Counted from the stretch's first letter, positions 1-64,000 are shown. The stretch is 64,000 nucleotides of DNA from an uncultured Actinomycetes bacterium (GCA_963775735.1 CAVZKD010000007.1:214675-278674); one strand, 5' to 3'. The notes: generated by a model not told the origin, from the letters alone. Numbers and translations: made by a program.

Positions 1-220
1 GTTCACCATCGTGTTCCAGGGCGTGGACGGCGAGCCGCTCGATCGGCCCGAGACGCTCGGGCTCGTTCGACCGGACGGGGCGGACGGGGTCCTGCTCCAT
101 CGCGTGCTCGATCAGGGCGACGAACCGCTCGAGGTCGGCGGGCGTGTCGAGGTCGTGCTCCGTCCGCACGCCGAACGCGTCGGCTCGATCCTCGACATCG
201 AGGGCTTCCGGGTCGTACAC
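1..220 (-). CDS. hypothetical protein, N-terminal part only (gene runs off the left edge)
   Basis: Own minus-strand translation from GTG at 220 gives VYDPEALDVEDRADAFGVRTEHDLDTPADLERFVALIEHAMEQDPVRP... It has strong G/C third-position bias and an acidic, non-shadow composition, unlike the listed + ORF 11..226. No family recognised. Confidence 0.35.
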   Translation of the reverse strand, partial: MYDPEALDVEDRADAFGVRTEHDLDTPADLERFVALIEHAMEQDPVRPVRSNEPERLGPIERLAVHALEHDGE

Positions 221-271
221 GACTGACGACCGGCTGCCCCGGAACTCGGTCGGCTCGCGTGGTTCGGGTCG

Positions 272-637
272 TCAGCCGTCGCTGCCCTTCGCGTAGTTGC
301 TCGCGCCGAACCAGTCGACGACGACGACGGGCTCGTCGCCGACCACCCAGGCGTCGTGGCCACTCGGGAGCGATGTGACGTCTCCGGGCCCGGCGACGAA
401 CTCGGTGCCGTCGTCCATCCGGATGGCCAGCTGCCCGCTGACGTGGTACTGGAAGTGCGGAGCCTCACAGCTGGCGGTGTTCGCGATCGGCCTGACGTCG
501 TTCGACCAGCGGAATCCGGGCTCGAAGACCAATCGTCCCACCTCGGCACCGCCCACCGTGACGATCTCGGCTCGGCCGTGCGGGAACGGCCGCGTCTCTT
601 CGGGTGCCTCGAACCTCTTGTGCGCGGTCTCCTGCAT
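272..637 (-). CDS. cupin domain protein
   Basis: ORF 272..766, trimmed to the internal ATG at 637, which has GGGAGGA 3 nt upstream. Protein starts MQETAHKRFE... and has a cupin-like beta-barrel core (HFQYHVSGQLAIRMDDG..., GHDAWVVGDEP). Divergent from the TetR gene. Confidence 0.7.
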   Translation of the reverse strand: MQETAHKRFEAPEETRPFPHGRAEIVTVGGAEVGRLVFEPGFRWSNDVRPIANTASCEAPHFQYHVSGQLAIRMDDGTEFVAGPGDVTSLPSGHDAWVVGDEPVVVVDWFGASNYAKGSDG

Positions 638-683
638 CGCTCCTCCCTTCCCGGGGCAGGTCACCCCTCGATCCGGGGTATCC

Positions 684-707
684 TGACCTACTAGTAGGTT
701 AAGGTCA
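684..707. promoter_or_regulatory. candidate TetR operator in the cupin/TetR divergent intergenic region
   Basis: Perfect 14-bp palindrome ACCTACTAGTAGGT (686-699), nested in TGACCT (684-689) / AGGTCA (702-707). It forms an AT-rich island in GC-rich DNA between divergent starts at 637 and 736. Confidence 0.45.
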
Positions 708-735
708 AGTCCTGGGCTGCCGGGACCCGGCCGAG

Positions 736-1362
736 ATGAGGGAGGATGCCCACGTGGTGGAGACACGACGACGAGGCGCCAACGACACCCGGACGAGGAT
801 CCTCGACGTCGCCGAGCGGCTCGTGCAGGTCCGCGGGTTCAACGGGTTCAGTTACGCGGACGTCGCCGCGGAGCTCAAGATCACCAAGGCGAGCTTGCAC
901 TATCACTTCCCCGGCAAGGCGGAACTCGGCGAGGCGCTCATCGCTCGCTACGCGGCCCGGTTCGCCGAGGCGCTCGTCGAGATCGAGGCGCGCCCGGCAG
1001 AAGCGCGAGCGAAGCTCGAGGCGTACGCGGGCCTCTACGCCGACGTGCTCCGAGGGAAGCGGATGTGCCTGTGCGGGATGCTGGCCGCCGAGTACCAGAC
1101 GCTCCCCAAGCCGATGCGGCAGAAGGTGATCCGGTTCTTCGACGAGAACGAGGCGTGGTTGACTCACGTCCTGGAGCAGGGCCGGAGGGACGGAACACTC
1201 GTGTTCGCGGGGTCGGCGAGCGAGGTGGCTCGGATGATCGTCGTCGGGCTGGAAGGGGCGATGCTCGTCACCCGACCCTACGGCGACGTGGCTCGCTTCG
1301 AAGCCGCCGCGAGCCACCTGTTGACGAGCCTCGCGAGCGGAGCTCCGGCACCGGTCCGATAG
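736..1362 (+). CDS. TetR/AcrR family transcriptional regulator
   Basis: N-terminal HTH RTRILDVAERLVQVRGFNGFSYADVAAELKITKASLHYHFPGK is the classic TetR_N signature. 208 aa. Confidence 0.9.
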   Translation: MREDAHVVETRRRGANDTRTRILDVAERLVQVRGFNGFSYADVAAELKITKASLHYHFPGKAELGEALIARYAARFAEALVEIEARPAEARAKLEAYAGLYADVLRGKRMCLCGMLAAEYQTLPKPMRQKVIRFFDENEAWLTHVLEQGRRDGTLVFAGSASEVARMIVVGLEGAMLVTRPYGDVARFEAAASHLLTSLASGAPAPVR

Positions 1363-1391
1363 CCCCGAGCCCTGGCTCCGCGGACGGGTGA

Positions 1392-4300
1392 GTGGATGTC
1401 GCGAGCCGCCCGTATCCTTCGGACGTGGCCACCCTTTCCTGTGAACGATGCGGTCTCCCGCTGCCCGACGAGGCGCGTTTCTGCCCGAACTGTGGGTACC
1501 CGATCGGCGCGCCGCTCGCGGAGGAGCGCAAGGTCGTCACGGTCATCTTCGTCGACCTCGTCGGGTCGACGAAGCTGTCCGCGCAGGTCGATCCGGAGCG
1601 CTATCGCGAGGTCCTCACGCGGTACTACCGGATGGTCTCCGACGAGCTCGAGTCGCTCCGAGGCCGCGCGTACAACTTCGCCGGCGACGCCGTGGTCGGG
1701 GTCTTCGGCCTGCAGCACACGCACGACGACGACGCGCTCCGCGCCGTCCGAGCGGGCCTCGCGCTGGTCGAGCGGATCGGCCGCCTCGGCCAGGAGATCG
1801 GGCTGCCGGTCCCGCTCCAGGTTCGGGTCGGGATCCACACCGGACCGGTCGCCATCGGCTCGGAGGCGTCCGACCAGGGCCTGATCTTCGGCGCGACGGT
1901 GAACCTGGCGGCGCGGCTGCAACAGGCGGCCGATCCCGGGGCCGTACTCGTGTCCGACACGAGTTACCTCCTGTCGCAGTCGGAGGTCGAGTACGGGCCG
2001 ATGCGGGAGGTCGAGGCGAAGGGGTTCGAGGAGGAGGCGGCGGCGTGGCCGGTCGTGGCCCTTCAACCCGGCACGAGCCGCCGGACGATCCCGTTCGTCG
2101 ACCGCAAGCACGAGCTCCGGTTGCTCCAGGACGCGTTCGAGGGCGCCCGCGAGAACCGGCACGGCCATCTCGTCACGCTCTTCGGGGAGATCGGCATCGG
2201 CAAGAGCCGGCTCGCGGAGGAGTTCATGTCGGGCCTGTCCGAAGACGCGAAGGTGCTCTTCGGCCGCGCGAGCCCGTTCGAGGAGGACTCGACGTTCGCG
2301 CCGCTCGCGCAGATCCTCCTGCACGAGATCGGGGAGCGAGCCGATGCGGAGCCGGAGCGGATCCAGGCTCGCCTCGAGGAGCTCGTCTCCGACTGCTGCC
2401 CGGCGGACGAGACGCCGCAGGTGGCGGCGCGCCTCGGCCTCGCCCTCGGGCTCGGGGGCGGAGATGAGCCCCACGACGAGACGCGGCGGTTCCAGGTCGC
2501 CGACATCCGGTCCGGCCTGCTCGCCCTGCTCGAAGGGCTGGGGCATCAGGGCCCAGTCGTCCTCGTGCTCGAGGACCTGCACGCCGCCCAGCCGGCGATG
2601 CTCGACCTCGTCGAGCACGTGGTGCCCGAGGCCAAGGACATCCCGCTCCTCGTCCTGTGCGTCGCTCGCTACGACCTGCTCGACGATCGCCCGGGCTGGG
2701 GGAGCGGCAGGGGCAACACGCTGAACCTGTACCTGGATCCGATGTCCATCGAGGACGCGACCCAGCTCGCGCGGGAGGCGGGTGAGGGGCTGGACGAGGC
2801 GACCGCCGAGCGGATCGCTCGCCACGCGGGTGGCAACCCCTTCTTCATCGTCGAGACCACCGGGATGCTGCTGCACACCGGCGAGGGGATCTCCGCCGAC
2901 ACGGGCCCGCTGCCCGAGGGTCTGCTCCCGCCGACGGTTCAGGCCGTCATCGCCGCCCGCATCGACCATCTCGCTCCCGATGCCCGCGACCTCGTCCGCA
3001 GGGCGTCGGTCTTCGCGCGATCGAGCTTCAGCCTGGACGAGCTCCGGCTGATCGCCGGCCCGAACGACGAGCTGCTCGAGGAGCTCGAGGACGAGGAGGT
3101 CCTGGAGCGCGACCTGGACCGGCCCGACGTGTGGCGCTTCCAACACCGCCTCGTCCGCGACGTCGCCTACGAGAGCCTGCCCAAGCGGGAGCGCCGGCGC
3201 CTGCACCTCACGGTCGCCGAGGGGCTCTCGAGCGATCCGAAGCGTGCGGCACGGTATCCGCGCCGCATCGCGTCGCACCTCGAGCGGGCGGCGCGCGCCG
3301 CGCTCGACCTGAACCCGGGCGACCGCGAACTGGCGGAGCGCGCGGTGGAGGCGCTGGCCCATGCGGGGAACGTGGCGCTCGAGGGTCCCGACATCCGTGC
3401 GGCCGAGGACACGTATCACCGGGCCCTGGACCTCGCCGGGTCCGAACGCGGGTGGGGGCTCCGAGAGGCCCGGATCATGGCCGGCCTCGGCGAGGCGCGG
3501 TACTGGCTCGGTGAGTTCGAGCGCGCGATCCCGGTCCTGGAGCACGCCCTCACGCTCGGCGACGGCGACGCGGCGATCAGGGCACAGGCCGCCCGGTTCC
3601 TCGGCGACATCGAGCTCTCCGTCCGGGGCGACGCCGAGCGAGCCGGCGCGCTGCTCGAGGACGCGCTGGAAGCGGCCCGAGCGCTGGGCGATCCGTGGAC
3701 GCTCGCACGGACGTTGCTGGTTGCCGGCTGGGGCCCGTACTGGCGCGGCGACCAGGAGCGCGCCCGCTCGATGTTCGCGGAGGCCCTCGACATCGCTCGC
3801 GCGAACCCGACGCGCGATCCCTGGGCCGAGTCCCGGGCGCTCGTCGCGCTCGCGATGCTCGAGAGCGAGACCGGCGACGAGGAGGTCGCGTTCGGCATCG
3901 CCTCGGAGGCGCTCGCGATCGCGGAGGCGGCGAGGGATCGCTTCTCGATCGCCGTCGCGCGTGAGTCCGTCGGCGGAACGCTCCGCCGGATGATGCGCGT
4001 GGAGGGGGCCGAGGTGCATCTCACCGCGGCGATCGACGGGTTCCGGGAGCTCGGTGCCCGATGGGAGCTCGCGAGCGCGCTCACCTCCCGCGGGATCGTC
4101 CGGCGGCTGGGAGGCCGGGCCGAGGAGGCCGCGCTCGATCTCAAGGAGGCCCACCGGATCTGCATCGAGCTCAAGGAGCGCAGCATCGTCACGTGGACGG
4201 CGAGCATGCTCGCACGGGCGTTCCTGGACCTTGGCGATCCGAGCGCTGCCCGGCGCATCGTCGCGGACACGCTGCATCTCGCCAACACCGAGGCGGCCGA

Positions 4301-4586
4301 CTGGTTGGAGGAGATCGAAGCGGAGGTCCTGCTCGCCGAGGGCGAGCGGGACGCCGCGCTCGAGAAGTCGCTCGAGCTGCTGCGTCGTGACCGAGGGCAG
4401 GCGTCCGAGAAGGACGTCGCCGCGCGGGTGTGGTGGATCTCGGAGGTGTTCGGGGTCGAGGCCGCCGGTGGGACCCTGGAGGTCGAGCGGGCCCGCGAGC
4501 TGCTCGAACGCCTGCACGCATCCCAATCCCTTCGGGCACCGGAGCTCGCGCTCCGGAGCGGTGTGTCGGTCGAGACCGCCGGCTAG
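1392..4586 (+). CDS. zinc-ribbon / class III adenylate-guanylate cyclase / AAA(STAND-like) ATPase / TPR multidomain regulator
   Basis: CERCGLPLPDEARFCPNCG zinc ribbon. Cyclase homology domain (VTVIFVDLVGSTKL ... FAGDAVVGVFG ... VRVGIHTGPV). P-loop GEIGIGKSRL. Long alpha-helical TPR-like C-terminal half. No LuxR HTH at the end. Confidence 0.85.
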   Translation: MDVASRPYPSDVATLSCERCGLPLPDEARFCPNCGYPIGAPLAEERKVVTVIFVDLVGSTKLSAQVDPERYREVLTRYYRMVSDELESLRGRAYNFAGDAVVGVFGLQHTHDDDALRAVRAGLALVERIGRLGQEIGLPVPLQVRVGIHTGPVAIGSEASDQGLIFGATVNLAARLQQAADPGAVLVSDTSYLLSQSEVEYGPMREVEAKGFEEEAAAWPVVALQPGTSRRTIPFVDRKHELRLLQDAFEGARENRHGHLVTLFGEIGIGKSRLAEEFMSGLSEDAKVLFGRASPFEEDSTFAPLAQILLHEIGERADAEPERIQARLEELVSDCCPADETPQVAARLGLALGLGGGDEPHDETRRFQVADIRSGLLALLEGLGHQGPVVLVLEDLHAAQPAMLDLVEHVVPEAKDIPLLVLCVARYDLLDDRPGWGSGRGNTLNLYLDPMSIEDATQLAREAGEGLDEATAERIARHAGGNPFFIVETTGMLLHTGEGISADTGPLPEGLLPPTVQAVIAARIDHLAPDARDLVRRASVFARSSFSLDELRLIAGPNDELLEELEDEEVLERDLDRPDVWRFQHRLVRDVAYESLPKRERRRLHLTVAEGLSSDPKRAARYPRRIASHLERAARAALDLNPGDRELAERAVEALAHAGNVALEGPDIRAAEDTYHRALDLAGSERGWGLREARIMAGLGEARYWLGEFERAIPVLEHALTLGDGDAAIRAQAARFLGDIELSVRGDAERAGALLEDALEAARALGDPWTLARTLLVAGWGPYWRGDQERARSMFAEALDIARANPTRDPWAESRALVALAMLESETGDEEVAFGIASEALAIAEAARDRFSIAVARESVGGTLRRMMRVEGAEVHLTAAIDGFRELGARWELASALTSRGIVRRLGGRAEEAALDLKEAHRICIELKERSIVTWTASMLARAFLDLGDPSAARRIVADTLHLANTEAADWLEEIEAEVLLAEGERDAALEKSLELLRRDRGQASEKDVAARVWWISEVFGVEAAGGTLEVERARELLERLHASQSLRAPELALRSGVSVETAG

Positions 4587-4638
4587 GCCCAGCGACCGAG
4601 GCTCGATCCGCTCACCGTGGCGGCTAGTCTGAGCGGCG

Positions 4639-5796
4639 ATGGACTTCGACCTGACGCAGGAGCAGGAGGATCTCCGGGCGGCGGTGCGGGCGTTCGCAGA
4701 GGACGTCGTCGCCCCGGCGGCGGCCGAAGCGGACGAGCGCGAGGAGTTCCCGCTCGAGACCGTGAAGCGGATGGCCGAGATCGGGTTGTTCGGCATCCCG
4801 TTCCCGGAGGAGGTCGGCGGGCAGGGGGGCGACCTGCTGTCCTTCTGTCTCTGCCTCGAGGAGATCGCGCGGTACGACTCGTCCGTCGCGATCACGCTCG
4901 AGGCGGCGGTCGGCCTGGCCGCCAACCCCATCTTCCGGTTCGGAACGAAGGAGCAGCAGGAACGCTGGCTCGTTCCGATGGCGCACGGCGAGGCGGTCGG
5001 CGCGTTCGCGCTCACGGAGCCGGGAGGTGGCTCCGACGCGAGGGCGATCCGCACGACGGCGCGGCTCGAGAAGGACGGGTGGGTGCTCGACGGCTCGAAG
5101 GCGTTCATCACGAACTCGGGCACACCGATCACCTCGGTGATCCTGGTCGCCGCTCGCGACGAAGCGGCCGGCGACGGCGCGATCTCGACGATCGTCGTTC
5201 CGGCGGGAACGCCCGGGCTCACCGTCGGGCCGGGGTACCGCAAGGTCGGGTGGCGCGCGAGCGATACGCACGAGGTCGTGTTCGAGGGATGCCGGGTCCC
5301 CGCCGAGCATCTCCTCGGCGCGCGCGGTCGCGGGTACGCGGAGTTCCTCGAGACGCTCGCCGACGGCCGGATCGCGATCGCGGCGCTCTCGGTCGGCCTC
5401 GCGCGCGGGTGCATGGAGGAGAGCGTGCGGTATATGGGCGAGCGCGAGGCGTTCGGACGGCCGATCGGCGCGTTCGAGGCCCTCCAGTTCAAGGCGGCCG
5501 ACATGCGCATGGGGGTCGAGACCGCGAGGCTCGCGTACCAGCGAGCGGCCTGGCTCCGCGATCGCGGACGGCCGTTCGCGACCGAGGCGTCGATCGCCAA
5601 GCTCCATGCCAGCGAAGTGGCCGTCTCGGCGGCGCTGGATGCGGTCCAGATCCACGGTGGGTACGGCTTCGTGGAGGAGTCGGCGGTCGCGCGCTTCTAC
5701 CGCGACGCGAAGGTGCTCGAGATCGGCGAGGGCACGAGCGAGATCCAGCGGGTGCTGATCGCCCGCTCGCTCGGCCTGCCGGGCACGGAGTTGTAG
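4639..5796 (+). CDS. acyl-CoA dehydrogenase
   Basis: 385 aa. Typical ACAD motifs (GAFALTEPGGGSDA, ITNSG, IHGGYGF, EIGEGTSEIQR). Confidence 0.9.
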   Translation: MDFDLTQEQEDLRAAVRAFAEDVVAPAAAEADEREEFPLETVKRMAEIGLFGIPFPEEVGGQGGDLLSFCLCLEEIARYDSSVAITLEAAVGLAANPIFRFGTKEQQERWLVPMAHGEAVGAFALTEPGGGSDARAIRTTARLEKDGWVLDGSKAFITNSGTPITSVILVAARDEAAGDGAISTIVVPAGTPGLTVGPGYRKVGWRASDTHEVVFEGCRVPAEHLLGARGRGYAEFLETLADGRIAIAALSVGLARGCMEESVRYMGEREAFGRPIGAFEALQFKAADMRMGVETARLAYQRAAWLRDRGRPFATEASIAKLHASEVAVSAALDAVQIHGGYGFVEESAVARFYRDAKVLEIGEGTSEIQRVLIARSLGLPGTEL

Positions 5797-5906
5797 ACCG
5801 CTCGCTCAAGGCTGGTCCGTGCGTGGCCGAGGGTGATTGCAACGGGCTTCACGAGCGGGCACGGTTGACATCCGATCAGGGCGTTCGGTAGGAAAGGCCC
5901 TTCCCC

Positions 5907-7064
5907 ATGGCCCATACGCTCCTCGGCTCCCGCCGCGTGCTTCGCCGCGCCCTCGGCGCGGTGACCGCACTCCTGCTCGCGACCTCCTTCGTGCAGGTCG
6001 CGCGGGCCGAGCCCAGCACGAAGGAGAAGCTCCAGGCCGCCAAGGCCGAGTTCGAGCAGCTGAAGGGCCAGATCGCGGCCCAGCAGCGCGTCCTCAGCGG
6101 TCTCCTGCTCGAGGCCGCCGTGATCGCCGAACGACGAGAGGTCGCCTACGGGCGCTGGCAGCAGATCACCGTCGAGCTCCGCGAGACCCGGGCGCAGCTC
6201 GGCGACGCCCAGGACGAGTACCAGCGGCTCCAGGACGTGCTCGAGGCTCGCGCGCGCGAGGCGTACATCGTCGGCCCCGGGAGCGGTCTCGAGTTCCTGC
6301 TGGGTGCGACGTCGATCGCCGACCTGTCGGCGCGCGTCGAGTACATGAACGCGCTGAGCGAGGAGGACGTGGATCTCGCCTCGGAGGTGCAGAACCTGCG
6401 GAACACCCTTGCGGCCGAGAAGCAGGACCAGGAGCGGCTCCAGTCCAGGGCCGCGAGGGCCCTGCGGGCGGTCGAGACCGAGGAGGCGGCGCTGAAGGCC
6501 AAGCTCGACGAGGCCGAGGGCGTCCTCGCCGACCTGAACACGAAGAAGGCTCGTGCGGAGGAGCTCGTGGAGCAGCTCGAGAAGCGGTACCAACGCGAGC
6601 TCGCCGCGCTGTACGGGATCCAGGCGCACGACGGCGTGTTCAAGTACTGCCCGGTCGACCAACCCCGGGCCGTCTATGACGGGTTCGGCGCACCGCGCTA
6701 CGGCGGCGGCTACCACCCCCACGCCGGCAACGACATCATCGCGCCGCACGGCACGCCGATCCGCGCGACGTTCGACGGCGTGGCGCAGACGTCGATCAAC
6801 TCCCTGGGGGGCTACGCGGTCTACGTGTACGGGGAGCTCGGGTACACGTACAACGCCCACCTCATGCAGCCGGGCGTGACCGGGTCCGTGACCGCCGGGG
6901 AGATCATCGGCTACGTGGGGACCACGGGGAACGCGAGCACGCCGCACAACCACTTCGAGTGGCACCCGAAGGGGATCCCGACCGACTGGCCGGCGAGCCC
7001 GTACGGCTATTCGGTGATCGGGACCGCCGTGAACCCCTTCCCGCTGCTCGCCCAGGTCTGCTAG
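5907..7064 (+). CDS. secreted M23 (LytM-type) metallopeptidase with N-terminal coiled coil
   Basis: Signal-like N-terminus and a coiled-coil half. M23 metal ligands HAGNDIIAPHGTPI ... TPHNHFEWHP. RBS GGAAAGG upstream. Confidence 0.85.
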   Translation: MAHTLLGSRRVLRRALGAVTALLLATSFVQVARAEPSTKEKLQAAKAEFEQLKGQIAAQQRVLSGLLLEAAVIAERREVAYGRWQQITVELRETRAQLGDAQDEYQRLQDVLEARAREAYIVGPGSGLEFLLGATSIADLSARVEYMNALSEEDVDLASEVQNLRNTLAAEKQDQERLQSRAARALRAVETEEAALKAKLDEAEGVLADLNTKKARAEELVEQLEKRYQRELAALYGIQAHDGVFKYCPVDQPRAVYDGFGAPRYGGGYHPHAGNDIIAPHGTPIRATFDGVAQTSINSLGGYAVYVYGELGYTYNAHLMQPGVTGSVTAGEIIGYVGTTGNASTPHNHFEWHPKGIPTDWPASPYGYSVIGTAVNPFPLLAQVC

Positions 7065-7837
7065 GCGCGACGCCCGGGCCGTTTCGACGGTCGCCTCGCC
7101 CCGAAGATCAGGTACACCGCGACGAACGTGAGCACGGCGATCGCCGACGACACGAGGATCGTCCCGACCGAGGTTCCGCCGCCGCTCGCGGGCGGTGACG
7201 GGCTCGGCGACCCCGTCCGCGCGACGGCGACGTAGCCCACGATGTCGAGCTCCGCGTCTGCCTGCTGGATGCTCGGCAGGTCGCTCGTCTGCAGCGCCGT
7301 CCACTCGGCCCCGGTCCCCGAGGCGAGGACGGTGTGGCCGCCGTGGTCGTTCGACAGCAGCGGATACACGAGGACGATCGTCGAGTCCATGGTGAGCGGC
7401 GCGGGATCGCCCGAGGGCCGGTAGGCGGCCTCGAGCAGGTACACGTTCCCCGCGATCTCGAGCGGCGGTTCGGGCTCCGCAACCGCGGAAGGCGCGAGCG
7501 GCTCGATCGTGATCTCGACCGCGCGCTGCCCTTCGGCGAAGCCGAACGATCCCTTCGGCGCGATCCACGTCACCTGCGCGTCGTCGGTGGTCATGACCGA
7601 GGTGCGGCTCCCCTCCGGTCCGAGGCGGATCTTGAACCTCCCGGAGGAAGGCGGCTCGTTGCTCGTGACGAGCTCGACCGGCGGCTCGACCCATCGGTAC
7701 GGGGTCGGGGGCGCGAGGCCGTCGAGGAGGGGCCGCCGGGCGAGCGGGCTCAGATGACCGGAGAGCGCCGCCCCGGACGCGTACAGCGCGAGCGCGACCA
7801 TCCCGGCGGCCAGCGCTCGTCGGCGAGCGACGCTCAC
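7061..7837 (-). CDS. hypothetical membrane-anchored exported protein
   Basis: ORF 7061..8101, trimmed to the GTG at 7837, which overlaps the upstream stop (GTGA). N-terminal hydrophobic segment, SPSPSPP linker, C-terminal TM helix plus basic tail. No family recognised. Confidence 0.55.
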   Translation of the reverse strand: MSVARRRALAAGMVALALYASGAALSGHLSPLARRPLLDGLAPPTPYRWVEPPVELVTSNEPPSSGRFKIRLGPEGSRTSVMTTDDAQVTWIAPKGSFGFAEGQRAVEITIEPLAPSAVAEPEPPLEIAGNVYLLEAAYRPSGDPAPLTMDSTIVLVYPLLSNDHGGHTVLASGTGAEWTALQTSDLPSIQQADAELDIVGYVAVARTGSPSPSPPASGGGTSVGTILVSSAIAVLTFVAVYLIFGARRPSKRPGRRA

Positions 7838-9084
7838 GGGAGGGGATCGAGCAGCAGGGTCTCGCTCGTCGCGTATCGGTCGGGGGAGACGACCGCGTAC
7901 GAGCCGGGCGCCTGCCACTGCCAGATCACGCTCGACGCGAGCAGGTTGGCGCCGGCGGTGACCGTTCCCGGCTGTCCGAAGCGCAGCCCGCTGCCGTTCG
8001 GGAGGGACCCGGAGGCCAGCCTCGTGTCGTTCGCGGCCGCTGCGACCTCGATCGGTGCGAAGCCCGAGGCCTCCGGCAGCACCTCGTGCAGCAGCGCCCA
8101 CGCTCCCGAGAAGCCGGCGAGCGCGGCGGCGCTCATCGGCTCGCCGAACCGGTCCCGGAACGCCGTGTCCGCGCGTTCGAGCAGGAGGCGTCCCGAGGGC
8201 ATGAGGCCCTGCACGTTCAGCGCGTTCGAGTCCGGCTTGTCCGAGGCGAACAGTCCGACCGCCTCGTCGCCGAGCTCGGCGCCGAACGCCGGCATGCAGT
8301 AGCTCGACGAGGTCCCGATGCCGACCAGGATGTCCAGACCCTGCCGCACCATCTCGCGACGCATGTCGATCGCGTCCTGCAGGTACGCGGACACGAACAC
8401 GACGTCCGGCCGGCTGGACGCGAGGTCCCGCACGAACGCCTCCATGTCCACGGTCCGCGGGTCGTACGCGAAGGTGCCCGCGAGCGTGAATCCCCGAGCT
8501 CGGATCTCGTCGATGCCTCCCTGGGCGACCGCGCGTCCGTAGGCGTCGTCGACGAGGGTGACCGCGTACCGCAACGTCGAGGGATCGGTGCCGAGCACCG
8601 GGGCGTACTCGTCCGCCACGAACCTGATCGCGTTGCGACCAAGGACCGCGCCCGACGGCGCGACGCGGAACACGAGCTCGCCCGCGCCGTCACCGCTCAT
8701 CTCGCCGACCGCGCCGGTCTCCCAGAACAGCAGACCACGCCTCGCGGCGGCCTCGGCCGCGGGAGCCGAGATCGTGCTCCCGTAGCTCCCGAGGAGCAGC
8801 CGCACGCCGAGGTCCTCGAGCTGCTCGATCGCCCCGGGCGCGGCATCGGCGGCCGGGACGTCGACCGGGACGAGCTCGATCTGCCGCCCGCGCACGCCGC
8901 CGTCCGCGTTCGCGAGCTGGACCGCGACCTCGACGCCGTGGAACTCGTCGACCCCACCCGGTCCCTGGGTGCCGGAGAGCGGATAGACGGCGCCGATCCG
9001 GATCGGATCCTCCTGCGGGGCCCCGGTGCAGGCGTTCAGGACCAGGAGCCCGCCGACGAGCGCGGCGGAGAGCGGGCGCCTCAT
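7834..9084 (-). CDS. ABC transporter substrate-binding lipoprotein (LivJ/type-1 PBP-like)
   Basis: Start at ATG 9084 (ATGA overlap with the upstream stop). Lipobox LLVLNAC. IRIGAVYPLSGTQGPGG is typical of branched-chain amino acid/amide binding proteins. No permease or ATPase genes nearby. Confidence 0.85.
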   Translation of the reverse strand: MRRPLSAALVGGLLVLNACTGAPQEDPIRIGAVYPLSGTQGPGGVDEFHGVEVAVQLANADGGVRGRQIELVPVDVPAADAAPGAIEQLEDLGVRLLLGSYGSTISAPAAEAAARRGLLFWETGAVGEMSGDGAGELVFRVAPSGAVLGRNAIRFVADEYAPVLGTDPSTLRYAVTLVDDAYGRAVAQGGIDEIRARGFTLAGTFAYDPRTVDMEAFVRDLASSRPDVVFVSAYLQDAIDMRREMVRQGLDILVGIGTSSSYCMPAFGAELGDEAVGLFASDKPDSNALNVQGLMPSGRLLLERADTAFRDRFGEPMSAAALAGFSGAWALLHEVLPEASGFAPIEVAAAANDTRLASGSLPNGSGLRFGQPGTVTAGANLLASSVIWQWQAPGSYAVVSPDRYATSETLLLDPLP

Positions 9085-9650
9085 CCGAGCACCACCCACA
9101 CGTTCGCCGCCGCGTGGGTCGCGGCGGGAGCGATCCAGGTCCCGCTCGCCCAGCGCTGCCATCCGAAGAGCAGGCCCGCGCCGAGGTCCACGGGCAGCGC
9201 GGCGGGGCCGTACGCGGGCACGTGGACGAGCGCGAACAGGCAGGCGGTGACGACGATCGCCGGCGCGGGCCCGAACCGCTCGAACCGCGCGTAGGCGACG
9301 CGCCGGAACAGAGCCTCTTCGGCGACGGCCGCGAGCACCGAGAGTGGCAGTGCCGCCGAGCCCCACGGGACCGGGACGGCCGGGCCGGCGACGATCCCGG
9401 CCGCCGCCACGGCGCCGAGCCCGATCAGCGCCACGACGGAGAAGGGGATCCGGGCTCGACCCCGCTCGACCGGGACGGCGATGCAGGCGAGCGCGATCGC
9501 GACGTAGGCGGCGGCGAGCAGGCCGATGCGTGCGTTCGGGCCGGCGACCACGAACGGCCTCGCGAGCAGCGCGACGGTGCCGGCCACCACGACGACGATC
9601 GCCGGGAGCGTCGGGTCCGATCGGCCGGCGCGGGGATCGAGCGCGCTCAC
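9081..9650 (-). CDS. CPBP (CAAX-type) intramembrane metalloprotease
   Basis: Multi-TM protein with EEALFRR (EExxxR) and FALVH (FxxxH) motifs. GTG start overlaps the upstream stop (GTGA). Confidence 0.75.
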   Translation of the reverse strand: MSALDPRAGRSDPTLPAIVVVVAGTVALLARPFVVAGPNARIGLLAAAYVAIALACIAVPVERGRARIPFSVVALIGLGAVAAAGIVAGPAVPVPWGSAALPLSVLAAVAEEALFRRVAYARFERFGPAPAIVVTACLFALVHVPAYGPAALPVDLGAGLLFGWQRWASGTWIAPAATHAAANVWVVLG

Positions 9651-10090
9651 GGTCGCACCTCGAAGGCGACGACCGAGACCACGCGCGGGTCGAACGGGAC
9701 GTGATCGCTTGCCACGAACTCGACCGTGATCCGGTGGGTACCGGGCGCGACCTCGGCGATCTCCTGCTCGAGTCCCTCCGTCATCGAGATCAGTTGGTCG
9801 TCCAGCAGCACGTGCAGGTGTCCTTCGTCCGGCGCGATGTCGGTCGTCGTCTGGGGGACGAGCTTCGCACCCTCGAGCGAGACCTGCAGTAGGACGGTCG
9901 AACCCTCGACCACCCTGCCGGTCTTCGGCTGCACGATCGCGAGGTCGGCGGTGCTGCTCGGCCGCGTCGCGGTGCTCGGCGACGAAGGCGACGTGGACGG
10001 CGACGCCGTGGAGCCGCCGGTCTCGCCACCCGAGCCACAGGCGGCGAGCACGAGCGTCACGAAGAGGATGCCCGCGATCCTCGTGCGCAT
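9647..10090 (-). CDS. DUF4399-like lipoprotein (paralog of 12079..12621)
   Basis: ATG at 10090 with GGAGG upstream. Lipobox LAAC. Conserved EGHLHVLLDD ... DHVPF block shared with the paralog. The DUF4399 assignment is from memory of its GHxHL motif. Confidence 0.65.
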   Translation of the reverse strand: MRTRIAGILFVTLVLAACGSGGETGGSTASPSTSPSSPSTATRPSSTADLAIVQPKTGRVVEGSTVLLQVSLEGAKLVPQTTTDIAPDEGHLHVLLDDQLISMTEGLEQEIAEVAPGTHRITVEFVASDHVPFDPRVVSVVAFEVRP

Positions 10091-10128
10091 CTCACCTCCG
10101 TTCATACACGGCGCCCACGACGGACGGG

Positions 10129-12082
10129 TCACGGGACCGTCTGCTCGAACGACAGGAGGAACGTCTGCCCACTGCGGGTCAGCACGTCGAGGTCGAACGT
10201 CCACGTGCCGGGTTGCTCGAGGTCGAGGTTCGCGACGAAGTGGCCTTTCGAGAGACGTTGTGGCAGCGGCGAGATCGGGGAGCCGCCGTCCGGTGTCGCG
10301 AGCACGATCCCATGATGCAGCGGCAGCTCCGAGCCCTCCGCGTCGAAGGCGGTGATGTGCACCTGGTTCGTCCGCCCGGCCTCGCCGGGATCGACGTAGG
10401 CCTGGATCTGGATCCCTCCGGCGAGCGTGAACGTGTACAGCGTCGGCTGCCCCGGCACCTCGGAGACGTCGAGTTGCGGCTCGGGGACCTCCGGCGTCAC
10501 CTCGAGCGGGATCTCCAACGAGCCGTCGGCTTGCTCCACCCGGACGGTGATCGTCCACGTGCCCTCGAGCGCGAGCGCGGTCGACGCGGCCTGCCACCCG
10601 CGGTCATCGACGCGCTCGAGTTCGAGCTCCGAGCCGACCTCCGGCTGCTCCGGGAGGTCGAACGTGAGCACCACCCGGCGAGCCTCGACCGGTTCGCCCG
10701 TGTCGTAGTCCGTCAGCACGACCAGGAACGTGTTCGGCCCGACGGTGCCGGGCGTGATCGTGAGCCGTGCCTTCGTCGTCGTGGCGAAGTCCGAGCCGGT
10801 CACCAGGAGGTGCGCGGCCTCCGGTGGCTCCGGCTCGCTCGGCTGCGGGGGGAGCCCGGTGAGCAGGCCGGTGATCCCGAAGGCGACGGCCGCGAGCGCG
10901 ACCTCGCCTCCGGCGGTCCGCAGGAGCGGGCGCGGCCCGAGCTGTTCGAACCGTGCGACGTTGCGGAACCGGTTCACCGCGCCGAGCGTGACGATCGTGG
11001 CGACGACGGCGAGCTTGACCATCAGCGTCGTGCCGTAGCTCGTGTCGAACGCGTGGAGCCACCATCCGAAGCCGCCGAGCTCGTTGGACGCGCGGAGCAC
11101 GCCCGAGATCACGACGATCACGAGCCCGATCAGCGCGAGGCGCGACGATCGCCGGACCTCGGCGGGTCCCAGACCCTTCGCGAGGCCGACGAGGAGCCAG
11201 ACGAGCCCCCCGATCCAGGTCCCGACGCCGACGACATGCACCCATTGGACCAGGACGGCGGTGGGCGAGCCCGCGGCGTGGCCGCCGGCGGCGCGGGCGA
11301 GCATCGCACCGGCGGCCCCGAGCGCCAGGAGCGCGAGCGTCACCCTCCCCGGCTTGATCGCCGCGGCGAGTGCCACGATCCCGGCGACGGCCACCGTGAC
11401 CGCGAGCACGACGAGCTTGCCGCCGGCATCCGACGACAGGAGCGTCCCGAGCGGCACCCCGACCGCGGACCGCTCCGCCACCGTCATGAGCACGACACCG
11501 ATCGCCGCGAGTGCCCACGCGATCCCCAGGATCCAGGGCCGGGTCGTGACGCCGGGTCCGAGCGCGAACAGACCCGCCACCCCGGCGCCGAACAGCACGA
11601 CGAGCCCGATGTAGAGGCACCACCTGCCGGCGACGGCCACCGGGGTGGGGGGTTCCGTCTGTTCCGTGTCGCCGGCGGGGATCGCCGTGACGTCTCCCTC
11701 GGAGACGCCGACCCCGAACGAGAAGGCCCCCGAGGTGACGTGGCCGTCGGTCGTCGAGACCGTCCGCCACGTGACCGTGTACACCCCGTCGGGGAGCGGG
11801 TCGGGGACGACGCGGATCGCGAGCTCGTCTCGCGGGACGCGCTCGACCGGCCCGGTCGGCACGGAGGCGCCCGTCCGGTCGACGATGCCGACGACCGTCA
11901 GGGAGAGGTCGGGCGGTTCGGTGAACGAGATCCCGATCTCCTCGGGGGGGGCGTCGAGGATGGCGCCGTTCGCGGGATCGGTCGACGTGACGGCGGCGTG
12001 GGCGCCGGCAGGGGGGGCGAGCGCCGACAGCAGCGACGACGCTCGCGGCGGCGACGAACCCGGCGAGCGTGAGCCGTCTCAC
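10129..12082 (-). CDS. CopC-CopD fusion copper resistance/uptake protein (YcnJ-like), apparent frameshift near the 5' end
   Basis: ORF 10129..11862 carries the end of a CopC domain (YTVTWRTVSTTDGH), an 8-TM CopD region and two C-terminal Ig-like domains. Own translation shows the signal peptide (VRRLTLAGFVAAASVVAAVGA, start 12082) in another frame. The CopC N-terminus (AGAHAAVTSTDPANGAILD) has no start codon of its own. The two frames meet at a G7 run, 12011-12017. Confidence 0.8.
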
Positions 12083-12621
12083 GACCCCTCCGTCACGAAC
12101 GTCGTCGTGATCACCACGCGCGGATCGAAAGGTGCGTGGTCCGCCGCGACGAACTCGGCCTCGAGCCGGTGCACGCCGGGATCGAGGTCCTCCACCGCGA
12201 CCTGCTGGACCTCACCGCTGGTCATCGAGACGATCGCGCCGTCGACGAACAAGTGGAGGTGCCCGGTATCCGGCGCGATGTCGGTCGAGGACCCCTCGAC
12301 GATCGAAGCGCCGTCCACGCGCACGAGGACCTCGAGGTCGTCCCCGCTCACGACCTGCCCGGGAGCCGGCTCCATGAAGGCGATCGTGGCGCTGGAGGCC
12401 GGTCGGTTCCCGCTCGGCTGCGGCCAGAGCACCGACGGCACGACGATCGACGCGACGAGCACGACCGGCGCGAGGCCGATCAACGTCCAGGCGCCCCATC
12501 CGGGCAACCGTCGGAACCCGCGGCCGCGGATCCGGCTCAGGCCGACCCAGCCGACCACCAGGCCGGCGGCGACGAGCGCCGACGACGCGAACTCGGGCGC
12601 ACCGCCCGCGTGCGCGAGCAT
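12079..12621 (-). CDS. membrane-anchored DUF4399-like protein
   Basis: ATG at 12621. Two N-terminal hydrophobic segments, then TGHLHLFVDG ... DHAPFDPRVV, paralogous to 9647..10090. Its stop overlaps the copCD start (GTGA). Confidence 0.65.
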   Translation of the reverse strand: MLAHAGGAPEFASSALVAAGLVVGWVGLSRIRGRGFRRLPGWGAWTLIGLAPVVLVASIVVPSVLWPQPSGNRPASSATIAFMEPAPGQVVSGDDLEVLVRVDGASIVEGSSTDIAPDTGHLHLFVDGAIVSMTSGEVQQVAVEDLDPGVHRLEAEFVAADHAPFDPRVVITTTFVTEGS

Positions 12622-12626
12622 CGTCC

Positions 12627-13322
12627 TCAGGCCGCCGTCCGCTTCCTCGATGCGACGAGCGCGACGACCGCGACCACCAGCCCGAGGGCGCCGACGATCA
12701 GGCCGACCAGCCCGAACGTCTGCGCGCTCGAGGCGTCGTCCGCGACCTCGTCGGCGCGGGCGATCGCGGCCGCTCGGGCGTCCTCGATCTCGCCCGACAG
12801 CCTCGGGACCTCGCGCTCGATCCGGTCGGCGAGCTCCGTCGTGGTCGGCGCCTCGACCGCCGGGAAGGCCGACGACAGCGGGTCCTGGACGTCGGAGAAC
12901 GTGTCCGGCCCGGACGTGAACATCTCGTCGATCTCCTCGCCGTCGATCGTCCCGGTGAAGTGGAACGTGTACTGCCCGGCCTGCGACGGGATGAACCACG
13001 CGCGGTAGTCGCCCGGCTCGCCGAACTCGCCGACGGCGAAGTACGGCTCCAGCACCAGCCCCGTGGTCTCCTCGCCGAACCCGATCCTGACGTCCAGCGT
13101 GTCGCCTAGGTCGACGACCGGCTCGCCGTCGTGCTCGAGCAGGAGTTGCACGCTGTTCGGCTGGCCCGCGTAGGCGGGCTCGGTCCCGAACCCGACGACC
13201 ATCAGCAGGTCGCCGTCGCCCGTCGTCCTGGGGTCGTGCGCGAGGGCGGGCGAGGCGGGCAGGATCAGCAGGGTGGTGACCATGGTCGCGGCCGACAGCA
13301 GCCGCTTCGATCCGATCGACAT
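12627..13322 (-). CDS. exported, C-terminally membrane-anchored protein with YcnI(DUF1775)-like topology; putative copper-binding
   Basis: Strong SD (GGTGGAGG). Signal peptide ending ALA|HDP, so the mature N-terminus is predicted to be His. Beta-rich body, acidic linker, C-terminal TM plus RKRTAA tail. First gene of the copCD operon. The family call rests on topology and context, not on sequence identity. Confidence 0.5.
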   Translation of the reverse strand: MSIGSKRLLSAATMVTTLLILPASPALAHDPRTTGDGDLLMVVGFGTEPAYAGQPNSVQLLLEHDGEPVVDLGDTLDVRIGFGEETTGLVLEPYFAVGEFGEPGDYRAWFIPSQAGQYTFHFTGTIDGEEIDEMFTSGPDTFSDVQDPLSSAFPAVEAPTTTELADRIEREVPRLSGEIEDARAAAIARADEVADDASSAQTFGLVGLIVGALGLVVAVVALVASRKRTAA

Positions 13323-13391
13323 GACGAACCTCCACCGGGTCTCGGCGCGACCGGTTGGCCGCGCGGATCGGAAGTGATGAGGGGGGTTCCG

Positions 13392-13976
13392 TCAGGCGGG
13401 GGGAGGGCCGCGAACGTTGGCGGCCGAGACGAGCAGGAGCCGGGCCGGCCGTATCGAGACGACCGGCAGCACCGTTGCGTGTTCGGGGCGAGGCTGCTCC
13501 ACCCGGGAGCGGACGACGTCCGCGAGCCGCGACGATGTTCGCGCGAGCAGTCGCAGCAGCCCCGCGGCGCCGATCGCGACGACCACCTGCACGACCGATC
13601 CGATGCTCAGCAGGTGGTCGTGGGCCAGGTCTCCGAGCGACACCCCCGCGACCACGCGCTCGAGCACCTCCTGGCCCACGAAGGCCGACACCTGGACGCA
13701 GGCGAGGAGCCCGGCGAGACCGACGAAGCGATCGGTGCGTTCGGAGCGTCGATCGGACAGCGCCCGAGCGACCGCAGCGGCGACCCCGGCGAGCAGGAGG
13801 ATCAGGGCAGCCTCCGCCAACAGGGGCAGGTACCCGTGTCCCGTCCGGTCCAGGACCAGGTCTCGATGGTACGGGTCCGGGATCGCGATCGCGTACGACA
13901 ACGCATGCCCGAGCAGGAGCCCGGCGACGGCGAAGCCGAAGACCGGGAGGCCGCGGATCCGTGGTCCTTCACGCAC
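13392..13976 (-). CDS. hypothetical integral membrane protein
   Basis: ORF 13392..14075, trimmed to GTG 13976, which has AGGAGGAG 8 nt upstream. About 5 predicted TM helices. No family recognised. Confidence 0.5.
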   Translation of the reverse strand: MREGPRIRGLPVFGFAVAGLLLGHALSYAIAIPDPYHRDLVLDRTGHGYLPLLAEAALILLLAGVAAAVARALSDRRSERTDRFVGLAGLLACVQVSAFVGQEVLERVVAGVSLGDLAHDHLLSIGSVVQVVVAIGAAGLLRLLARTSSRLADVVRSRVEQPRPEHATVLPVVSIRPARLLLVSAANVRGPPPA

Positions 13977-14010
13977 GCGCGAGGTCTCTCCTCCTGGGGT
14001 GCATCTGATT

Positions 14011-14967
14011 CTACGCGTGCCTTCCGACAACGGTTCCCGACGGGCGCTCAGTGCGCGCGCCACGGCGACGCGCACCGGCCAGCCAGCCGGCCATCTTCGC
14101 GCTGTCGATGAACGCCATCAGCCCCGGCACCGCGAGCATCGCCCGCGCGCGTTCCGCGGGATCGTCGAAGCGGTCGCGGGCACGCCGGAGCGGCGTGAAG
14201 GCGTACGCGCCCGCGCCCGCGAGCGTGGCCGCCTTGCGGAGCAGCCCGCTCGTCGACCACGCGTACAGGCCGGCCGAGTAGACGCCGAACCGCAGCGCAT
14301 GGCGTTCGGGGAACATCCCCGCCTCCGCGTCCCCCCGCGCGTAGCGGAAGTACTGGCGCCAGGTCTCGGCGAGCGACTCGCGGAGCGGCCAGTTCACGAC
14401 CGCGTGGGGGACGAGCCGCATGTCGAGCCCGAGCTCGCGGAACCGGTGATCGACGAACATGTCCTCGCCGATGTCGAGCCATTCCGGATACCCGCCGACG
14501 CGCTCGATCGCCTCCTTCGTGAACGCCACCGACCGGCCGCTCGGCATGAACGTGGCCTCGTCGAGCTCGTCCGCGTCGGGGAGGTTCACGCAGGCCATCG
14601 CGCGCTGGAGGAACGAGTCGGCGAGCGGACGGTAGAACCCCATCGCCACGTCCGCCCCCGCCTCCAGCGGCTCGAGCAGCCGCTCGAGCCAGTCGCGTTC
14701 CAGCACGCAGTCCGCGTCGGAGACCGCGATCACGTCGTGCGTGGCCGACGCGATCGCGAGGTTCCGGCCGCGGGCGATGTTCGCCCCCGGTTGCTCGACC
14801 AGGGAGACCTCCGCGGACCCCCGCAGGATCTCGAGCCCGCCGTCGGTCGAGCCGCCGTCGACGACGACGACCTCGTCGGGCGACCGCGTCTGCCACGCGA
14901 CCGACTCGAGGAACGCGCCGACGCGGTCCGACGCGTTCAACACCGTGGTGATCAGCGTGACCTTCAT
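14011..14967 (-). CDS. family 2 glycosyltransferase
   Basis: Start ATG 14967 (ATGA overlap). MKVTLITTVLNASDRVGAFLESV ... VVVVDGGSTDG ... DADCV, typical GT-A/GT2. Confidence 0.85.
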   Translation of the reverse strand: MKVTLITTVLNASDRVGAFLESVAWQTRSPDEVVVVDGGSTDGGLEILRGSAEVSLVEQPGANIARGRNLAIASATHDVIAVSDADCVLERDWLERLLEPLEAGADVAMGFYRPLADSFLQRAMACVNLPDADELDEATFMPSGRSVAFTKEAIERVGGYPEWLDIGEDMFVDHRFRELGLDMRLVPHAVVNWPLRESLAETWRQYFRYARGDAEAGMFPERHALRFGVYSAGLYAWSTSGLLRKAATLAGAGAYAFTPLRRARDRFDDPAERARAMLAVPGLMAFIDSAKMAGWLAGARRRGARTERPSGTVVGRHA

Positions 14968-16088
14968 TTGGATCCCCGCGCCCGCTCGTACACCTCGATC
15001 GTCCTGCGCGCGGTCTCGTCCCAGCTGAAGCGCTCGGACTGGGCTCGCCCTCGCGCCGCGAGACGCTCGGCGAGTCCGACGTCCGTGCAGACGGACTCGA
15101 TCGCCTTCGCGATCTCGCGGACCGAACGCGGGTTCACGGCGAGCGCCGCGTCGCCGGTGACCTCGGGCACCGAGGAGGTGCCCGATGCGACGGTCGGGAT
15201 CCCCCGCGACATCGCCTCGAGGACCGGGAGGCCGAAGCCCTCGTAGAGCGACGGGTAGGCGAACACGTCCGCGGCACGGTAGACGGCGTCGAGCTCCTGC
15301 GGCGTGAGGGCTCCGGTCATGGCGATGTCGCCGGGACCCTCCAGCGCGAGCTCGCGCATCAACGCCTCGTGGTGCCAACCGAGCGGGCCGGCGAGCACCA
15401 GCGAGTGCGGCACGCCGGTCGCCGCGACCCGCCGGTACGCGCGCACGAGCCGGACGAGGTTCTTCCTCGGCTCGATCGTCCCGACGAACAGCACGTATGG
15501 CGGCCGCACCTTCAGCCGGCCGATCACCTCCGCGACGTCGACGACCTCAACTGCCGGGGACGCCGCCAGGGGCACGACGTGGAGCTTCCGGGGGTCGACC
15601 TTCGTGCGCGAGAGCACGTCCTCCGCGGTGTTCCTCGACGGCGTCACGATCGCGTCCGCCCGCCGGACCGCGGCTCGGAGCCCGAGGCGGTAGAGCGCGC
15701 GCCACTTCTGCGGGAACGCGCTCGGGTAGTGCACGAACGCGAGGTCGTGGATGGTCACGACCAGCCGCTGACCGTCCGCGACCGCGGGGATGGCGACCGG
15801 GTTCGTCGCATGAACGACGTCGGCGGCGGCCAGTGACGCCGGCAGTGTGGGGCGCCCGAGCGCTGTCCAGCGCGGGTACAGAGACCGGGCGGAGGCGGAG
15901 AGCTCCTCCACCCAGAACTCCCGCATCCAGCGTTCGGGCGGCTCGGGCGAGACGAAGCGCGAGTGGAACAGGACGAGCTCGAGCGAGGGGTCGTGGGTGG
16001 CCATCGAGGGCACGAGGTTCCGGACGTACGTGCCGATGCCGCCCGGGACGGGGGTGAAGAGTTGGTCGACGTGGACCGCGACCTTCAC
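14964..16088 (-). CDS. family 4 (GT-B) glycosyltransferase
   Basis: GTG 16088 overlaps the upstream stop (GTGA). C-terminal EGFGLPVLEAMSRGIPTVAS motif of GT1/GT4 enzymes. Confidence 0.85.
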   Translation of the reverse strand: MKVAVHVDQLFTPVPGGIGTYVRNLVPSMATHDPSLELVLFHSRFVSPEPPERWMREFWVEELSASARSLYPRWTALGRPTLPASLAAADVVHATNPVAIPAVADGQRLVVTIHDLAFVHYPSAFPQKWRALYRLGLRAAVRRADAIVTPSRNTAEDVLSRTKVDPRKLHVVPLAASPAVEVVDVAEVIGRLKVRPPYVLFVGTIEPRKNLVRLVRAYRRVAATGVPHSLVLAGPLGWHHEALMRELALEGPGDIAMTGALTPQELDAVYRAADVFAYPSLYEGFGLPVLEAMSRGIPTVASGTSSVPEVTGDAALAVNPRSVREIAKAIESVCTDVGLAERLAARGRAQSERFSWDETARRTIEVYERARGSK

Positions 16089-16381
16089 CTCGATGCCTCC
16101 ACGCACGAACAGCCTTGCGGCCCAACGGTCGCAGCGTGCGCCGTCCCGGGTTCGAGGTCCAGGCGGTCGCCCGCTTGCAGGTCGACGTCGCCCGCGTCCA
16201 GCTGGAACGTGATCGAGCCCTCGAGGCAGAACAGCACCTTGTGGTAGCCGTGCGAATGGCGACCATACGTGTCGCCGGGCCCGTTCCCCCACGGTCGGGG
16301 CGTCGAACATCCCTCAGCCTCGAACGCGGCCGAGGCCTCCTGTCGATCCGCGATCGCGCTCGGTACCTTCGACGCGGTCAT
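16085..16381 (-). CDS. small cupin domain protein
   Basis: 98 aa. GRHSHGYHKVLFCLEGSITF ... LEPGTAHAA fits cupin motifs 1 and 2. Abuts the accE-like stop. Confidence 0.6.
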   Translation of the reverse strand: MTASKVPSAIADRQEASAAFEAEGCSTPRPWGNGPGDTYGRHSHGYHKVLFCLEGSITFQLDAGDVDLQAGDRLDLEPGTAHAATVGPQGCSCVEASR

Positions 16382-16642
16382 CTACCCCGCGTCGCCTCGG
16401 CCGGCGAGCGGCGGCACACCCCGACGGACGAAGGTCACCCTGCCGGTCGCGGCCCACGGCGTCTCCGTGTGGTGGCGCGACTGGAGGGCGCCCCAGCCGG
16501 TCGCCTCGACCCGCCCGGCCAGCGCCCACGGACGCGGGTGCGGGTTCTCCTGCGCGAAGTAGCGCTCGAGCGCGCGGATGATCGCGCGCTCTTCGTCGGG
16601 GGTGAGGTCCTCGGGGAGCTCGAATCGGCGCCCGTTGCTCAC
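16382..16642 (-). CDS. acyl-CoA carboxylase epsilon subunit-like small protein
   Basis: 86 aa, immediately downstream of and overlapping the carboxyltransferase gene (ATGA). This position and size match actinobacterial AccE. Sequence evidence alone is weak. Confidence 0.5.
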
Positions 16643-18225
16643 AGCGGGATGTTCCCGTGCTTGCGGGCGGGCACGGCCTCACGTTTGGTCGCCAGCATCC
16701 GGAGCGCGTTGATGAGCCGGGGCCGCGTCTCCGAGGGCTCGATCACGTCGTCGATGAACCCGCGTTCGGCCGCGACGTACGGCGTCGCGAACCTCTCCTG
16801 GTACTGCGCGATGAGCTCGGCGCGTGCGGCCGTCGGATCCTCGGCCTTCTCGATCTGCTTGCGGAACACCACGTTGACCGCGCCCTCGGGTCCCATCACG
16901 GCGATCTCGGCCGTCGGCCACGCGAACGAGACGTCGGCGCGCAGGTGCTTCGAGTTCATGACGAGGTACGCGCCCCCGTACGCCTTGCGGGTGATCACGG
17001 TCAGCCGCGGGACCGTCGCCTCGGCGAACGCGTACAGGAGCTTGGCGCCGTGGCGGATGATGCCGTGGTACTCCTGGTCCGTCCCGGGCAGGAACCCGGG
17101 CACGTCGACGAACGTCACGATGGGCACGTTGAACGCGTCGCACGTCCGGACGAACCGAGACGCCTTCTCCGACGAGTCGATGTCCAGCGTGCCGGCCTGC
17201 ACCTTCGGCTGGTTCGCCACGATGCCGACGGCACGGCCGTCCAGTCGCGCGAACCCGATCACGACGTTCATCGCCCAGAAGGGGAAGACCTCGAAGAAGT
17301 CCCCGTCATCGACGACGCGGCGGATCACCTCGTGCATGTCGTACGGCTCGCGCGCCGAGTCGGGGATCAGGTGTGTGAGCCCCTCGTCGATCCGCGCCGG
17401 GTCGTCCGCGGTCGCGAACGACGGCGGATCCTCGAGGTTGTTCGACGGCAGGTACGACAGGAGGTGGCGGACCATGGCCAGGCACTCCTCCTCGTCCTGG
17501 CTGACGAACGAGGCCACACCCGAGCGGCTCGCGTGCGTCATCGCGCCGCCGAGCTCTTCGAACGTGACCTCCTCGCCGGTCACCGCCTTGATCACGTCCG
17601 GACCGGTGATGAACATGTGCGAGGTCTCGCGGACCATGAACGTGAAGTCGGTGATCGCGGGGGAGTACACGGCGCCGCCGGCGCACGGCCCCATGATCAC
17701 GCTGATCTGCGGGATCACGCCCGAGGAGCGCACGTTGCGTTCGAACACGTAGCCGTAGCCGGCGAGGCTGGCGGCGCCCTCCTGGATCCTCGCCCCGCCC
17801 GAGTCGTTGATCTGGATGAAGGGCGCGCCGGTGGACATGGCGAGGTCCTGGACCTTGCAGATCTTCTGCGCGTGCACCTCGCCGAGCGAGCCGCCGAACA
17901 CCGTGAAGTCCTGGGACGCGACGAAGACCCGGCGGCCATCGGCGGTCCCGTAGCCGGTGATCACACCGTCGCCGGCGGGCCGGTTGCGTTCGATGCCGAA
18001 CTCGTGCGCGCGGTGCACCGCGAACGGATCGGTCTCCTGGAACGAGTCGCGATCCAGCAGCAGCTCCACGCGCTCGCGCGCGGTCAGCTTGCCCTTCTCG
18101 TGCTGCTTGCGGACCGCGTCGCGACGGGAGGTGTCCAGGAGCGCGGCCCGGCGCTTGCGCAGCTCCGCGATCCGGTCCTCGACCGTGCGGACCGAAGGTT
18201 GGGGAAGGTCCTCGGTCTTCGCCAT
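16639..18225 (-). CDS. pccB: propionyl-/acyl-CoA carboxylase carboxyltransferase (beta) subunit
   Basis: 528 aa. Canonical carboxyltransferase blocks ([44 protein letters not shown]). Confidence 0.92.
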
Positions 18226-18237
18226 CGCCTCGGGAGT

Positions 18238-18702
18238 CTAGCGGAGCGCCCCACGCGCACGTCGTTCGAAGCAGTCCCCGGCGCCCTGCCACGGTCCCCA
18301 CCCGTTCTCGTGCACCATCCGGATCGTCACGACGCTGTTCGTTCGGCCCGAGAGCGCGGTTTCTGGCAGCTCCCATCCGGGGCGCGTCCAGGTCTCGTAC
18401 CGGTCCGGCCAGTACACGGCGCTGTGCTGGAACAGCCCGAGGAACTTCCCCTCCTCTTCCCCCGCGCGGGGGTTCAGGTGGCTCTCGGCGTCGGCGACGC
18501 AGATCGCTCGCTCGGCGCCGCCGCGGACCTCCCACTCGAGGGCGGCGCACGTGATCAGTCGCTTCATGTGGGACACGAGCGACTCGTCCGGTCCCCGGTG
18601 CACGTCGCACGGCCCGGGCCGGTGATGCGCTCGCGCGGTCGCCGGCGCGAGCAGCAGGAGCAGGAGGAGCGCGGGGAGGATCGCCCGCGTGGAGGCGCGC
18701 AC
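18238..18702 (-). CDS. secreted lysozyme-like / SLT-type transglycosylase domain protein
   Basis: GTG 18702 followed by a signal peptide (ILPALLLLLLLAPATARA). ADAESHLNPRA ... LGLFQHS resembles the GH23 E-S ... GLxQ motif. Confidence 0.45.
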   Translation of the reverse strand: MRASTRAILPALLLLLLLAPATARAHHRPGPCDVHRGPDESLVSHMKRLITCAALEWEVRGGAERAICVADAESHLNPRAGEEEGKFLGLFQHSAVYWPDRYETWTRPGWELPETALSGRTNSVVTIRMVHENGWGPWQGAGDCFERRARGALR

Positions 18703-18772
18703 GACGCGCGAACCTAGCAGCGGCCCGGCAGGGCGTCGAACCGGGGTTGCGCTCGCGCGCAGCGGCGCGACG

Positions 18773-19324
18773 TCACGTCTCGACCCGTCCGCCGCTCCGC
18801 CAGTACGCGCCGTGATCGCGGTCGAGGAATCCCTCATCGACGAGGTATCGACGGAGGGCTGCGTGGTCTTGATGGAACCTGCCGACGATCGCGTTCACGG
18901 TTCGCTCGTCGTACCGGATGCCGGGCTCGAACTCGAGCGCGATGCGTTCGAGGACGATGCGTCGCTTCGAAGCCTTCGCCGGAACCTCGACCAGCCTGCC
19001 GTCTCGGAAGAACGCGCGGAGCACCGACTCCTCGTCCTCGTTCGCGGCCCCCAGAGCGAGTCCTGACTCCCGGGGTGGGCCGACCTGCTCGGCGGCCCAG
19101 CGGAGCGTCTCGGCGTCCAGGCGGTACGTGCGGCGGTCCTCGTCCAACCGGGCGACGCCGGCGCCCAGCAGACGCTTCAGATGCTTCTGCACGCGGGTCA
19201 TCGGCAGGCCCAGGTCCGCGGCGAGGTCGCCGGCCGTCGCGTCCGCGCGCGAGAGACGGCCGGCGACGGCGAGCCGCTCCGGGTCGGCGAGGGCCCGGAG
19301 GATGTCGTTCGGGGTCTCGGGCAT
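18773..19324 (-). CDS. ArsR-type winged-helix regulator with DUF2087-like C-terminal domain
   Basis: ATG 19324. ILRALADPERLAVAGRL ... AGDLAADLGLPMTRVQKHLKRL is an ArsR HTH. The C-terminal YDERTVNAIVGRFHQDHAALRRYLVDEGFLDR matches my memory of DUF2087. Confidence 0.7.
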   Translation of the reverse strand: MPETPNDILRALADPERLAVAGRLSRADATAGDLAADLGLPMTRVQKHLKRLLGAGVARLDEDRRTYRLDAETLRWAAEQVGPPRESGLALGAANEDEESVLRAFFRDGRLVEVPAKASKRRIVLERIALEFEPGIRYDERTVNAIVGRFHQDHAALRRYLVDEGFLDRDHGAYWRSGGRVET

Positions 19325-19352
19325 GTCGGCGGGTACTCCTACCATCCCGGCC

Positions 19353-20288
19353 ATGGAGGCGACCGTGGAGCTCACGACCGCGCAGCGGCGCACGCTCGAG
19401 GGGCTCATCGGGACGGGCGAGCGGCCGGTCTTCGCGGCCGGCATCGTCCAGCGCGTCCGCGACCGGATCGAGGAGACCGCCCGGGCGTTCGAGCGCCCCG
19501 AGCCGCTCTGGCTCGGCAAGTCCGCGCTGAACGACCTCGCCAGGTGCCGGGGGCTGTTCGAGTCCGTGCGCGCCGGCGAGCGCGGCCCGTTCGCGTTCTC
19601 GGCGCGTTCGGCGGCGGGCAGGCTCGCGCACAAGGCCGTGGAGCTCGAGGTCGCGGGGCGGGACGAGCGCGATCCCTTCGACCTCGTCGAGCGCTCGGCG
19701 GAGCGGCTGCAGGAGGATGCCGCCTTCCGCGCCTACTGGGACGCACTGGACGGGCTCACTCGCGACGAGACGCTCATGGACGCCGCGAAGACGCTCGAGC
19801 TCTTCCGCTCCACGATGCCCCCGCTCCGGCTGTTGCGGCGCGAGCTCGCGCCGTCGACCGAGTGGCATGTGCGCGCGGAGCTGCTCGGCGGAGCGCTGGT
19901 GTTGTCCGGACAGCTCGACCTGGTCCTTGGCGGAAGCGTTGCGGCGGAGCCCGTTCGGGCGACCCGGCTGGCCATCGACCTGAAGACCGGCCGCGCCTGG
20001 CCCGAGCACGCCGAGGACATGCGGTTCTACGCGCTGTTGCTCGCGCTGCGGTTCGGCGTCCCGCCCTACCGGGTGGCCACGCTCTACCTCGACTCGGGGG
20101 AGTGGCAGGCCGAGGACGTCGAAGAGCGCGTCCTCGAGCGGGCGGCCGATCGGGTGGTCGAGGCGATCCGCGCGGTGGCGGTCATCGACGCGGGCCGGCG
20201 TCCCGAGCTGCGCCCAGGCCCCTACTGCACCTGGTGTCCTCGCGCGACGACGTGTCCGTCCAGCGCTGCCCTGCAGCCCTCCGTCTGA
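19353..20288 (+). CDS. PD-(D/E)XK (RecB/Cas4-like) nuclease family protein
   Basis: ATG 19353. GQLDLVLGG ... RLAIDLKTG fits the D ... (D/E)xK core. C-terminal Cys cluster PYCTWCPRATTCP. Confidence 0.65.
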   Translation: MEATVELTTAQRRTLEGLIGTGERPVFAAGIVQRVRDRIEETARAFERPEPLWLGKSALNDLARCRGLFESVRAGERGPFAFSARSAAGRLAHKAVELEVAGRDERDPFDLVERSAERLQEDAAFRAYWDALDGLTRDETLMDAAKTLELFRSTMPPLRLLRRELAPSTEWHVRAELLGGALVLSGQLDLVLGGSVAAEPVRATRLAIDLKTGRAWPEHAEDMRFYALLLALRFGVPPYRVATLYLDSGEWQAEDVEERVLERAADRVVEAIRAVAVIDAGRRPELRPGPYCTWCPRATTCPSSAALQPSV

Positions 20289-20347
20289 CGCGCACGTCCT
20301 GCTAGGGTGGCGCGCCGACCCGGACCGCCGGACTTCTGGGAGCAGCC

Positions 20348-21592
20348 GTGGGCAAGGACCTGTACGAGATCGGCGAGATCCCGCCGCTCGGGGAGGTCCC
20401 GAAGCGGATGCACGCGCAGCTCGTGCGCCCCGAACGCTACGGCGAGCCGAAGGACGCGATCCTCGACGAGGTGATCGACGTCCCGGCGATCGGCGCGCAC
20501 GAGGCGCTCGTGATGGTGATGGCCGCCGGGGTCAACTTCAACAACGTGTGGGCCGCTCGAGGGGTCCCCGTGGACGTGACGAAGACCCAGGCCCGCTGGG
20601 GTGAGCCCACCGATTTCCACATCGTGGGCTCCGACGCATCCGGCGTCGTCTCCGCGATCGGGGACGAGGTCACGAACGTGCAGGTCGGCGACCACGTGGT
20701 CGTGCATGCCGGGCAGTGGGACCTCGACGATCCCTGGGTGGTCGAGGGCAACGACCCCGGTCTCGCCGCCTCGTTCCGGGTGTGGGGCTACGACACCTGC
20801 TGGGGCTCGTTCGCGCAGTTCACGAAGGTCCAGGCTCATCAGTGCCTGCCGAAGGCCGACCGGCTCACGTGGGAAGAGGCCGCCGCGCCGACGCTCACCG
20901 GCGCCACGGCGTACCGGATGCTCCACGGCTGGCCGCCCAACACGGTGAAGGCGGGGGACGTGGTCCTCGTGTGGGGCGCCTCGGGGGGCCTCGGGTCGCT
21001 CGCGGTCCAGCTCGTGACGCTCGCCGGCGCGAAGGCCGTGGCGGTCGTCTCGTCGGCCGAACGGGGCGAGTACGCGAAGGAGCTCGGGGCGGTCGGGTGG
21101 ATCGACCGCACGAGCTTCGACCACTGGGGGGTTCCGCCCGCGTGGAACAGCCCCGAGTGGAGGTCGTGGTTCGAGGGCGCCAAGGCGTTCGGGAAGGCCA
21201 TCTGGGACGTGCTCGGCGAGCGACGGAACCCGAACATCGTGTTCGACCATCCCGGCCAGGACACGATCCCCACGTCCATCTTCGTGTGCGAGCGCGGCGG
21301 GATGGTCGTGATCTGCGCGGGCACGAGCGGCTACGACACGATGGTGGACGTGCGGTACCTCTGGTACCCGCAGAAGCGCTACCAGGGCTCGCACCTGTTC
21401 AACGACGAGCAGGCCGCGGCCTTCAACGACCTCGTGCGCGAGGCGAAGGTCACCACGACGCTCGGCCAGACGTACGACTACGCGGATGCCGGGGTCGCAC
21501 ACCAGCTGATGGGCGACGGGGCGCTCCCGGAGGGCAACGTCTCGGTCCTCATCAACGCCCCGGCCCGGGGGCTCGCGAGCCTGCCCGGTTAG
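20348..21592 (+). CDS. ccr: crotonyl-CoA carboxylase/reductase
   Basis: 414 aa. Close resemblance by eye to Streptomyces Ccr across its length (VNFNNVWAA, VIGSDASGVV, RVWGYDT.WGSFAQ, LVWGASGGLGS, RYLWY..KRYQGSH). Confidence 0.85.
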   Translation: MGKDLYEIGEIPPLGEVPKRMHAQLVRPERYGEPKDAILDEVIDVPAIGAHEALVMVMAAGVNFNNVWAARGVPVDVTKTQARWGEPTDFHIVGSDASGVVSAIGDEVTNVQVGDHVVVHAGQWDLDDPWVVEGNDPGLAASFRVWGYDTCWGSFAQFTKVQAHQCLPKADRLTWEEAAAPTLTGATAYRMLHGWPPNTVKAGDVVLVWGASGGLGSLAVQLVTLAGAKAVAVVSSAERGEYAKELGAVGWIDRTSFDHWGVPPAWNSPEWRSWFEGAKAFGKAIWDVLGERRNPNIVFDHPGQDTIPTSIFVCERGGMVVICAGTSGYDTMVDVRYLWYPQKRYQGSHLFNDEQAAAFNDLVREAKVTTTLGQTYDYADAGVAHQLMGDGALPEGNVSVLINAPARGLASLPG

Positions 21593-21998
21593 CCGCGCCT
21601 GCTGCACGAGCTCGACGAGCACCCCGCCCATGTCCTTCGGGTGGACGAACGCGATCGTCGTCCCTCGCGATCCGAGCCGCGGCTGCTCGTCGATCAGCGC
21701 GACGCCTTCGGCCCGCAGGTCCTGGAGCGCGAGGGCGACGTCCGGTACCCGGTAGCCGACGTGGTGCACCCCGGGGCCGCGTCGATCGAGGAACCGGCCG
21801 ACCGGCGTGTCCGGGCCGAGCGCACCGAGCAGCTGGATGAACGACTCGCCCACGGCGAACAGGACCTCCTCGACCCCCTGGTCCCCGACGCGCTCCCGGT
21901 GCACCGGCTGCAGGCCGAACAGCGCGCGCGTAGCGCTCGACCGCGGCGTCGAGGTCGGGGACCGCGATCCCCACGTGGTCGATCTGCGTGAGCTTCAC
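21589..21998 (-). pseudogene. mce: methylmalonyl/ethylmalonyl-CoA epimerase (VOC family), two apparent frame breaks as assembled
   Basis: N-terminus VKLTQIDHVGIAVPDLDAAVERYAR (GTG 21998, GTGA overlap with the upstream stop). It continues in a second frame as LFGLQPVHRERVGDQGVEEVLFAVG ... HHVGYRVPD ... GGVLVELVQQ. That frame has no stop until 20222, antisense to ccr. A TAA in the third frame at 21589-21591 would give a normal length. Confidence 0.7.
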
Positions 21999-22388
21999 GT
22001 CTTCGCGCCGCGGCGACGGCCCTCGTGGAGCGACGGCTGGAGGCGCTCCATCAGGTCCTGTGCCTCCTTCACGTGGTACGCGGGGAGCGTCAACGCCCGG
22101 CCGACGGCGGCCACCGCCTGCGCGCGCAGATCCTCCTCCGGCTTCGCCCCGTCCCCCGCGATCGGGTGGACGGCGTAGAACTCGACGAGCTCGAGGAACT
22201 GCTTCAGCGAGGGCGTGAGGCCGCCGCGTTCGTACGCGTAGATCGTCTGGCGGGCCGCCGGGAAGCCGTTCGCCGATGCGGCCTCCTGCACGGCCCGGTA
22301 GCCCGAGCGACCTCCGGAGGCCACGGAGGAGGGCGCCGATCGTTCGAGCGTCCTCCCTGGTCACAGGCGTCAGTTTCTTCCTCGCCAT
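21995..22388 (-). CDS. XRE-type helix-turn-helix protein, probable frame break near the 5' end
   Basis: ORF 21995..22324 contains the HTH QEAASANGFPAARQTIYAYERGG. A plausible N-terminus, MARKKLTPVTREDARTIGALLRGLRR (ATG 22388), lies in another frame and joins at about 22300-22320. Confidence 0.5.
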
Positions 22389-22646
22389 GGGTCCGCACGA
22401 TAGTCGTTCGCCCTCACCGGCGGCATGGTCCCGGCGCCGTCCCGCGTCCGGCGGTCTCTAGTGCAAAGGTCTGATGCATGCGACACCCGCCCTTCACTAC
22501 GATGCCCTGGTCGACCTACGCCGATCCGAGGTGCCCGTGAAGCAGGCCAGTCGGTCCACCGCCACCGCGCTCCACGGATCCGACGCCGTGTCCCGGGGCC
22601 GGGCGGACGTCTCTCGCGTCCGCGAGCGGACGCGCCGGAGGCGGTC

Positions 22647-24356
22647 GTGCGGCTCGTGCTGATCCTCGCGCTGATCGACGGGTACCTCTGGTACCGCTAC
22701 CTCACGCACAACCCGTTCCAGCTCCCGACCCTCGGCCCCGACTGCGATCATCTTCGCGCCGGTGATCATCCTGGTCTTCGCGATCGTGCTGATGATGCTG
22801 ATGCCGCTGTTCAGCGGCCGCTCGCCGCACGCGGTCGTGCGCCCGGAGGAGATCGAGGTCGGCCTCGACGAGGTCCGAGGGCTGGACAACCAGGTCGACG
22901 AGGTGAGCCGCACGCTCGACGTGTTCCTCGGGCTACGCGACCTTCCGCGATCGAGCTCGGCGGCAATCCGCGTCGAGGCATCCTGTTCGAGGGCCCGCCC
23001 GGCACGGGGAAGACCTACCTCGCCAAGGCGATGGCGAAGCAGGCCGGGGTGCCGTTCCTGTTCATCTCGGCGCCGGCGTTCCAGTCGATGTGGTTCGGGA
23101 TGACGAACGCGAAGATCCGCTCCTTCTTCAGGCGGTTGCGCAAGCTGGCCCGCAAGGAGGGCGGCGCGATCGGGTTCATCGAGGAGATCGACGCGATCGG
23201 CGGCGAGCGCGGCGGCGATGAACGCGAGCCCGGCATCCGACCGGTCTCGGACGCGTCTCCTCTCGCATCGTGGGCGCCGCGGGTTCGGGCATGGTGAACG
23301 AGCTGCTGATCCAGATGCAGTCGTTCGATCAGCCGCCGTGGGGGGTGCGCGTGAAGGCGCGCATGAAGGAGTGGGTGAACGGGTACCTGCCGGCGACGAA
23401 GCGCATGCCCACGGCGAAGCCCACGTACAACAACATCCTGCTGATCGCGGCGACGAACCGCGCCGACAACCTCGACCCGGCGCTCCTGCGACCGGGCCGG
23501 TTCGACCGCAGGCTGTTCTTCGACCTCCCGACCAAGTCCGAGCGCCGCGAGCTGATCGACTTCTTCCTCGACCGGAAGACGCACCACGAGCAGCTCGACG
23601 ACGACCACACGCGCGATCGTCTTGCCCACGACGCCTTCGGCTACACGCCGGTGATGATCGAGCACCTGTTCGACGAGGCGTTGCTCGTCGCGCTCCGCGA
23701 GGGCCGCACGGCGATGAGCAGCCAGGACATCCACGAGGCCAAGCTCACCGAGGAGCTCGGCTTCAAGCAGCCGGTCAACTACGCGGAGTCGGACCGCGTG
23801 TCGGTGGCGACCCACGAGGCCGGCCACGCCACCGTCGCCTACCTGGTGGGCAAGGGTCGCCGGCTCGAGGTGCTGTCGATCATCAAGCGCCGGCAGGCGC
23901 TCGGCCTGCTCGCGCACGGTGACGAGCAGGAGCGGTTCACGCGTACCCGGACCGAGATCGAGGCGAACGTGGCGATCGCGCTCGGGGGGCTCGTCGCCGA
24001 GGAGGTCTTCTTCGGGCGAGAGCGGCACCGGCCCCGCGTCGGACCTGCAACAGGCGACCACGCTCGCGGCGCAGATGGTGGGGTCGTTCGGCATGGCGGG
24101 CTCCCTGCTCTCGTTCGACGCGATCGCCGAAGGTCCGATCGGCTCGAAGAACCTCGTTGGCAAGGTGCTCGCCGATCCGGAGGGCAAGGCCCGCGTCGAG
24201 GAGATCCTCACCGAGCAGAAGGACCGCGTGACGAAGCTCCTGGAGGAGAACCGGGACGTCGTCGTCGCCTTGCGCGACGCGCTGATCGCCCGCGACGAGC
24301 TCGTCGGCGATGAGATCATCCGGCAGATCGAGCTCGCGCTCGACATTCGATCCTGA
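22647..24356 (+). pseudogene. FtsH-like membrane AAA+ / M41 zinc metalloprotease, at least five frame breaks as assembled
   Basis: Pieces in three frames join to a full FtsH-like protein. TM1 RLVLILALIDGYLWY (GTG 22647, GGAGG upstream). TM2 IIFAPVIILVFAIVLMML. Walker A GILFEGPPGTGKT. Walker B GFIEEIDA. SRH ATNRADNLDPALLRPGRFDR. HEAGHA zinc site. C-terminal SGTGPASDLQQATTLAAQMV. Breaks near 22740, 22932, 22952, 23245-23268 and 24017. Confidence 0.8.
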
Positions 24357-24367
24357 CCGCTCCTTCG

Positions 24368-24874
24368 GTGGACCCCGCGGACGAGCTCGTCGACGTCGTC
24401 GACGAGCGGAACTCCGTCGTCCGGGTCGCCGCGCGGCGCGAGCTGCGCGCGGACAACCTCTGGCACCGGTGCACCTACGTCTTCGTCCGCAACGCCGCCG
24501 GCGAGCTCTACGTGCACCGGCGCACCGACACGAAGGACGTGTACCCGGGCTACTACGACCTATGCGCCGGCGGGGTGAACGCGGCGGGCGAGGCCTATCC
24601 GGACTGCGCGCGGCGCGAGCTGGAGGAGGAGCTCGGCGTGGACGCCGATCCGACGTTCCGGTTCCTCCATCGCTACGAGGGTCCCAGCGGCCGGGTGTGG
24701 GGCGCGGCGTTCGACGTCGTGTGGGACGGACCGATCCGCTGGCAGCCGGCGGAGGTCGCCTGGGGCGCGTACGTGCGGGCCGACGCGCTCGACGCGATGA
24801 TCGGCCGCGAACGGTTCTGTCCCGACGGGCTCGAGGTCTTCGAGCGATGGCGCGGCGGTAGACTCGGTCCGTGA
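24368..24874 (+). CDS. Nudix hydrolase
   Basis: Nudix box GGVNAAGEAYPDCARRELEEELGV. 168 aa. Confidence 0.8.
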   Translation: MDPADELVDVVDERNSVVRVAARRELRADNLWHRCTYVFVRNAAGELYVHRRTDTKDVYPGYYDLCAGGVNAAGEAYPDCARRELEEELGVDADPTFRFLHRYEGPSGRVWGAAFDVVWDGPIRWQPAEVAWGAYVRADALDAMIGRERFCPDGLEVFERWRGGRLGP

Positions 24875-26052
24875 GTCGTTCGGTCATCGTCGGCGGCGCC
24901 CGGACGCCGATCGGGAGGTTCCGGGGCGCGTTCGCGGACCTGCAGGGCACCGATCTCGGCGCCGTGGCGATCCGGGAAGCCCTCGACCGCGCGCACGTCG
25001 GAACCGACCAGGTCGACTACGTCGTCATGGGACAGGTGCTCCGGGCCGGCACCGGTCAGATCACCGCCCGTCAGGCGGCGATCGGCGCCGGGATCCCCAA
25101 GGAGGTCCCCGCGCTCAACGTCGACAAGGTCTGCCTGTCGGGGACGACCGCGATCGCGCTCGCCGACCAGATGATCCGGGCGGACGAGGTGGAGATCGTG
25201 GTGGCCGGCGGGATGGAGTCGATGACGAACGCTCCGTACGTGCTCCCGGAAGCTCGCGCCGGCTCGCGCCTCGGGCACTCGCAGATGATCGACACGATGA
25301 TCCATGACGGTCTGTGGTCCACGTTCACCGAGCAGCACATGGGAGCGTCGTCCGACGCGGTGAACGCGGAGCTCGGGATCTCGCGTGCGGACCAGGACGC
25401 ATGGGCCGCTCGTTCGCATCGGCGGGCGGCCGCGGGGTGGGACTCCGGAGCGCTCGCCGAGGAGGTCGTGCCGGTGGAGGTCCCACAGCGTCGCGGCGAC
25501 GCGGTCGTCGTCGGACGCGACGAGGGGATCCGACCAGACTCGACCCCCGAGACGCTCGCCGGGCTGGCGCCGGCCTTCCACGACGACGGCACGATCACCG
25601 CGGGCAACGCGTCGCAGATCAGCGACGGTGCCGCCGCGGTGGTGATCACGAGCGCCGAGAAGGCCGAGCAGCTCGGCCTGGAGCCACTCGTGGAGATCGT
25701 GGCGCACGGGATGAGCGCGGAGCGGTTCTCGTACCTGCACACGGTCCCCGCGATCGCCCTGCAGCACGCGCTGAAGAAGGCGGAGCTCGACGTCCACGAC
25801 CTCGGGCTGCTCGAGGTGAACGAGGCGTTCGCGGCGGTCGCGCTCCACGTGACCCGCGTGCTGGGGTTCGACGAGGAGCTCGTGAACGTGAACGGGGGGG
25901 CGGTCGCGCTCGGGCACCCGATCGGTGCGAGCGGGGCCCGCATCGTGCTCTCGCTCGCGCATGAGATGCGTCGCCGGGGCGCGGAGCTCGGGGGGGCCTG
26001 CATCTGTGGCGGGGGCGGACAGGGCGAGGCCCTGGTCGTTCGCCGCGTCTGA
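24871..26052 (+). CDS. acetyl-CoA C-acetyltransferase (thiolase II)
   Basis: GTG 24871 overlaps the Nudix stop. Thiolase blocks ([51 protein letters not shown]). Confidence 0.92.
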
Positions 26053-26059
26053 CCTTCCC

Positions 26060-27220
26060 ATGAGCGATCTCGAGCGTTTCGAGCTGCCCGAGGAGCTCGA
26101 GGACTTCCGCAGGCTCGTTCGCCGGATCGCCGAGGAACGCATCGAACCCCGAGCGGCCGAGATCGACGAGACCGACGAGTGGCCCGAGGACGTCTACAAG
26201 ATCCTCGTCGAGAACGACCTCATGGGCGTGGGGTATCCCGAGGAGCACGGCGGTTCGGGGGGCGGCTCACTCGCGTTCGGCGTGTTCATCGAGGAGCTGT
26301 CCCGGGTCTCGGCCGGGGTCTCGCTCACCCCGCTCGTGTCCAAGCTCGGCGTGATCCCGCTCGTGGTGGCGGGGGACGTGGACAAGGCCGCCCGCATGAC
26401 CGAGGGGATCGCCCGCGGTGAGCTCCTCATGTCCTACGCGCTGACCGAGGCCGGCGCGGGCTCGGATCCGGCGGCGATGACCACCCGCTACGAGCGCGAC
26501 GCGGACGGCTGGGTGCTGAGCGGGACGAAACGGTTCATCACCGGGGCCGGCGTCTCCCAGGCGTACGTGGTGTTCGCGACGACGGACCCGTCGCTGCGGA
26601 CGAAAGGGGTCTCCGCGTTCCTCGTGATGCGGGACGACCCGGGCGTCGAGTTCGGGCGCAAGGAGGACAAGATGGGGATCCGCGGCTCGCCCACGCGCGA
26701 GGTGATCCTCGAGGACGTCCGTCTCCCGGCCGACCGGCTGATCGGCGAGGAGGGCAAGGGGTTCGGCTACGCGATGCGGACGCTCGACTTCTCGCGGCCG
26801 GCGATCGCGGCACAGGCGCTCGGCATCGCGCAGGGTGCACTCGACGTCGCGGCCCGCCACGCGAGCGAGCGACAGCAGTTCGGCAAGCCGGTCGCCGAGT
26901 TCCAGGGCGTGTCGTTCATGCTCGCCGACATGGCGTCGCACCTCGAGGCCGCCCGGCTCCTCGTGTACAAGGCGCTCGCGCTCTGCGACGCCGGCGATCC
27001 CCGCATGACGTACTTCTCGAGCATCGCCAAGTGCTTCGCCTCCGACGCCGCCATGCGGATCACGACCGACGCGGTGCAGGTGTTGGGGGGATACGGCTAC
27101 ATGCGGGAGTATCCGGTCGAGCGGTTCATGCGCGACGCGAAGATCACGCAGATCTACGAGGGGACGAACCAGATCCAGCGCGTCGTGATCGCCCGGGAGC
27201 TCCTGCGAACGCTCGGGTAG
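26060..27220 (+). CDS. acyl-CoA dehydrogenase
   Basis: ATG 26060. ACAD motifs ([34 protein letters not shown]). Confidence 0.9.
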
Positions 27221-27238
27221 TCCGGCCGCGCCGACCGG

Positions 27239-27430
27239 CTACGTGCCCGGCTTCGAGCGGGGCGAGAACTCGTTGCAGGTGGCCGAGCCACTGATCACGC
27301 CGCGGACGAAGCGGCACCCGCCGATCGACAGGCGCGGGAACATGTACGTGCAGGCCGTGCACCGGACGGCGGGCTTCGGCGCGGTCCGGTAGTTCGCCTG
27401 CTGCTTCGAGAGGCCCCAGACCTTCGGCAC
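27239..27430 (-). CDS. small Cys4 protein, HiPIP-like spacing
   Basis: 63 aa. Cys spacing C-x2-C-x13-C-x13-C (CTAC ... GGC ... ATC) and flanking residues (QQANYRTAP ... CNEF) resemble high-potential iron-sulfur proteins. No signal peptide, GTG start, weak RBS. Confidence 0.35.
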   Translation of the reverse strand: MPKVWGLSKQQANYRTAPKPAVRCTACTYMFPRLSIGGCRFVRGVISGSATCNEFSPRSKPGT

Positions 27431-27526
27431 GAGCTCATCTTCGCCACGTCGACGTCGCGACGCAAGCCGGCGACGAGGCCCGGAGCGCCACGGGCATCGC
27501 GCTCCGAACCCGGTCGGTCCGCGCTC

Positions 27527-29079
27527 CTAGATCGCGACGCCGCCGGACAGGTCGTCGAAGCTCGACAGCTCGCGGAGCGCCCCCTCGACCCGGTCGGCTT
27601 CGAACGGCAGCTCCTCGACGTCCTCGATCAGGTCGACCGCCGTGACCTCCGACTCGTTCGAGGAGGCGCCGGGAAGGAAGACCCGGAACGAAGCACCGCC
27701 GCCCTCGCGCTCCTCGACCCATGCCCGGCCGCCATGCAACTCGGCCAGACGGGAGAGGAGCGGGAGGCCGGAGGCCCGTGCCCGCTGCGACCGAGCGCCG
27801 GCTGCTTCCCGGTCGCTCGGCATCGCCGGCAGCGCATCGGCGCTGGTGTCGTCGACCGCGATGACCGCCCCGTCCGCTTCGGGGACGACCGTGATCCAGA
27901 TCTTCCCCCCGGCGCGGTCCGGCGACCGGCGTTGGACAGGAGCGTCTCGACCATCTGCTCGGTGAGGCCGGGGTCGACCTCGATCGCCACGTGCTCGCCG
28001 GCGATCTTCAGGTCGCGGTTCGCGATGTCGGGCGTCTCCTCGGCGACGCGACCGACGAGCGCCGCCAGGTCGGACCGGCGTCGCTTGGGCTCGTACGTGC
28101 CGTTCGCGATCTTGTCGAGGTCGAGCATCTGCTCGACGAGCCGCTCCAGGCGCTTCGCGTTCGTCCCCAGCTGGCGCACCATGTGCTTGCCGTCGTTCGC
28201 CTTCACGTCCGCCTGCTTCAGGGCGAGCGTGAGCCCGAGGATCGAGGTCAGCGGCCGGCGGATCTCCGCCGCGACCGCCGCCTGCAGCTCGTCACGCTCG
28301 CCGACCAGCGTGACCTGCGGGGTCGTCTCGGCAGAGCGCCAGCGGTCCTCGAGATCGCCGAGGGCGAGCTCCATCGCCGTGGTTCGGTCGGAGACCCGCT
28401 CGAAACGGTCTTCGGCCAGCCGGGCGCGCTCGTCGGAGAGCCGCGCCTGCTCGTCGGCCAACCGAGCGCGTTCGTCGGACTCGGCCTGTGCGGCGCGTGC
28501 CGCGGCGACCAACCCGGTGAGCTCCTCGATCTCCCCTCGGACGCCGGCGAACCGCTGGTCCGCGGCGTGTGCGCGCTCGTTGGACTCGGACTGTGCGGCG
28601 CGTGCCGCGGCGACCAACCCGGTGAGCTCCTCGATCTCCCCTCGGACGCCGGCGAACCGCTGGTCCGCGGCGCGTGCGCGTTCGTCCGCGTCGCCCTGCG
28701 CCGCGCGGGCGACCCGGACCATGTCCGTCAGCTGTTCGATCTCGCCCTGCAAGGTCGTGAGCCGCTGCTCCGCGGCGCGTGCGCGTTCGTCCCCGTCGGC
28801 CTGCGCCGCGCGGGCGATCGTGAGCAGGTCGGTGAGCTCGGCGACCTCGGTCTGCGTGCCCGCGAGCCGCTGTTCTGCGACGCGGCGGCGCGCGTCCGCG
28901 TCTCGAGCCAGCTCCTCGGCGGCGCGGAGCAGTCCAACCGCCTGCTCGAGTCCGTCGACCGCCTGCGCGACCTGGTACCCGGCGGCCGAGACGCGGCTGA
29001 TGAGGCCGCCGTCCTCGGTCGCCCGGTCGCCCGGTTCGCTCGCTTCGCGGCCCTGCATCATCGCGATCGTGTCGGCCAT
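27527..29079 (-). CDS. coiled-coil protein with C-terminal histidine-kinase-like (HisKA/HATPase_c) domain lacking the phospho-acceptor His; one frame break
   Basis: ORF 27628..29079 contains 4 x 35-aa repeats, then AAEIRRPLTSILGLT (H-box position is Ala) and LLSNA (N-box). The HATPase continuation GKIWITVVPEADGAVIAVDDTS ... LLSRLAELHGGRAWVEEREGGGASFRVFLP lies in the frame of ORF 27527..27823. The frames join near 27920-27935. Confidence 0.7.
28486..28905. repeat. in-frame 105-bp tandem repeat (4 copies, 35 aa each) inside the coiled-coil gene
   Basis: Copies at 28486 and 28591 are identical over their first ~83 nt. Two further diverged copies follow. Encoded units: ERA(R/H)AADQRFAGVRGEIEELTGLVAAARAAQ(S/A)ES(N/D). 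Confidence 0.8.
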
Positions 29080-29119
29080 CGTTTGCTCACCACGCTTCCT
29101 CTGGTTCGTTCATCGACCG

Positions 29120-30352
29120 CTACCGGTCCACCACGATCGGCGGCGTGTCCTGGTCCTCCATCTCGGGGTCGACATGCCCGGCTTCCCGGAGCGCTTCCGT
29201 CAGGCTCGACATGTGGAGGCGGGTCGTCGTGTCGTCGAGCTCCGTCTCGATCCGCTTCATCTCGCTCGCCATCTGTGAGGCGCGTTCCTCCGCGCCCTCG
29301 AGGCGCTGTCGCAGCTCGCTCATCCCCGCGGGCGCGGTCTGCGAGGATCGCAGGCCAGCTCGCGCCTCCTCGAGCTCCTGCTCACGCAGGTGCAGCCGCT
29401 CGCGCAGCGCCGTGTTCTCCATCTCGATCAGGTTCAGCCGCTCGCTCGACTCGCGGAACTGGTCCCGCAACGCCTCGCAATCCTGTTGGCCGGTGCCCAG
29501 GATCGTGAGCTCCTCCTCGAGCAGGGCGACCTGGGCGAGCGCGTCCTTCAGCTGCGTGCGCACGCCCCGGAGGTCCTGCTCGCTGGCCCGGGCGCGGCTC
29601 TCGGCCGTCCGACGCAGCTCGTCGATCTCGCGGAACCCGGGCTGCTGGTTCAGCGGAGCGTCCGCCGCCACGACCGCCGGCGCCGGGGTTCCGTCCGCCC
29701 CGGACGGGACGGACACGGGCGCGTACACATGGACCGGCAGGTTGGAGGGCTGCGCGGGCTGCGCGAGGCTCGTCACGACGATCATCACGACGGCTCCGAG
29801 CAGGAGCACCCCGCAGATCAACGCGATCGTGGTCCATCCCGCCGCCGCCGCCGATGTGATCGGTGCGAGCGCCTGCGACATCTCCGCGACCGCCACCGTG
29901 CCGTCGGGGGAGATCCAGATCGGGACGAACGTCTGGAGCATGGAGCCGCGCGCGTGCGTCTGCGCCTCGCCGTTCGCGACCTCGAAGGTCAGCTCACGAA
30001 GGTAGGACGGTCGCGTCCCGACGATCGTCGGGTCGTCCGCGTACAGGATCCGTCCGATCGCGGAGAAGATCCGGACCTCGTCGATCCGGCTGACGGACGT
30101 GATCTGCGCGTCGATGAGGGCGGTGAGTTCGTCGGCGCGTTCGTTGAAGATCGGGGTTTCCAGGTCGCGCGGCTCGAGCAACGTGGCGAGCTCCGTCTGT
30201 GCGGTGAGCTTCGCGTCGATCTCCGCCTCGGCGATCGCGGCGTCCTTCGCCTTCGAGGCGCTGTACATCGAGACGGCGATCGCGACGACCAGCAGGAAGG
30301 CAAGGGCCCCCCAGAGGGGTCGGCGATGCCGTCTGGCTAGGGAGCCCACCAT
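29120..30352 (-). CDS. bitopic/2-TM membrane protein: extracytoplasmic sensor-like domain plus cytoplasmic coiled coil
   Basis: TM1 LWGALAFLLVVAIAVSMY, a segment of ~130 aa, TM2 WTTIALICGVLLLGAVVMIVV, then a heptad-rich E/R/L/A C-terminal half. Divergent from nurA. Confidence 0.7.
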   Translation of the reverse strand: MVGSLARRHRRPLWGALAFLLVVAIAVSMYSASKAKDAAIAEAEIDAKLTAQTELATLLEPRDLETPIFNERADELTALIDAQITSVSRIDEVRIFSAIGRILYADDPTIVGTRPSYLRELTFEVANGEAQTHARGSMLQTFVPIWISPDGTVAVAEMSQALAPITSAAAAGWTTIALICGVLLLGAVVMIVVTSLAQPAQPSNLPVHVYAPVSVPSGADGTPAPAVVAADAPLNQQPGFREIDELRRTAESRARASEQDLRGVRTQLKDALAQVALLEEELTILGTGQQDCEALRDQFRESSERLNLIEMENTALRERLHLREQELEEARAGLRSSQTAPAGMSELRQRLEGAEERASQMASEMKRIETELDDTTTRLHMSSLTEALREAGHVDPEMEDQDTPPIVVDR

Positions 30353-30443
30353 CTCGTTCCTCTCTCACGACACCGCGGGCTTGGTGCGTCAGGGGTCGTA
30401 TCGGCAGGTCAGCGGCCTACGTGGAGTCCCCCGAAGGGGTGAT

Positions 30444-30459
30444 TAGTCACGAATGACTA
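30444..30459. promoter_or_regulatory. inverted repeat TAGTCA-N4-TGACTA in the divergent promoter region upstream of nurA
   Basis: Seen at 30444-30459, about 50 nt upstream of the nurA GTG (30508). It is AT-rich against the GC-rich background. No known operator consensus recognised. Confidence 0.3.
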
Positions 30460-30507
30460 CTCGGCCACACGGAGGGGCGTGTCGCCGGACCCAGGGAGGA
30501 AGGCGGC

Positions 30508-31611
30508 GTGCCTCCTGGCCCTGTCCGAAGCCTCCGCTACGCTTCGGCCGTGCTCGGAAGCGCGAACCCAGGCGTGCTCAACCTCGACATCGTCGAGCGT
30601 GGGCAGCTCGACGAGGCCGCGTCCTTCGTCGTAGACCTGCTCGAGCGCCCGGGCTCGGACATCCGGGTGATGGAGGGCCAGGCGTCCCTCGACGAGGCGC
30701 TCGTGGTCCAGGGCCACCCCGACGCGTTCGAGCTGACCCCGGTGGAGCCCGCCGATCCCGGCCGGGTCTGGGCGGTCGACGGCGGGTCGTGCGTGGTCGC
30801 CGACGGTCGTTCGTTCCAGGTGGCGGCGTACCGGGCCGCGCGCGTGCGGTTCGAGGCCGGCGTCACCGAACGGGTGGAGACGCCGCCGCTCTCGGTCCGC
30901 GCGCTCCCCCCCGAGGAGATGGCCGAGCTCGCTCGCTCCGTCCTGCGCGAGCTGTGCGGCACGGAGCCCGAGCGGTTGCCCGAGATGCCACGGCCCGTCG
31001 ACGCGCTCCGGGAGTGGGGCGAGTGGGCCGAGGTCGCTCGGACGGTCCGTGACGCCGCCCCGGGCGATCTGGTCCTGGTGGACGGTTCGCTCCACGGCGG
31101 GCCGCTCGTTCCCGCCCTGGTGGTTCGGCGCGTCCACGCGGAGGCCGTCGAACGCGGCGTGTCGCTCGCCGGTGTCGTGAAGGCCTCCACGCTCTACTGG
31201 GGTCGCAACGCGCCGCTCGTCACGTTGCTGAAACGCCGGGGCGACCGCGAACGGGGTGCGACGGCATGGAGTGCCCGGATCTCGACCGATCCGGTGTTCG
31301 CGCGGCTGTACGTCGGGGACATCTTCGTCGCGCACCTGGCGCCGACCGCTCCGTTCGCGTTCCGCGTCGACGTCGCGCACGGGCCCGCCCCGGCGAGCGA
31401 GGTGCTCGGTCGCCTCGCCGGGCTCGCCGACGATCCCGCGTTCGTCGGGTACCCGTACCCCCTCGCGCGGGCCCACCAGGCGGCGAGGGTCACCGGCTAC
31501 GACGTGGTGGACGTTCGCCGCTCCTTCCGCGAGGCGCTCTCTCGGCGGGGCATGTCGGAAGACGACATCGAGGTGCTGTTCCAGGACTTCCACGAGGTCC
31601 TGAACCGGTGA
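30508..31611 (+). CDS. nurA: NurA-family 5'-3' nuclease
   Basis: GTG 30508 with GGGAGGAAGG upstream. Motifs VWAVDGGS, LVLVDGSLHGG and GYPYPLARAHQ match the NurA catalytic D/D/H blocks. Confidence 0.8.
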   Translation: MPPGPVRSLRYASAVLGSANPGVLNLDIVERGQLDEAASFVVDLLERPGSDIRVMEGQASLDEALVVQGHPDAFELTPVEPADPGRVWAVDGGSCVVADGRSFQVAAYRAARVRFEAGVTERVETPPLSVRALPPEEMAELARSVLRELCGTEPERLPEMPRPVDALREWGEWAEVARTVRDAAPGDLVLVDGSLHGGPLVPALVVRRVHAEAVERGVSLAGVVKASTLYWGRNAPLVTLLKRRGDRERGATAWSARISTDPVFARLYVGDIFVAHLAPTAPFAFRVDVAHGPAPASEVLGRLAGLADDPAFVGYPYPLARAHQAARVTGYDVVDVRRSFREALSRRGMSEDDIEVLFQDFHEVLNR

Positions 31612-33173
31612 GCGCGTACAAGGGCCGGATCTTCGGCCGCAGCGTCCTGGAGGCGACCTTCCGCTCCTTCTACGGGACGGACCTGTTCCTCGGTGAGCTG
31701 CTGGTCGGCGAGGACGCCGAACGCGCGCGACGGTTCCTGTTCCGCGTGATCCAGGTGGCGTACGGTTCCGAGTCCTCCGATCCGGGATGGCCCGAGCGCA
31801 CGGCCGGCGCGTACATGGCCGGCGACGCCGCCGGCTCTCCGTACACGCTGCACGACCCGGAGCAGCGCCTCTACAAGGTGGCGACGTGCCAGCCGCTGGG
31901 CTACATCGACGCGGCGGGAGAGTTCCGCAAGCCGAAGTCGCTGCCCGCGCAGTTCGCCCGGGTCACGGCGCCGACGCCGCAGGACTTCGCCTTCCTCCAC
32001 GAACGGATGGGCGACCTGCGGATCGGACTGCTCCGCTCGGGCGAAGATACGATCGATCTCGAGGTCGGCATCAAGGGCGAGACGCTCACGTCGCACGTCG
32101 GGGTCTTCGCCACGACCGGGATGGGCAAGTCGAACCTCATGAAGGTGCTCGCCGGCCAGATCCTTTCCTCCCAGGGCCGGTACGCGTGCCTGTTGTTCGA
32201 CCCGCACGGCGAGTATCTCGAAGGTGGGAGCGGGACCCGCCGCGGTCTGCGCGAACACCCATGGGCCGCCGACCGCCTGCGCGTCTACGCGACCCGAGCC
32301 GCCGGCGCCGGGGCCACCGCGCTGCGCCTCTCGCTCGGCGAGCTCACGCTGGGCGACCTGCAAACGGCGTACGTGTGGAGCCACCCGCAGGAAGAGGCGA
32401 TCTACCGCTTGATCCGCTTCTTCCACGAGGAGTGGATCGTTCGTGTGGGCGAGGAACAGGACGTGAGCGACCTCGCCGAGCAGCTGGGCGTCGCGACGAG
32501 CACCCTCCAGGTGATCCAGCGTCGCGCACAGCGGATCTTGGACATGCCGTGCATCTCACGCGATCCCTCCCAGCCGTCGCTGTCCGAGCGCATCGTCGAC
32601 GAGTTGATGGACGGCTACTCGGTGCTCGTCGACACGAGCGGTCTCTCGTCCATGGAGGAGATCCTCGTCGCGTCGGTCATCACCCGGCGCGTGCTCGACG
32701 CGTATGGCTCGGTCTTCCTGGACGACCGCGAGCGGTTCGCCGCCCTGCCACCGACGCTGATCGCGCTGGAGGAGGCCCAACGGGTGCTCTCGCGCGCGAC
32801 GCGCTCTGACGAGAACGTCTTCCCCCGGGTGGCGCGGGAGGGGCGCAAGTTCAAGGTGGGGCTGTGCGCCGTCAGCCAGCAGCCGAAGTTGATCGACGAC
32901 GAGCTGCTGTCGCAGTTCAACACGTTCTTCATCCTCGGGCTCGCCGACGAGAAGGACCGCACGATCCTGCGCGGGAGCTCGAAGCAGGACATCTCCGACC
33001 TCGGCCCCGAGATCCAGACCCTCATGCCGGGCGAGGCGATCGTGACGAATCTGGATTCGCCGTTCGCCCTGCCGGCGATGGTCTATCTGTACGAGGAGTA
33101 TCTGAAGTCGGTGCAGGGTCCCTCGCCGTTGCCGCCGCGGCCGGCGGGCGGAGCGCAGGGGTTCGCGGAGTGA
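31608..33173 (+). CDS. herA: HerA-type (DUF87) hexameric ATPase/translocase
   Basis: GTG 31608 overlaps the nurA stop (GTGA). Walker A GVFATTGMGKSN, FDPHGEY and LIALEEAQRVL (HerA/FtsK-like Walker B region). Confidence 0.85.
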   Translation: MSAYKGRIFGRSVLEATFRSFYGTDLFLGELLVGEDAERARRFLFRVIQVAYGSESSDPGWPERTAGAYMAGDAAGSPYTLHDPEQRLYKVATCQPLGYIDAAGEFRKPKSLPAQFARVTAPTPQDFAFLHERMGDLRIGLLRSGEDTIDLEVGIKGETLTSHVGVFATTGMGKSNLMKVLAGQILSSQGRYACLLFDPHGEYLEGGSGTRRGLREHPWAADRLRVYATRAAGAGATALRLSLGELTLGDLQTAYVWSHPQEEAIYRLIRFFHEEWIVRVGEEQDVSDLAEQLGVATSTLQVIQRRAQRILDMPCISRDPSQPSLSERIVDELMDGYSVLVDTSGLSSMEEILVASVITRRVLDAYGSVFLDDRERFAALPPTLIALEEAQRVLSRATRSDENVFPRVAREGRKFKVGLCAVSQQPKLIDDELLSQFNTFFILGLADEKDRTILRGSSKQDISDLGPEIQTLMPGEAIVTNLDSPFALPAMVYLYEEYLKSVQGPSPLPPRPAGGAQGFAE

Positions 33174-33195
33174 CGCGAGGCACGCGCACGCGCCG

Positions 33196-34326
33196 ATGAG
33201 CAAGCTCGTCGCGCTCGGGGACGCGCACCTCGGGCGAACGCACCTCGCGCACCTGCGTGACGACGAGGGCCGGAACCTCCGAGAGGAGGACTTCCTCCGG
33301 TCGTTCGCCTGGGCGGTGGACGAGACGATCCGGCAGGAACCCGACGGCTTCCTGTGGCTCGGGGATATCTTCGATCACGCGAGGCCGACCTACCGGACCT
33401 TCGCGCACGTGCTCGGCGGGCTCCAACGTCTCACCGACGCCGGCCTGCGAGGCGCCGCGATCAGCGGGAACCACGACACGCCCCGCGTCCGCGGGACCGG
33501 CTCGCCGTACGACGCGCTGGAGCGCGTGTTCCCCGGGGTCGCGTTCGCCTGGCGCATGGAGGCGATGGCCACCGAACTGGCCGGGGTCGCGGTTCACGCC
33601 GTTCCGCAGACCCTGTCGGTCGAGGAGCTTCGCGAGCAGCTCGCGGCCGCGGCCGCCGCGGTCCGGCCCGACCTCACGAACCTGTTGCTCGCGCACGTCG
33701 CGCTCACCTCGCTGCCGGCTCGGATCTACCCGGACATCAACGAGCTCGAGGTCGAGGAGGCGGCGTTCCACACGGGGTTCGACCTCGTCGTGCTCGGCCA
33801 CTACCACGCGCAACAGAAGGTCTCGAAGCGCACGTGGTACGCGGGCTCGACCGACACGTTCTCGTACGCGGACACGCCCGAGGCGGCGAAGGGGCTCGTC
33901 GTGATCGACACCGACGCGGGCACGGTCGAGCACGTGGAGAACCCGCACGAACGTCCGCTCGCCACCGTGAGCGTCGCGGCCGCCGGGCTGTCGGCCGGCG
34001 AGCTCGTCGACGCGGTCGAGCGCGCGGCGCGAGGGATCCCCGAACGCGCGATCGTGCGGGTCTACCTGAACGAGGTGGACCCGGCGTCGTTCCGGCAGGT
34101 CGCGGTCGAGCAGTTCCACGAGGCCGTCCCGAGCGCGATCTGGGTCCAGGTCGAGCCGGACTTCGGTGCCGAGGCGCTCGCGATCCAGGGCGGTCCCACG
34201 ATCGGTTCGCTCGAGCGGGAGTGGACGTCGTACGTCGAGCTGCAGGATCTCGCGGGGCTCGAACGCGAGCGGGTCGTGTCGATCGGCGCCGGGTTCCTGT
34301 CCGACGCGCGCGGGGAGACCGTTTGA
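33196..34326 (+). CDS. mre11: Mre11/SbcD-family nuclease
   Basis: Calcineurin-like phosphoesterase motifs GDAHLG, GDIFDH, GNHD, LLAHV and LGHYH, all in order. Confidence 0.9.
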   Translation: MSKLVALGDAHLGRTHLAHLRDDEGRNLREEDFLRSFAWAVDETIRQEPDGFLWLGDIFDHARPTYRTFAHVLGGLQRLTDAGLRGAAISGNHDTPRVRGTGSPYDALERVFPGVAFAWRMEAMATELAGVAVHAVPQTLSVEELREQLAAAAAAVRPDLTNLLLAHVALTSLPARIYPDINELEVEEAAFHTGFDLVVLGHYHAQQKVSKRTWYAGSTDTFSYADTPEAAKGLVVIDTDAGTVEHVENPHERPLATVSVAAAGLSAGELVDAVERAARGIPERAIVRVYLNEVDPASFRQVAVEQFHEAVPSAIWVQVEPDFGAEALAIQGGPTIGSLEREWTSYVELQDLAGLERERVVSIGAGFLSDARGETV

Positions 34327-36602
34327 GGGTCCTCGAGCTGTCGCTGCGCAACTACCGAGTGTTCGAGGAGCTCGACCTCGAGCTGCCGGCTCGGGTGATC
34401 GGGATCTTCGGCGAGAACGGCAGCGGCAAGTCCACCCTCGTGGAGTCGATCGCGTTCGCGTGCTACGGGGCCGAGGCCGCGCGGACCAAACGACAGGAGA
34501 TCCGCACCCACGGCGTCCTGGCCGACTGCCTGGTGCGTCTCGTGTTCGAGCACGCCGGACAGCAGTTCGAGGTCCGGCGTGCCATCAAGGGGAGGGGGCA
34601 TGCGCCGGAGGCCGAGCTCTTCGTCGGGGCCCGCCCGTTCGCGTCGGGGACGACCGAGGTGAACGAGGAGGTCGCCAGGATCCTCCACATGGACCTGCGC
34701 GTGTTCCGAGCTTCCGTGTACGCGGAGCAGAAGCAGCTCGACGCGTTCTCGGACCTGCGGCGCGGCGAACGTGTCGAGATGGCGTTGCGCCTGCTCGGCA
34801 TCAAGCCGGTCGACGACGCGCGCACCGCCGCCCGCCGGCAGGCCCGCGCGTCGAAGGAGAACGCCGCGCAGCTCCAGGGCGCGGTGCCGGACCTGGCCGC
34901 GCTCGAGGCGGAACTGAAGGACGCCGGGGAAGCCGCGGCGGAGGCGAAACGCGTCGTGAAGGACGCGCAGGAGGCGCGGAAGGCGACGACGAAGCAGGCC
35001 AAGGCGGCCACGGATGCGTTCCGCCGGATCGACCAGGCGCGAGAACGCATCGAGCGGCTCGGCGCGCTCCTGACCGAGAAGGTCGAGCGCCGTGACGAGC
35101 GGCAGGCCGAGCGCGACGAGCTCGGGGAGCGGCTCGAGCGGCTCGCGGTCGAGCTCGAAGCGCTGCCGGAGCTCGAGGCCAAGCTCGCCGGGCTCGGCGA
35201 CGCGGACGAGCGCCTGCGGCTCGGCATGCGTTTCGTCGAGGGGTCCGACAAGGTCCATGCGGTGGAGTTGCAGCTGACCGCGCTCCCCGAGGTCGACGCC
35301 AAGGCCGCGCTCGACGCGCTCGGGCAGGCGCAGGCGTCGCACGCGCAGTCACAGGCCGCGGCGGCGGGCGCGCAGGCCGAGCTCAGGCAACGTGCCTCGG
35401 CGCTCGAGGAGTCACAGGCGCGACTCGACCGGGCCGCCGAAGCCGACCCGACCCAACCGTGTCCGACGTGCGGCCGGCCGCTCGAGGACTTCGCCGCGTA
35501 CGTGAAGCATTGCAAGACCGAGCTCGCGAGCGCGAAACGGACGGCCGCCGACGCGTCTGCCTCCGTCAAACGCGCCGAGACGGCGCTGGCGAAGGTTGCC
35601 AAGGCGCTCGGCGCGGCGGTGTCGGCAGCCGAAGACGCTCGGCGCGCCGGCGAGCAGCGCACGCGGCTGACGGAACAGCTCGACGCGATGCGCGCCGAGC
35701 TCGCGCCGCTCGCCCAGCCGTTCGAGGGGGCCCCGCCCGACGTCGACGAGCTCCGCGCCGGAGCCGAGCGGGCCCGGGTCCTCGGAGGGCGGATCGCGGA
35801 GCTGGGCGCGCAGCGGGGCTTCGCTGCGCAGCTCCGCACCGACCTGTCCGCTGCCGACGCTCGGATCGCGGTGCTCGAGGACGAGCTTGCGAAGCTGACG
35901 GACGAGGCGAGCGCGATCTCGTTCGATCCGGCCGAACACGCACGCTCGACCGAGGACCTGCAACGCGCGGAGCAGGCGGTGGAGGAGGCCGTCGAGGCCG
36001 AACGCTCGGCGGGCGACGAGCTGCAACGCGCAGAGCTCACGCGGAGCGAGCTCGCCGGGGCGCTCGGACAGGCCAGGGAGATCGCGTCGCGCGTCGATGA
36101 CCTCCGCTCCGACGCCCGGTACGTCGAACGGGTGGCGATGCTCCTGGACGGCTTCCGCGATCATCTCGTCGCGCGCGTCGGTCCCGAGCTCTCCCGGGAG
36201 GCCGAGGCGTTGTTCCGTGAGCTCACGAACCACGAGTACGACGACCTGCGGGTGGACGAGGAGAGCCTCGAGATCCGGATCGCGGACGGCGACGCGTACT
36301 TCCCGATCGACCGGTTCTCCGGTTCGGAAAGCGACCTGGCGAACCTCGCGCTCCGCGTCGCCATCTCCACGCACCTGTCGCGAGTGTCCGGTGCCGACGT
36401 CGGGTTGATGGTGCTCGACGAGGTGCTCGGTTCGCTCGACGAGGAGCGCAAGGACCTGATGGTCCGGGCGCTCGGGATGCTGGCGGGTCGGTTCCACCAG
36501 TTGTTCGTGATCACCCACGCGGAGCGCATCAAGGACCAGTTCCCCGCCTCGATCGTCGTGCAGAAGACCGGACGGCGCCGAAGCACCGCCGTGATGGTCT
36601 AG
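34323..36602 (+). CDS. rad50: Rad50/SbcC-family ATPase with zinc hook
   Basis: TTG 34323 overlaps the mre11 stop (TTGA). Walker A GENGSGKST. Central CPTC zinc hook (35460-35471) within a long coiled coil. Signature SGSESDLANLAL. Walker B LMVLDEVLGSLD. H-loop ITHA. Confidence 0.9.
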   Translation: MRVLELSLRNYRVFEELDLELPARVIGIFGENGSGKSTLVESIAFACYGAEAARTKRQEIRTHGVLADCLVRLVFEHAGQQFEVRRAIKGRGHAPEAELFVGARPFASGTTEVNEEVARILHMDLRVFRASVYAEQKQLDAFSDLRRGERVEMALRLLGIKPVDDARTAARRQARASKENAAQLQGAVPDLAALEAELKDAGEAAAEAKRVVKDAQEARKATTKQAKAATDAFRRIDQARERIERLGALLTEKVERRDERQAERDELGERLERLAVELEALPELEAKLAGLGDADERLRLGMRFVEGSDKVHAVELQLTALPEVDAKAALDALGQAQASHAQSQAAAAGAQAELRQRASALEESQARLDRAAEADPTQPCPTCGRPLEDFAAYVKHCKTELASAKRTAADASASVKRAETALAKVAKALGAAVSAAEDARRAGEQRTRLTEQLDAMRAELAPLAQPFEGAPPDVDELRAGAERARVLGGRIAELGAQRGFAAQLRTDLSAADARIAVLEDELAKLTDEASAISFDPAEHARSTEDLQRAEQAVEEAVEAERSAGDELQRAELTRSELAGALGQAREIASRVDDLRSDARYVERVAMLLDGFRDHLVARVGPELSREAEALFRELTNHEYDDLRVDEESLEIRIADGDAYFPIDRFSGSESDLANLALRVAISTHLSRVSGADVGLMVLDEVLGSLDEERKDLMVRALGMLAGRFHQLFVITHAERIKDQFPASIVVQKTGRRRSTAVMV

Positions 36603-38116
36603 GCGGTCGCTTCGGCGCGATCCGCCGGCTCGGTATCGCCATCCGGCTCCGGCGGCGCCGGGATCGCCGGATCGGAGCCGTCGGCTGCACCCTGCGAGAC
36701 GGTTCCTGCGTCCAGCCCGCCCACGGGCGCCCAGACGCTCGGGAGGAAGACGCGCGCGACCCCGCGGCCCCCCGGCAGCTCCTCCGCCGACGTCCACCCG
36801 CCGTGCAGCTTGGCGAGGAAGGTCGCCGCGGGTCCGACCTCGACACCCGAGGCCGCGCCTCCCTCGACCGCGATCATCACGCCGTCGTCGGTCCGTTCCA
36901 CGCGGAGGACGACGCGATCGCTGCGCGGCGTCCGCGTCATCGCGGAGGACAGGAGGTCGTCCACGAGCCGTTCGAGCCGCGCCGGATCGATCTGGATCGT
37001 CGCGGTCTCGGCGATCACCTCGACCTGGCGCCCGTCCGTCACCGGGAACTCCCGCACGACGCGGCGGATGAGCGTGTCGATCTCGGTGCTGCGCCGCTTG
37101 AGGACGACCTCCCCTCGGGACAGGCGCTCGGCGTCGAGGATGTCGGTGAGGGCGTGCTCCATCCGGCGAGCCTGCGACATGAGCTGTTGGAGCATCCGCC
37201 CCTCATCGGGTGCTCCCTGCGAGGACATCATCCGTGCGAGCCCGAAGATGGCCGAGAGCGAGCGTTTCGCGTCCGTCGACATGGCGTCGACGACCCCCTG
37301 TACGCCGTCGCCGTCCAGGCCCATGTCCCCGGCCGACACCGAGTTCGTCGCGACCTGTTCGAGCTCGCTCTGGAAGCGGGCCAGCGTTTCCTGCGTCTCG
37401 AGGAGCCGGCTGCGGGCCGCCATGGCCTCCTCCGCCGCCTTCCGAGCGACGTCGTCGGCGTGCTCCTGCAGCATGTCCTGTCGCCGGGCGAGCTCCTCCG
37501 CGCGAGCGCGCTCAGATCCGGCTTCCCACTCCGAGCTCTGGAGGTGCTCGATGAGTCGATCCTTCTCCTGCAGCAGCTCCAGGCTCTCGGCTCGGAGGCG
37601 TTCGACGCTCGTTCGCGCGCTCTCGGACTCGACGCGAAGCCCATCCGCCTCCGCCCGCTGGAGATCCAGTTCGGCTCGCAGGTTGTCCAGCTCGACGCGG
37701 CCGGCCTCGTGCTCGGCGCGGAGCCGCTCTGCCTCCCCGCGCCCGGCCTCGAACTCGGTGCCGAGTCGTTCCTCCTCGACCCGCCGCGCGTCGAGTTCGG
37801 CGCGGAGCCGCTCCACCTCCCCGCGTCCGGCCTCGAGCTCGGTCCGGAGCCGCTCCACTTCACCGCGCCCGGTCTCGAACTCGGCGCCCAGTCGCTCTTC
37901 CTCGACCCGACGCGCGTCGAGTTCGGCGCGGAGCCGTTCCACCTCGACCCGCCCGCTCTCGAGCTCGGCGGCGAGTCGCGCCTCCTCCAACCCTCGCGCT
38001 TCGAGCTCGGCCGCGAGTCGCGCTTCCTCCACACTCCTCGACTCGAGCTCGGCGGCGAGCCGCGCTTCCTCCAACCCTCGTGCGTCGAGCTCGGCAGCGA
38101 GTCGCGCCTCCTCCAC
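36599..38116 (-). CDS. coiled-coil protein with C-terminal histidine-kinase-like domain lacking the phospho-acceptor His (probably the C-terminal part of the 38283..41469 gene)
   Basis: Repeat-built coil, then TDAKRSLSAIFGLARMM (H-box position is Asp), then LVDDLLSSAM ... DGVMIAVEGG ... FLAKLHGGWTS (degenerate HATPase_c). The reading frame stays open upstream to at least 38340 with coil-like sequence but no start codon. Confidence 0.7.
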   Translation of the reverse strand: MEEARLAAELDARGLEEARLAAELESRSVEEARLAAELEARGLEEARLAAELESGRVEVERLRAELDARRVEEERLGAEFETGRGEVERLRTELEAGRGEVERLRAELDARRVEEERLGTEFEAGRGEAERLRAEHEAGRVELDNLRAELDLQRAEADGLRVESESARTSVERLRAESLELLQEKDRLIEHLQSSEWEAGSERARAEELARRQDMLQEHADDVARKAAEEAMAARSRLLETQETLARFQSELEQVATNSVSAGDMGLDGDGVQGVVDAMSTDAKRSLSAIFGLARMMSSQGAPDEGRMLQQLMSQARRMEHALTDILDAERLSRGEVVLKRRSTEIDTLIRRVVREFPVTDGRQVEVIAETATIQIDPARLERLVDDLLSSAMTRTPRSDRVVLRVERTDDGVMIAVEGGAASGVEVGPAATFLAKLHGGWTSAEELPGGRGVARVFLPSVWAPVGGLDAGTVSQGAADGSDPAIPAPPEPDGDTEPADRAEATA

Positions 38117-38167
38117 CTTCCTCGACTCGAGCTCGGCGCGCAGTCTCTTGTCCTCGCGTCGACGTGC
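37700..38167. repeat. nested in-frame tandem repeats (42/84-bp units 37958-38125; 126-bp units from ~37745)
   Basis: 42-bp units start at 37958, 38000, 38042 and 38084 and encode (V/L)EEARLAAELE(A/S)R(G/S). 126-bp copies at 37745 and 37871 encode GR.EVERLRAELDARRVEEERLG.EFE.GRGE.ERLR. Confidence 0.75.
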
Positions 38168-38282
38168 CTCGGCCTCCTCGGCCGTGGTTCGCAGCTCCGC
38201 TGCGAGTGTGCGCTGATCGGCCTCGGTCCTTCCGGCCAGGGCACGGGTGTTCTCGAGGTCGTCCTTCGTCCGCTCGAGTTCG

Positions 38283-41200
38283 TCAGATACTGCCGCCAGC
38301 TCGATCCGACCCGCTCGAGCTCCGCCCGGTCGCTCGCGAGCGCGGCGTTGGCAGCCTCGAGCTCTGCCCGGTCGTCGCGAGCGCGGCGTTGGCAGCCTCG
38401 AGCTCTGCCCGGTCTGTCGCGAGCGCGGCGTTGGCAGCCTCGAGCTCTGCCCGGTCGCTCGCCAGCGCGGCGTTGACAGCGTCGAGCTCCGCCGCGAGGC
38501 CCTCGTTCTTCTGCCGGCGCGATTCGGCCTTCTCTCGCGCCGACCGGAGCTTGTCGTGGAGCGCTCGCTCGTTGGCTTCGGTCTCGCCGACGGCGGCTCG
38601 CATCGCTTCGAGATCGCCCCTCACCGTCTCGATCTCGGCGCGTGCTGCGTGGAGATCCCCGTTCACGACATCCGCGTCGACTCGTGTCGCCTCGAGCTCG
38701 GTCTTCGCTGACTCGGCTTCGGCCCGCGCCGCTTCGAGGTCGGACCTGAACGTCCCGGCTTGGGCCCGCGTCGCCTCGAGCTCGTCCCTCGCGACCTGGG
38801 CTTCGGCACGTGTCGCCTCGAGATCCCCCTGCACCGCTTCGACCTCGGCTCGTGCCACCTCGAGGTCGGTCTTGAAGGTCTCGGCTTCTCCCTGGACCGC
38901 AACGATGTCGCGCCGAGCAGCTTCGAGCTCGGTCGTCGCCGCCTCCAGTCGAGCCGTGAGCGCCCGTCGTTCGTTCTTCGCCGACTCGAGGTCCGTGCTG
39001 AGGTCGGGCCGGGCCTCGAGCTCCTCGATCCGCTGTCTGCCCGATCCGATCTCCGCGCGGGCCGCCTCGAGTTCGGCCGTCAGGTCGGGCCGGGCCTCGA
39101 GCTCCTCGATCCGCTGTCTGCCCGATCCGATCTCCGCGCGGGCCGCCTCGAGCTCGGCCATCAGGTCCGGCCGGGCCTCGAGCTCCTCGATCCGCCGCGC
39201 GCGTGCCTCGACCTCGGCGCGGGCCGCCTCGAGCTCGGCCGTCAGGTCCGGCCGGGCCTCGAGCTCCTCGATCCGCCGTGCGCGCGCCTCGACCTCGGCG
39301 CGGGCCGCCTCGAGATCGGTGCTCACCACTTCCGCGTCGCGTCGGGCGACGAGGATCTCCGCCCGTGCCGCGGAAAGTTCGGACGACGCCGTCTCCATGC
39401 GAGCCACGAGCGCGTTCCGCTCATCCTGGGCAGATTCGAGGGCCGTCGTCAGGTCCGGCCGGGCCTCGAGTTCGGCGATCACGCCGGCGAGCTCGGCCGT
39501 CTCCTGCGTGAGCTCCGCGATCTCGGCTTCCGCTCGATCCGCGCGGGTGCGTTGCTCGTTCAGTCGATCCGCGACCTCGGCCCCGGCGAGCTGTGCCACC
39601 TCCATCTCCGAGCGTGTGGACCCGACCTCCCGCTCCAAGGCCTCCGCTCGCTCGTTCGCGGCCGAGAGCGAGGTCCGAAGTGAGGCGGCCTCGGAGATGG
39701 CCGCTTCCATCTCGGCGCTGAGATCCGGCCGTTGCTCGAGCGACTGCACCTGACGGAAGAGGTCGACCACCTTCGCCTCGGCGGCACCGGCTCGCTCCTG
39801 CTGCTCGCGGAGCTGTTCGGCGGTCTCGTCGACCTGGCGTTGGAGCGATGAGGATCGGTCGGTCACATCTGAGAGTTGCGCACTCTTCGCCTGTTCGGCC
39901 AGCCTGGCTGCCGCGATCTCGGTGGCGGCTCGATCCGCGTCCGCCCTGGCCCGCTCGACCTCCGCCCTGGACCGCTCCGCCTCGGCCTTGGCATCCTCGA
40001 CGCGAACGCTCATCTCCGCCTCTCGGGCTCGGGCGTCCTCGAGTTCGCTCCGCGCCGCGGCGAGCTCGGTACCACCCTCCTCGAGCTCGCGCCGTGCCGT
40101 GGCCAGTTGCGACTTGGAGGTCTCGAGCGCGTGTTCGAGCTGCTGCTGCGCGCGCTGCAACTCCTCACGCATGGCGGCGGCTTCACCCTCGGCCGAGCCA
40201 CGCGCCTGCTCGAGCGACTCGCGTTCCGCGACGAGCGCCTGGCGTTCCCCGGCGAGCGCGCTGCGCTCCGCCGCGAGCGTCTCGCGTTCGGCCTCGAGCG
40301 TCCGGTTGGTCGCCTCGAGGGTCGCGACGCGGTCCGCGAGTTCGCGCTTCGCGTCCCGCGTGACCGCCGCCTGGCGTTTGGCCTCCACCAGCGAGTTGCG
40401 GAGCTGCTTGAACTCCTCGTCCTTGCCCGACCCGGCCCGCTCGAGATCGTCACCGAGCGCGGCAAGATCCTCGGCCCACTCCTCGGCCTGCCTCGCTCTC
40501 GCGTTGGCCTCCGCGGTCTGCCGTTCGGCGTCCCGAGCGCGCGACTCGGCCGCCGTGATCCTGGCTCGCGCCTCGCTCTCGCCCTTCTCGGCGTGGTCGG
40601 CGCGCGCCTGCGATTCGGCGATGCGTGAGGTGGCATCGCCGAGCTTCCCCTCCGCCTCGGCGGCACGCGCCTCCGTCTTGCTGACGGCCTCGTCGAGCTC
40701 CCGCAACACCTTCTTGTGTGCCGTCAGGTCCTCGGCGACCTTCTCGAGCTCCGTGCGGACGCCGGCCTCGTCGGCCTTCGCCCGCTCGATCGTCTTCTCC
40801 AGGCCCGCCATCTCCTTCTCGTGCCGGCGTTCGATGTCGAGCACCCGCGAGGGACTGATGGCGTCGCCGAACCCGGCGGCCCGCGACCCGTTCTGGGCGA
40901 ACGCGTACACGAGCACGAGCAGCGCGAGGATGCCCGCGGCGATCGTGACGACGATCCATGGTCCTCGAGCGGCCTCGATCGCATCGGACGGACCGGCGAC
41001 GTCGACGACGGCGATGTCGGACGGCCCGCCGACGGTGACGGGGACGAAGACGCTGAACGTCCCGGCGCCCAGCTCCGTCTGCGTCCCGGCCGACAGGACG
41101 CGGGCGACCTTGGCCCGCGACTCCTTCAGTCCCATGGCCTCCCGGTCCTGAGCGAAGACCACGACGGCCTCGCTGTTGAGGACGGTGACGGAGTCGTCCG

Positions 41201-41469
41201 GACCGACGAGCCCCGCGTCCACGACGGAGGAGAGCGACTGGTAGCGCTCGCCGCTCACCGGGCCGGCGAGGTCCTCGGGGATGAGCGCATCCCCGACCGC
41301 CGCCGCGGCGCGCTCGGCCGAGGCGCGTGGCCTCGGCCTCGAGGGCATGGCTCGCCTTGCCCGCCTGCTGGAACGCGCCGAAGGCCGCCGCGGCCAGCAC
41401 GAATGCGAGCGCGATGAGCGCCATACGCTGGGCGCCGCGGGGAACGCTCAAGCCACTTCCCGCCTTCAT
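38283..41469 (-). CDS. giant membrane-anchored coiled-coil protein (sensor-like N-terminus), frame break near the 5' end and at the 3' end
   Basis: ORF 38283..41348 (1021 aa) has an extracytoplasmic-like segment, then a TM helix WIVVTIAAGILALLVLVYAF, then ~850 aa of A/E/R/L coil. The likely true N-terminus, MKAGSGLSVPRGAQRMALIALAFVLAAAAFGAF (ATG 41469, TM1), is in another frame and joins near 41320-41345. Same architecture as 29120..30352. Confidence 0.7.
38314..38480. repeat. 42-bp in-frame tandem repeat x4, one unit only 41 bp
   Basis: Units are 38314-38355, 38356-38396 (41 bp), 38397-38438 and 38439-38480. They encode A(A/V)NAALA(S/T)DRAELE. The short unit coincides with the loss of frame of the giant ORF. 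Confidence 0.85.
39001..39324. repeat. 81-bp in-frame tandem repeat x4 (27 aa)
   Basis: Copies start at 39001, 39082, 39163 and 39244. Copies 1 and 2 differ at 2 nt. Copies 3 and 4 are also near-identical but carry a different central block. Encoded units: ARAE(VEARAR/IGSGRQ)RIEELEARPDL.AELEA. Confidence 0.85.
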
Positions 41470-41587
41470 CTCGAACGATCGGATGCTGGGACCGTTCGAT
41501 GTATCGGCGTGTGGGTGGGGCGACGTAAGCCGTTCGGCGCACGGAGTTGGCGACCGGTCCGGCCGGGCCGGGCCCGGTCTCTGCGGC

Positions 41588-42394
41588 CTAGCGGGCGGGC
41601 TCGACCTCGGCGGAGACCTCCGCCCACGCCTGGCCGTCCCACTCGAGCACGGTGGTCCGATACGCGGTCGGGCAGCAATGCGGGTCGCCCGGCTCGAAGA
41701 CGGCCTCTCGGATCTCGAGGGCCCCGTCGACGGCCGAGACCTCCGTGTCGCAGCCGTCGCGGCGGTAGATCTCCGCCGCGCCGCCGGCGACCGAGGTGAT
41801 CACCCGCCAGGTGGCGCAGGCCCCGCTCCCGCCCCGCTGCTCCTCGGTGAGCAGGTCGTCGACGCCGTCCCCGGTGAGGTCGGCGGGAACGACGCTGATG
41901 CCGAGGACGCCCGCGTTCGGACGGTCGGTGAACGCGTAGACGGCTCGCCAGCCGGCGTCGTCGCCCTGATCGAAACGCTGCCACACGACGAGCCCGATCT
42001 CGGGGGCGAACGGGTCGGAGCCGCGCCGCCACGCAACGGCGATCTGGTCGATCGGATCGTCGGGGGTCGTCTGGCGGATCGCGATCGTGTCCTCGGCCCC
42101 GGACGGGATGAGCACCGAGTGATCCCCGGCCTCGATCAGCACGACGTCGGCGGAGTCGCCGACCGAGCTTGGCGCGTCGGTCGGCAGTTGGAGATCCGGC
42201 TCCGGTTCCTCGCCCGGGCTCGTGGTGGCGCTCCCGGTCGGTGGTCCGGTGGGTGACGCGCTCCCGGTGTTCGATCCCGACGACGTTGGTCCGCTCTCGG
42301 TCGGTCCCGTCCCATCGCCGTCCGAGGTGCACGCGGCGAGCGAGACGATCGCGACGACCGCGATGCGGGTGACGGAGGTGAGCGGGCGGCGCAT
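41588..42394 (-). CDS. hypothetical lipoprotein
   Basis: Lipobox SLAAC, low-complexity S/T/G/P linker, then a globular domain with an FG-GAP/VCBS-like ADLTGDGVDDLL segment. No confident family. Confidence 0.55.
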   Translation of the reverse strand: MRRPLTSVTRIAVVAIVSLAACTSDGDGTGPTESGPTSSGSNTGSASPTGPPTGSATTSPGEEPEPDLQLPTDAPSSVGDSADVVLIEAGDHSVLIPSGAEDTIAIRQTTPDDPIDQIAVAWRRGSDPFAPEIGLVVWQRFDQGDDAGWRAVYAFTDRPNAGVLGISVVPADLTGDGVDDLLTEEQRGGSGACATWRVITSVAGGAAEIYRRDGCDTEVSAVDGALEIREAVFEPGDPHCCPTAYRTTVLEWDGQAWAEVSAEVEPAR

Positions 42395-42400
42395 GGGGCC

Positions 42401-42946
42401 ATGCTACGGACGATCGGGCGGTGGGCCCGGTGCCCCGGATACGATTCGGCCGTGGGACCCGCCAAGACCGTCGCGACGAGCCAGGTCACCTTGGTGCAGC
42501 TCATGGAGGTCACGGACACGAACCTCGGTGGGATCGTCCACGGGGGCGTGATCATGAAGCTGGTCGACACGGCCGCCGGCCTCGCCGCGATCAAGCACGC
42601 GGGCGGGATGTGCGTCACGGTGTCGATGGACGAGATGTCGTTCCTCGCGCCCGCGCACATCGGCGACACGATCACGGTGATGGCGAGCGTGAACGACGTG
42701 GGGAACACATCGCTCGAGGTCGGTGTCCGGGTCGAGTCGGAAGAGATCCGGTCGGGCATCCGGATCCATACCTCGAGCGCCTACCTCGTGTTCGTGGCTC
42801 TGGACGACGACGGGAGGCCCCGTCCGGTGCCACCGATCGTGGCCGAGACGGCCGACGAGCAACGTCGCCAGCGCGAGGCGCGGATCCGGCGGGAGACGCG
42901 CAAGGCGCATCGCGCTGCGATCGAACAGGAGCGCCGGCGCGACTGA
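42401..42946 (+). CDS. acyl-CoA thioesterase (hotdog fold, YciA/BFIT-like)
   Basis: TNLGGIVHGGVIMKLVDTAAG ... VTVSMDEMSFLAPAHIGD is typical. The start is uncertain: GTG 42452 is an in-frame alternative, and 42401 lies only 6 nt from the divergent lipoprotein start. Confidence 0.8.
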   Translation: MLRTIGRWARCPGYDSAVGPAKTVATSQVTLVQLMEVTDTNLGGIVHGGVIMKLVDTAAGLAAIKHAGGMCVTVSMDEMSFLAPAHIGDTITVMASVNDVGNTSLEVGVRVESEEIRSGIRIHTSSAYLVFVALDDDGRPRPVPPIVAETADEQRRQREARIRRETRKAHRAAIEQERRRD

Positions 42947-42984
42947 CGGGTCGGATCGCATCCGGTGTCTGGGAGCATGGAGGG

Positions 42985-45696
<2,712 letters not shown>

Positions 45697-45699
45697 GCC

Positions 45700-46212
45700 T
45701 CAGCTCGCCACGATCGACGTCAGCTCCGAGGCGATCGTCCCCGCCCACGCCCGGATGGCGTCCCAGTCCCGGAAGTCACCCTCGGGTGCCTTGACGGCCT
45801 TGACGACCATGCGCTCGCCGAAACCCAACGCGTCCCGCTCGAGCGAACCGAAGAACAGTCGGTGGTCTCGCGGCGCGAGCGCTTCGCGGAGCTCCGTGAG
45901 CTCCCTCGGCTGCTCATCGTCGTCGACGACCTGCGTACCGAGCGGACCGCTGCTGAACAGCCAGAGGGGGCGCTGGGCCAGGCCCTCCCGATGCCTGCGG
46001 GCGAACTCGCTGGCTTCCTTCATCCACCGACCCATGTAGATGGCGCTCCCGAGCACGACTGCGTCGTAGGGCTCCACGTCCACGACCTCGTCGACCGCGT
46101 GGACCTCGATCCGGATGCCGTGGTCTGCCAACGTCGCGGCGATGGCCTCCGAGATCCCGCGGGTGGAACCGTGCTTGGTCGCGTACGTCACGAGAACCGA
46201 CACATCGATCAC
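45700..46212 (-). CDS. flavodoxin-like protein (HemG/flavodoxin_5-like)
   Basis: VLVTYATKHGSTRGISEAIA ... YDAVVLGSAIYMGRW is the flavodoxin FMN-loop pattern. 170 aa. Confidence 0.75.
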   Translation of the reverse strand: MIDVSVLVTYATKHGSTRGISEAIAATLADHGIRIEVHAVDEVVDVEPYDAVVLGSAIYMGRWMKEASEFARRHREGLAQRPLWLFSSGPLGTQVVDDDEQPRELTELREALAPRDHRLFFGSLERDALGFGERMVVKAVKAPEGDFRDWDAIRAWAGTIASELTSIVAS

Positions 46213-46227
46213 CTCCGACTGATGAGA

Positions 46228-46259
46228 GAAGGAACGGGGCCAGATGGCCCCGTTCCTTC
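46228..46259 (-). terminator. stem-loop after the 46271..46918 gene (14-bp perfect stem, 4-nt loop)
   Basis: GAAGGAACGGGGCC-AGAT-GGCCCCGTTCCTTC at 46228-46259, 12 nt downstream of the stop. The trailing U-tract on the minus strand is weak (TCTCTCATC). Confidence 0.5.
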
Positions 46260-46270
46260 GATCGGTCCGG

Positions 46271-46918
46271 CTACTTCAGGACCGGGAAGCGCTGCACGAT
46301 CGTCGTGCGCTCCCACCACCTGCCGAACCCGAAGTACCTGCCCGCCCCGACCGCGGCCAGCACGACCAGCACCAGCGCGTAGATCACATGGTCGTCGACG
46401 AACGGGTTGTGCTCCGGCCAGATCGCCGAGAGCGTGTAGAAGACCGCCAGCCAGATGATGCCGCCGATCGCGGCGAGCCGGGTCGCGACGCCCAGGATCA
46501 GCGCCGTGCCGATCAGCAGCATGCTCAGCATGTACACCCACTCGACCCACGCGAGCCCCGCGAGGTTCGCGTACAGGTCGGCGAACGGGCCCTTCGCCCC
46601 GAACAGGATCGCCCCGTCGGTCGGCGAGCCCCCGTTGATCCACGCGTCGGCTCCGAAGAAGTCGATCGCTCCGGTCTCCGGGTTCCGCCCCGTCGAGAAG
46701 CCGAGCGCGAACGCCTTGTCCAGGAACGACCAGAGGAAGACGAACCCGAGGGAGATCCGGAGCACGCCGAGCGCCCAGGCCCCCTTGATGCGCCCCTCGG
46801 GGAACTCGACCCCGGGCCGCACGATCGGGGTCTCGAGACCGACGACCTGCGGCGTGTGACCGTTCGAGGTCACCTCCGCCGGGACCTTCAGCTCCTTCTC
46901 CAGCTGGGAGGTTTCCAT
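46271..46918 (-). CDS. DoxX/DoxD-like integral membrane protein
   Basis: ATG 46918 (METSQLEK...). LRISLGFVFLWSFLDKAF and 4 TM helices resemble DoxX-family proteins. The family call is tentative. Confidence 0.55.
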   Translation of the reverse strand: METSQLEKELKVPAEVTSNGHTPQVVGLETPIVRPGVEFPEGRIKGAWALGVLRISLGFVFLWSFLDKAFALGFSTGRNPETGAIDFFGADAWINGGSPTDGAILFGAKGPFADLYANLAGLAWVEWVYMLSMLLIGTALILGVATRLAAIGGIIWLAVFYTLSAIWPEHNPFVDDHVIYALVLVVLAAVGAGRYFGFGRWWERTTIVQRFPVLK

Positions 46919-47061
46919 GACATCCCCCTTTCGTCTCAGGGCAGCATCCGCCCCTCGACGGCCCTCGGTAGGGGCCGACCGGCCCACGTGCGCGGGGACC
47001 TTCGGCCCGGTGCCCGCACCCGAGGGGCGGCCAGGATGCGCCCATCCCAACCAAGGAGGGT

Positions 47062-47607
47062 GTGACGATGAAGCGGCTCTTCGCGTACGGCGGCTACTTC
47101 GCGAGCGGGATCCTGATCCTGTTCGGTCTCGGGACGATCATCGTGGGGGCGCTCGGTCTCTCGGAGGTTCGAGACACGATCGCCCGGGAGAACATCACCG
47201 CGACGGATGACGCCCCCGAGCTCGGCGTCGACCTCGAGCCCGGCGAGCCGATCGACACCGGCGCCGAAGCCAAGGAGTTCGCCAGGATCATCCGGGCGCA
47301 CGTCCTCGAGTCGACCGGCGGCCGGACGTACGCCGAGATGGGCCGGTACCTGACCGAGACCGGTGAGGAGACGAACGACGAGGCGGAAGCTGCGACGGAC
47401 GAGCAAGGAAACCCCGTCCCGAACGGCGTGCGCAACCTGTGGGTGACCGCGACGTCGCTGACGACCGCGCTCAACACGGCCTTCCTGGCCGAGCAGATCG
47501 CGCTGTTCTCGATCGTGATGGGCATCGCCCTGCTGCTGACGGGGGTCGGGTTCCTGGTCCTGACGATCAGCGTGCTGCGCCCGAGCTCCGAGCCCGCTTC
47601 CGCGTAG
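47062..47607 (+). CDS. hypothetical 2-TM membrane protein with acidic loop
   Basis: TM helices at both ends (GYFASGILILFGLGTIIVGAL; FSIVMGIALLLTGVGFLVLTI). The start could be ATG 47068. No family recognised. Confidence 0.5.
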   Translation: MTMKRLFAYGGYFASGILILFGLGTIIVGALGLSEVRDTIARENITATDDAPELGVDLEPGEPIDTGAEAKEFARIIRAHVLESTGGRTYAEMGRYLTETGEETNDEAEAATDEQGNPVPNGVRNLWVTATSLTTALNTAFLAEQIALFSIVMGIALLLTGVGFLVLTISVLRPSSEPASA

Positions 47608-47749
47608 GCGGATGGCCACCGGAGTCTCGCGACCCTCCGGTGACGGCCGCGAGGCTCGAGGCATCGTCCCGAGCGAACCGGGACCTTCGGCCCCCGCCGC
47701 CCGACGGCCCCCGCGACATGCTGGGACCGAGATCGAAAGGAGGCGTCAC

Positions 47750-48763
47750 ATGCGCGCTGCGGTGATCCGAGCGTTCCGCGAACCGTTGACGATCGAGGAC
47801 CACCCGATCCCGGAGCCCGGCCCCGGTGAGATCCGCGTGAAGATCGAGACCTCGGGTGTCTGCCACACCGACATCCACGCCGCCAACGGCGACTGGCCGG
47901 TCAAGCCTGCCTTGCCACTGGTCCCCGGGCACGAAGGGGTCGGGCTCGTCGAGGCCGTCGGTGACGGCGTCACCCGCGTCGGCATCGGCCAACGCGTCGC
48001 GATCCCGTGGCTGGGCGGTGCCGATGGGACCTGCGAGTACTGCGTGAAGGGTCTCGAGACCTACTGCGTGAGCCCGACGTTCACGGGCTACACGGTCGAC
48101 GGCGGGTACCGCGAGTTCTCGATCGCGAGGGCGGACTATGTCGGCCTCGTCCCTGAGGGTGTCGACCCGCTCGAGGCGGCACCTCTCACATGCGCCGGCG
48201 TGACGACCTACAAGGCCGTCAAGACGGCCGAGGTCGGGCCGAGCGATGTCGTCGGGATCGTCGGGATCGGCGGGCTCGGCCACCTCGGTCTTCAGTACGC
48301 GAAGATCGCCGGCGGGTTCACGGTCGCGATCGACGTGGACGACGCCAAGCTCGACCTGGCGAAGCGGCTTGGGGCCGACCACGTGATCAACGCCGAACGG
48401 CAGGACGTCGTGGAGGAGATGCAAGCGTTCGGCGGCGCCGACGCGATCGTCTCGACCGCGGCGACGCCCGCGCCCCTCTCGACGGCCTTCGCGTCGCTGC
48501 GACCGGCCGGGCGGCTGGTATTGGTCGGGCTCCCCGCCGACAACGTCTTCCCCCTGCCGATCTTCGAGACCGTGCTTCGCGGGATCACCGTCGTCGGATC
48601 GCTCGTCGGGACGCGCGAGGACCTCGCCGAGGTCTTCCAGCTCCACGCGCAGGGCCGCACGCAGGTGGAGCTCGAGACTCGCGACCTCGGTCGGGTGAAC
48701 GAGTGCTTCCGCGAGGTACTGGCCGGATCGGTCCCCGCCAGGCTCGTCTTCGACATGCGCTGA
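47750..48763 (+). CDS. zinc-dependent alcohol dehydrogenase (AdhP-like)
   Basis: ATG 47750 with GAAAGGAGG upstream. GVCHTDIH, GHEGVGLV, CEYC.....C structural zinc loop and GIGGLGH NAD motif. Confidence 0.9.
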   Translation: MRAAVIRAFREPLTIEDHPIPEPGPGEIRVKIETSGVCHTDIHAANGDWPVKPALPLVPGHEGVGLVEAVGDGVTRVGIGQRVAIPWLGGADGTCEYCVKGLETYCVSPTFTGYTVDGGYREFSIARADYVGLVPEGVDPLEAAPLTCAGVTTYKAVKTAEVGPSDVVGIVGIGGLGHLGLQYAKIAGGFTVAIDVDDAKLDLAKRLGADHVINAERQDVVEEMQAFGGADAIVSTAATPAPLSTAFASLRPAGRLVLVGLPADNVFPLPIFETVLRGITVVGSLVGTREDLAEVFQLHAQGRTQVELETRDLGRVNECFREVLAGSVPARLVFDMR

Positions 48764-48781
48764 GGGCGGAGGCCCTCGACG

Positions 48782-49456
48782 TCAGCCCTGGGTGCCCGGG
48801 GTGGTCGTGTGGCGGGCGAGGTAGGCCGCGGCCTCGGCCCGCCGCGCCACCTCGAGCTTCGACAGGATGCTCGAGACGTAGTTCTTGACGGTCTTCTCCG
48901 CGAGTCCGAGCTCGTCGCCGATCTCTCGGTTCGTGTCCCCGTCCGCCACGAGCGAGAGGATCCGCTCCTCCTGCGGTGACAGTCGGGCGAGCTTCTCGTC
49001 CTTCAACAGATGTTTGCCCTTCCGGAGGCGATCGAGGACCGCGTTCGTCACCGCCGGGTCGAGCAGGCTCTCGCCCTTGCCAACGGTGCGGATCGCTCGC
49101 ACGAGTTCGCCGCCTCGCACCTGCTTGAGCACGTAGCCGGACGCGCCGGCCATGATCGACGCGAAGAGCGCCTCGTCGTCGGCGAACGAGGTCAACATCA
49201 CGACCCGGATGTTCGGGTGGTTCGCTCGGATCTCGCGCGTCGCTTCGATGCCGCTCCCGTCGGCCAGCCGCACGTCCATGACCACCACATCCGGCCGGGC
49301 CCGGTCCGCCTCGTCGACGGCTTCCCGGACCGTCCCGGCCTCGGCTGTGACCACGATGTCGTCGGTGGCCTGCAGGAGGGCCTTCACGCCGCCGCGGACG
49401 ACCTCGTGATCGTCGACGAGCAGGACGCGCAGCGGCGGCTGATCCGGGGAACCCAT
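48782..49456 (-). CDS. NarL/LuxR-family response regulator
   Basis: REC domain (LLVDDHEVVR ... VVMDVRLADGSG) plus LuxR HTH (LSPQEERILSLVADGDTNREIGDELGLAEKTVKNYVSSIL). Confidence 0.9.
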   Translation of the reverse strand: MGSPDQPPLRVLLVDDHEVVRGGVKALLQATDDIVVTAEAGTVREAVDEADRARPDVVVMDVRLADGSGIEATREIRANHPNIRVVMLTSFADDEALFASIMAGASGYVLKQVRGGELVRAIRTVGKGESLLDPAVTNAVLDRLRKGKHLLKDEKLARLSPQEERILSLVADGDTNREIGDELGLAEKTVKNYVSSILSKLEVARRAEAAAYLARHTTTPGTQG

Positions 49457-49470
49457 CGGCTCCTGGAATC

Positions 49471-49959
49471 CTAGCCGTGTGCGCGGGCCCGGTCGGCGAG
49501 GCGTTCTCCCACCCGGTCGAGGAAGTCCTTCACCGTCGCCTCGGCGACCCGGTGCAGCAGGGCCTTATCGAGCACACGGCCGACGATCCCCAAGGGGGGA
49601 CGATACCGAGCGCTCATCGAGAGCTGCGTACGACGCGCACCGAGCGCGGCGATCTCGATGTCGGCGTCGAGCCGTGGGAGGGCGCGTCCGCCGCGCTCGG
49701 CCGTCCAGACGATCGGGAGCGTGGTCGACGTCGAGGGGACCGAAACCGGATCGCCGATCTCGATCCGCACCGGTCGCTCGACCCGACGGTCCTCACCGAC
49801 CTCGAATCCCACCTCGACGAGCAGCCGCTCTCCCCGGTCCTCTGCGTCGGACGCCATGCCCGGCAACCACGAGCCGGGGTTCGCCAGCAGCGCGTGCTCT
49901 ACCTCGCCGAACGGCACGGGCAGCTCCAGGTAGTAGCGGATGAACACGAGGCCGAGCAT
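49471..49959 (-). CDS. hypothetical protein
   Basis: ORF 49471..50367, trimmed to ATG 49959 (MLGLVFIRYYLELPVPFGEVEHALL...). Non-shadow composition. No family recognised. Confidence 0.4.
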   Translation of the reverse strand: MLGLVFIRYYLELPVPFGEVEHALLANPGSWLPGMASDAEDRGERLLVEVGFEVGEDRRVERPVRIEIGDPVSVPSTSTTLPIVWTAERGGRALPRLDADIEIAALGARRTQLSMSARYRPPLGIVGRVLDKALLHRVAEATVKDFLDRVGERLADRARAHG

Positions 49960-50055
49960 GCGGGCGACCGGTGCGTGCCCGGAGGGTCGAAGGACCCTCG
50001 ACCGCAGGGACCTCTGGCTCGGGTCCGTCTGCCCGCCGCACCCGAGACTGCGGGC

Positions 50056-50475
50056 ATGGGAGACGACGACCGACCGGAGACCGTGCTGCTCGTGGAGCCC
50101 GACGACGAGGAACGAAGGCGCCTCGCCACGTGCCTCGAGGACGACGGGTTCGACGTCATGGTGTGTCCCGGTCCGACCGGGCCCGACTACACGTGCGTCG
50201 GCACCCGCACCCACGGCTGTCCCCTCGCGAAGGACGCGTCGATCGTCGTGCTCGATATGGACCTCGAGAGCGACGCGGCGATGGAGGGGAGCGGCGCGAT
50301 CGAGCTGCTCGACGTCTACCTGACCGGCGACAACCGCGTGGTCGCGCTGGCCGACGACCGGTTCCACGACGGGAACCCGGGACAGCTCGTTCGGGTGCGT
50401 CGCCGTCCCGCGCGGGACGAGCTGCTCGCGGCCATCTCATCGCTCGCGGGCGCGGCTCCGGTGGACCGCCTCTAG
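50056..50475 (+). CDS. receiver(REC)-like single-domain protein with Cys-rich insertion
   Basis: ATG 50056. VLLVEPDDEERRRL ... IVVLDMDL fits the REC acidic pocket and Asp. CPGPTGPDYTCVGTRTHGCP is inserted after beta-2. Confidence 0.45.
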   Translation: MGDDDRPETVLLVEPDDEERRRLATCLEDDGFDVMVCPGPTGPDYTCVGTRTHGCPLAKDASIVVLDMDLESDAAMEGSGAIELLDVYLTGDNRVVALADDRFHDGNPGQLVRVRRRPARDELLAAISSLAGAAPVDRL

Positions 50476-50529
50476 CCCGCGACGGAAGCGTCACGCACCA
50501 TCCGCACACGAGAACGAGGAGGACGCAGC

Positions 50530-51867
50530 ATGAAACACGGCATCCGAGCGTTCGCGCTGGTTCTGATCACCGTCACCGCCGTGGCGTGCACCGGCGAGGG
50601 CGACGGGGACGCGCCTCCCGGCGAGGAAGCGGCCGCCGCTCCGGCGACGATCGCCGTCTCGCTCACGGAGTTCGCGATCGGTCCGAACATGATCCACGCT
50701 CCCGCCGGCCAGGCGTTGCTATTCGAGGTCACGAACGACGGGGCCGCGGCACACACGTTCGCGATCGAGGCCGGTGGAACCGTCCAGGCGACGCCCGAGA
50801 TCCAGCCCGGCGGGACCGCGACCCTCGAGGTCGCTGCCCTGGAGGCCGGCACGTACCGCACCCTCTGCACGGTCTCGGGTCACGATCAAGCCGGCATGGT
50901 CGGCGAGCTCATGGTCATGGAGGAAGGCGCGGTGGTCGCCGCCGGCGGCACGGGTCCGACCGGTGCGACGGGCGGGGCGGTGAGCGTGCAGGACATGCTC
51001 GACGGGCACGAGGCCGGGGTCGCCGCCTTCCCCGCGGAGACCGAGGGCTTCGGCAACGAGCCGCTCGAACCGACGGTCGAGAACGGCGTGAAGCTCTTCG
51101 AGCTCACCGCCACCGAGCTCGACTGGGAGACCACTCCGGGCGTGACCGTGAGCGCGATGGCGTTCAACGGGACGGTCCCCGGTCCGGAGATCCGCGTCGC
51201 GCAGGGCGACAAGGTCCGGATCGTCCTGCGCAACGAGATGAGCCAGCCCACCGTGCTGCACTTCCACGGCGTGACGGTCCCGAACGACATGGACGGGGTC
51301 CCGTTCATCACGCAGGACCCGATCATGCCGGGCGACTTCTTCACCTACGAGTTCGAGGTGGTCGACCCGCCCGGGATGTACGTGTACCACTCGCACTTCA
51401 ACTCGACGGAGCAGGTGGGGAAGGGGTTGTATGGGGCCTTCTTCGTCCAGCCGAGGAACGACGACTGGGGCTCCCTCTACGACGCCGACATCGCCGTGGA
51501 GCACACGATGTTCCTCGGCGACGGGCCGACCGGGTTCGTGCTGAACGGCAAGGAGTTCCCCGCGACCCGGCCGATCGTCGCTGCGCTCGGCGACGACGTG
51601 CTGATCCACCTGTCGAACGACGGCGCCCAGATCCACCCGATGCACCTGCACGGCTACCACTTCCAGGTCGTCGCGGAGGACGGGTTCGTCCTCGACCGGG
51701 CGAACCGCTACCTGGCCGACACGCTGGCGGTCGCGCCGGGTCAGCGTTTCGACATCTTGGTGAAGGCGGAGTACCCGGGCGTGTGGGCCTACCACTGCCA
51801 CATCCTTCCCCACGTCGAAGGGCCGCACGGGATGTACGGGATGGTCACGGCGCTGATCGTGCAGTAG
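50530..51867 (+). CDS. lipoprotein multicopper oxidase with an extra N-terminal cupredoxin domain
   Basis: GAGGAGGA RBS. Lipobox AVAC. Type-1 Cu site H ... CTVSGHDQAGM in the N-terminal domain. All four MCO motifs follow: LHFHGV, YHSHF, HPMHLHG and HCHILPHVEGPHGM. Confidence 0.85.
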   Translation: MKHGIRAFALVLITVTAVACTGEGDGDAPPGEEAAAAPATIAVSLTEFAIGPNMIHAPAGQALLFEVTNDGAAAHTFAIEAGGTVQATPEIQPGGTATLEVAALEAGTYRTLCTVSGHDQAGMVGELMVMEEGAVVAAGGTGPTGATGGAVSVQDMLDGHEAGVAAFPAETEGFGNEPLEPTVENGVKLFELTATELDWETTPGVTVSAMAFNGTVPGPEIRVAQGDKVRIVLRNEMSQPTVLHFHGVTVPNDMDGVPFITQDPIMPGDFFTYEFEVVDPPGMYVYHSHFNSTEQVGKGLYGAFFVQPRNDDWGSLYDADIAVEHTMFLGDGPTGFVLNGKEFPATRPIVAALGDDVLIHLSNDGAQIHPMHLHGYHFQVVAEDGFVLDRANRYLADTLAVAPGQRFDILVKAEYPGVWAYHCHILPHVEGPHGMYGMVTALIVQ

Positions 51868-51871
51868 GCGG

Positions 51872-52972
51872 CTACAGCGGCAATTCGACGCGGACGGTCG
51901 TCCCATGGTGGGGGTCGGATGTGACCGACGCCGTCCCACCCATGCCTGTGGCGCGTCCCTCGAGGTTGGCGAGGCCGTCCCCTCGCGGTGCGGTGGCGAC
52001 GTCGAACCCTGCACCGTCGTCGTCGATCTCGAGGAGTCCAACGCCGGCCTCGTGCCGGAGGGTGATCCGGCAGGTGGTGGCCCGCGCGTGCCGCCCGACG
52101 TTCGAGAGCGCCTCACGTACGAGCTGGATCACGTCCGAGGCGGCCGGCGCCAGCTGTGCTGCGACCTCAGGATCGACCTCGACGATCGTGACCACCCCGG
52201 TCTTCTCGCGGAACTCGTCGGCGAGAGCGTGGAGGGCGGCTTCGAGCTCTCGGTCGGCGAGGATCCCGGGCCGCAACCCGAAGATGTAGTTGCGCAGGTC
52301 GCGGATCACGCGATCGAGCTCCTCGACCGCGCCGTCGAGCCGTTCCGAGATCTGCGGATCGCGGGCGACCATCGAAGTGCCTTCGAGTCCCATCCCCACC
52401 GCGAACAGCGACTGGATCACGCCGTCGTGCAGTTCCTTCGCGATGCGCTCGCGGTCCTCGAGGAGCGCGAGCCGCTCGACGTCCTGGTAGAGGCGCGCGT
52501 TCTCGATGGCTACGCCCGCCTGCGTCGCCAGCACGACGAGCGCGTTTTCGTCTTCCTGGCCGAACTCCGCGGACCCTCGCTTGTCCGTGAGGTAGATGTT
52601 CCCGAACACCTTCCCCCGGGCCGTGACGGGCGCTCCGAGGAACGAGGTCATCAGCGGATGGTTGGGCGGGAACCCCGAAGAGTCGCGATGCTCCGAGATG
52701 CGGGAGACGCGCCGCGGGTGTGGGTCGCGGATCAACAGGCCCAGGAGGCCCCGACCGGTCGGGAGGTCGCCGATCGCGGCTCGGCGTTCCGGCGTGATGC
52801 CGGTCGTCACGAACTCGCTGATCGTTCCGTCCTCGCCGAGGACCCCGAGCGCCCCGTAGGTGGCATCCGTGAGCTCGGCCGCGAGCTCCACGATGCGTTG
52901 CAGGACCGTCTCGAGGTCGAGCTCCGAGGCGAGCTCGAGGCCCGAACGGATGAGCTTGTCTCGGCGGTCCAT
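51872..52972 (-). CDS. GAF-domain sensor histidine kinase (HisKA_3/NarL-type)
   Basis: GAF domain (YGALGVLGEDG ... FLGAPV ... GNIYL). H-box RIAKELHDGVIQSLF. HATPase (REALSNVGRHA ... DDGAGF). Confidence 0.85.
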   Translation of the reverse strand: MDRRDKLIRSGLELASELDLETVLQRIVELAAELTDATYGALGVLGEDGTISEFVTTGITPERRAAIGDLPTGRGLLGLLIRDPHPRRVSRISEHRDSSGFPPNHPLMTSFLGAPVTARGKVFGNIYLTDKRGSAEFGQEDENALVVLATQAGVAIENARLYQDVERLALLEDRERIAKELHDGVIQSLFAVGMGLEGTSMVARDPQISERLDGAVEELDRVIRDLRNYIFGLRPGILADRELEAALHALADEFREKTGVVTIVEVDPEVAAQLAPAASDVIQLVREALSNVGRHARATTCRITLRHEAGVGLLEIDDDGAGFDVATAPRGDGLANLEGRATGMGGTASVTSDPHHGTTVRVELPL

Positions 52973-53097
52973 CGCGCGCGGCAGCCTAGCGCGACCGGTC
53001 GCGCCAGCGCCTCCCGTCGCGGGCAGGCGGCCGAAGGGACCTCCGAGACCGGGACCATCGGCCCTCCCGAGCGCGCTCGCGGCCCTGGAACATCGCG

Positions 53098-53565
53098 GTG
53101 GAGGTGAGGTCGATGAGCGTTCGGGAGGCGATGCACGGAGACGACGTGCTCACCACGTTGGGCACGGTCGAGCAGGCGATGTCGACGGACTTCGGGGTGC
53201 TGTCGCAGGACACCCTCGCTGGAGAGGCGGTCGTGCTTCTGGAGGGGATGGGTGCGGGGACCGGGCTCGTGGTCGAAGGAGGGCGGCTCGTCGGCGTGGT
53301 GACGCTCCGCGACCTGCTGGACGAGCGGACGTTGGCGAGCAGGGCCGGGATGCCATGGGGACCCGGACGCAGCCGGGCGAGTTGGTTCGTCTTCGATGTC
53401 ATGACCCCGTGCCATCGGGCGGTTTCGCCGGCCGCGCCGCTCGCCAGGGCCGCCTGCACGATGTACGAGGAGAACCTGGAACGCGTGCCGGTGGCGAACG
53501 ACGACTGGCAGCTCGTCGGCGTGCTCTCGCGACGGGACGTGATCCGCGCGGTCGCGCGTCGTTAG
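53098..53565 (+). CDS. CBS-pair domain protein
   Basis: Two CBS-like units (VVEGGRLVGVVTLRDLL ... VANDDWQLVGVLSRRDVIRAV). The start may be ATG 53113. Confidence 0.7.
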   Translation: MEVRSMSVREAMHGDDVLTTLGTVEQAMSTDFGVLSQDTLAGEAVVLLEGMGAGTGLVVEGGRLVGVVTLRDLLDERTLASRAGMPWGPGRSRASWFVFDVMTPCHRAVSPAAPLARAACTMYEENLERVPVANDDWQLVGVLSRRDVIRAVARR

Positions 53566-54293
53566 ACGGTCGCCACCTCGGCGGCGAAGATCGGGGCGGT
53601 CGTGGGCGCGTCGGGGCACGAGGACGGTTCGACCGTCACGGCCAGGAGGCCGATGCCCTCCATCGACTCGTCGATGAACTCGAAGAGGGAGCCGTCCTCG
53701 TTCGGTGTCGCACAGAGCGCGGATGCCGGTGTCTCGCCCGTGAACAGCCACAGCTCGTAGACCTGACCCTCCGGCAGCGCGGGAAGACCGGAGCCGGCCA
53801 GGAACAGGCCCTCCTCGCCGGGCCGGAACGCGGCCGTGATCGTGCCGGCGCCGGGTTCACCCTCGAGCGCAACCACCGTCGCGTCCGCCGGCACGCGTTC
53901 GTCCTCCATCACGGCGCCACCGATCAGCCAGCCGCCGGCGAACAACGCGAACGCCGCGGCGACGCCGATCAGCGGTCGCAGGATCCCGCCGCGTCGACGC
54001 GGCGCTCGAACGGGCTCCCGGTCGGGCTCCGGCGCCGTCGCCGGCGCCCCGGGGCGCTCGCCGAGCGCGAGTTCGATCGTCTGCTCCTGGAAGGAGTGCC
54101 GAACAGCGACGGGGTCGAGCGCGAACGCGAGGCGACCGGCGACCTCTCCGTACTCGTTCTCGAGCCGGCGGCACTCGGCGCAGTCGGGTCCGTGCTCGTG
54201 CATCTCGGTCTCGAGCTCGACGACGTCGTCGGCATCCAGCCCACCGATCGCGCGGATCGCGATGAGCTCCTCGATGCGCTCGTGGCTCCTCAT
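53562..54293 (-). CDS. anti-sigma factor (zf-HC2 N-terminus, RskA-like C-terminal domain)
   Basis: H-x3-C-x2-C (HEHGPDCAEC), a central TM helix LIGVAAAFALFAGGWLIGG and an extracytoplasmic domain. Overlaps the sigma gene stop. Confidence 0.75.
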   Translation of the reverse strand: MRSHERIEELIAIRAIGGLDADDVVELETEMHEHGPDCAECRRLENEYGEVAGRLAFALDPVAVRHSFQEQTIELALGERPGAPATAPEPDREPVRAPRRRGGILRPLIGVAAAFALFAGGWLIGGAVMEDERVPADATVVALEGEPGAGTITAAFRPGEEGLFLAGSGLPALPEGQVYELWLFTGETPASALCATPNEDGSLFEFIDESMEGIGLLAVTVEPSSCPDAPTTAPIFAAEVATV

Positions 54294-54949
54294 CGTTCCA
54301 TCCCTGCCAACCTGGTCCGCAACCTCCGCATGCCCAGCAGGGTCCGCGACTTCACGGTCCCGAGCGGCAGGGAGAGCTTCTCGGCGATCTTCGACTGCGA
54401 GAGGCCGTCGAAGTACATGAGCTCGATCACCTGACGCTGCTCCGGCGGGAGCTCTTCGAGCGCTCCACGCACCGCCTTCCGCTCCTCGGGCAGGCCGATC
54501 TCGTCCACGACCTGCTCGGCGGGATCGGCGACGGTCGTGGGCTCCGAGAGCTGCGACTCCTCGGCTCGCCTGCGCTGGGACTCCTCACGGCGGACGGTGT
54601 CGACCGCGCGGTGATGGACGGTGCCCATCAGCCAGGCGCGAACGGACCCTCGGGACTGGTCGTAGCCCTCCGGGTTCCGCCACACAGCAAGGAATGCCTC
54701 CTGCACGATCTCCTCCGCGAGGAAGGGCTGCCGGACCACCCGGCGTGCGATCGCCATGGCGGTCGGCGCGTACCGTCCGAAGAGCACTCGGAAGGCTTCG
54801 CCGTCACCACGGTCGATCCGTTGGACCAGGTCGCGATCTCGGGCGTCGGAGAGGTCGGCCGTCACGGGCGGTCCCCATGACGCACGGGCATCGGGCGCCT
54901 CGAGGAGCGGGACCCTGACCGATCGTTCAGTCCGTTCCTCGACGGGCAT
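54290..54949 (-). CDS. ECF-type RNA polymerase sigma factor
   Basis: Region 2 (FRVLFGRYAPTAMAIARRVV ... EEIVQEAFLAVWRN) and region 4 (LPPEQRQVIELMYFDGLSQSKIAEKLSLPLGTVKSR). The true start may be internal. Confidence 0.85.
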   Translation of the reverse strand: MPVEERTERSVRVPLLEAPDARASWGPPVTADLSDARDRDLVQRIDRGDGEAFRVLFGRYAPTAMAIARRVVRQPFLAEEIVQEAFLAVWRNPEGYDQSRGSVRAWLMGTVHHRAVDTVRREESQRRRAEESQLSEPTTVADPAEQVVDEIGLPEERKAVRGALEELPPEQRQVIELMYFDGLSQSKIAEKLSLPLGTVKSRTLLGMRRLRTRLAGMER

Positions 54950-55073
54950 TCGCAGCGGCGTGTTCGCCGGATCGGCGACCCGCGCCCGCGGGTCGCACTT
55001 CTCATGTCGGTCCTGACGTGTCGGCGGTTCTCATGCTCCGGACCGGGGCGCGGCCGGCCGGAGAGACGTCGAC

Positions 55074-55895
55074 TCACGGCTCGCTCCAGGGCCGCCGCAT
55101 CTGCCGGTCGGCCTGCACGATCAACGTGTCGAGGCCGACGGGGTGTTCCGGGTCGTAGACGGCGGCGCCGACGGACAGGGCGGGGCCCCGCGAGCGCCCG
55201 TTCCGGGCGTTGTGGTCGGCCACGGCCTCGACCACCCGAGTCAGGACAAGTGACTCGGTTCCCGAACCGGCCCCGGCGAGCAACACGGAGAAGACCCCCG
55301 GGCCGGTGCGCGCGACCACGTCCGACGCCCGGACGGCCGCACGCAGCAACGACGCGGCCTCGGTGATCGCGGCTCCACCGCGCGGTTCGCCGAGATCGTC
55401 CAGCCGGATGAACACGAGCACCACCGGCGACTTCGAGCGATCCGCCAGGCGCAGGTGGTGGGCGGCGAGCAGCCGGAACCCCTCGGTGGCGACCAGCCCG
55501 GTCGGCTCGTCGACCAGCTGATGCCGCTCGAGGTCCCCCTCGAGGCGAGCGAGCTCGGCGGCGTATCGCAACACCCGCCCGAGCAGATCGGTGCCGGAGT
55601 CCGCCGGCAACGCATCGCGCGCGCCTGCCCCGAGGGCCTCCCGGATGTTCGCTTCCGATGTCGTCAGGGCGATCACCGGAACGTCAGGCGCGCGCTCCCG
55701 GAGCGAACGGACGATATCCGGACCCGAGGCGTCGGGCAGCTCGAGCGCCGTGAGCACGACGTCGATGCCGCCGTCGGACAGGTGGGCGAGGGCGCCGAGC
55801 AGGTCGTCGGCCAGCTCGACCGCGCATCCCTGCAGGTCGCCGGGATCGGCTCCGACGGCCAGCACGGCCACCTCGCGTTCCGCGCCTGGGGTCAT
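55074..55895 (-). CDS. response-regulator receiver fused to a degenerate GGDEF domain
   Basis: ATG 55895. REC-like N-terminus (DVVLTALELPDASG). GGDEF fold (DEPTGLV ... VLVFIRLD), but the signature reads ARTGPGVFSVLL (GPGVF in place of GGDEF). Confidence 0.75.
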   Translation of the reverse strand: MTPGAEREVAVLAVGADPGDLQGCAVELADDLLGALAHLSDGGIDVVLTALELPDASGPDIVRSLRERAPDVPVIALTTSEANIREALGAGARDALPADSGTDLLGRVLRYAAELARLEGDLERHQLVDEPTGLVATEGFRLLAAHHLRLADRSKSPVVLVFIRLDDLGEPRGGAAITEAASLLRAAVRASDVVARTGPGVFSVLLAGAGSGTESLVLTRVVEAVADHNARNGRSRGPALSVGAAVYDPEHPVGLDTLIVQADRQMRRPWSEP

Positions 55896-55948
55896 GGGCA
55901 GGAGCAAGCCTAATGCCAGCCCGGACCGTGGGCGGGAACCGGCCCGGT

Positions 55949-57893
55949 TCAACCGGCGGGTCGATCGACCGCGGAGCGGATGGAGTCGAGCGCCCCCGGG
56001 TTCTCGAGGCTGGAGAGGTCGCCGGCTTCGTCGCCCGTGACGGTCGCGCGGATCGCGCGGCGCAGGATCTTCGCCGACCGGGTGCGCGGCAGTTCGGGCA
56101 CGACCACGACACGGGAAGGCGTGAAGGCCTTGCCGAGGTGCTCGGCGACCAGCCCCGCCAGCTCCCGCTCGATCCCGGATGTCGCCTCCCCGTTCGTCAC
56201 GACGAAACACCAGATCGCCTCGCCCTTCACCTCGTCCGGGATACCCACCACGGCCGATTCCGCAACCGAGGGGTGCAGGGTCAGGATGCTCTCGACCTCG
56301 GCCGGGCCGAGCCGTTTGCCGGCGACGTTCATCGTGTCGTCGCTTCGACCGTGCAGGAACCAGAAGCCGTCCTCGTCCACGCTCGCCCAATCGCCATGGC
56401 ACCAGACGCCGGGGAACCGGCGCCAGTAGGTCTCGAGGTATCGCTCGGGGTCGCCGCGCAGACCGCGCGTCATCGAGGGCCAGGGCTGACGACACACGAG
56501 CTCGCCGACCTCACCCGGGTCCGCCTCCGTCCCGTCGGGCCGGAAGACCGCGAGGTCCATGCCGAGCGACGGACCGCGCAGCGTGCAGGACTTCAGCGGG
56601 CTGATCGGGTGCGGCGAGAGGAAGCAGGCGCCGATCTCGGTCCCACCCGACAGGTTGATGACCGGCAGGCGCCCGCCGCCGACCTCGTCGAAGAACCACC
56701 GGTACGGCTCCGGGTTCCACGGCTCTCCGGTGGACGCGAGGATCCGGAGCGAGGAGAGGTCGTGCGACCGGACCGCCTGCTCGCCCGCGGGGATCAGCGC
56801 GCGGATCAGGGTGGGGGAGACGCCGAGGTGGGTGACCTCGTGGCGCTCGACGAGCGACCACAGGCGATCGGGCCCGGGATGGTTCGGGGCGCCGTCGTAC
56901 AGGAACACGGTCGCACCGAGCGCCGTCGCGCCGACGATCTCCCACGGGCCCATGATCCAGCCGAGGTCGGCGAACCAGAACAGAACGTCCCCCTGCCGCA
57001 CGTCGGTCTGGTACGCGACCTCCTCGGCGATCTTCACGAGGAACCCGCCGTGGACGTGGACCGCACCCTTCGGCCGGCCGGTCGTGCCGCTCGTATACGC
57101 GATGAACAGCGGGTGCTCCGGATCGAGGTGCCTGGTCTCGAACCGTTCGGGCTGCTGCCACAGCAGCTCGTCCCAACGGAGGTCGCGCGCCGCATCCCAC
57201 GGCGCGTCCGCGCGGAAGGCGCGCTCGACCACGATCACGCGCTCCACGCTCGGCGCGAGCGCCACGGCCTCGTCGGCCACCTCCTTCATCGCGACGTGCT
57301 TCCCGCGCCGAGGGAACCCGTCGGCCGTGATGAGGACCTTCGCCTGGGCGTCGGCGAGCCGTTGCGCGACGGCGTCCGCCCCGAACCCGCTGAAGATCGG
57401 GAGGAAGATCGCGCCGAGCTTCGCGCACGCGAACACCGAGGCGACGGCCTCCGGGGTCATCGGGAGGAAGATCCCGACCGCGTCGCCGGTCTCGACGCCG
57501 AGAGAGACGAGCCCGTTCGCGAGCCGGTCGGCCGTCTCGCGCAGCTCTCGGAACGTCACGTGGCGGACCTCGCCCTCCTCGCCCTTCCCACACGACGGCG
57601 AGCGCGTCCGGCGTGCGTTCGGCCCATCGGTCCACGCAGTTGTGCGCGAGGTTCACGCTGCCGCCGCCGAACCACGTCGCCCACTCGACCCCGCGGGACG
57701 TGTCCAGGACGCGTTCGTACGGCTCGAAGAACTCGAGGCCGAGGTCGCGCACGACGGCGTCCCAGAACCAGGCGACGTCCTGCGTCGAGCGCCGGATCAG
57801 CTCGTCCTCGGACGCGATCCCGTTGGCACGCATGAACCGGGTGACGTTCGCCCGCTCCACGACCTCGTCGCTCGGTTTCCACACGATCGTCAC
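55949..57893 (-). CDS. AMP-forming acyl/acetyl-CoA synthetase family enzyme, one frame break
   Basis: N-terminal 105 aa (GTG 57893, MTIVWKPSDEV ... ALAVVWEG) are in the frame of ORF 56511..57893. The rest (VTFRELRETADRL ... YTSGTTGRPKG ... GEPWNPE ... GRSDDTMNVAGKR ... RTRSAKILRR) is ORF 55949..57559. The join is at ~57575-57586. Confidence 0.8.
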
Positions 57894-57946
57894 GGGGGCC
57901 TCCGTCTCGCGTCCCCGGCGGTCCCGGTACGCTTCCCGGACAGCCT

Positions 57947-59335
57947 ATGGTCGACCACTCCCACCCGCACGCGCGCCGCGCGTTCCTGGCCGCGACGGCC
58001 AGCGTCTCCGCGTTCGTCGCGGTCGTTGCGGCGTTCAGCATGGGGACGTACTTCTGGGCCCGCGGCCAGATCAACGTGATCCCCGACCCGCCCCAGATCG
58101 AGGCGACCGAACCGGCCGAGCCCGACATCGCCGGCGTGTGCGACGAGCGCGCCTGCAACTACCTGCTGCTGGGGAGCGACTCGCGCGAGGGGCTCACGCC
58201 CGAGGAGCAGGTGGCGTTCGGGACGGACGAGGACATCGGCGGCGAGAACCGCTCCGACACGATCATCCTCGTGCACACGGAGCCGGACCAGCGGCAGGCG
58301 ACGTTCCTGTCGTTCCCCCGCGACCTGTGGGTCGACATCCCGGGCGTCGGCCCGGGGAGGATCAACTCGGCGTTCGAGGGCGGCATCGACGGCGGGGGCG
58401 CGCAGCGCGTCGCCCGCACCGTGAGGCAGCTCACCGGCCTGCGGATCAACCACGTCCTGTACGTCGACCTCGCCGGGTTCCAGGGACTGGTCGACGCGCT
58501 CGACGGAGTGGACGTGTGCGTCCCGTACCCGATGCAGGACGAGCTCACCGGCCTGGACATCCCCGCGGGGTGCCAGCGGTTCGACGGCTCGACGGCGCTC
58601 GCGTACGTGCGGACGCGGCACCAGCCCTGCGACGCGATCCCGGACTTCGCGAGGATCGGACGTCAGCAGCAGTTCATGCGTGCGGTGGTCTCGCGGCTGC
58701 TGTCGCCGGGCGAGCTGCTGCGGCTGCCGACGCTCGTTCCCGAGCTGCTCGACAACCTCGTCGTCGACGAGGGCCTGCGCAACCCGGCCGAGCTCGTGTA
58801 CCTGGCGGGCACCCTCGACGGCGTGAACACCGGAGCGGCGGACTTCCGCTCGGTGCCCTCGATCCCGGCGGGGACCTACGTGGACGGCCAGTACCTGTCG
58901 ATCGTGCGGTCGATCGAGCCGCAGGCGACCCAGCTGTTCGAACGCATCAAGCAGGGCAAGCCGCTCGGCGATCTCGGCAGGCAGCTGGCGTCGATCCCGC
59001 CGAGCCCGGCCAACATCGTCGTCACCGTCGTCGACAAGGGCGCGGATATCGTCGCCACCGACATGCTCGGCGTTCTCACCGATGGGGGGTTCAACACGTC
59101 GCCCGGTGTCGTCGGCCGGGCCGAGGTCCGTTCACCGGTCAAGGGGTCGGCGATCGTGTACCGCGAGGGGTTCGAGCCCGAGGCGAAGGTGGTCGGCACG
59201 TACTTCCGGGACCTGCCGCTCGTGCCGGCGCCGGCGGGTGCGCTCCCGGCCGGCGTGGACGTCGCCGTGGTCGCCACGGCGAACTACGAGATCCCCCCGC
59301 CGAGCACCGAGGCGCCGGTGGAGTGCCCCTCGTGA
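57947..59335 (+). CDS. LytR-CpsA-Psr (LCP) family cell-wall glycopolymer transferase with LytR_C domain
   Basis: N-terminal TM helix. LCP core (NYLLLGSDSR ... RSDTIILVH ... LSFPRDLWVDIPG ... RINSAF). C-terminal LytR_C-like region. Confidence 0.85.
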   Translation: MVDHSHPHARRAFLAATASVSAFVAVVAAFSMGTYFWARGQINVIPDPPQIEATEPAEPDIAGVCDERACNYLLLGSDSREGLTPEEQVAFGTDEDIGGENRSDTIILVHTEPDQRQATFLSFPRDLWVDIPGVGPGRINSAFEGGIDGGGAQRVARTVRQLTGLRINHVLYVDLAGFQGLVDALDGVDVCVPYPMQDELTGLDIPAGCQRFDGSTALAYVRTRHQPCDAIPDFARIGRQQQFMRAVVSRLLSPGELLRLPTLVPELLDNLVVDEGLRNPAELVYLAGTLDGVNTGAADFRSVPSIPAGTYVDGQYLSIVRSIEPQATQLFERIKQGKPLGDLGRQLASIPPSPANIVVTVVDKGADIVATDMLGVLTDGGFNTSPGVVGRAEVRSPVKGSAIVYREGFEPEAKVVGTYFRDLPLVPAPAGALPAGVDVAVVATANYEIPPPSTEAPVECPS

Positions 59336-60384
59336 GGGCGCTCGTCCTTGCGGGCGGGGAGGGGTCGCGGCTCCGGCCGCTCACCCACACGAGCGCGAAG
59401 CAGCTGATCCCGATCGCGAACACGCCGATCCTGTTCCACGTCTTGCGTTCGATCCGCGAGGCCGGGATCACCGAGGTCGGGATCGTCGTCGGGCCGACCG
59501 GGGACGAGGTGCGGGCGGCGGTCGGCGACGGTTCGACGTTCGGGCTTCGCGCCACCTACCTCGAGCAGGAGGCGCCCCTCGGCCTCGCGCACGCGGTGCT
59601 CACCGCGCGGGACTTCGTGCAGGGCCAACCGTTCGTGATGTACCTCGGCGACAACGTGCTGCTCGAGGGGATCGCGCGGTTCGTCGAGGGCTTCGAGCGC
59701 CACCGGCCGGATGCGCAGATCTTCCTGGCCCGGGTGCCCGAGCCCGAGCGGTTCGGCGTCGTCGTGCTCGAGGGCGATCGTGTGGTCCGCCTCGTCGAGA
59801 AGCCGAAGGAGCACGTCTCGGACCTCGCGCTCGTCGGCGTATACCTGTTCGACGACCAGATCATCGAGGCGTGCGAGTCGCTCGAGCCCTCGTGGCGCGG
59901 GGAGTACGAGATCACCGAGGCGATCCAGTGGCTCGTCGACCGGGGCCGGAACGTGCGAGCCGAGATGCTCTCGGGCTGGTGGAAGGACACGGGCAGGCCC
60001 GAGGACCTGCTCGACGCCAACCGCATGCTGCTCGCCACCCTCGAGCCACGGGTCGAGGGCGAGGTCGATGCGGACTCGACGCTCGAAGGGGTGGTCGTGG
60101 TCGAGTCCGGCGCGAAGATCGTCCGCTCGACCGTGATGGGCCCGGTGATCGTCGGGGAGAGCGCGCTCGTGGAGGACTCGACCGTCGGGCCGGACGTCGC
60201 GATCTCGGCCGGCTGCGTGGTGACCGCCAGCACGGTCACGGACTCGATCGTGATGGAGGGCTCGAAGATCTCCGGGGTTCGGGGCGTCGGGGGCTCGGTG
60301 ATCGGTCGTGACGTCGAGATCCGCCACGCCGACGGCGACGTGCACCGGCTCGTGATCGGCGACCACGGCCAGGTCGAGGTCTGA
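59332..60384 (+). CDS. rmlA: glucose-1-phosphate thymidylyltransferase (long form with left-handed beta-helix C-terminus)
   Basis: GTG 59332 overlaps the LCP stop (GTGA). LVLAGGEGSRLRPLTHTSAKQLIPIAN, EKPK and hexapeptide-repeat C-terminal third. Confidence 0.88.
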   Translation: MRALVLAGGEGSRLRPLTHTSAKQLIPIANTPILFHVLRSIREAGITEVGIVVGPTGDEVRAAVGDGSTFGLRATYLEQEAPLGLAHAVLTARDFVQGQPFVMYLGDNVLLEGIARFVEGFERHRPDAQIFLARVPEPERFGVVVLEGDRVVRLVEKPKEHVSDLALVGVYLFDDQIIEACESLEPSWRGEYEITEAIQWLVDRGRNVRAEMLSGWWKDTGRPEDLLDANRMLLATLEPRVEGEVDADSTLEGVVVVESGAKIVRSTVMGPVIVGESALVEDSTVGPDVAISAGCVVTASTVTDSIVMEGSKISGVRGVGGSVIGRDVEIRHADGDVHRLVIGDHGQVEV

Positions 60385-60422
60385 CGGGCGCTCGTGCGGC
60401 TCGCCGAGACGGGGTAGCGCGC

Positions 60423-61565
60423 GTGCGGCTCGCGATCGACGCGCGGCCGGCGCTCGATCCGCGGCGGACCGGCGTGGGCCACTACGCGCGCCAGATCGTG
60501 CGGCACCTGCCGGCCTCGGCGCCCGCCGACGAGGTCGTCGCCTGGTACCTGGATCCGAGGGGCCTGCTGTCGCGGCGTCGATTCTTCGACGAGGTCGGCG
60601 CCCGGAACCTGACCGAACACGCCGACCGGTTCCCGACGCGCGTGTTCCAGCCGGTGTCGTGGCGGCTCCACGTCCCGAGGCTCGAGTGGCTCCTGCGCTT
60701 CGATGCGCTGCTCGCGACGAACTTCCTGCCGCCGCCCACGTCGTCCCGAGGCGTCGTGCTCGTCGTCCACGACCTGGCGCACGAGGTGATGCCCGGCACG
60801 GCGCCGCACCACGACGCCCGGTGGCGCAGGAGGTTCGACCGATGGCTTCGGCGCGCCGCCGCCGTCATCGTGCCCTCCGACAGCACCAGGCGGGACCTCC
60901 TCGAGCGCCACGACGTCGCGGGCGAGGTCCACGTGATCCCGCACGGCGCGGAGCCGTTCGAGCCTCCTCCCGCCGCCGAGGTGGGGCAGGTCCGAGCGAG
61001 CTTCGGGATCGAGGGACCGTACGCGTTGTTCGTCGGCGGGATCGAGCCACGCAAGAACCTGTCCGCGCTCGTGCAGGCGTTCGCGTCGCTCGGTGACGTG
61101 GACGCGTGGCTGGTGATCGCCGGCGGCCGGACGAACTGGATCCCGCACGCGGCCGAGTCGCTGCGCGCCGAGGTGGCGGGCCTGCCTCCGGCGGTTCGCC
61201 GTCGTGTGGTCCTTCCCGGATACGTCGGCGGCATCGTGAAGGCGGCCCTGATCGCGGGGGCGACAACGCTCGTGTACCCGTCGCGCTACGAGGGGTTCGG
61301 GTTCCCGGTGCTGGAGGGGTTCTCGGCCGGCGTCCCCGTGTTGACCTCGAGCACGTCCTCGCTCCCCGAGGTGGCCGGCGACGCCGCGCTGCTCGTCGAC
61401 CCGGGGGACACGGCCGCGATCGGCGAGGGGCTTCGGTCGCTCTTCGACGATGCCGTGCTCCGCGAGCGGCTGATCGCGGCGGGACGGGATCGCGTCCGCA
61501 CGTTCGCCTGGGAGCGGTCGGCGGCCCGAACCGCCGACGTCCTGCGGGCCGCGAGCCGCCGGTAG
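60423..61565 (+). CDS. family 4 (GT-B) glycosyltransferase
   Basis: 380 aa. EGFGFPVLEGFSAGVPVLTS motif. Sits in the rhamnose cluster. Confidence 0.85.
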   Translation: MRLAIDARPALDPRRTGVGHYARQIVRHLPASAPADEVVAWYLDPRGLLSRRRFFDEVGARNLTEHADRFPTRVFQPVSWRLHVPRLEWLLRFDALLATNFLPPPTSSRGVVLVVHDLAHEVMPGTAPHHDARWRRRFDRWLRRAAAVIVPSDSTRRDLLERHDVAGEVHVIPHGAEPFEPPPAAEVGQVRASFGIEGPYALFVGGIEPRKNLSALVQAFASLGDVDAWLVIAGGRTNWIPHAAESLRAEVAGLPPAVRRRVVLPGYVGGIVKAALIAGATTLVYPSRYEGFGFPVLEGFSAGVPVLTSSTSSLPEVAGDAALLVDPGDTAAIGEGLRSLFDDAVLRERLIAAGRDRVRTFAWERSAARTADVLRAASRR

Positions 61566-61576
61566 ACTCGGCCGCG

Positions 61577-62574
61577 ATGGCCGAACGGGACGACGGGTCG
61601 CGGGCCGAGCGCATCCTGGTCACGGGCGGGGCCGGGTTCATCGGTTCGCACCTCGTCGACCTGCTCCTCGAGCGGCCGAGCACCGAGGTGGTGGTGCTCG
61701 ACCGGCTCACCTACGCGGGCACGCGGCTGAACCTGTCGCACCACGATCCCGATCCGCGGTTCCGGTTCGTCCTCGGCGATGTGTCGGATGCGGCCGCCGT
61801 CGCTCCACTCGTGGCGGAGGCCGACCGCGTGGTCCATGCCGCGGCCGAGTCGTTCGTCGACCGGAGCATCGAGGACTCGCGCGCCTTCGTGCTGTCGAAC
61901 GTGCTCGGTACGCAGGTGGTGCTCGAGGCGTGCCGGGAGCTCGAACGTCCGCTCGTGTACGTGTCGACGGACGAGGTCTACGGCTCCCGGGAGGACGACG
62001 CCGATCCGTTCGACGAGGGGGATCCGATGCGCCCGCGCAACCCGTACGCGGCGAGCAAGGCCGGCGCCGACCTGCTCGTGCACGCGTACGTGGTGACGTA
62101 CGGGCTGCGTGCCACGACGGTTCGAGGCACGAACGCCTTCGGGCCGAGGCAGCATCCGGAGAAGGCGATCCCCACGTTCGCGACGGCTGCGCTGCAGGGC
62201 CGTCCGGTCCCCGTGTACGGCGACGGCTCGAACCGCCGCGAATGGCTGTACGTGCGCGACTTCGTTCGGGCGATCGCGGCCGTGCTCGACGGGGGGAGCC
62301 TGGCGGCATCTACAACATCGGCGGCGGGACCGAGCTCTCGAACCTCGACCTCGCTCGGCGGATCTGTTCGACGCTCGACGTCGACCCGTCGCTCATCACG
62401 TTCGTGCCGGACCGGCCCGGACACGACCTCGCGTACGGGCTCGAGTGGAGCCGCCTGGAGGGCCTCGGGTGGCGGCCGGCGACGCCGTTCTCGGACGGTC
62501 TCGCGACCACGGTCGCGTGGTACCGCGATCATCAGGACTGGGTCGGCGAGGTCCTCGCCGGCGCGCCCGCGTGA
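61577..62574 (+). CDS. rmlB: dTDP-glucose 4,6-dehydratase, one frame break at a G6 run
   Basis: ATG 61577. ILVTGGAGFIGSH, STDEVYG and YAASKAG, up to AIAAVLDGG. The continuation EPGGIYNIGGGTE ... WYRDHQDW is in the frame of ORF 61930..62574. The join is at GGGGGG 62291-62296. Confidence 0.85.
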
Positions 62575-63404
62575 GGATCGCGGTCACCGGCGCGGGCGGC
62601 GGCCTCGGCCGGGCGTTCCTCGCGACGTGCCCCTCGCATCACGACGTCGCCGCGTTCACGCACCGAGAGCTCGACATCGGCGATCACGACGCCGTGATGC
62701 AGGCGATCGTGCCGCTCGCGCCCGACCTCATCGTGAACGCGGCCGCGGTCACGAACGTCGACGCCTGCGAGCGCGATCCGGAGCGTGCGTACCGCGACAA
62801 CGCGCTCGGACCGCAGAGCCTCGCGCTCGCTGCCCGAACGTGCGACGCGACCCTGCTGCAGGTCTCCACCGACTACGTGTTCGACGGCACGAAGGGCTCG
62901 CCGTACGACGAGGTGGACCAGCCGGATCCCCTGAACGTGTACGGGCGCAGCAAGCTCGCCGGGGAGGAGCACGTCCGTCGCATCACGCCGCGGCACCTGG
63001 TCGTACGGACCGCGTACGTGTTCGGCGGCGGGACGGATCACCTCTCCCGGGCGATCGGCCGGATGCGGGAGGGAGAGGACGTCGGGGGGGTCGCCGACCG
63101 GGTCGGGAGCCCCACCTACGTGGCGCACCTGGCCGAGCGGCTCCTGCCGCTCGCGCTCACCGAGCGCTTCGGCACGTACCACCTCGCCGGCCCGGAGCCG
63201 ACCACCTGGTTCGACCTGGTCTCACGTGCCGGGTCGATCGGAGGGTTCGAGGGAGCCGTCCGGGAGCAGACGTCCGAGGAGCTCGGGCTGGTTGCGAGCC
63301 GTCCGAAGAACAGCGCGCTCGTCAGCGTGTTCGTCGGTGCGCTCGGCGTTCCGGCGTTCCCGTCGCTCGACGACGCGTTGCGGGAGCTGCTCTCGGTCAG
63401 CTGA
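62571..63404 (+). CDS. rmlD: dTDP-4-dehydrorhamnose reductase
   Basis: GTG 62571 overlaps the rmlB stop (GTGA). IAVTGAGGGLGRA, STDYVFDG, YGRSKLAGE and VADRVGSPTY. Confidence 0.88.
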   Translation: MRIAVTGAGGGLGRAFLATCPSHHDVAAFTHRELDIGDHDAVMQAIVPLAPDLIVNAAAVTNVDACERDPERAYRDNALGPQSLALAARTCDATLLQVSTDYVFDGTKGSPYDEVDQPDPLNVYGRSKLAGEEHVRRITPRHLVVRTAYVFGGGTDHLSRAIGRMREGEDVGGVADRVGSPTYVAHLAERLLPLALTERFGTYHLAGPEPTTWFDLVSRAGSIGGFEGAVREQTSEELGLVASRPKNSALVSVFVGALGVPAFPSLDDALRELLSVS

Positions 63405-63488
63405 CCAAGCGAAGCCTCCACCTGGTCAGCTGGACGCTCTCGAAGTTGTCGGCGGTGACGGCATCTGCCGTCGAGACAACTACGGAGA

Positions 63489-63510
63489 TCGGCGAGGTGG
63501 TCCTCGCCGA
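63489..63510. terminator. GC-rich hairpin between convergent rmlD and the small ORF
   Basis: TCGGCGAGG-TGGT-CCTCGCCGA (9-bp stem). A second imperfect hairpin lies at 63444-63481. No clear U-tract on either strand. Confidence 0.3.
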
Positions 63511-63539
63511 CCGGGGAGTTCGCGCGTTGAAGTCCAGTC

Positions 63540-63719
63540 CTAGCCGGGTGGCTTCTTCTTCTTCTTCTTCTTGGTCTTCGGCGACCCCATCCCGTTGGCG
63601 TACGCCTTCGTCGCCGCAACCGTCTGGATCACCGGAGCTGCCCATGCAACACCGACGCCGGTGGCCGCCGCCTTCTTGAGGAAGTCGCGTCTGGGAAGCC
63701 CTTGCTTCTCTGCGGGCAT
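63540..63719 (-). CDS. 59-aa ORF: twin-arginine signal peptide followed by a short poly-lysine tail
   Basis: Own translation (below the 60-aa ORF-track cutoff): MPAEKQGLPRRDFLKKAAATGVGVAWAAPVIQTVAATKAYANGMGSPKTKKKKKKKPPG*. RRDFLK matches the Tat consensus (S/T)RRxFLK and is followed by a hydrophobic h-region. G-rich SD-like run adjacent to the ATG. Confidence 0.45.
   Translation of the reverse strand: MPAEKQGLPRRDFLKKAAATGVGVAWAAPVIQTVAATKAYANGMGSPKTKKKKKKKPPG
63552..63572. repeat. (CTT)7 / (AAG)7 trinucleotide microsatellite
   Basis: Seven perfect CTT units at 63552-63572. They encode K7 in the small minus-strand ORF. Compositionally exceptional for this GC-rich window. Confidence 0.9.
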
Positions 63720-64000
63720 CTCCCCCCTGACCCGCCTCGCACCCGGACCAGACCGGGCGCTGTTCGCCTACCCGGATGAGAAGATTGTCAGGGGTTCGGT
63801 CTGCGAACAATGCGACAAGCGACGTAATCGACCTACGCAGCATCGGGTTCTGTCGCAAGGGAGAACGCGGATCACCTCACACGTTCTGCGTATGAGGCGG
63901 CTTCATAGATGAGCGACCTCTCATCCGGTCCGAAGGATGAAGCATGATGCGTCGTTGCGAAACGACTCGCCCCAACGGGCAAGGAGGTGGTGCACGGTGA

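Follow-up and report, generated by a model that had tools for sequence, protein, structure and literature searches.

The 64,000-nt stretch of DNA that was analysed (hereafter the window), which derives from an uncultured Actinomycetes bacterium, carries nurA, herA, mre11 and rad50 in this order on the plus strand, with the Pfam families NurA, DUF87, Metallophos and AAA_23/SMC_N all above cut-off. Genes C and A lie on the minus strand on the nurA side of this cassette, and gene B on the rad50 side. The features were as follows, the promoters and the control element being predicted from sequence motifs:

27527..29079, minus strand: A, head half of a split pseudokinase, 517 aa after one frame correction near 27907
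28412..28902, no strand: tandem repeats of the A coil, 105 bp (3.3 copies, 84% matches) and 21 bp
29120..30352, minus strand: C, sensor half of the split pseudokinase, intact, 410 aa
30398..30460, minus strand: conserved C-side control element, TAGTCATTCgTGACTA…CCCCttcGGGGGACTCC-N17-GCCGATAC
30522..30543, plus strand: putative nurA promoter of the RecA-NDp/PafBC type, TGTCCGAA-GCCTCCGC-TACGCT, with the nurA GTG 6 nt on
30550..31611, plus strand: nurA, Pfam NurA, probable true start GTG 30550 (leaderless transcript)
31608..33173, plus strand: herA, DUF87
33196..34326, plus strand: mre11, Metallophos domain
34323..36602, plus strand: rad50, AAA_23/SMC_N, TTG start overlapping the mre11 stop
36599..41469, minus strand: B, ~1,626 aa after three frame corrections (near 41325, 38374 and 38306)
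37622..39319, no strand: tandem repeats of the B coil, 42/84/126-bp units at 37622..38156, 42 bp x 4.3 at 38314..38493 and 81 bp x 3.9 at 39001..39319
41501..41529, minus strand: putative sigma-28/WhiG-like B promoter, CTTA-N17-GCCGATAC, in which GCCGATAC ends 31 nt before the ATG at 41469
41588..42394, minus strand: c7, predicted lipoprotein, directly upstream of B and on its strand

An alternative nurA start, GTG 30508, was set aside in favour of GTG 30550, which has the predicted promoter 6 nt upstream and would be leaderless. Rad50 contains a CPTC zinc-hook motif, and its stop codon overlaps that of the convergent B in a shared CTAG (36599-36602), as an earlier sequence-only reading had described. 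The cassette resembles the archaeal-type nurA-herA-mre11-rad50 operon for DSB resection in containing all four families, in its translationally coupled order and in the Rad50 zinc hook. It differs in being bacterial (Actinomycetota), in starting at nurA and in its leaderless RecA-NDp/PafBC-type promoter motif, and also in that two mutually unrecognisable, BLAST-unrelated variants occupy one chromosomal slot, in genomes at equal divergence. The identity of herA across the clade was 86-90%, and the cassette proteins were conserved on par with their housekeeping neighbours.

C comprises TM1, a single PDC/sCache-type extracytoplasmic domain of ~130 aa, TM2, a Pro/Ala linker, a ~160-aa coil and an acidic tail. 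Its AlphaFold model had a pLDDT of 76, and Foldseek matched its sensor domain to those of CitA, DcuS, TlpQ and WalK (TMt ~0.6). A starts with a conserved N-terminal helix and a repeat-built coil, which are followed by a HisKA domain with Ala for His, a HATPase_c domain with the N-box Asn kept and the G1 and G2 boxes weakened, and an acidic tail; the C-terminus carries an LRELSxFDDLS motif. Both domains of the A head scored above the Pfam threshold (HisKA, 36.5 bits; HATPase_c, 44.8 bits). B consists, in order, of a TM, an extracytoplasmic sensor, a second TM, a ~1,150-aa Ala/Glu/Arg/Leu coil, a DHp-like segment with Thr for His and a degenerate CA head that has Ser for the N-box Asn and lacks the ATP lid and G2. 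Its kinase-like end gave a sub-threshold HisKA match (16.8 bits, E 0.007) and no HATPase_c match in Pfam. The sensor ends of C and B (26% identity, E 2e-9) and the kinase-like ends of A and B (31% identity, E 1e-24) are paralogous. The fused form of the protein (B here, "B2" elsewhere) runs from an N-in TM through a single PDC/sCache domain, a TM and the stalk to a His-less DHp-like pair and a degenerate CA, and C and A together correspond to this protein divided after a conserved "…MSxLxEALRE" motif. The coiled-coil stalk is very variable in length and grows by tandem repeats; the 42-bp array at 38314..38493 in B (92% matches) holds one of the frameshift sites. The sequence-only reading had described two paralogous flanking modules, with Ala/Glu/Arg/Leu-rich coils made of DNA-level repeats, and this description held for the paralogy, for both coils (105 bp in A; 42/84/126, 42 and 81 bp in B) and for C, whose two hydrophobic segments, intervening domain and coil were found in an intact ORF. 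For A (27527..29079) and B (41469..36599, ~1,600 aa), the architecture stood but the frames did not: A is not one open frame and required one correction, B required three, and the kinase end of B is sub-threshold.

Neither head retains the H-box His, which is Ala in A and Thr in B. Across the aligned heads, this position was occupied by A/T/S/G in 15 A-type and by T/L/V in 6 B-type heads, and it was variable (L/I/M/T, with His in two) in the 16 fused-type heads from the representative search, so a conserved phospho-acceptor His was not found in any of these three sets. The T/N of the phosphatase motif (+4) is replaced by R/K in the 15 A-type and 6 B-type heads, and B-type heads further show Ser for the N-box Asn and lack the ATP lid and the G2 box. 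A-type heads vary little or not at all in the N-box Asn, the G1 D and the G2 GxxGL, and they still have the lid segment; the window copy of A has lost the second G1 Gly (DDTSAD). Many A relatives possess a conserved His ~15 residues downstream (LKHAD/LKHTD), which is Gln in the window and in L008, a 96%-identical relative. No response regulator is adjacent in the window, where the nearest is a NarL-type gene (48782..49564) beside a HisKA_3 kinase, and the >100 loci listed show no linked response regulator either. The earlier statements that both ends have lost the His and that no response regulator is adjacent were confirmed, and the view that these are not canonical two-component kinases was supported.

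The best PDB sequence match of both heads was DivL from Caulobacter crescentus (4Q20; E 1e-12 for the A head and 4.5e-6 for the B head), which likewise has a HisKA-type DHp + CA fold with the acceptor His replaced, the Ala of A aligning with a Tyr of DivL. According to PMC4211667, the DivL kinase domain is an input or binding module, not a catalyst. Identity to the heads was low, however, with a score only marginally above that of HK853, and DivL, which works in the alphaproteobacterial cell cycle with the known partners DivK~P and CckA, has cytoplasmic PAS domains and no sCache ectodomain or giant coil; the likeness does not amount to orthology. PsmA (SCO4009 family), a histidine pseudokinase of the Streptomyces polarisome that acts via DivIVA interaction and not phosphotransfer (PMC12963549), shares with the heads its actinobacterial origin, its HisKA-like character, a variable residue at the H-box His and the lack of a D/ExxT/N phosphatase motif. 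Unlike the family, it is a cytoplasmic hybrid (receiver domains, IDR) without TM, sCache sensor or long coil, is restricted to Streptomycetaceae and has no reported WhiG-type promoter or link to a repair operon. Canonical PDC/sCache sensor kinases of the CitA, DcuS, WalK and PhoR class match the TM-single PDC-TM arrangement, the ectodomain in Foldseek and the HisKA/HATPase_c homology of A. The family departs from them in lacking the acceptor His, the phosphatase motif and a partner response regulator, in having a 200-1,150-aa coiled coil in place of a HAMP/PAS linker and, in the window lineage, in splitting the protein into two polypeptides.

The family to which C+A and B belong is unannotated and comes from uncultured Actinomycetota. 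It comprises ~200 clusters at 50% identity among 1.84 billion representatives; its members include C-type proteins of ~400 aa and fused types of 700-1,270 aa, and in P0245 and L090 the sensor is joined to an A-type head. C recurs at full length, at 37-97% identity, in 128 clusters, and in some relatives (P0229, P0239, P0248) the sensor module is fused to GGDEF-EAL. Literature searches found no described system of such composition, in keeping with the first impression gained from the DNA.

Two other readings of the altered heads were weighed. That A and B are decaying genes, forming a pattern without function, might be suggested by the degenerate kinase motifs and by four frame disruptions in the window copies, one in A (near 27907, inside a G run) and three in B, through which the first-drawn frames had passed unremarked. 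Compared with L008, in which A is intact, three of the four sites have each lost 1 nt; the fourth, the B site near 41325, lies outside L008. As 1-nt indels between the window and L008 are frequent (~1 per 400 bp), run in both directions and also hit cassette genes (herA, nurA and mre11 of L008), the disruptions are most likely long-read assembly errors, not pseudogenisation. Full-length orthologues with conserved motifs occur in >100 clusters, and the losses of motifs date far back and affect the whole family, so decay is scarcely credible. The second reading holds that the A-type head is still an enzyme which phosphorylates a non-canonical residue or a partner (C, B or a distant response regulator), C+A being an unorthodox but active, ATP-binding kinase. 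The Pfam scores of A, its near-invariant N-box Asn, G1 D and G2 GxxGL, the lid and the downstream His of many relatives would fit an active enzyme. In the window and in L008, however, a Gln stands in place of this His; no A-type head has His at the canonical position, the window copy has lost the second G1 Gly, the homologous B-type and fused heads lack the Asn and the lid entirely, and none of the >100 loci listed has a linked response regulator. We consider this second reading improbable.

Every family gene examined carries its own predicted promoter motif of sigma-28/WhiG-like type, N16-17-GCCGATA. The 64-kb window has just two copies of GCCGATA, one ahead of C and the other ahead of B. The C-side element, in which such a -10 is combined with an upstream palindromic segment, has a single occurrence in the window and in each of 22 loci (expected, 0) and had no Rfam match; GGGGACTNC-N15-19-CCGATA likewise occurred once per locus in 22/22 loci. 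The element of B is shared by the B-like genes of L019 (CTCA-N17-GCCGATAA) and L005, and fused genes in all three arrangements described below have TGAA-N16-GCCGATAA or a close variant upstream, which is kept even directly downstream of rad50. The published sigma-28/WhiG consensus is T(A/C)AA-N16-GCCGATAA and CTCA-N16-17-GCCGA (PMC12871210). Members of the sigma-28 (FliA/WhiG) regulon, among them chemoreceptors and c-di-GMP enzymes, show the same GCCGATA(A) -10 and 16-17-nt spacing. The family further resembles the chemoreceptors in its Cache-type ectodomain followed by a long coil, and the c-di-GMP enzymes in its GGDEF-EAL fusions, but it lacks an MCPsignal domain and its -35 is one base off consensus in most loci; regulation by WhiG is suggested by the motif. 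The cassette, judged by its own motif, is a separate, leaderless transcription unit with a DNA-damage promoter of the RecA-NDp/PafBC type (RecA-NDp consensus tTGTCRgtg-8nt-TAnnnT; PMC5656591). This motif precedes nurA in 19 C-type, 15 fused-type and 4 HerA-anchored loci and, together with the leaderless start, recurs whatever the variant or orientation of the cassette.

The gene most constantly found beside the pseudokinase family is c7, which in both locus sets adjoins B, B2 or the cassette. It consists of a signal peptide, a lipobox-like LAAC, a Ser/Gly/Pro/Thr linker and a ~190-aa domain with a CCP motif, with weak Pfam matches to FG-GAP and Lipoprotein_21 (LppP/LprE). Adjacency of cassette and pseudokinase takes three arrangements, namely co-directional downstream of rad50, divergent from nurA, and split with an extra convergent copy. 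The cassette is divergent from C in all C-type loci in which that flank is present, and directly upstream in 20/27 informative fused-type loci; in Type I loci, ~100-200 nt separate the end of rad50 from the start of the fused gene, both lying on one strand. The adjacency also outlasts replacement of the cassette by the BLAST-unrelated variant at the same slot. Linkage kept through three arrangements and a cassette swap is more persistent than neutral gene order usually is. In the remaining 7 fused-type loci, c7 is followed directly by the pseudokinase, without a cassette. In a reverse test anchored on HerA (n=6 contexts), an intact pseudokinase was present in 1/6; L103, L105, L106 and L108 had none and L104 only a truncated C-like gene, and 2 of these 5 contexts lie within the same ~20-kb block. 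This block is collinear as a whole (aconitase, c7, the cassette where present, pseudokinase, thiolase, FtsH, ADH, PDDEXK), and the adjacency is therefore not specific to cassette and pseudokinase. Synteny with the repair genes was found to be conserved, and the expected co-occurrence with herA/nurA holds as frequent adjacency but not in the cassette-free fused-type loci or in most HerA contexts. The bracketing seen in the window is real for C+A and B yet lineage-specific, the B copy being absent in about half of the close relatives (C-type loci).

The sequence-only reading had proposed one functional unit, in which the stalk proteins would assist or regulate NurA-HerA-Mre11-Rad50 as accessory subunits or regulators, tethering the machine to the membrane or gating it by an envelope signal. 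The adjacency just described, with its varied arrangements, its survival of the cassette swap and the short Type I spacing, is what such a unit would produce. Against it, the promoters of the two gene sets differ and are conserved independently of each other, the fused gene keeping its own even directly behind rad50; aconitase, thiolase and FtsH are equally syntenic; the loci are separable in both directions; and HerA variant 1 is far commoner (2,275 matches) than the C family (128). We regard a single unit as unlikely: because the family often occurs without repair genes and these often without the family, the pairing is probably inherited gene order, not a single machine. A defence-type module had also been raised, and was considered here as an anti-phage or anti-plasmid defence island with HerA/NurA/SbcCD-like nucleases as effectors and the membrane proteins detecting infection. 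HerA and Rad50 do match generic defence ATPase models (HerA, LmuB, mad3/mad8), and unrelated cassettes are swapped at a fixed slot as in defence hotspots. PADLOC gave no match for A, C, NurA or Mre11, however, and HerA scored 96 and 86 bits on DSB-repair models versus 53 and 47 on anti-phage ones. The actinobacterial DNA-damage motif precedes every cassette, whose proteins are as conserved as their housekeeping neighbours, and the flanks are core metabolism genes without integrases or mobile elements, which makes a defence role very improbable.

The reading we favour, with a probability of roughly 0.6, is an uncharacterised, membrane-anchored, scaffold-like pseudo-histidine-kinase family in fused and split forms, which is regulated separately from the cassette and whose linkage to it is common but not obligatory. 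The window bracket would have arisen from a lineage-specific extra paralogue (B) and the split of an ancestral gene (C+A), with the cassette sitting in a conserved chromosomal block, in the slot that separates c7 from the pseudokinase gene. Close linkage of the two is old and frequent; as it is not obligatory, direct cooperation with the repair machine is no more than a possibility. By analogy with DivL of Caulobacter and PsmA of Streptomyces, the proteins would be unable to autophosphorylate and may serve as scaffolds that respond to a signal. What is sensed outside the cell would be a ligand or the c7 lipoprotein; a conformational change would then travel along the dimeric stalk, and a cytoplasmic partner would be bound by the dead kinase head and the conserved C-terminal tail. 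The locus thus presents a new pseudo-histidine-kinase family beside a DNA-damage operon.

Each family of the cassette, the nurA-herA-mre11-rad50 operon, was present in the window (71% G+C), with the four genes co-directional, their Pfam scores above cut-off and their starts and stops overlapping or close. The cassette lies between C and A, the sensor and head halves of a split pseudokinase, and B, a fused paralogue preceded by the lipoprotein gene c7:

nurA: GTG 30550 (probable start) to 31611, plus strand; Pfam NurA, 38.2 bits
herA: 31608 to 33173, plus strand; Pfam DUF87, 83.2 bits
mre11: 33196 to 34326, plus strand; Pfam Metallophos, 38.4 bits
rad50: 34323 to 36602, plus strand; Pfam AAA_23, 67.3 bits; CPTC zinc hook
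C: 29120 to 30352, minus strand; 410 aa, intact; divergent from nurA
A: 27527 to 29079, minus strand, as C; 517 aa after frame correction
B: 36599 to 41469, minus strand; ~1,626 aa after frame correction; convergent on rad50
c7: 41588 to 42394, minus strand; lipoprotein gene directly upstream of B, same strand

The sequence-only reading had treated A and B as uninterrupted frames; as written, A contains one frame change, at a G run near 27907, and B contains three, near 41325, 38374 and 38306. Three of these four sites are single-base deletions in the window versus L008, a relative of 96% DNA identity in which A is intact and which itself carries such indels in nurA, herA and mre11. Between the two assemblies there is about one indel per 400 bp, with either assembly being the affected one, and the reading of A and B as pseudogenes was rejected on this comparison. 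Given this comparison, and since many of the relatives are long-read MAGs, the frameshifts were treated as assembly errors and the corrected A and B proteins were used. Mapping of ORFs by GC3 also gave several same-strand pairs adjoining or overlapping each other in different frames, for example at 12627-14117, 16085-18237, 18238-19732 and 45700-47137. The window assembly thus appears to carry many frameshift errors, so that arguments from ORF integrity are unsafe anywhere in it.

The shared architecture of the two modules was borne out by comparison of their proteins. C and the N-terminus of B both consist of a transmembrane (TM) helix, a domain of ~130 aa and a second TM helix (26% identity, E 2e-9), A and B show homology at their C-termini (31% identity, E 1e-24), and the coils are rich in Ala, Glu, Arg and Leu and made of DNA tandem repeats. 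The description of both ends as kinase-like held fully for A, which exceeded threshold for HisKA (36.5 bits; PF00512 cut-off, 26.9 bits) and HATPase_c (44.8 bits), but only in part for B, which gave a sub-threshold HisKA match (16.8 bits) and none to HATPase_c. Within A, a conserved N-terminal helix is followed by the variable repeat coil, the DHp and the CA domain. The H-box histidine is lost, as had been noted, being Ala in A and Thr in B; the acceptor position was fixed by alignment to DivL and HK853, in which the Ala of A falls on the DivL Tyr and the HK853 His. Across the heads, meaning the kinase-like C-terminal ends, this position is A/T/S/G in 15 A-type, T/L/V in six B-type and variable in 16 fused-type sequences, the last from B2, the fused single-chain relatives found elsewhere. 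At +4, the T/N of the HisKA phosphatase motif is replaced by Arg or Lys in A- and B-type heads. The A-type DHp reads AVA(A/T/S/G)(E/D)(V/I/L)RRPLTSI, and the CA domain of A keeps the N-box Asn, with a weakened G1 (DDTSAD; DDTGxE in relatives) and a G2 of the form GxxGL. B-type heads read A(L/M)S(T/L/V)DAKRSLSAIFGL, have Ser for the N-box Asn and have lost the ATP lid and G2 segment. Judged from these motifs, B-type heads have no plausible ATP site, and A-type heads may still be able to bind nucleotide. The best PDB sequence match of both the A and B heads was the Caulobacter pseudokinase DivL (4Q20), and together with the lost acceptor His and motifs this identifies A and B, at the sequence level, as pseudo-histidine kinases. 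Assignment of A to a named histidine kinase family was rejected, as NCBIfam returned only far-sub-threshold matches (PhoR, PnpS, CreC and others).

No family assignment was found for C in Pfam or NCBIfam. Its AlphaFold model, built with 28 homologues, had a mean pLDDT of 76 (80-92 for the ectodomain, over residues 20-190) and placed between the two TM helices a single PDC/sCache fold, comprising a long N-terminal helix and a five-strand beta-sheet. Foldseek matched this ectodomain to TlpQ, CitA, KinD, WalK and DcuS (E 6e-5 to 1e-3; TMt 0.6 for CitA), chemoreceptor ligand-binding domains among them. Pfam searches of C, A and B matched no Cache model and found neither MCPsignal nor HAMP domains, and the cytoplasmic part of C is a helical coil of ~160 residues. 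At the far end, a variable acidic linker is followed by a conserved C-terminal peptide, LRELSxFDDLS in the A type (window ~27527-27600) and LLVQELHRLSxxD/E in the fused type (P0174, P0184, P0187 and other protein clusters); this peptide looks like a docking motif.

A response regulator adjoining the pseudokinase genes was, in agreement with the sequence-only reading, not found: there is none within ~7 kb of them in the window and none beside them in the called-gene tables of the related loci, where two receiver-domain genes are listed (L103, L108), ~8-10 kb away in loci without a pseudokinase. The only response regulator among the called genes of the window is of NarL type (48782-49564), within a locus at 48782-53149 (minus strand) that also covers 50476-51867 (plus strand) and includes a nearby GAF-HisKA_3-HATPase kinase (51872-53149), separated from the regulator by a multicopper oxidase gene. 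These NarL, HisKA_3 and multicopper oxidase genes form an ordinary two-component and copper cluster of their own; CopC/CopD is encoded at 10129-12078. A further signalling protein of 1,064 aa (1392-4586, plus strand), with a zinc ribbon, an adenylate/guanylate cyclase, an AAA_16 ATPase and TPR repeats, adjoins a TetR regulator (703-1362).

The 128 homologue clusters of C are uniformly 350-450 aa long, come from uncultured Actinomycetota without exception and bear no functional names. An exhaustive HMMER search, queried with the sensor module, retrieved only 200 clusters among 1.84 billion representatives, including C-type proteins and many single chains of 700-1,270 aa (B2). Taxonomic labels of the relatives were uncultured Actinomycetes or Actinomycetota, plus one Solirubrobacterales. 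In B2 the sensor is followed by a TM helix, a giant coil, the segment 'EDRRAxxPFxKELS(L/I/M/T/H)DAKKS…', a degenerate CA domain and the C-terminal 'LLVQELHRLS' tail. An A-type head shares a single chain with the sensor in P0245 and also in locus L090, and a few sensor-module proteins have GGDEF-EAL or PAS-HisKA_3 outputs. As the C-terminal 'FHMSKLSEALRE' of C matches the '…QMSEALRQIR' just ahead of the head linker in fused proteins, the C and A pair arose, on sequence grounds, by fission of a fused ancestor, and the fused proteins indicate, as Rosetta-stone evidence, that C and A function together. A truncated C-like gene at L104:7668-8627 (minus strand; TM, sensor, TM, short coil), with no A gene beside the cassette, suggests that the pseudokinase module is under ongoing loss in some lineages.

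Synteny anchored on C was sampled in five metagenomic contexts and 15 species-representative genomes, in which C was followed by A wherever the contig ran past C and was divergent from the four-gene cassette; a B-like gene of 670 to >1,386 aa converged on rad50 at about half of these loci. Scanning metagenomes with the fused-type head retrieved 80 loci, with the upstream neighbour readable in 27. The order c7, nurA, herA, mre11, rad50, B2, all co-directional, was present in 15 of the 27; five had c7, an inverted cassette and B2 diverging from nurA; and in seven B2 came immediately after c7, with the cassette absent from the flanks on both sides (up to 10 kb). The genes of the C-anchored and the fused-head loci alike form one collinear block: aconitase, c7, [cassette], pseudokinase, (acyl-CoA dehydrogenase), thiolase, FtsH, ADH and a PDDEXK nuclease. 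Adjacency of pseudokinase and cassette is therefore a property of the block. From the other side, HerA of version 1, the cassette version in the window, gave 2,275 matches, the best 120 of which were all at least 80% identical, and six HerA-anchored contexts were examined. L103 and L106 had a different neighbourhood with neither pseudokinase nor c7, L108 had other flanks and no pseudokinase, L105 had the same block with c7 present and the pseudokinase absent, L104 had the truncated 319-aa C-like gene only, and L107 had the fused B2. These contexts and the cassette-less loci show that the two gene sets are separable both ways.

Upstream of nurA, window 30522-30549 (plus strand) reads TGTCCGAA-N8-TACGCT, with the GTG start 6 nt after the -10. 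The same motif was found in 38 related loci (for example cGTCGGTG-N8-TAGTAT), for both cassette versions and both orientations; generalised, it is (T/C)GTC(G/C)NNN-N8-TAnnnT with the start codon 6-7 nt on, and nurA is always preceded by it (loci L001-L022, L024-L089 and L104-L108). It matches tTGTCRgtg-8nt-TAnnnT, the RecA-NDp motif of the DNA-damage response that actinobacteria run independently of LexA (PMC5656591); in mycobacteria, PafBC acts through this motif (PMC6789036). The distance from motif to start points to leaderless transcripts, and the motif implies that the nurA-herA-mre11-rad50 transcript would be leaderless and DNA-damage-inducible. Control by LexA was rejected: the C/nurA intergenic region contains no LexA-box- or SOS-box-like site, and the near-matches all lie elsewhere in the window, mostly inside called genes.

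The pseudokinase genes have a different promoter-like motif, and each of the two motifs is conserved. C is preceded by GGGGACTNC-N17-GCCGATA in 22 of 22 loci; in the 64-kb window, GCCGATA has just two occurrences, one ahead of C and one ahead of B. All three arrangements of fused genes, even that in which the gene comes immediately after rad50, show TGAA-N16-GCCGATAA, or a sequence close to it, 30-90 nt ahead of the gene start. The -10 GCCGATA(C/A) is conserved in all loci, and the -35 has one mismatch to the sigma-28 consensus in most (CTCC/CTTA-N17 in the window; TGAA-N16 in the fused type) and is exact in L019 (CTCA-N17). The consensus of WhiG is T(A/C)AA-N16-GCCGATAA and CTCA-N16-17-GCCGA (PMC12871210; PMC8325347), and the predicted targets of its homologues elsewhere in Actinomycetota are motility, pili, development and c-di-GMP enzymes (PMC12871210), beside which the fusion of the sensor module to GGDEF-EAL in some relatives may be set. 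Upstream of the C -35, in the same place in 22 loci, lies a conserved segment (30432-30460, minus strand; TAGTCATTCnnGnCnA…CCCC(3-4 nt)GGGGG), which in the window includes a perfect TAGTCA-N4-TGACTA palindrome, with a third GACTA half-site overlapping the -35; the fused type likewise has a conserved segment upstream, of different sequence (…GAATGACCAAnAGGAATCCCCCTCT…). The segment upstream of C could be an operator or activator site. A structured RNA or riboswitch reads less well than promoter plus operator, as Rfam gave no match at E<=1 in the C/nurA intergenic region. A loose WhiG-pattern scan of the window yielded mostly intragenic chance matches and one further intergenic candidate (5805-5835, plus strand), with exact -35 and spacing (CTCA-N17-GCCGA and TCAA-N16-GCCGA) and the -10 GCCGAGGG, ahead of a gene (5892-7064) for an M23 peptidase with a PcsB-type coiled coil; this may be a further sigma-28 target, or the match may be due to chance.

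The occupant of the slot itself varies. Six C-anchored loci contain another cassette version, encoding a 317-aa NurA (borderline in Pfam), a 560-aa HerA-like ATPase recognisable only by the PADLOC HerA/mad8 models, and SbcD-like and SbcC-like proteins. Genomes with either version are equally far from the window (thiolase and ADH identity, 76-85%), and HerA is 86-90% identical within version 1; this equal housekeeping distance argues against in-situ divergence as the origin of version 2 and indicates that the cassette was exchanged in situ, at a fixed slot. In all, two (perhaps three) mutually BLAST-unrecognisable versions occur in the same slot, in either orientation and always with the same promoter type (L004, L005, L007, L012, L020 and L022 compared with L001, L002 and L009-L019; also L024-L081).

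On these grounds, the proposal that the bracketing modules and the repair genes form one functional unit is not supported: the block is collinear, the promoter motifs differ and the gene sets are separable in both directions. The cassette is best read as an operon of ordinary function, on which a RecA-NDp-type promoter motif has not previously been described. An anti-phage defence system was also rejected, since PADLOC gave no specific match for A, C, NurA or Mre11 (A and C had only coiled-coil matches at E~1e-3, to JetC) and only generic ATPase matches for HerA and Rad50. The slot between c7 and pseudokinase has nevertheless been kept through inversion, fission, paralogue gain and xenologous replacement, the last implying that the donors had the same flanks. 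Direct cooperation of the pseudokinases with the repair machine is unlikely in our estimation. Less probable still is that the stalked pseudokinases and c7 physically couple an envelope or cell-cycle signal, under the WhiG programme, to a PafBC-controlled NurA-HerA-Mre11-Rad50 machine, for instance by positioning DNA-end resection, or licensing it, at the membrane when DNA is taken up, when cells divide or in spore-like differentiation; such coupling would explain why the cassette stayed in place through those rearrangements and wholesale replacement.

We prefer to consider the pseudokinases separately from the cassette, as putative dimeric, membrane-anchored signalling scaffolds expressed under a sigma-28/WhiG programme. 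The sCache domain, possibly with c7, would sense an extracytoplasmic cue, the stalk would transmit or space the signal, with its length tuned by repeat gain and loss, and the catalytically dead DHp/CA head and conserved tail would bind a cytoplasmic partner. The product of c7 (41588-42394, minus strand), by prediction a lipoprotein, has a '…DPHCCPTAY…' domain at its C-terminus and faintly resembles LppP/LprE; no other gene neighbours the pseudokinase family and the cassette slot as constantly as c7. By analogy with LpqB, the lipoprotein partner of MtrB, c7 may be the extracytoplasmic partner of the sCache domain. The scaffold logic would be that of DivL (PMC4211667) and of PsmA of Streptomyces (PMC12963549). 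As in these, the A/B family appears from its sequences to keep the histidine kinase fold and to have lost the acceptor His family-wide; its domain architecture, however, differs from both, so the relationship is one of functional analogy and not of family membership. Literature searches returned no description of this pseudokinase family or of a link between NurA/HerA and histidine kinases, and the proteins are a new architectural variant of pseudo-histidine kinases, named in no source.

If the scaffold reading is true, it also cautions that a 'bracketing' synteny can come from a conserved block and paralogy rather than from a machine. In these bacteria, the nurA-herA-mre11-rad50 operon would be of archaeal type and preceded by a leaderless DNA-damage promoter motif of the RecA-NDp type, with two unrelated versions of the operon alternating at one chromosomal slot. 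The proteins beside it would constitute a sizeable unannotated pseudo-histidine kinase family of ~200 clusters at 50% identity, labelled only 'hypothetical' or generic 'histidine kinase', with an unusual build (a Cache ectodomain, a repeat-expandable stalk of 200 to >1,100 residues and a dead head), fused and split forms, and a lipoprotein companion. They would be a third type, after DivL and PsmA, of kinase fold reused as a scaffold, and from its promoters the family appears to belong to the WhiG regulon, itself poorly known, of uncultured Actinomycetota that branch early.
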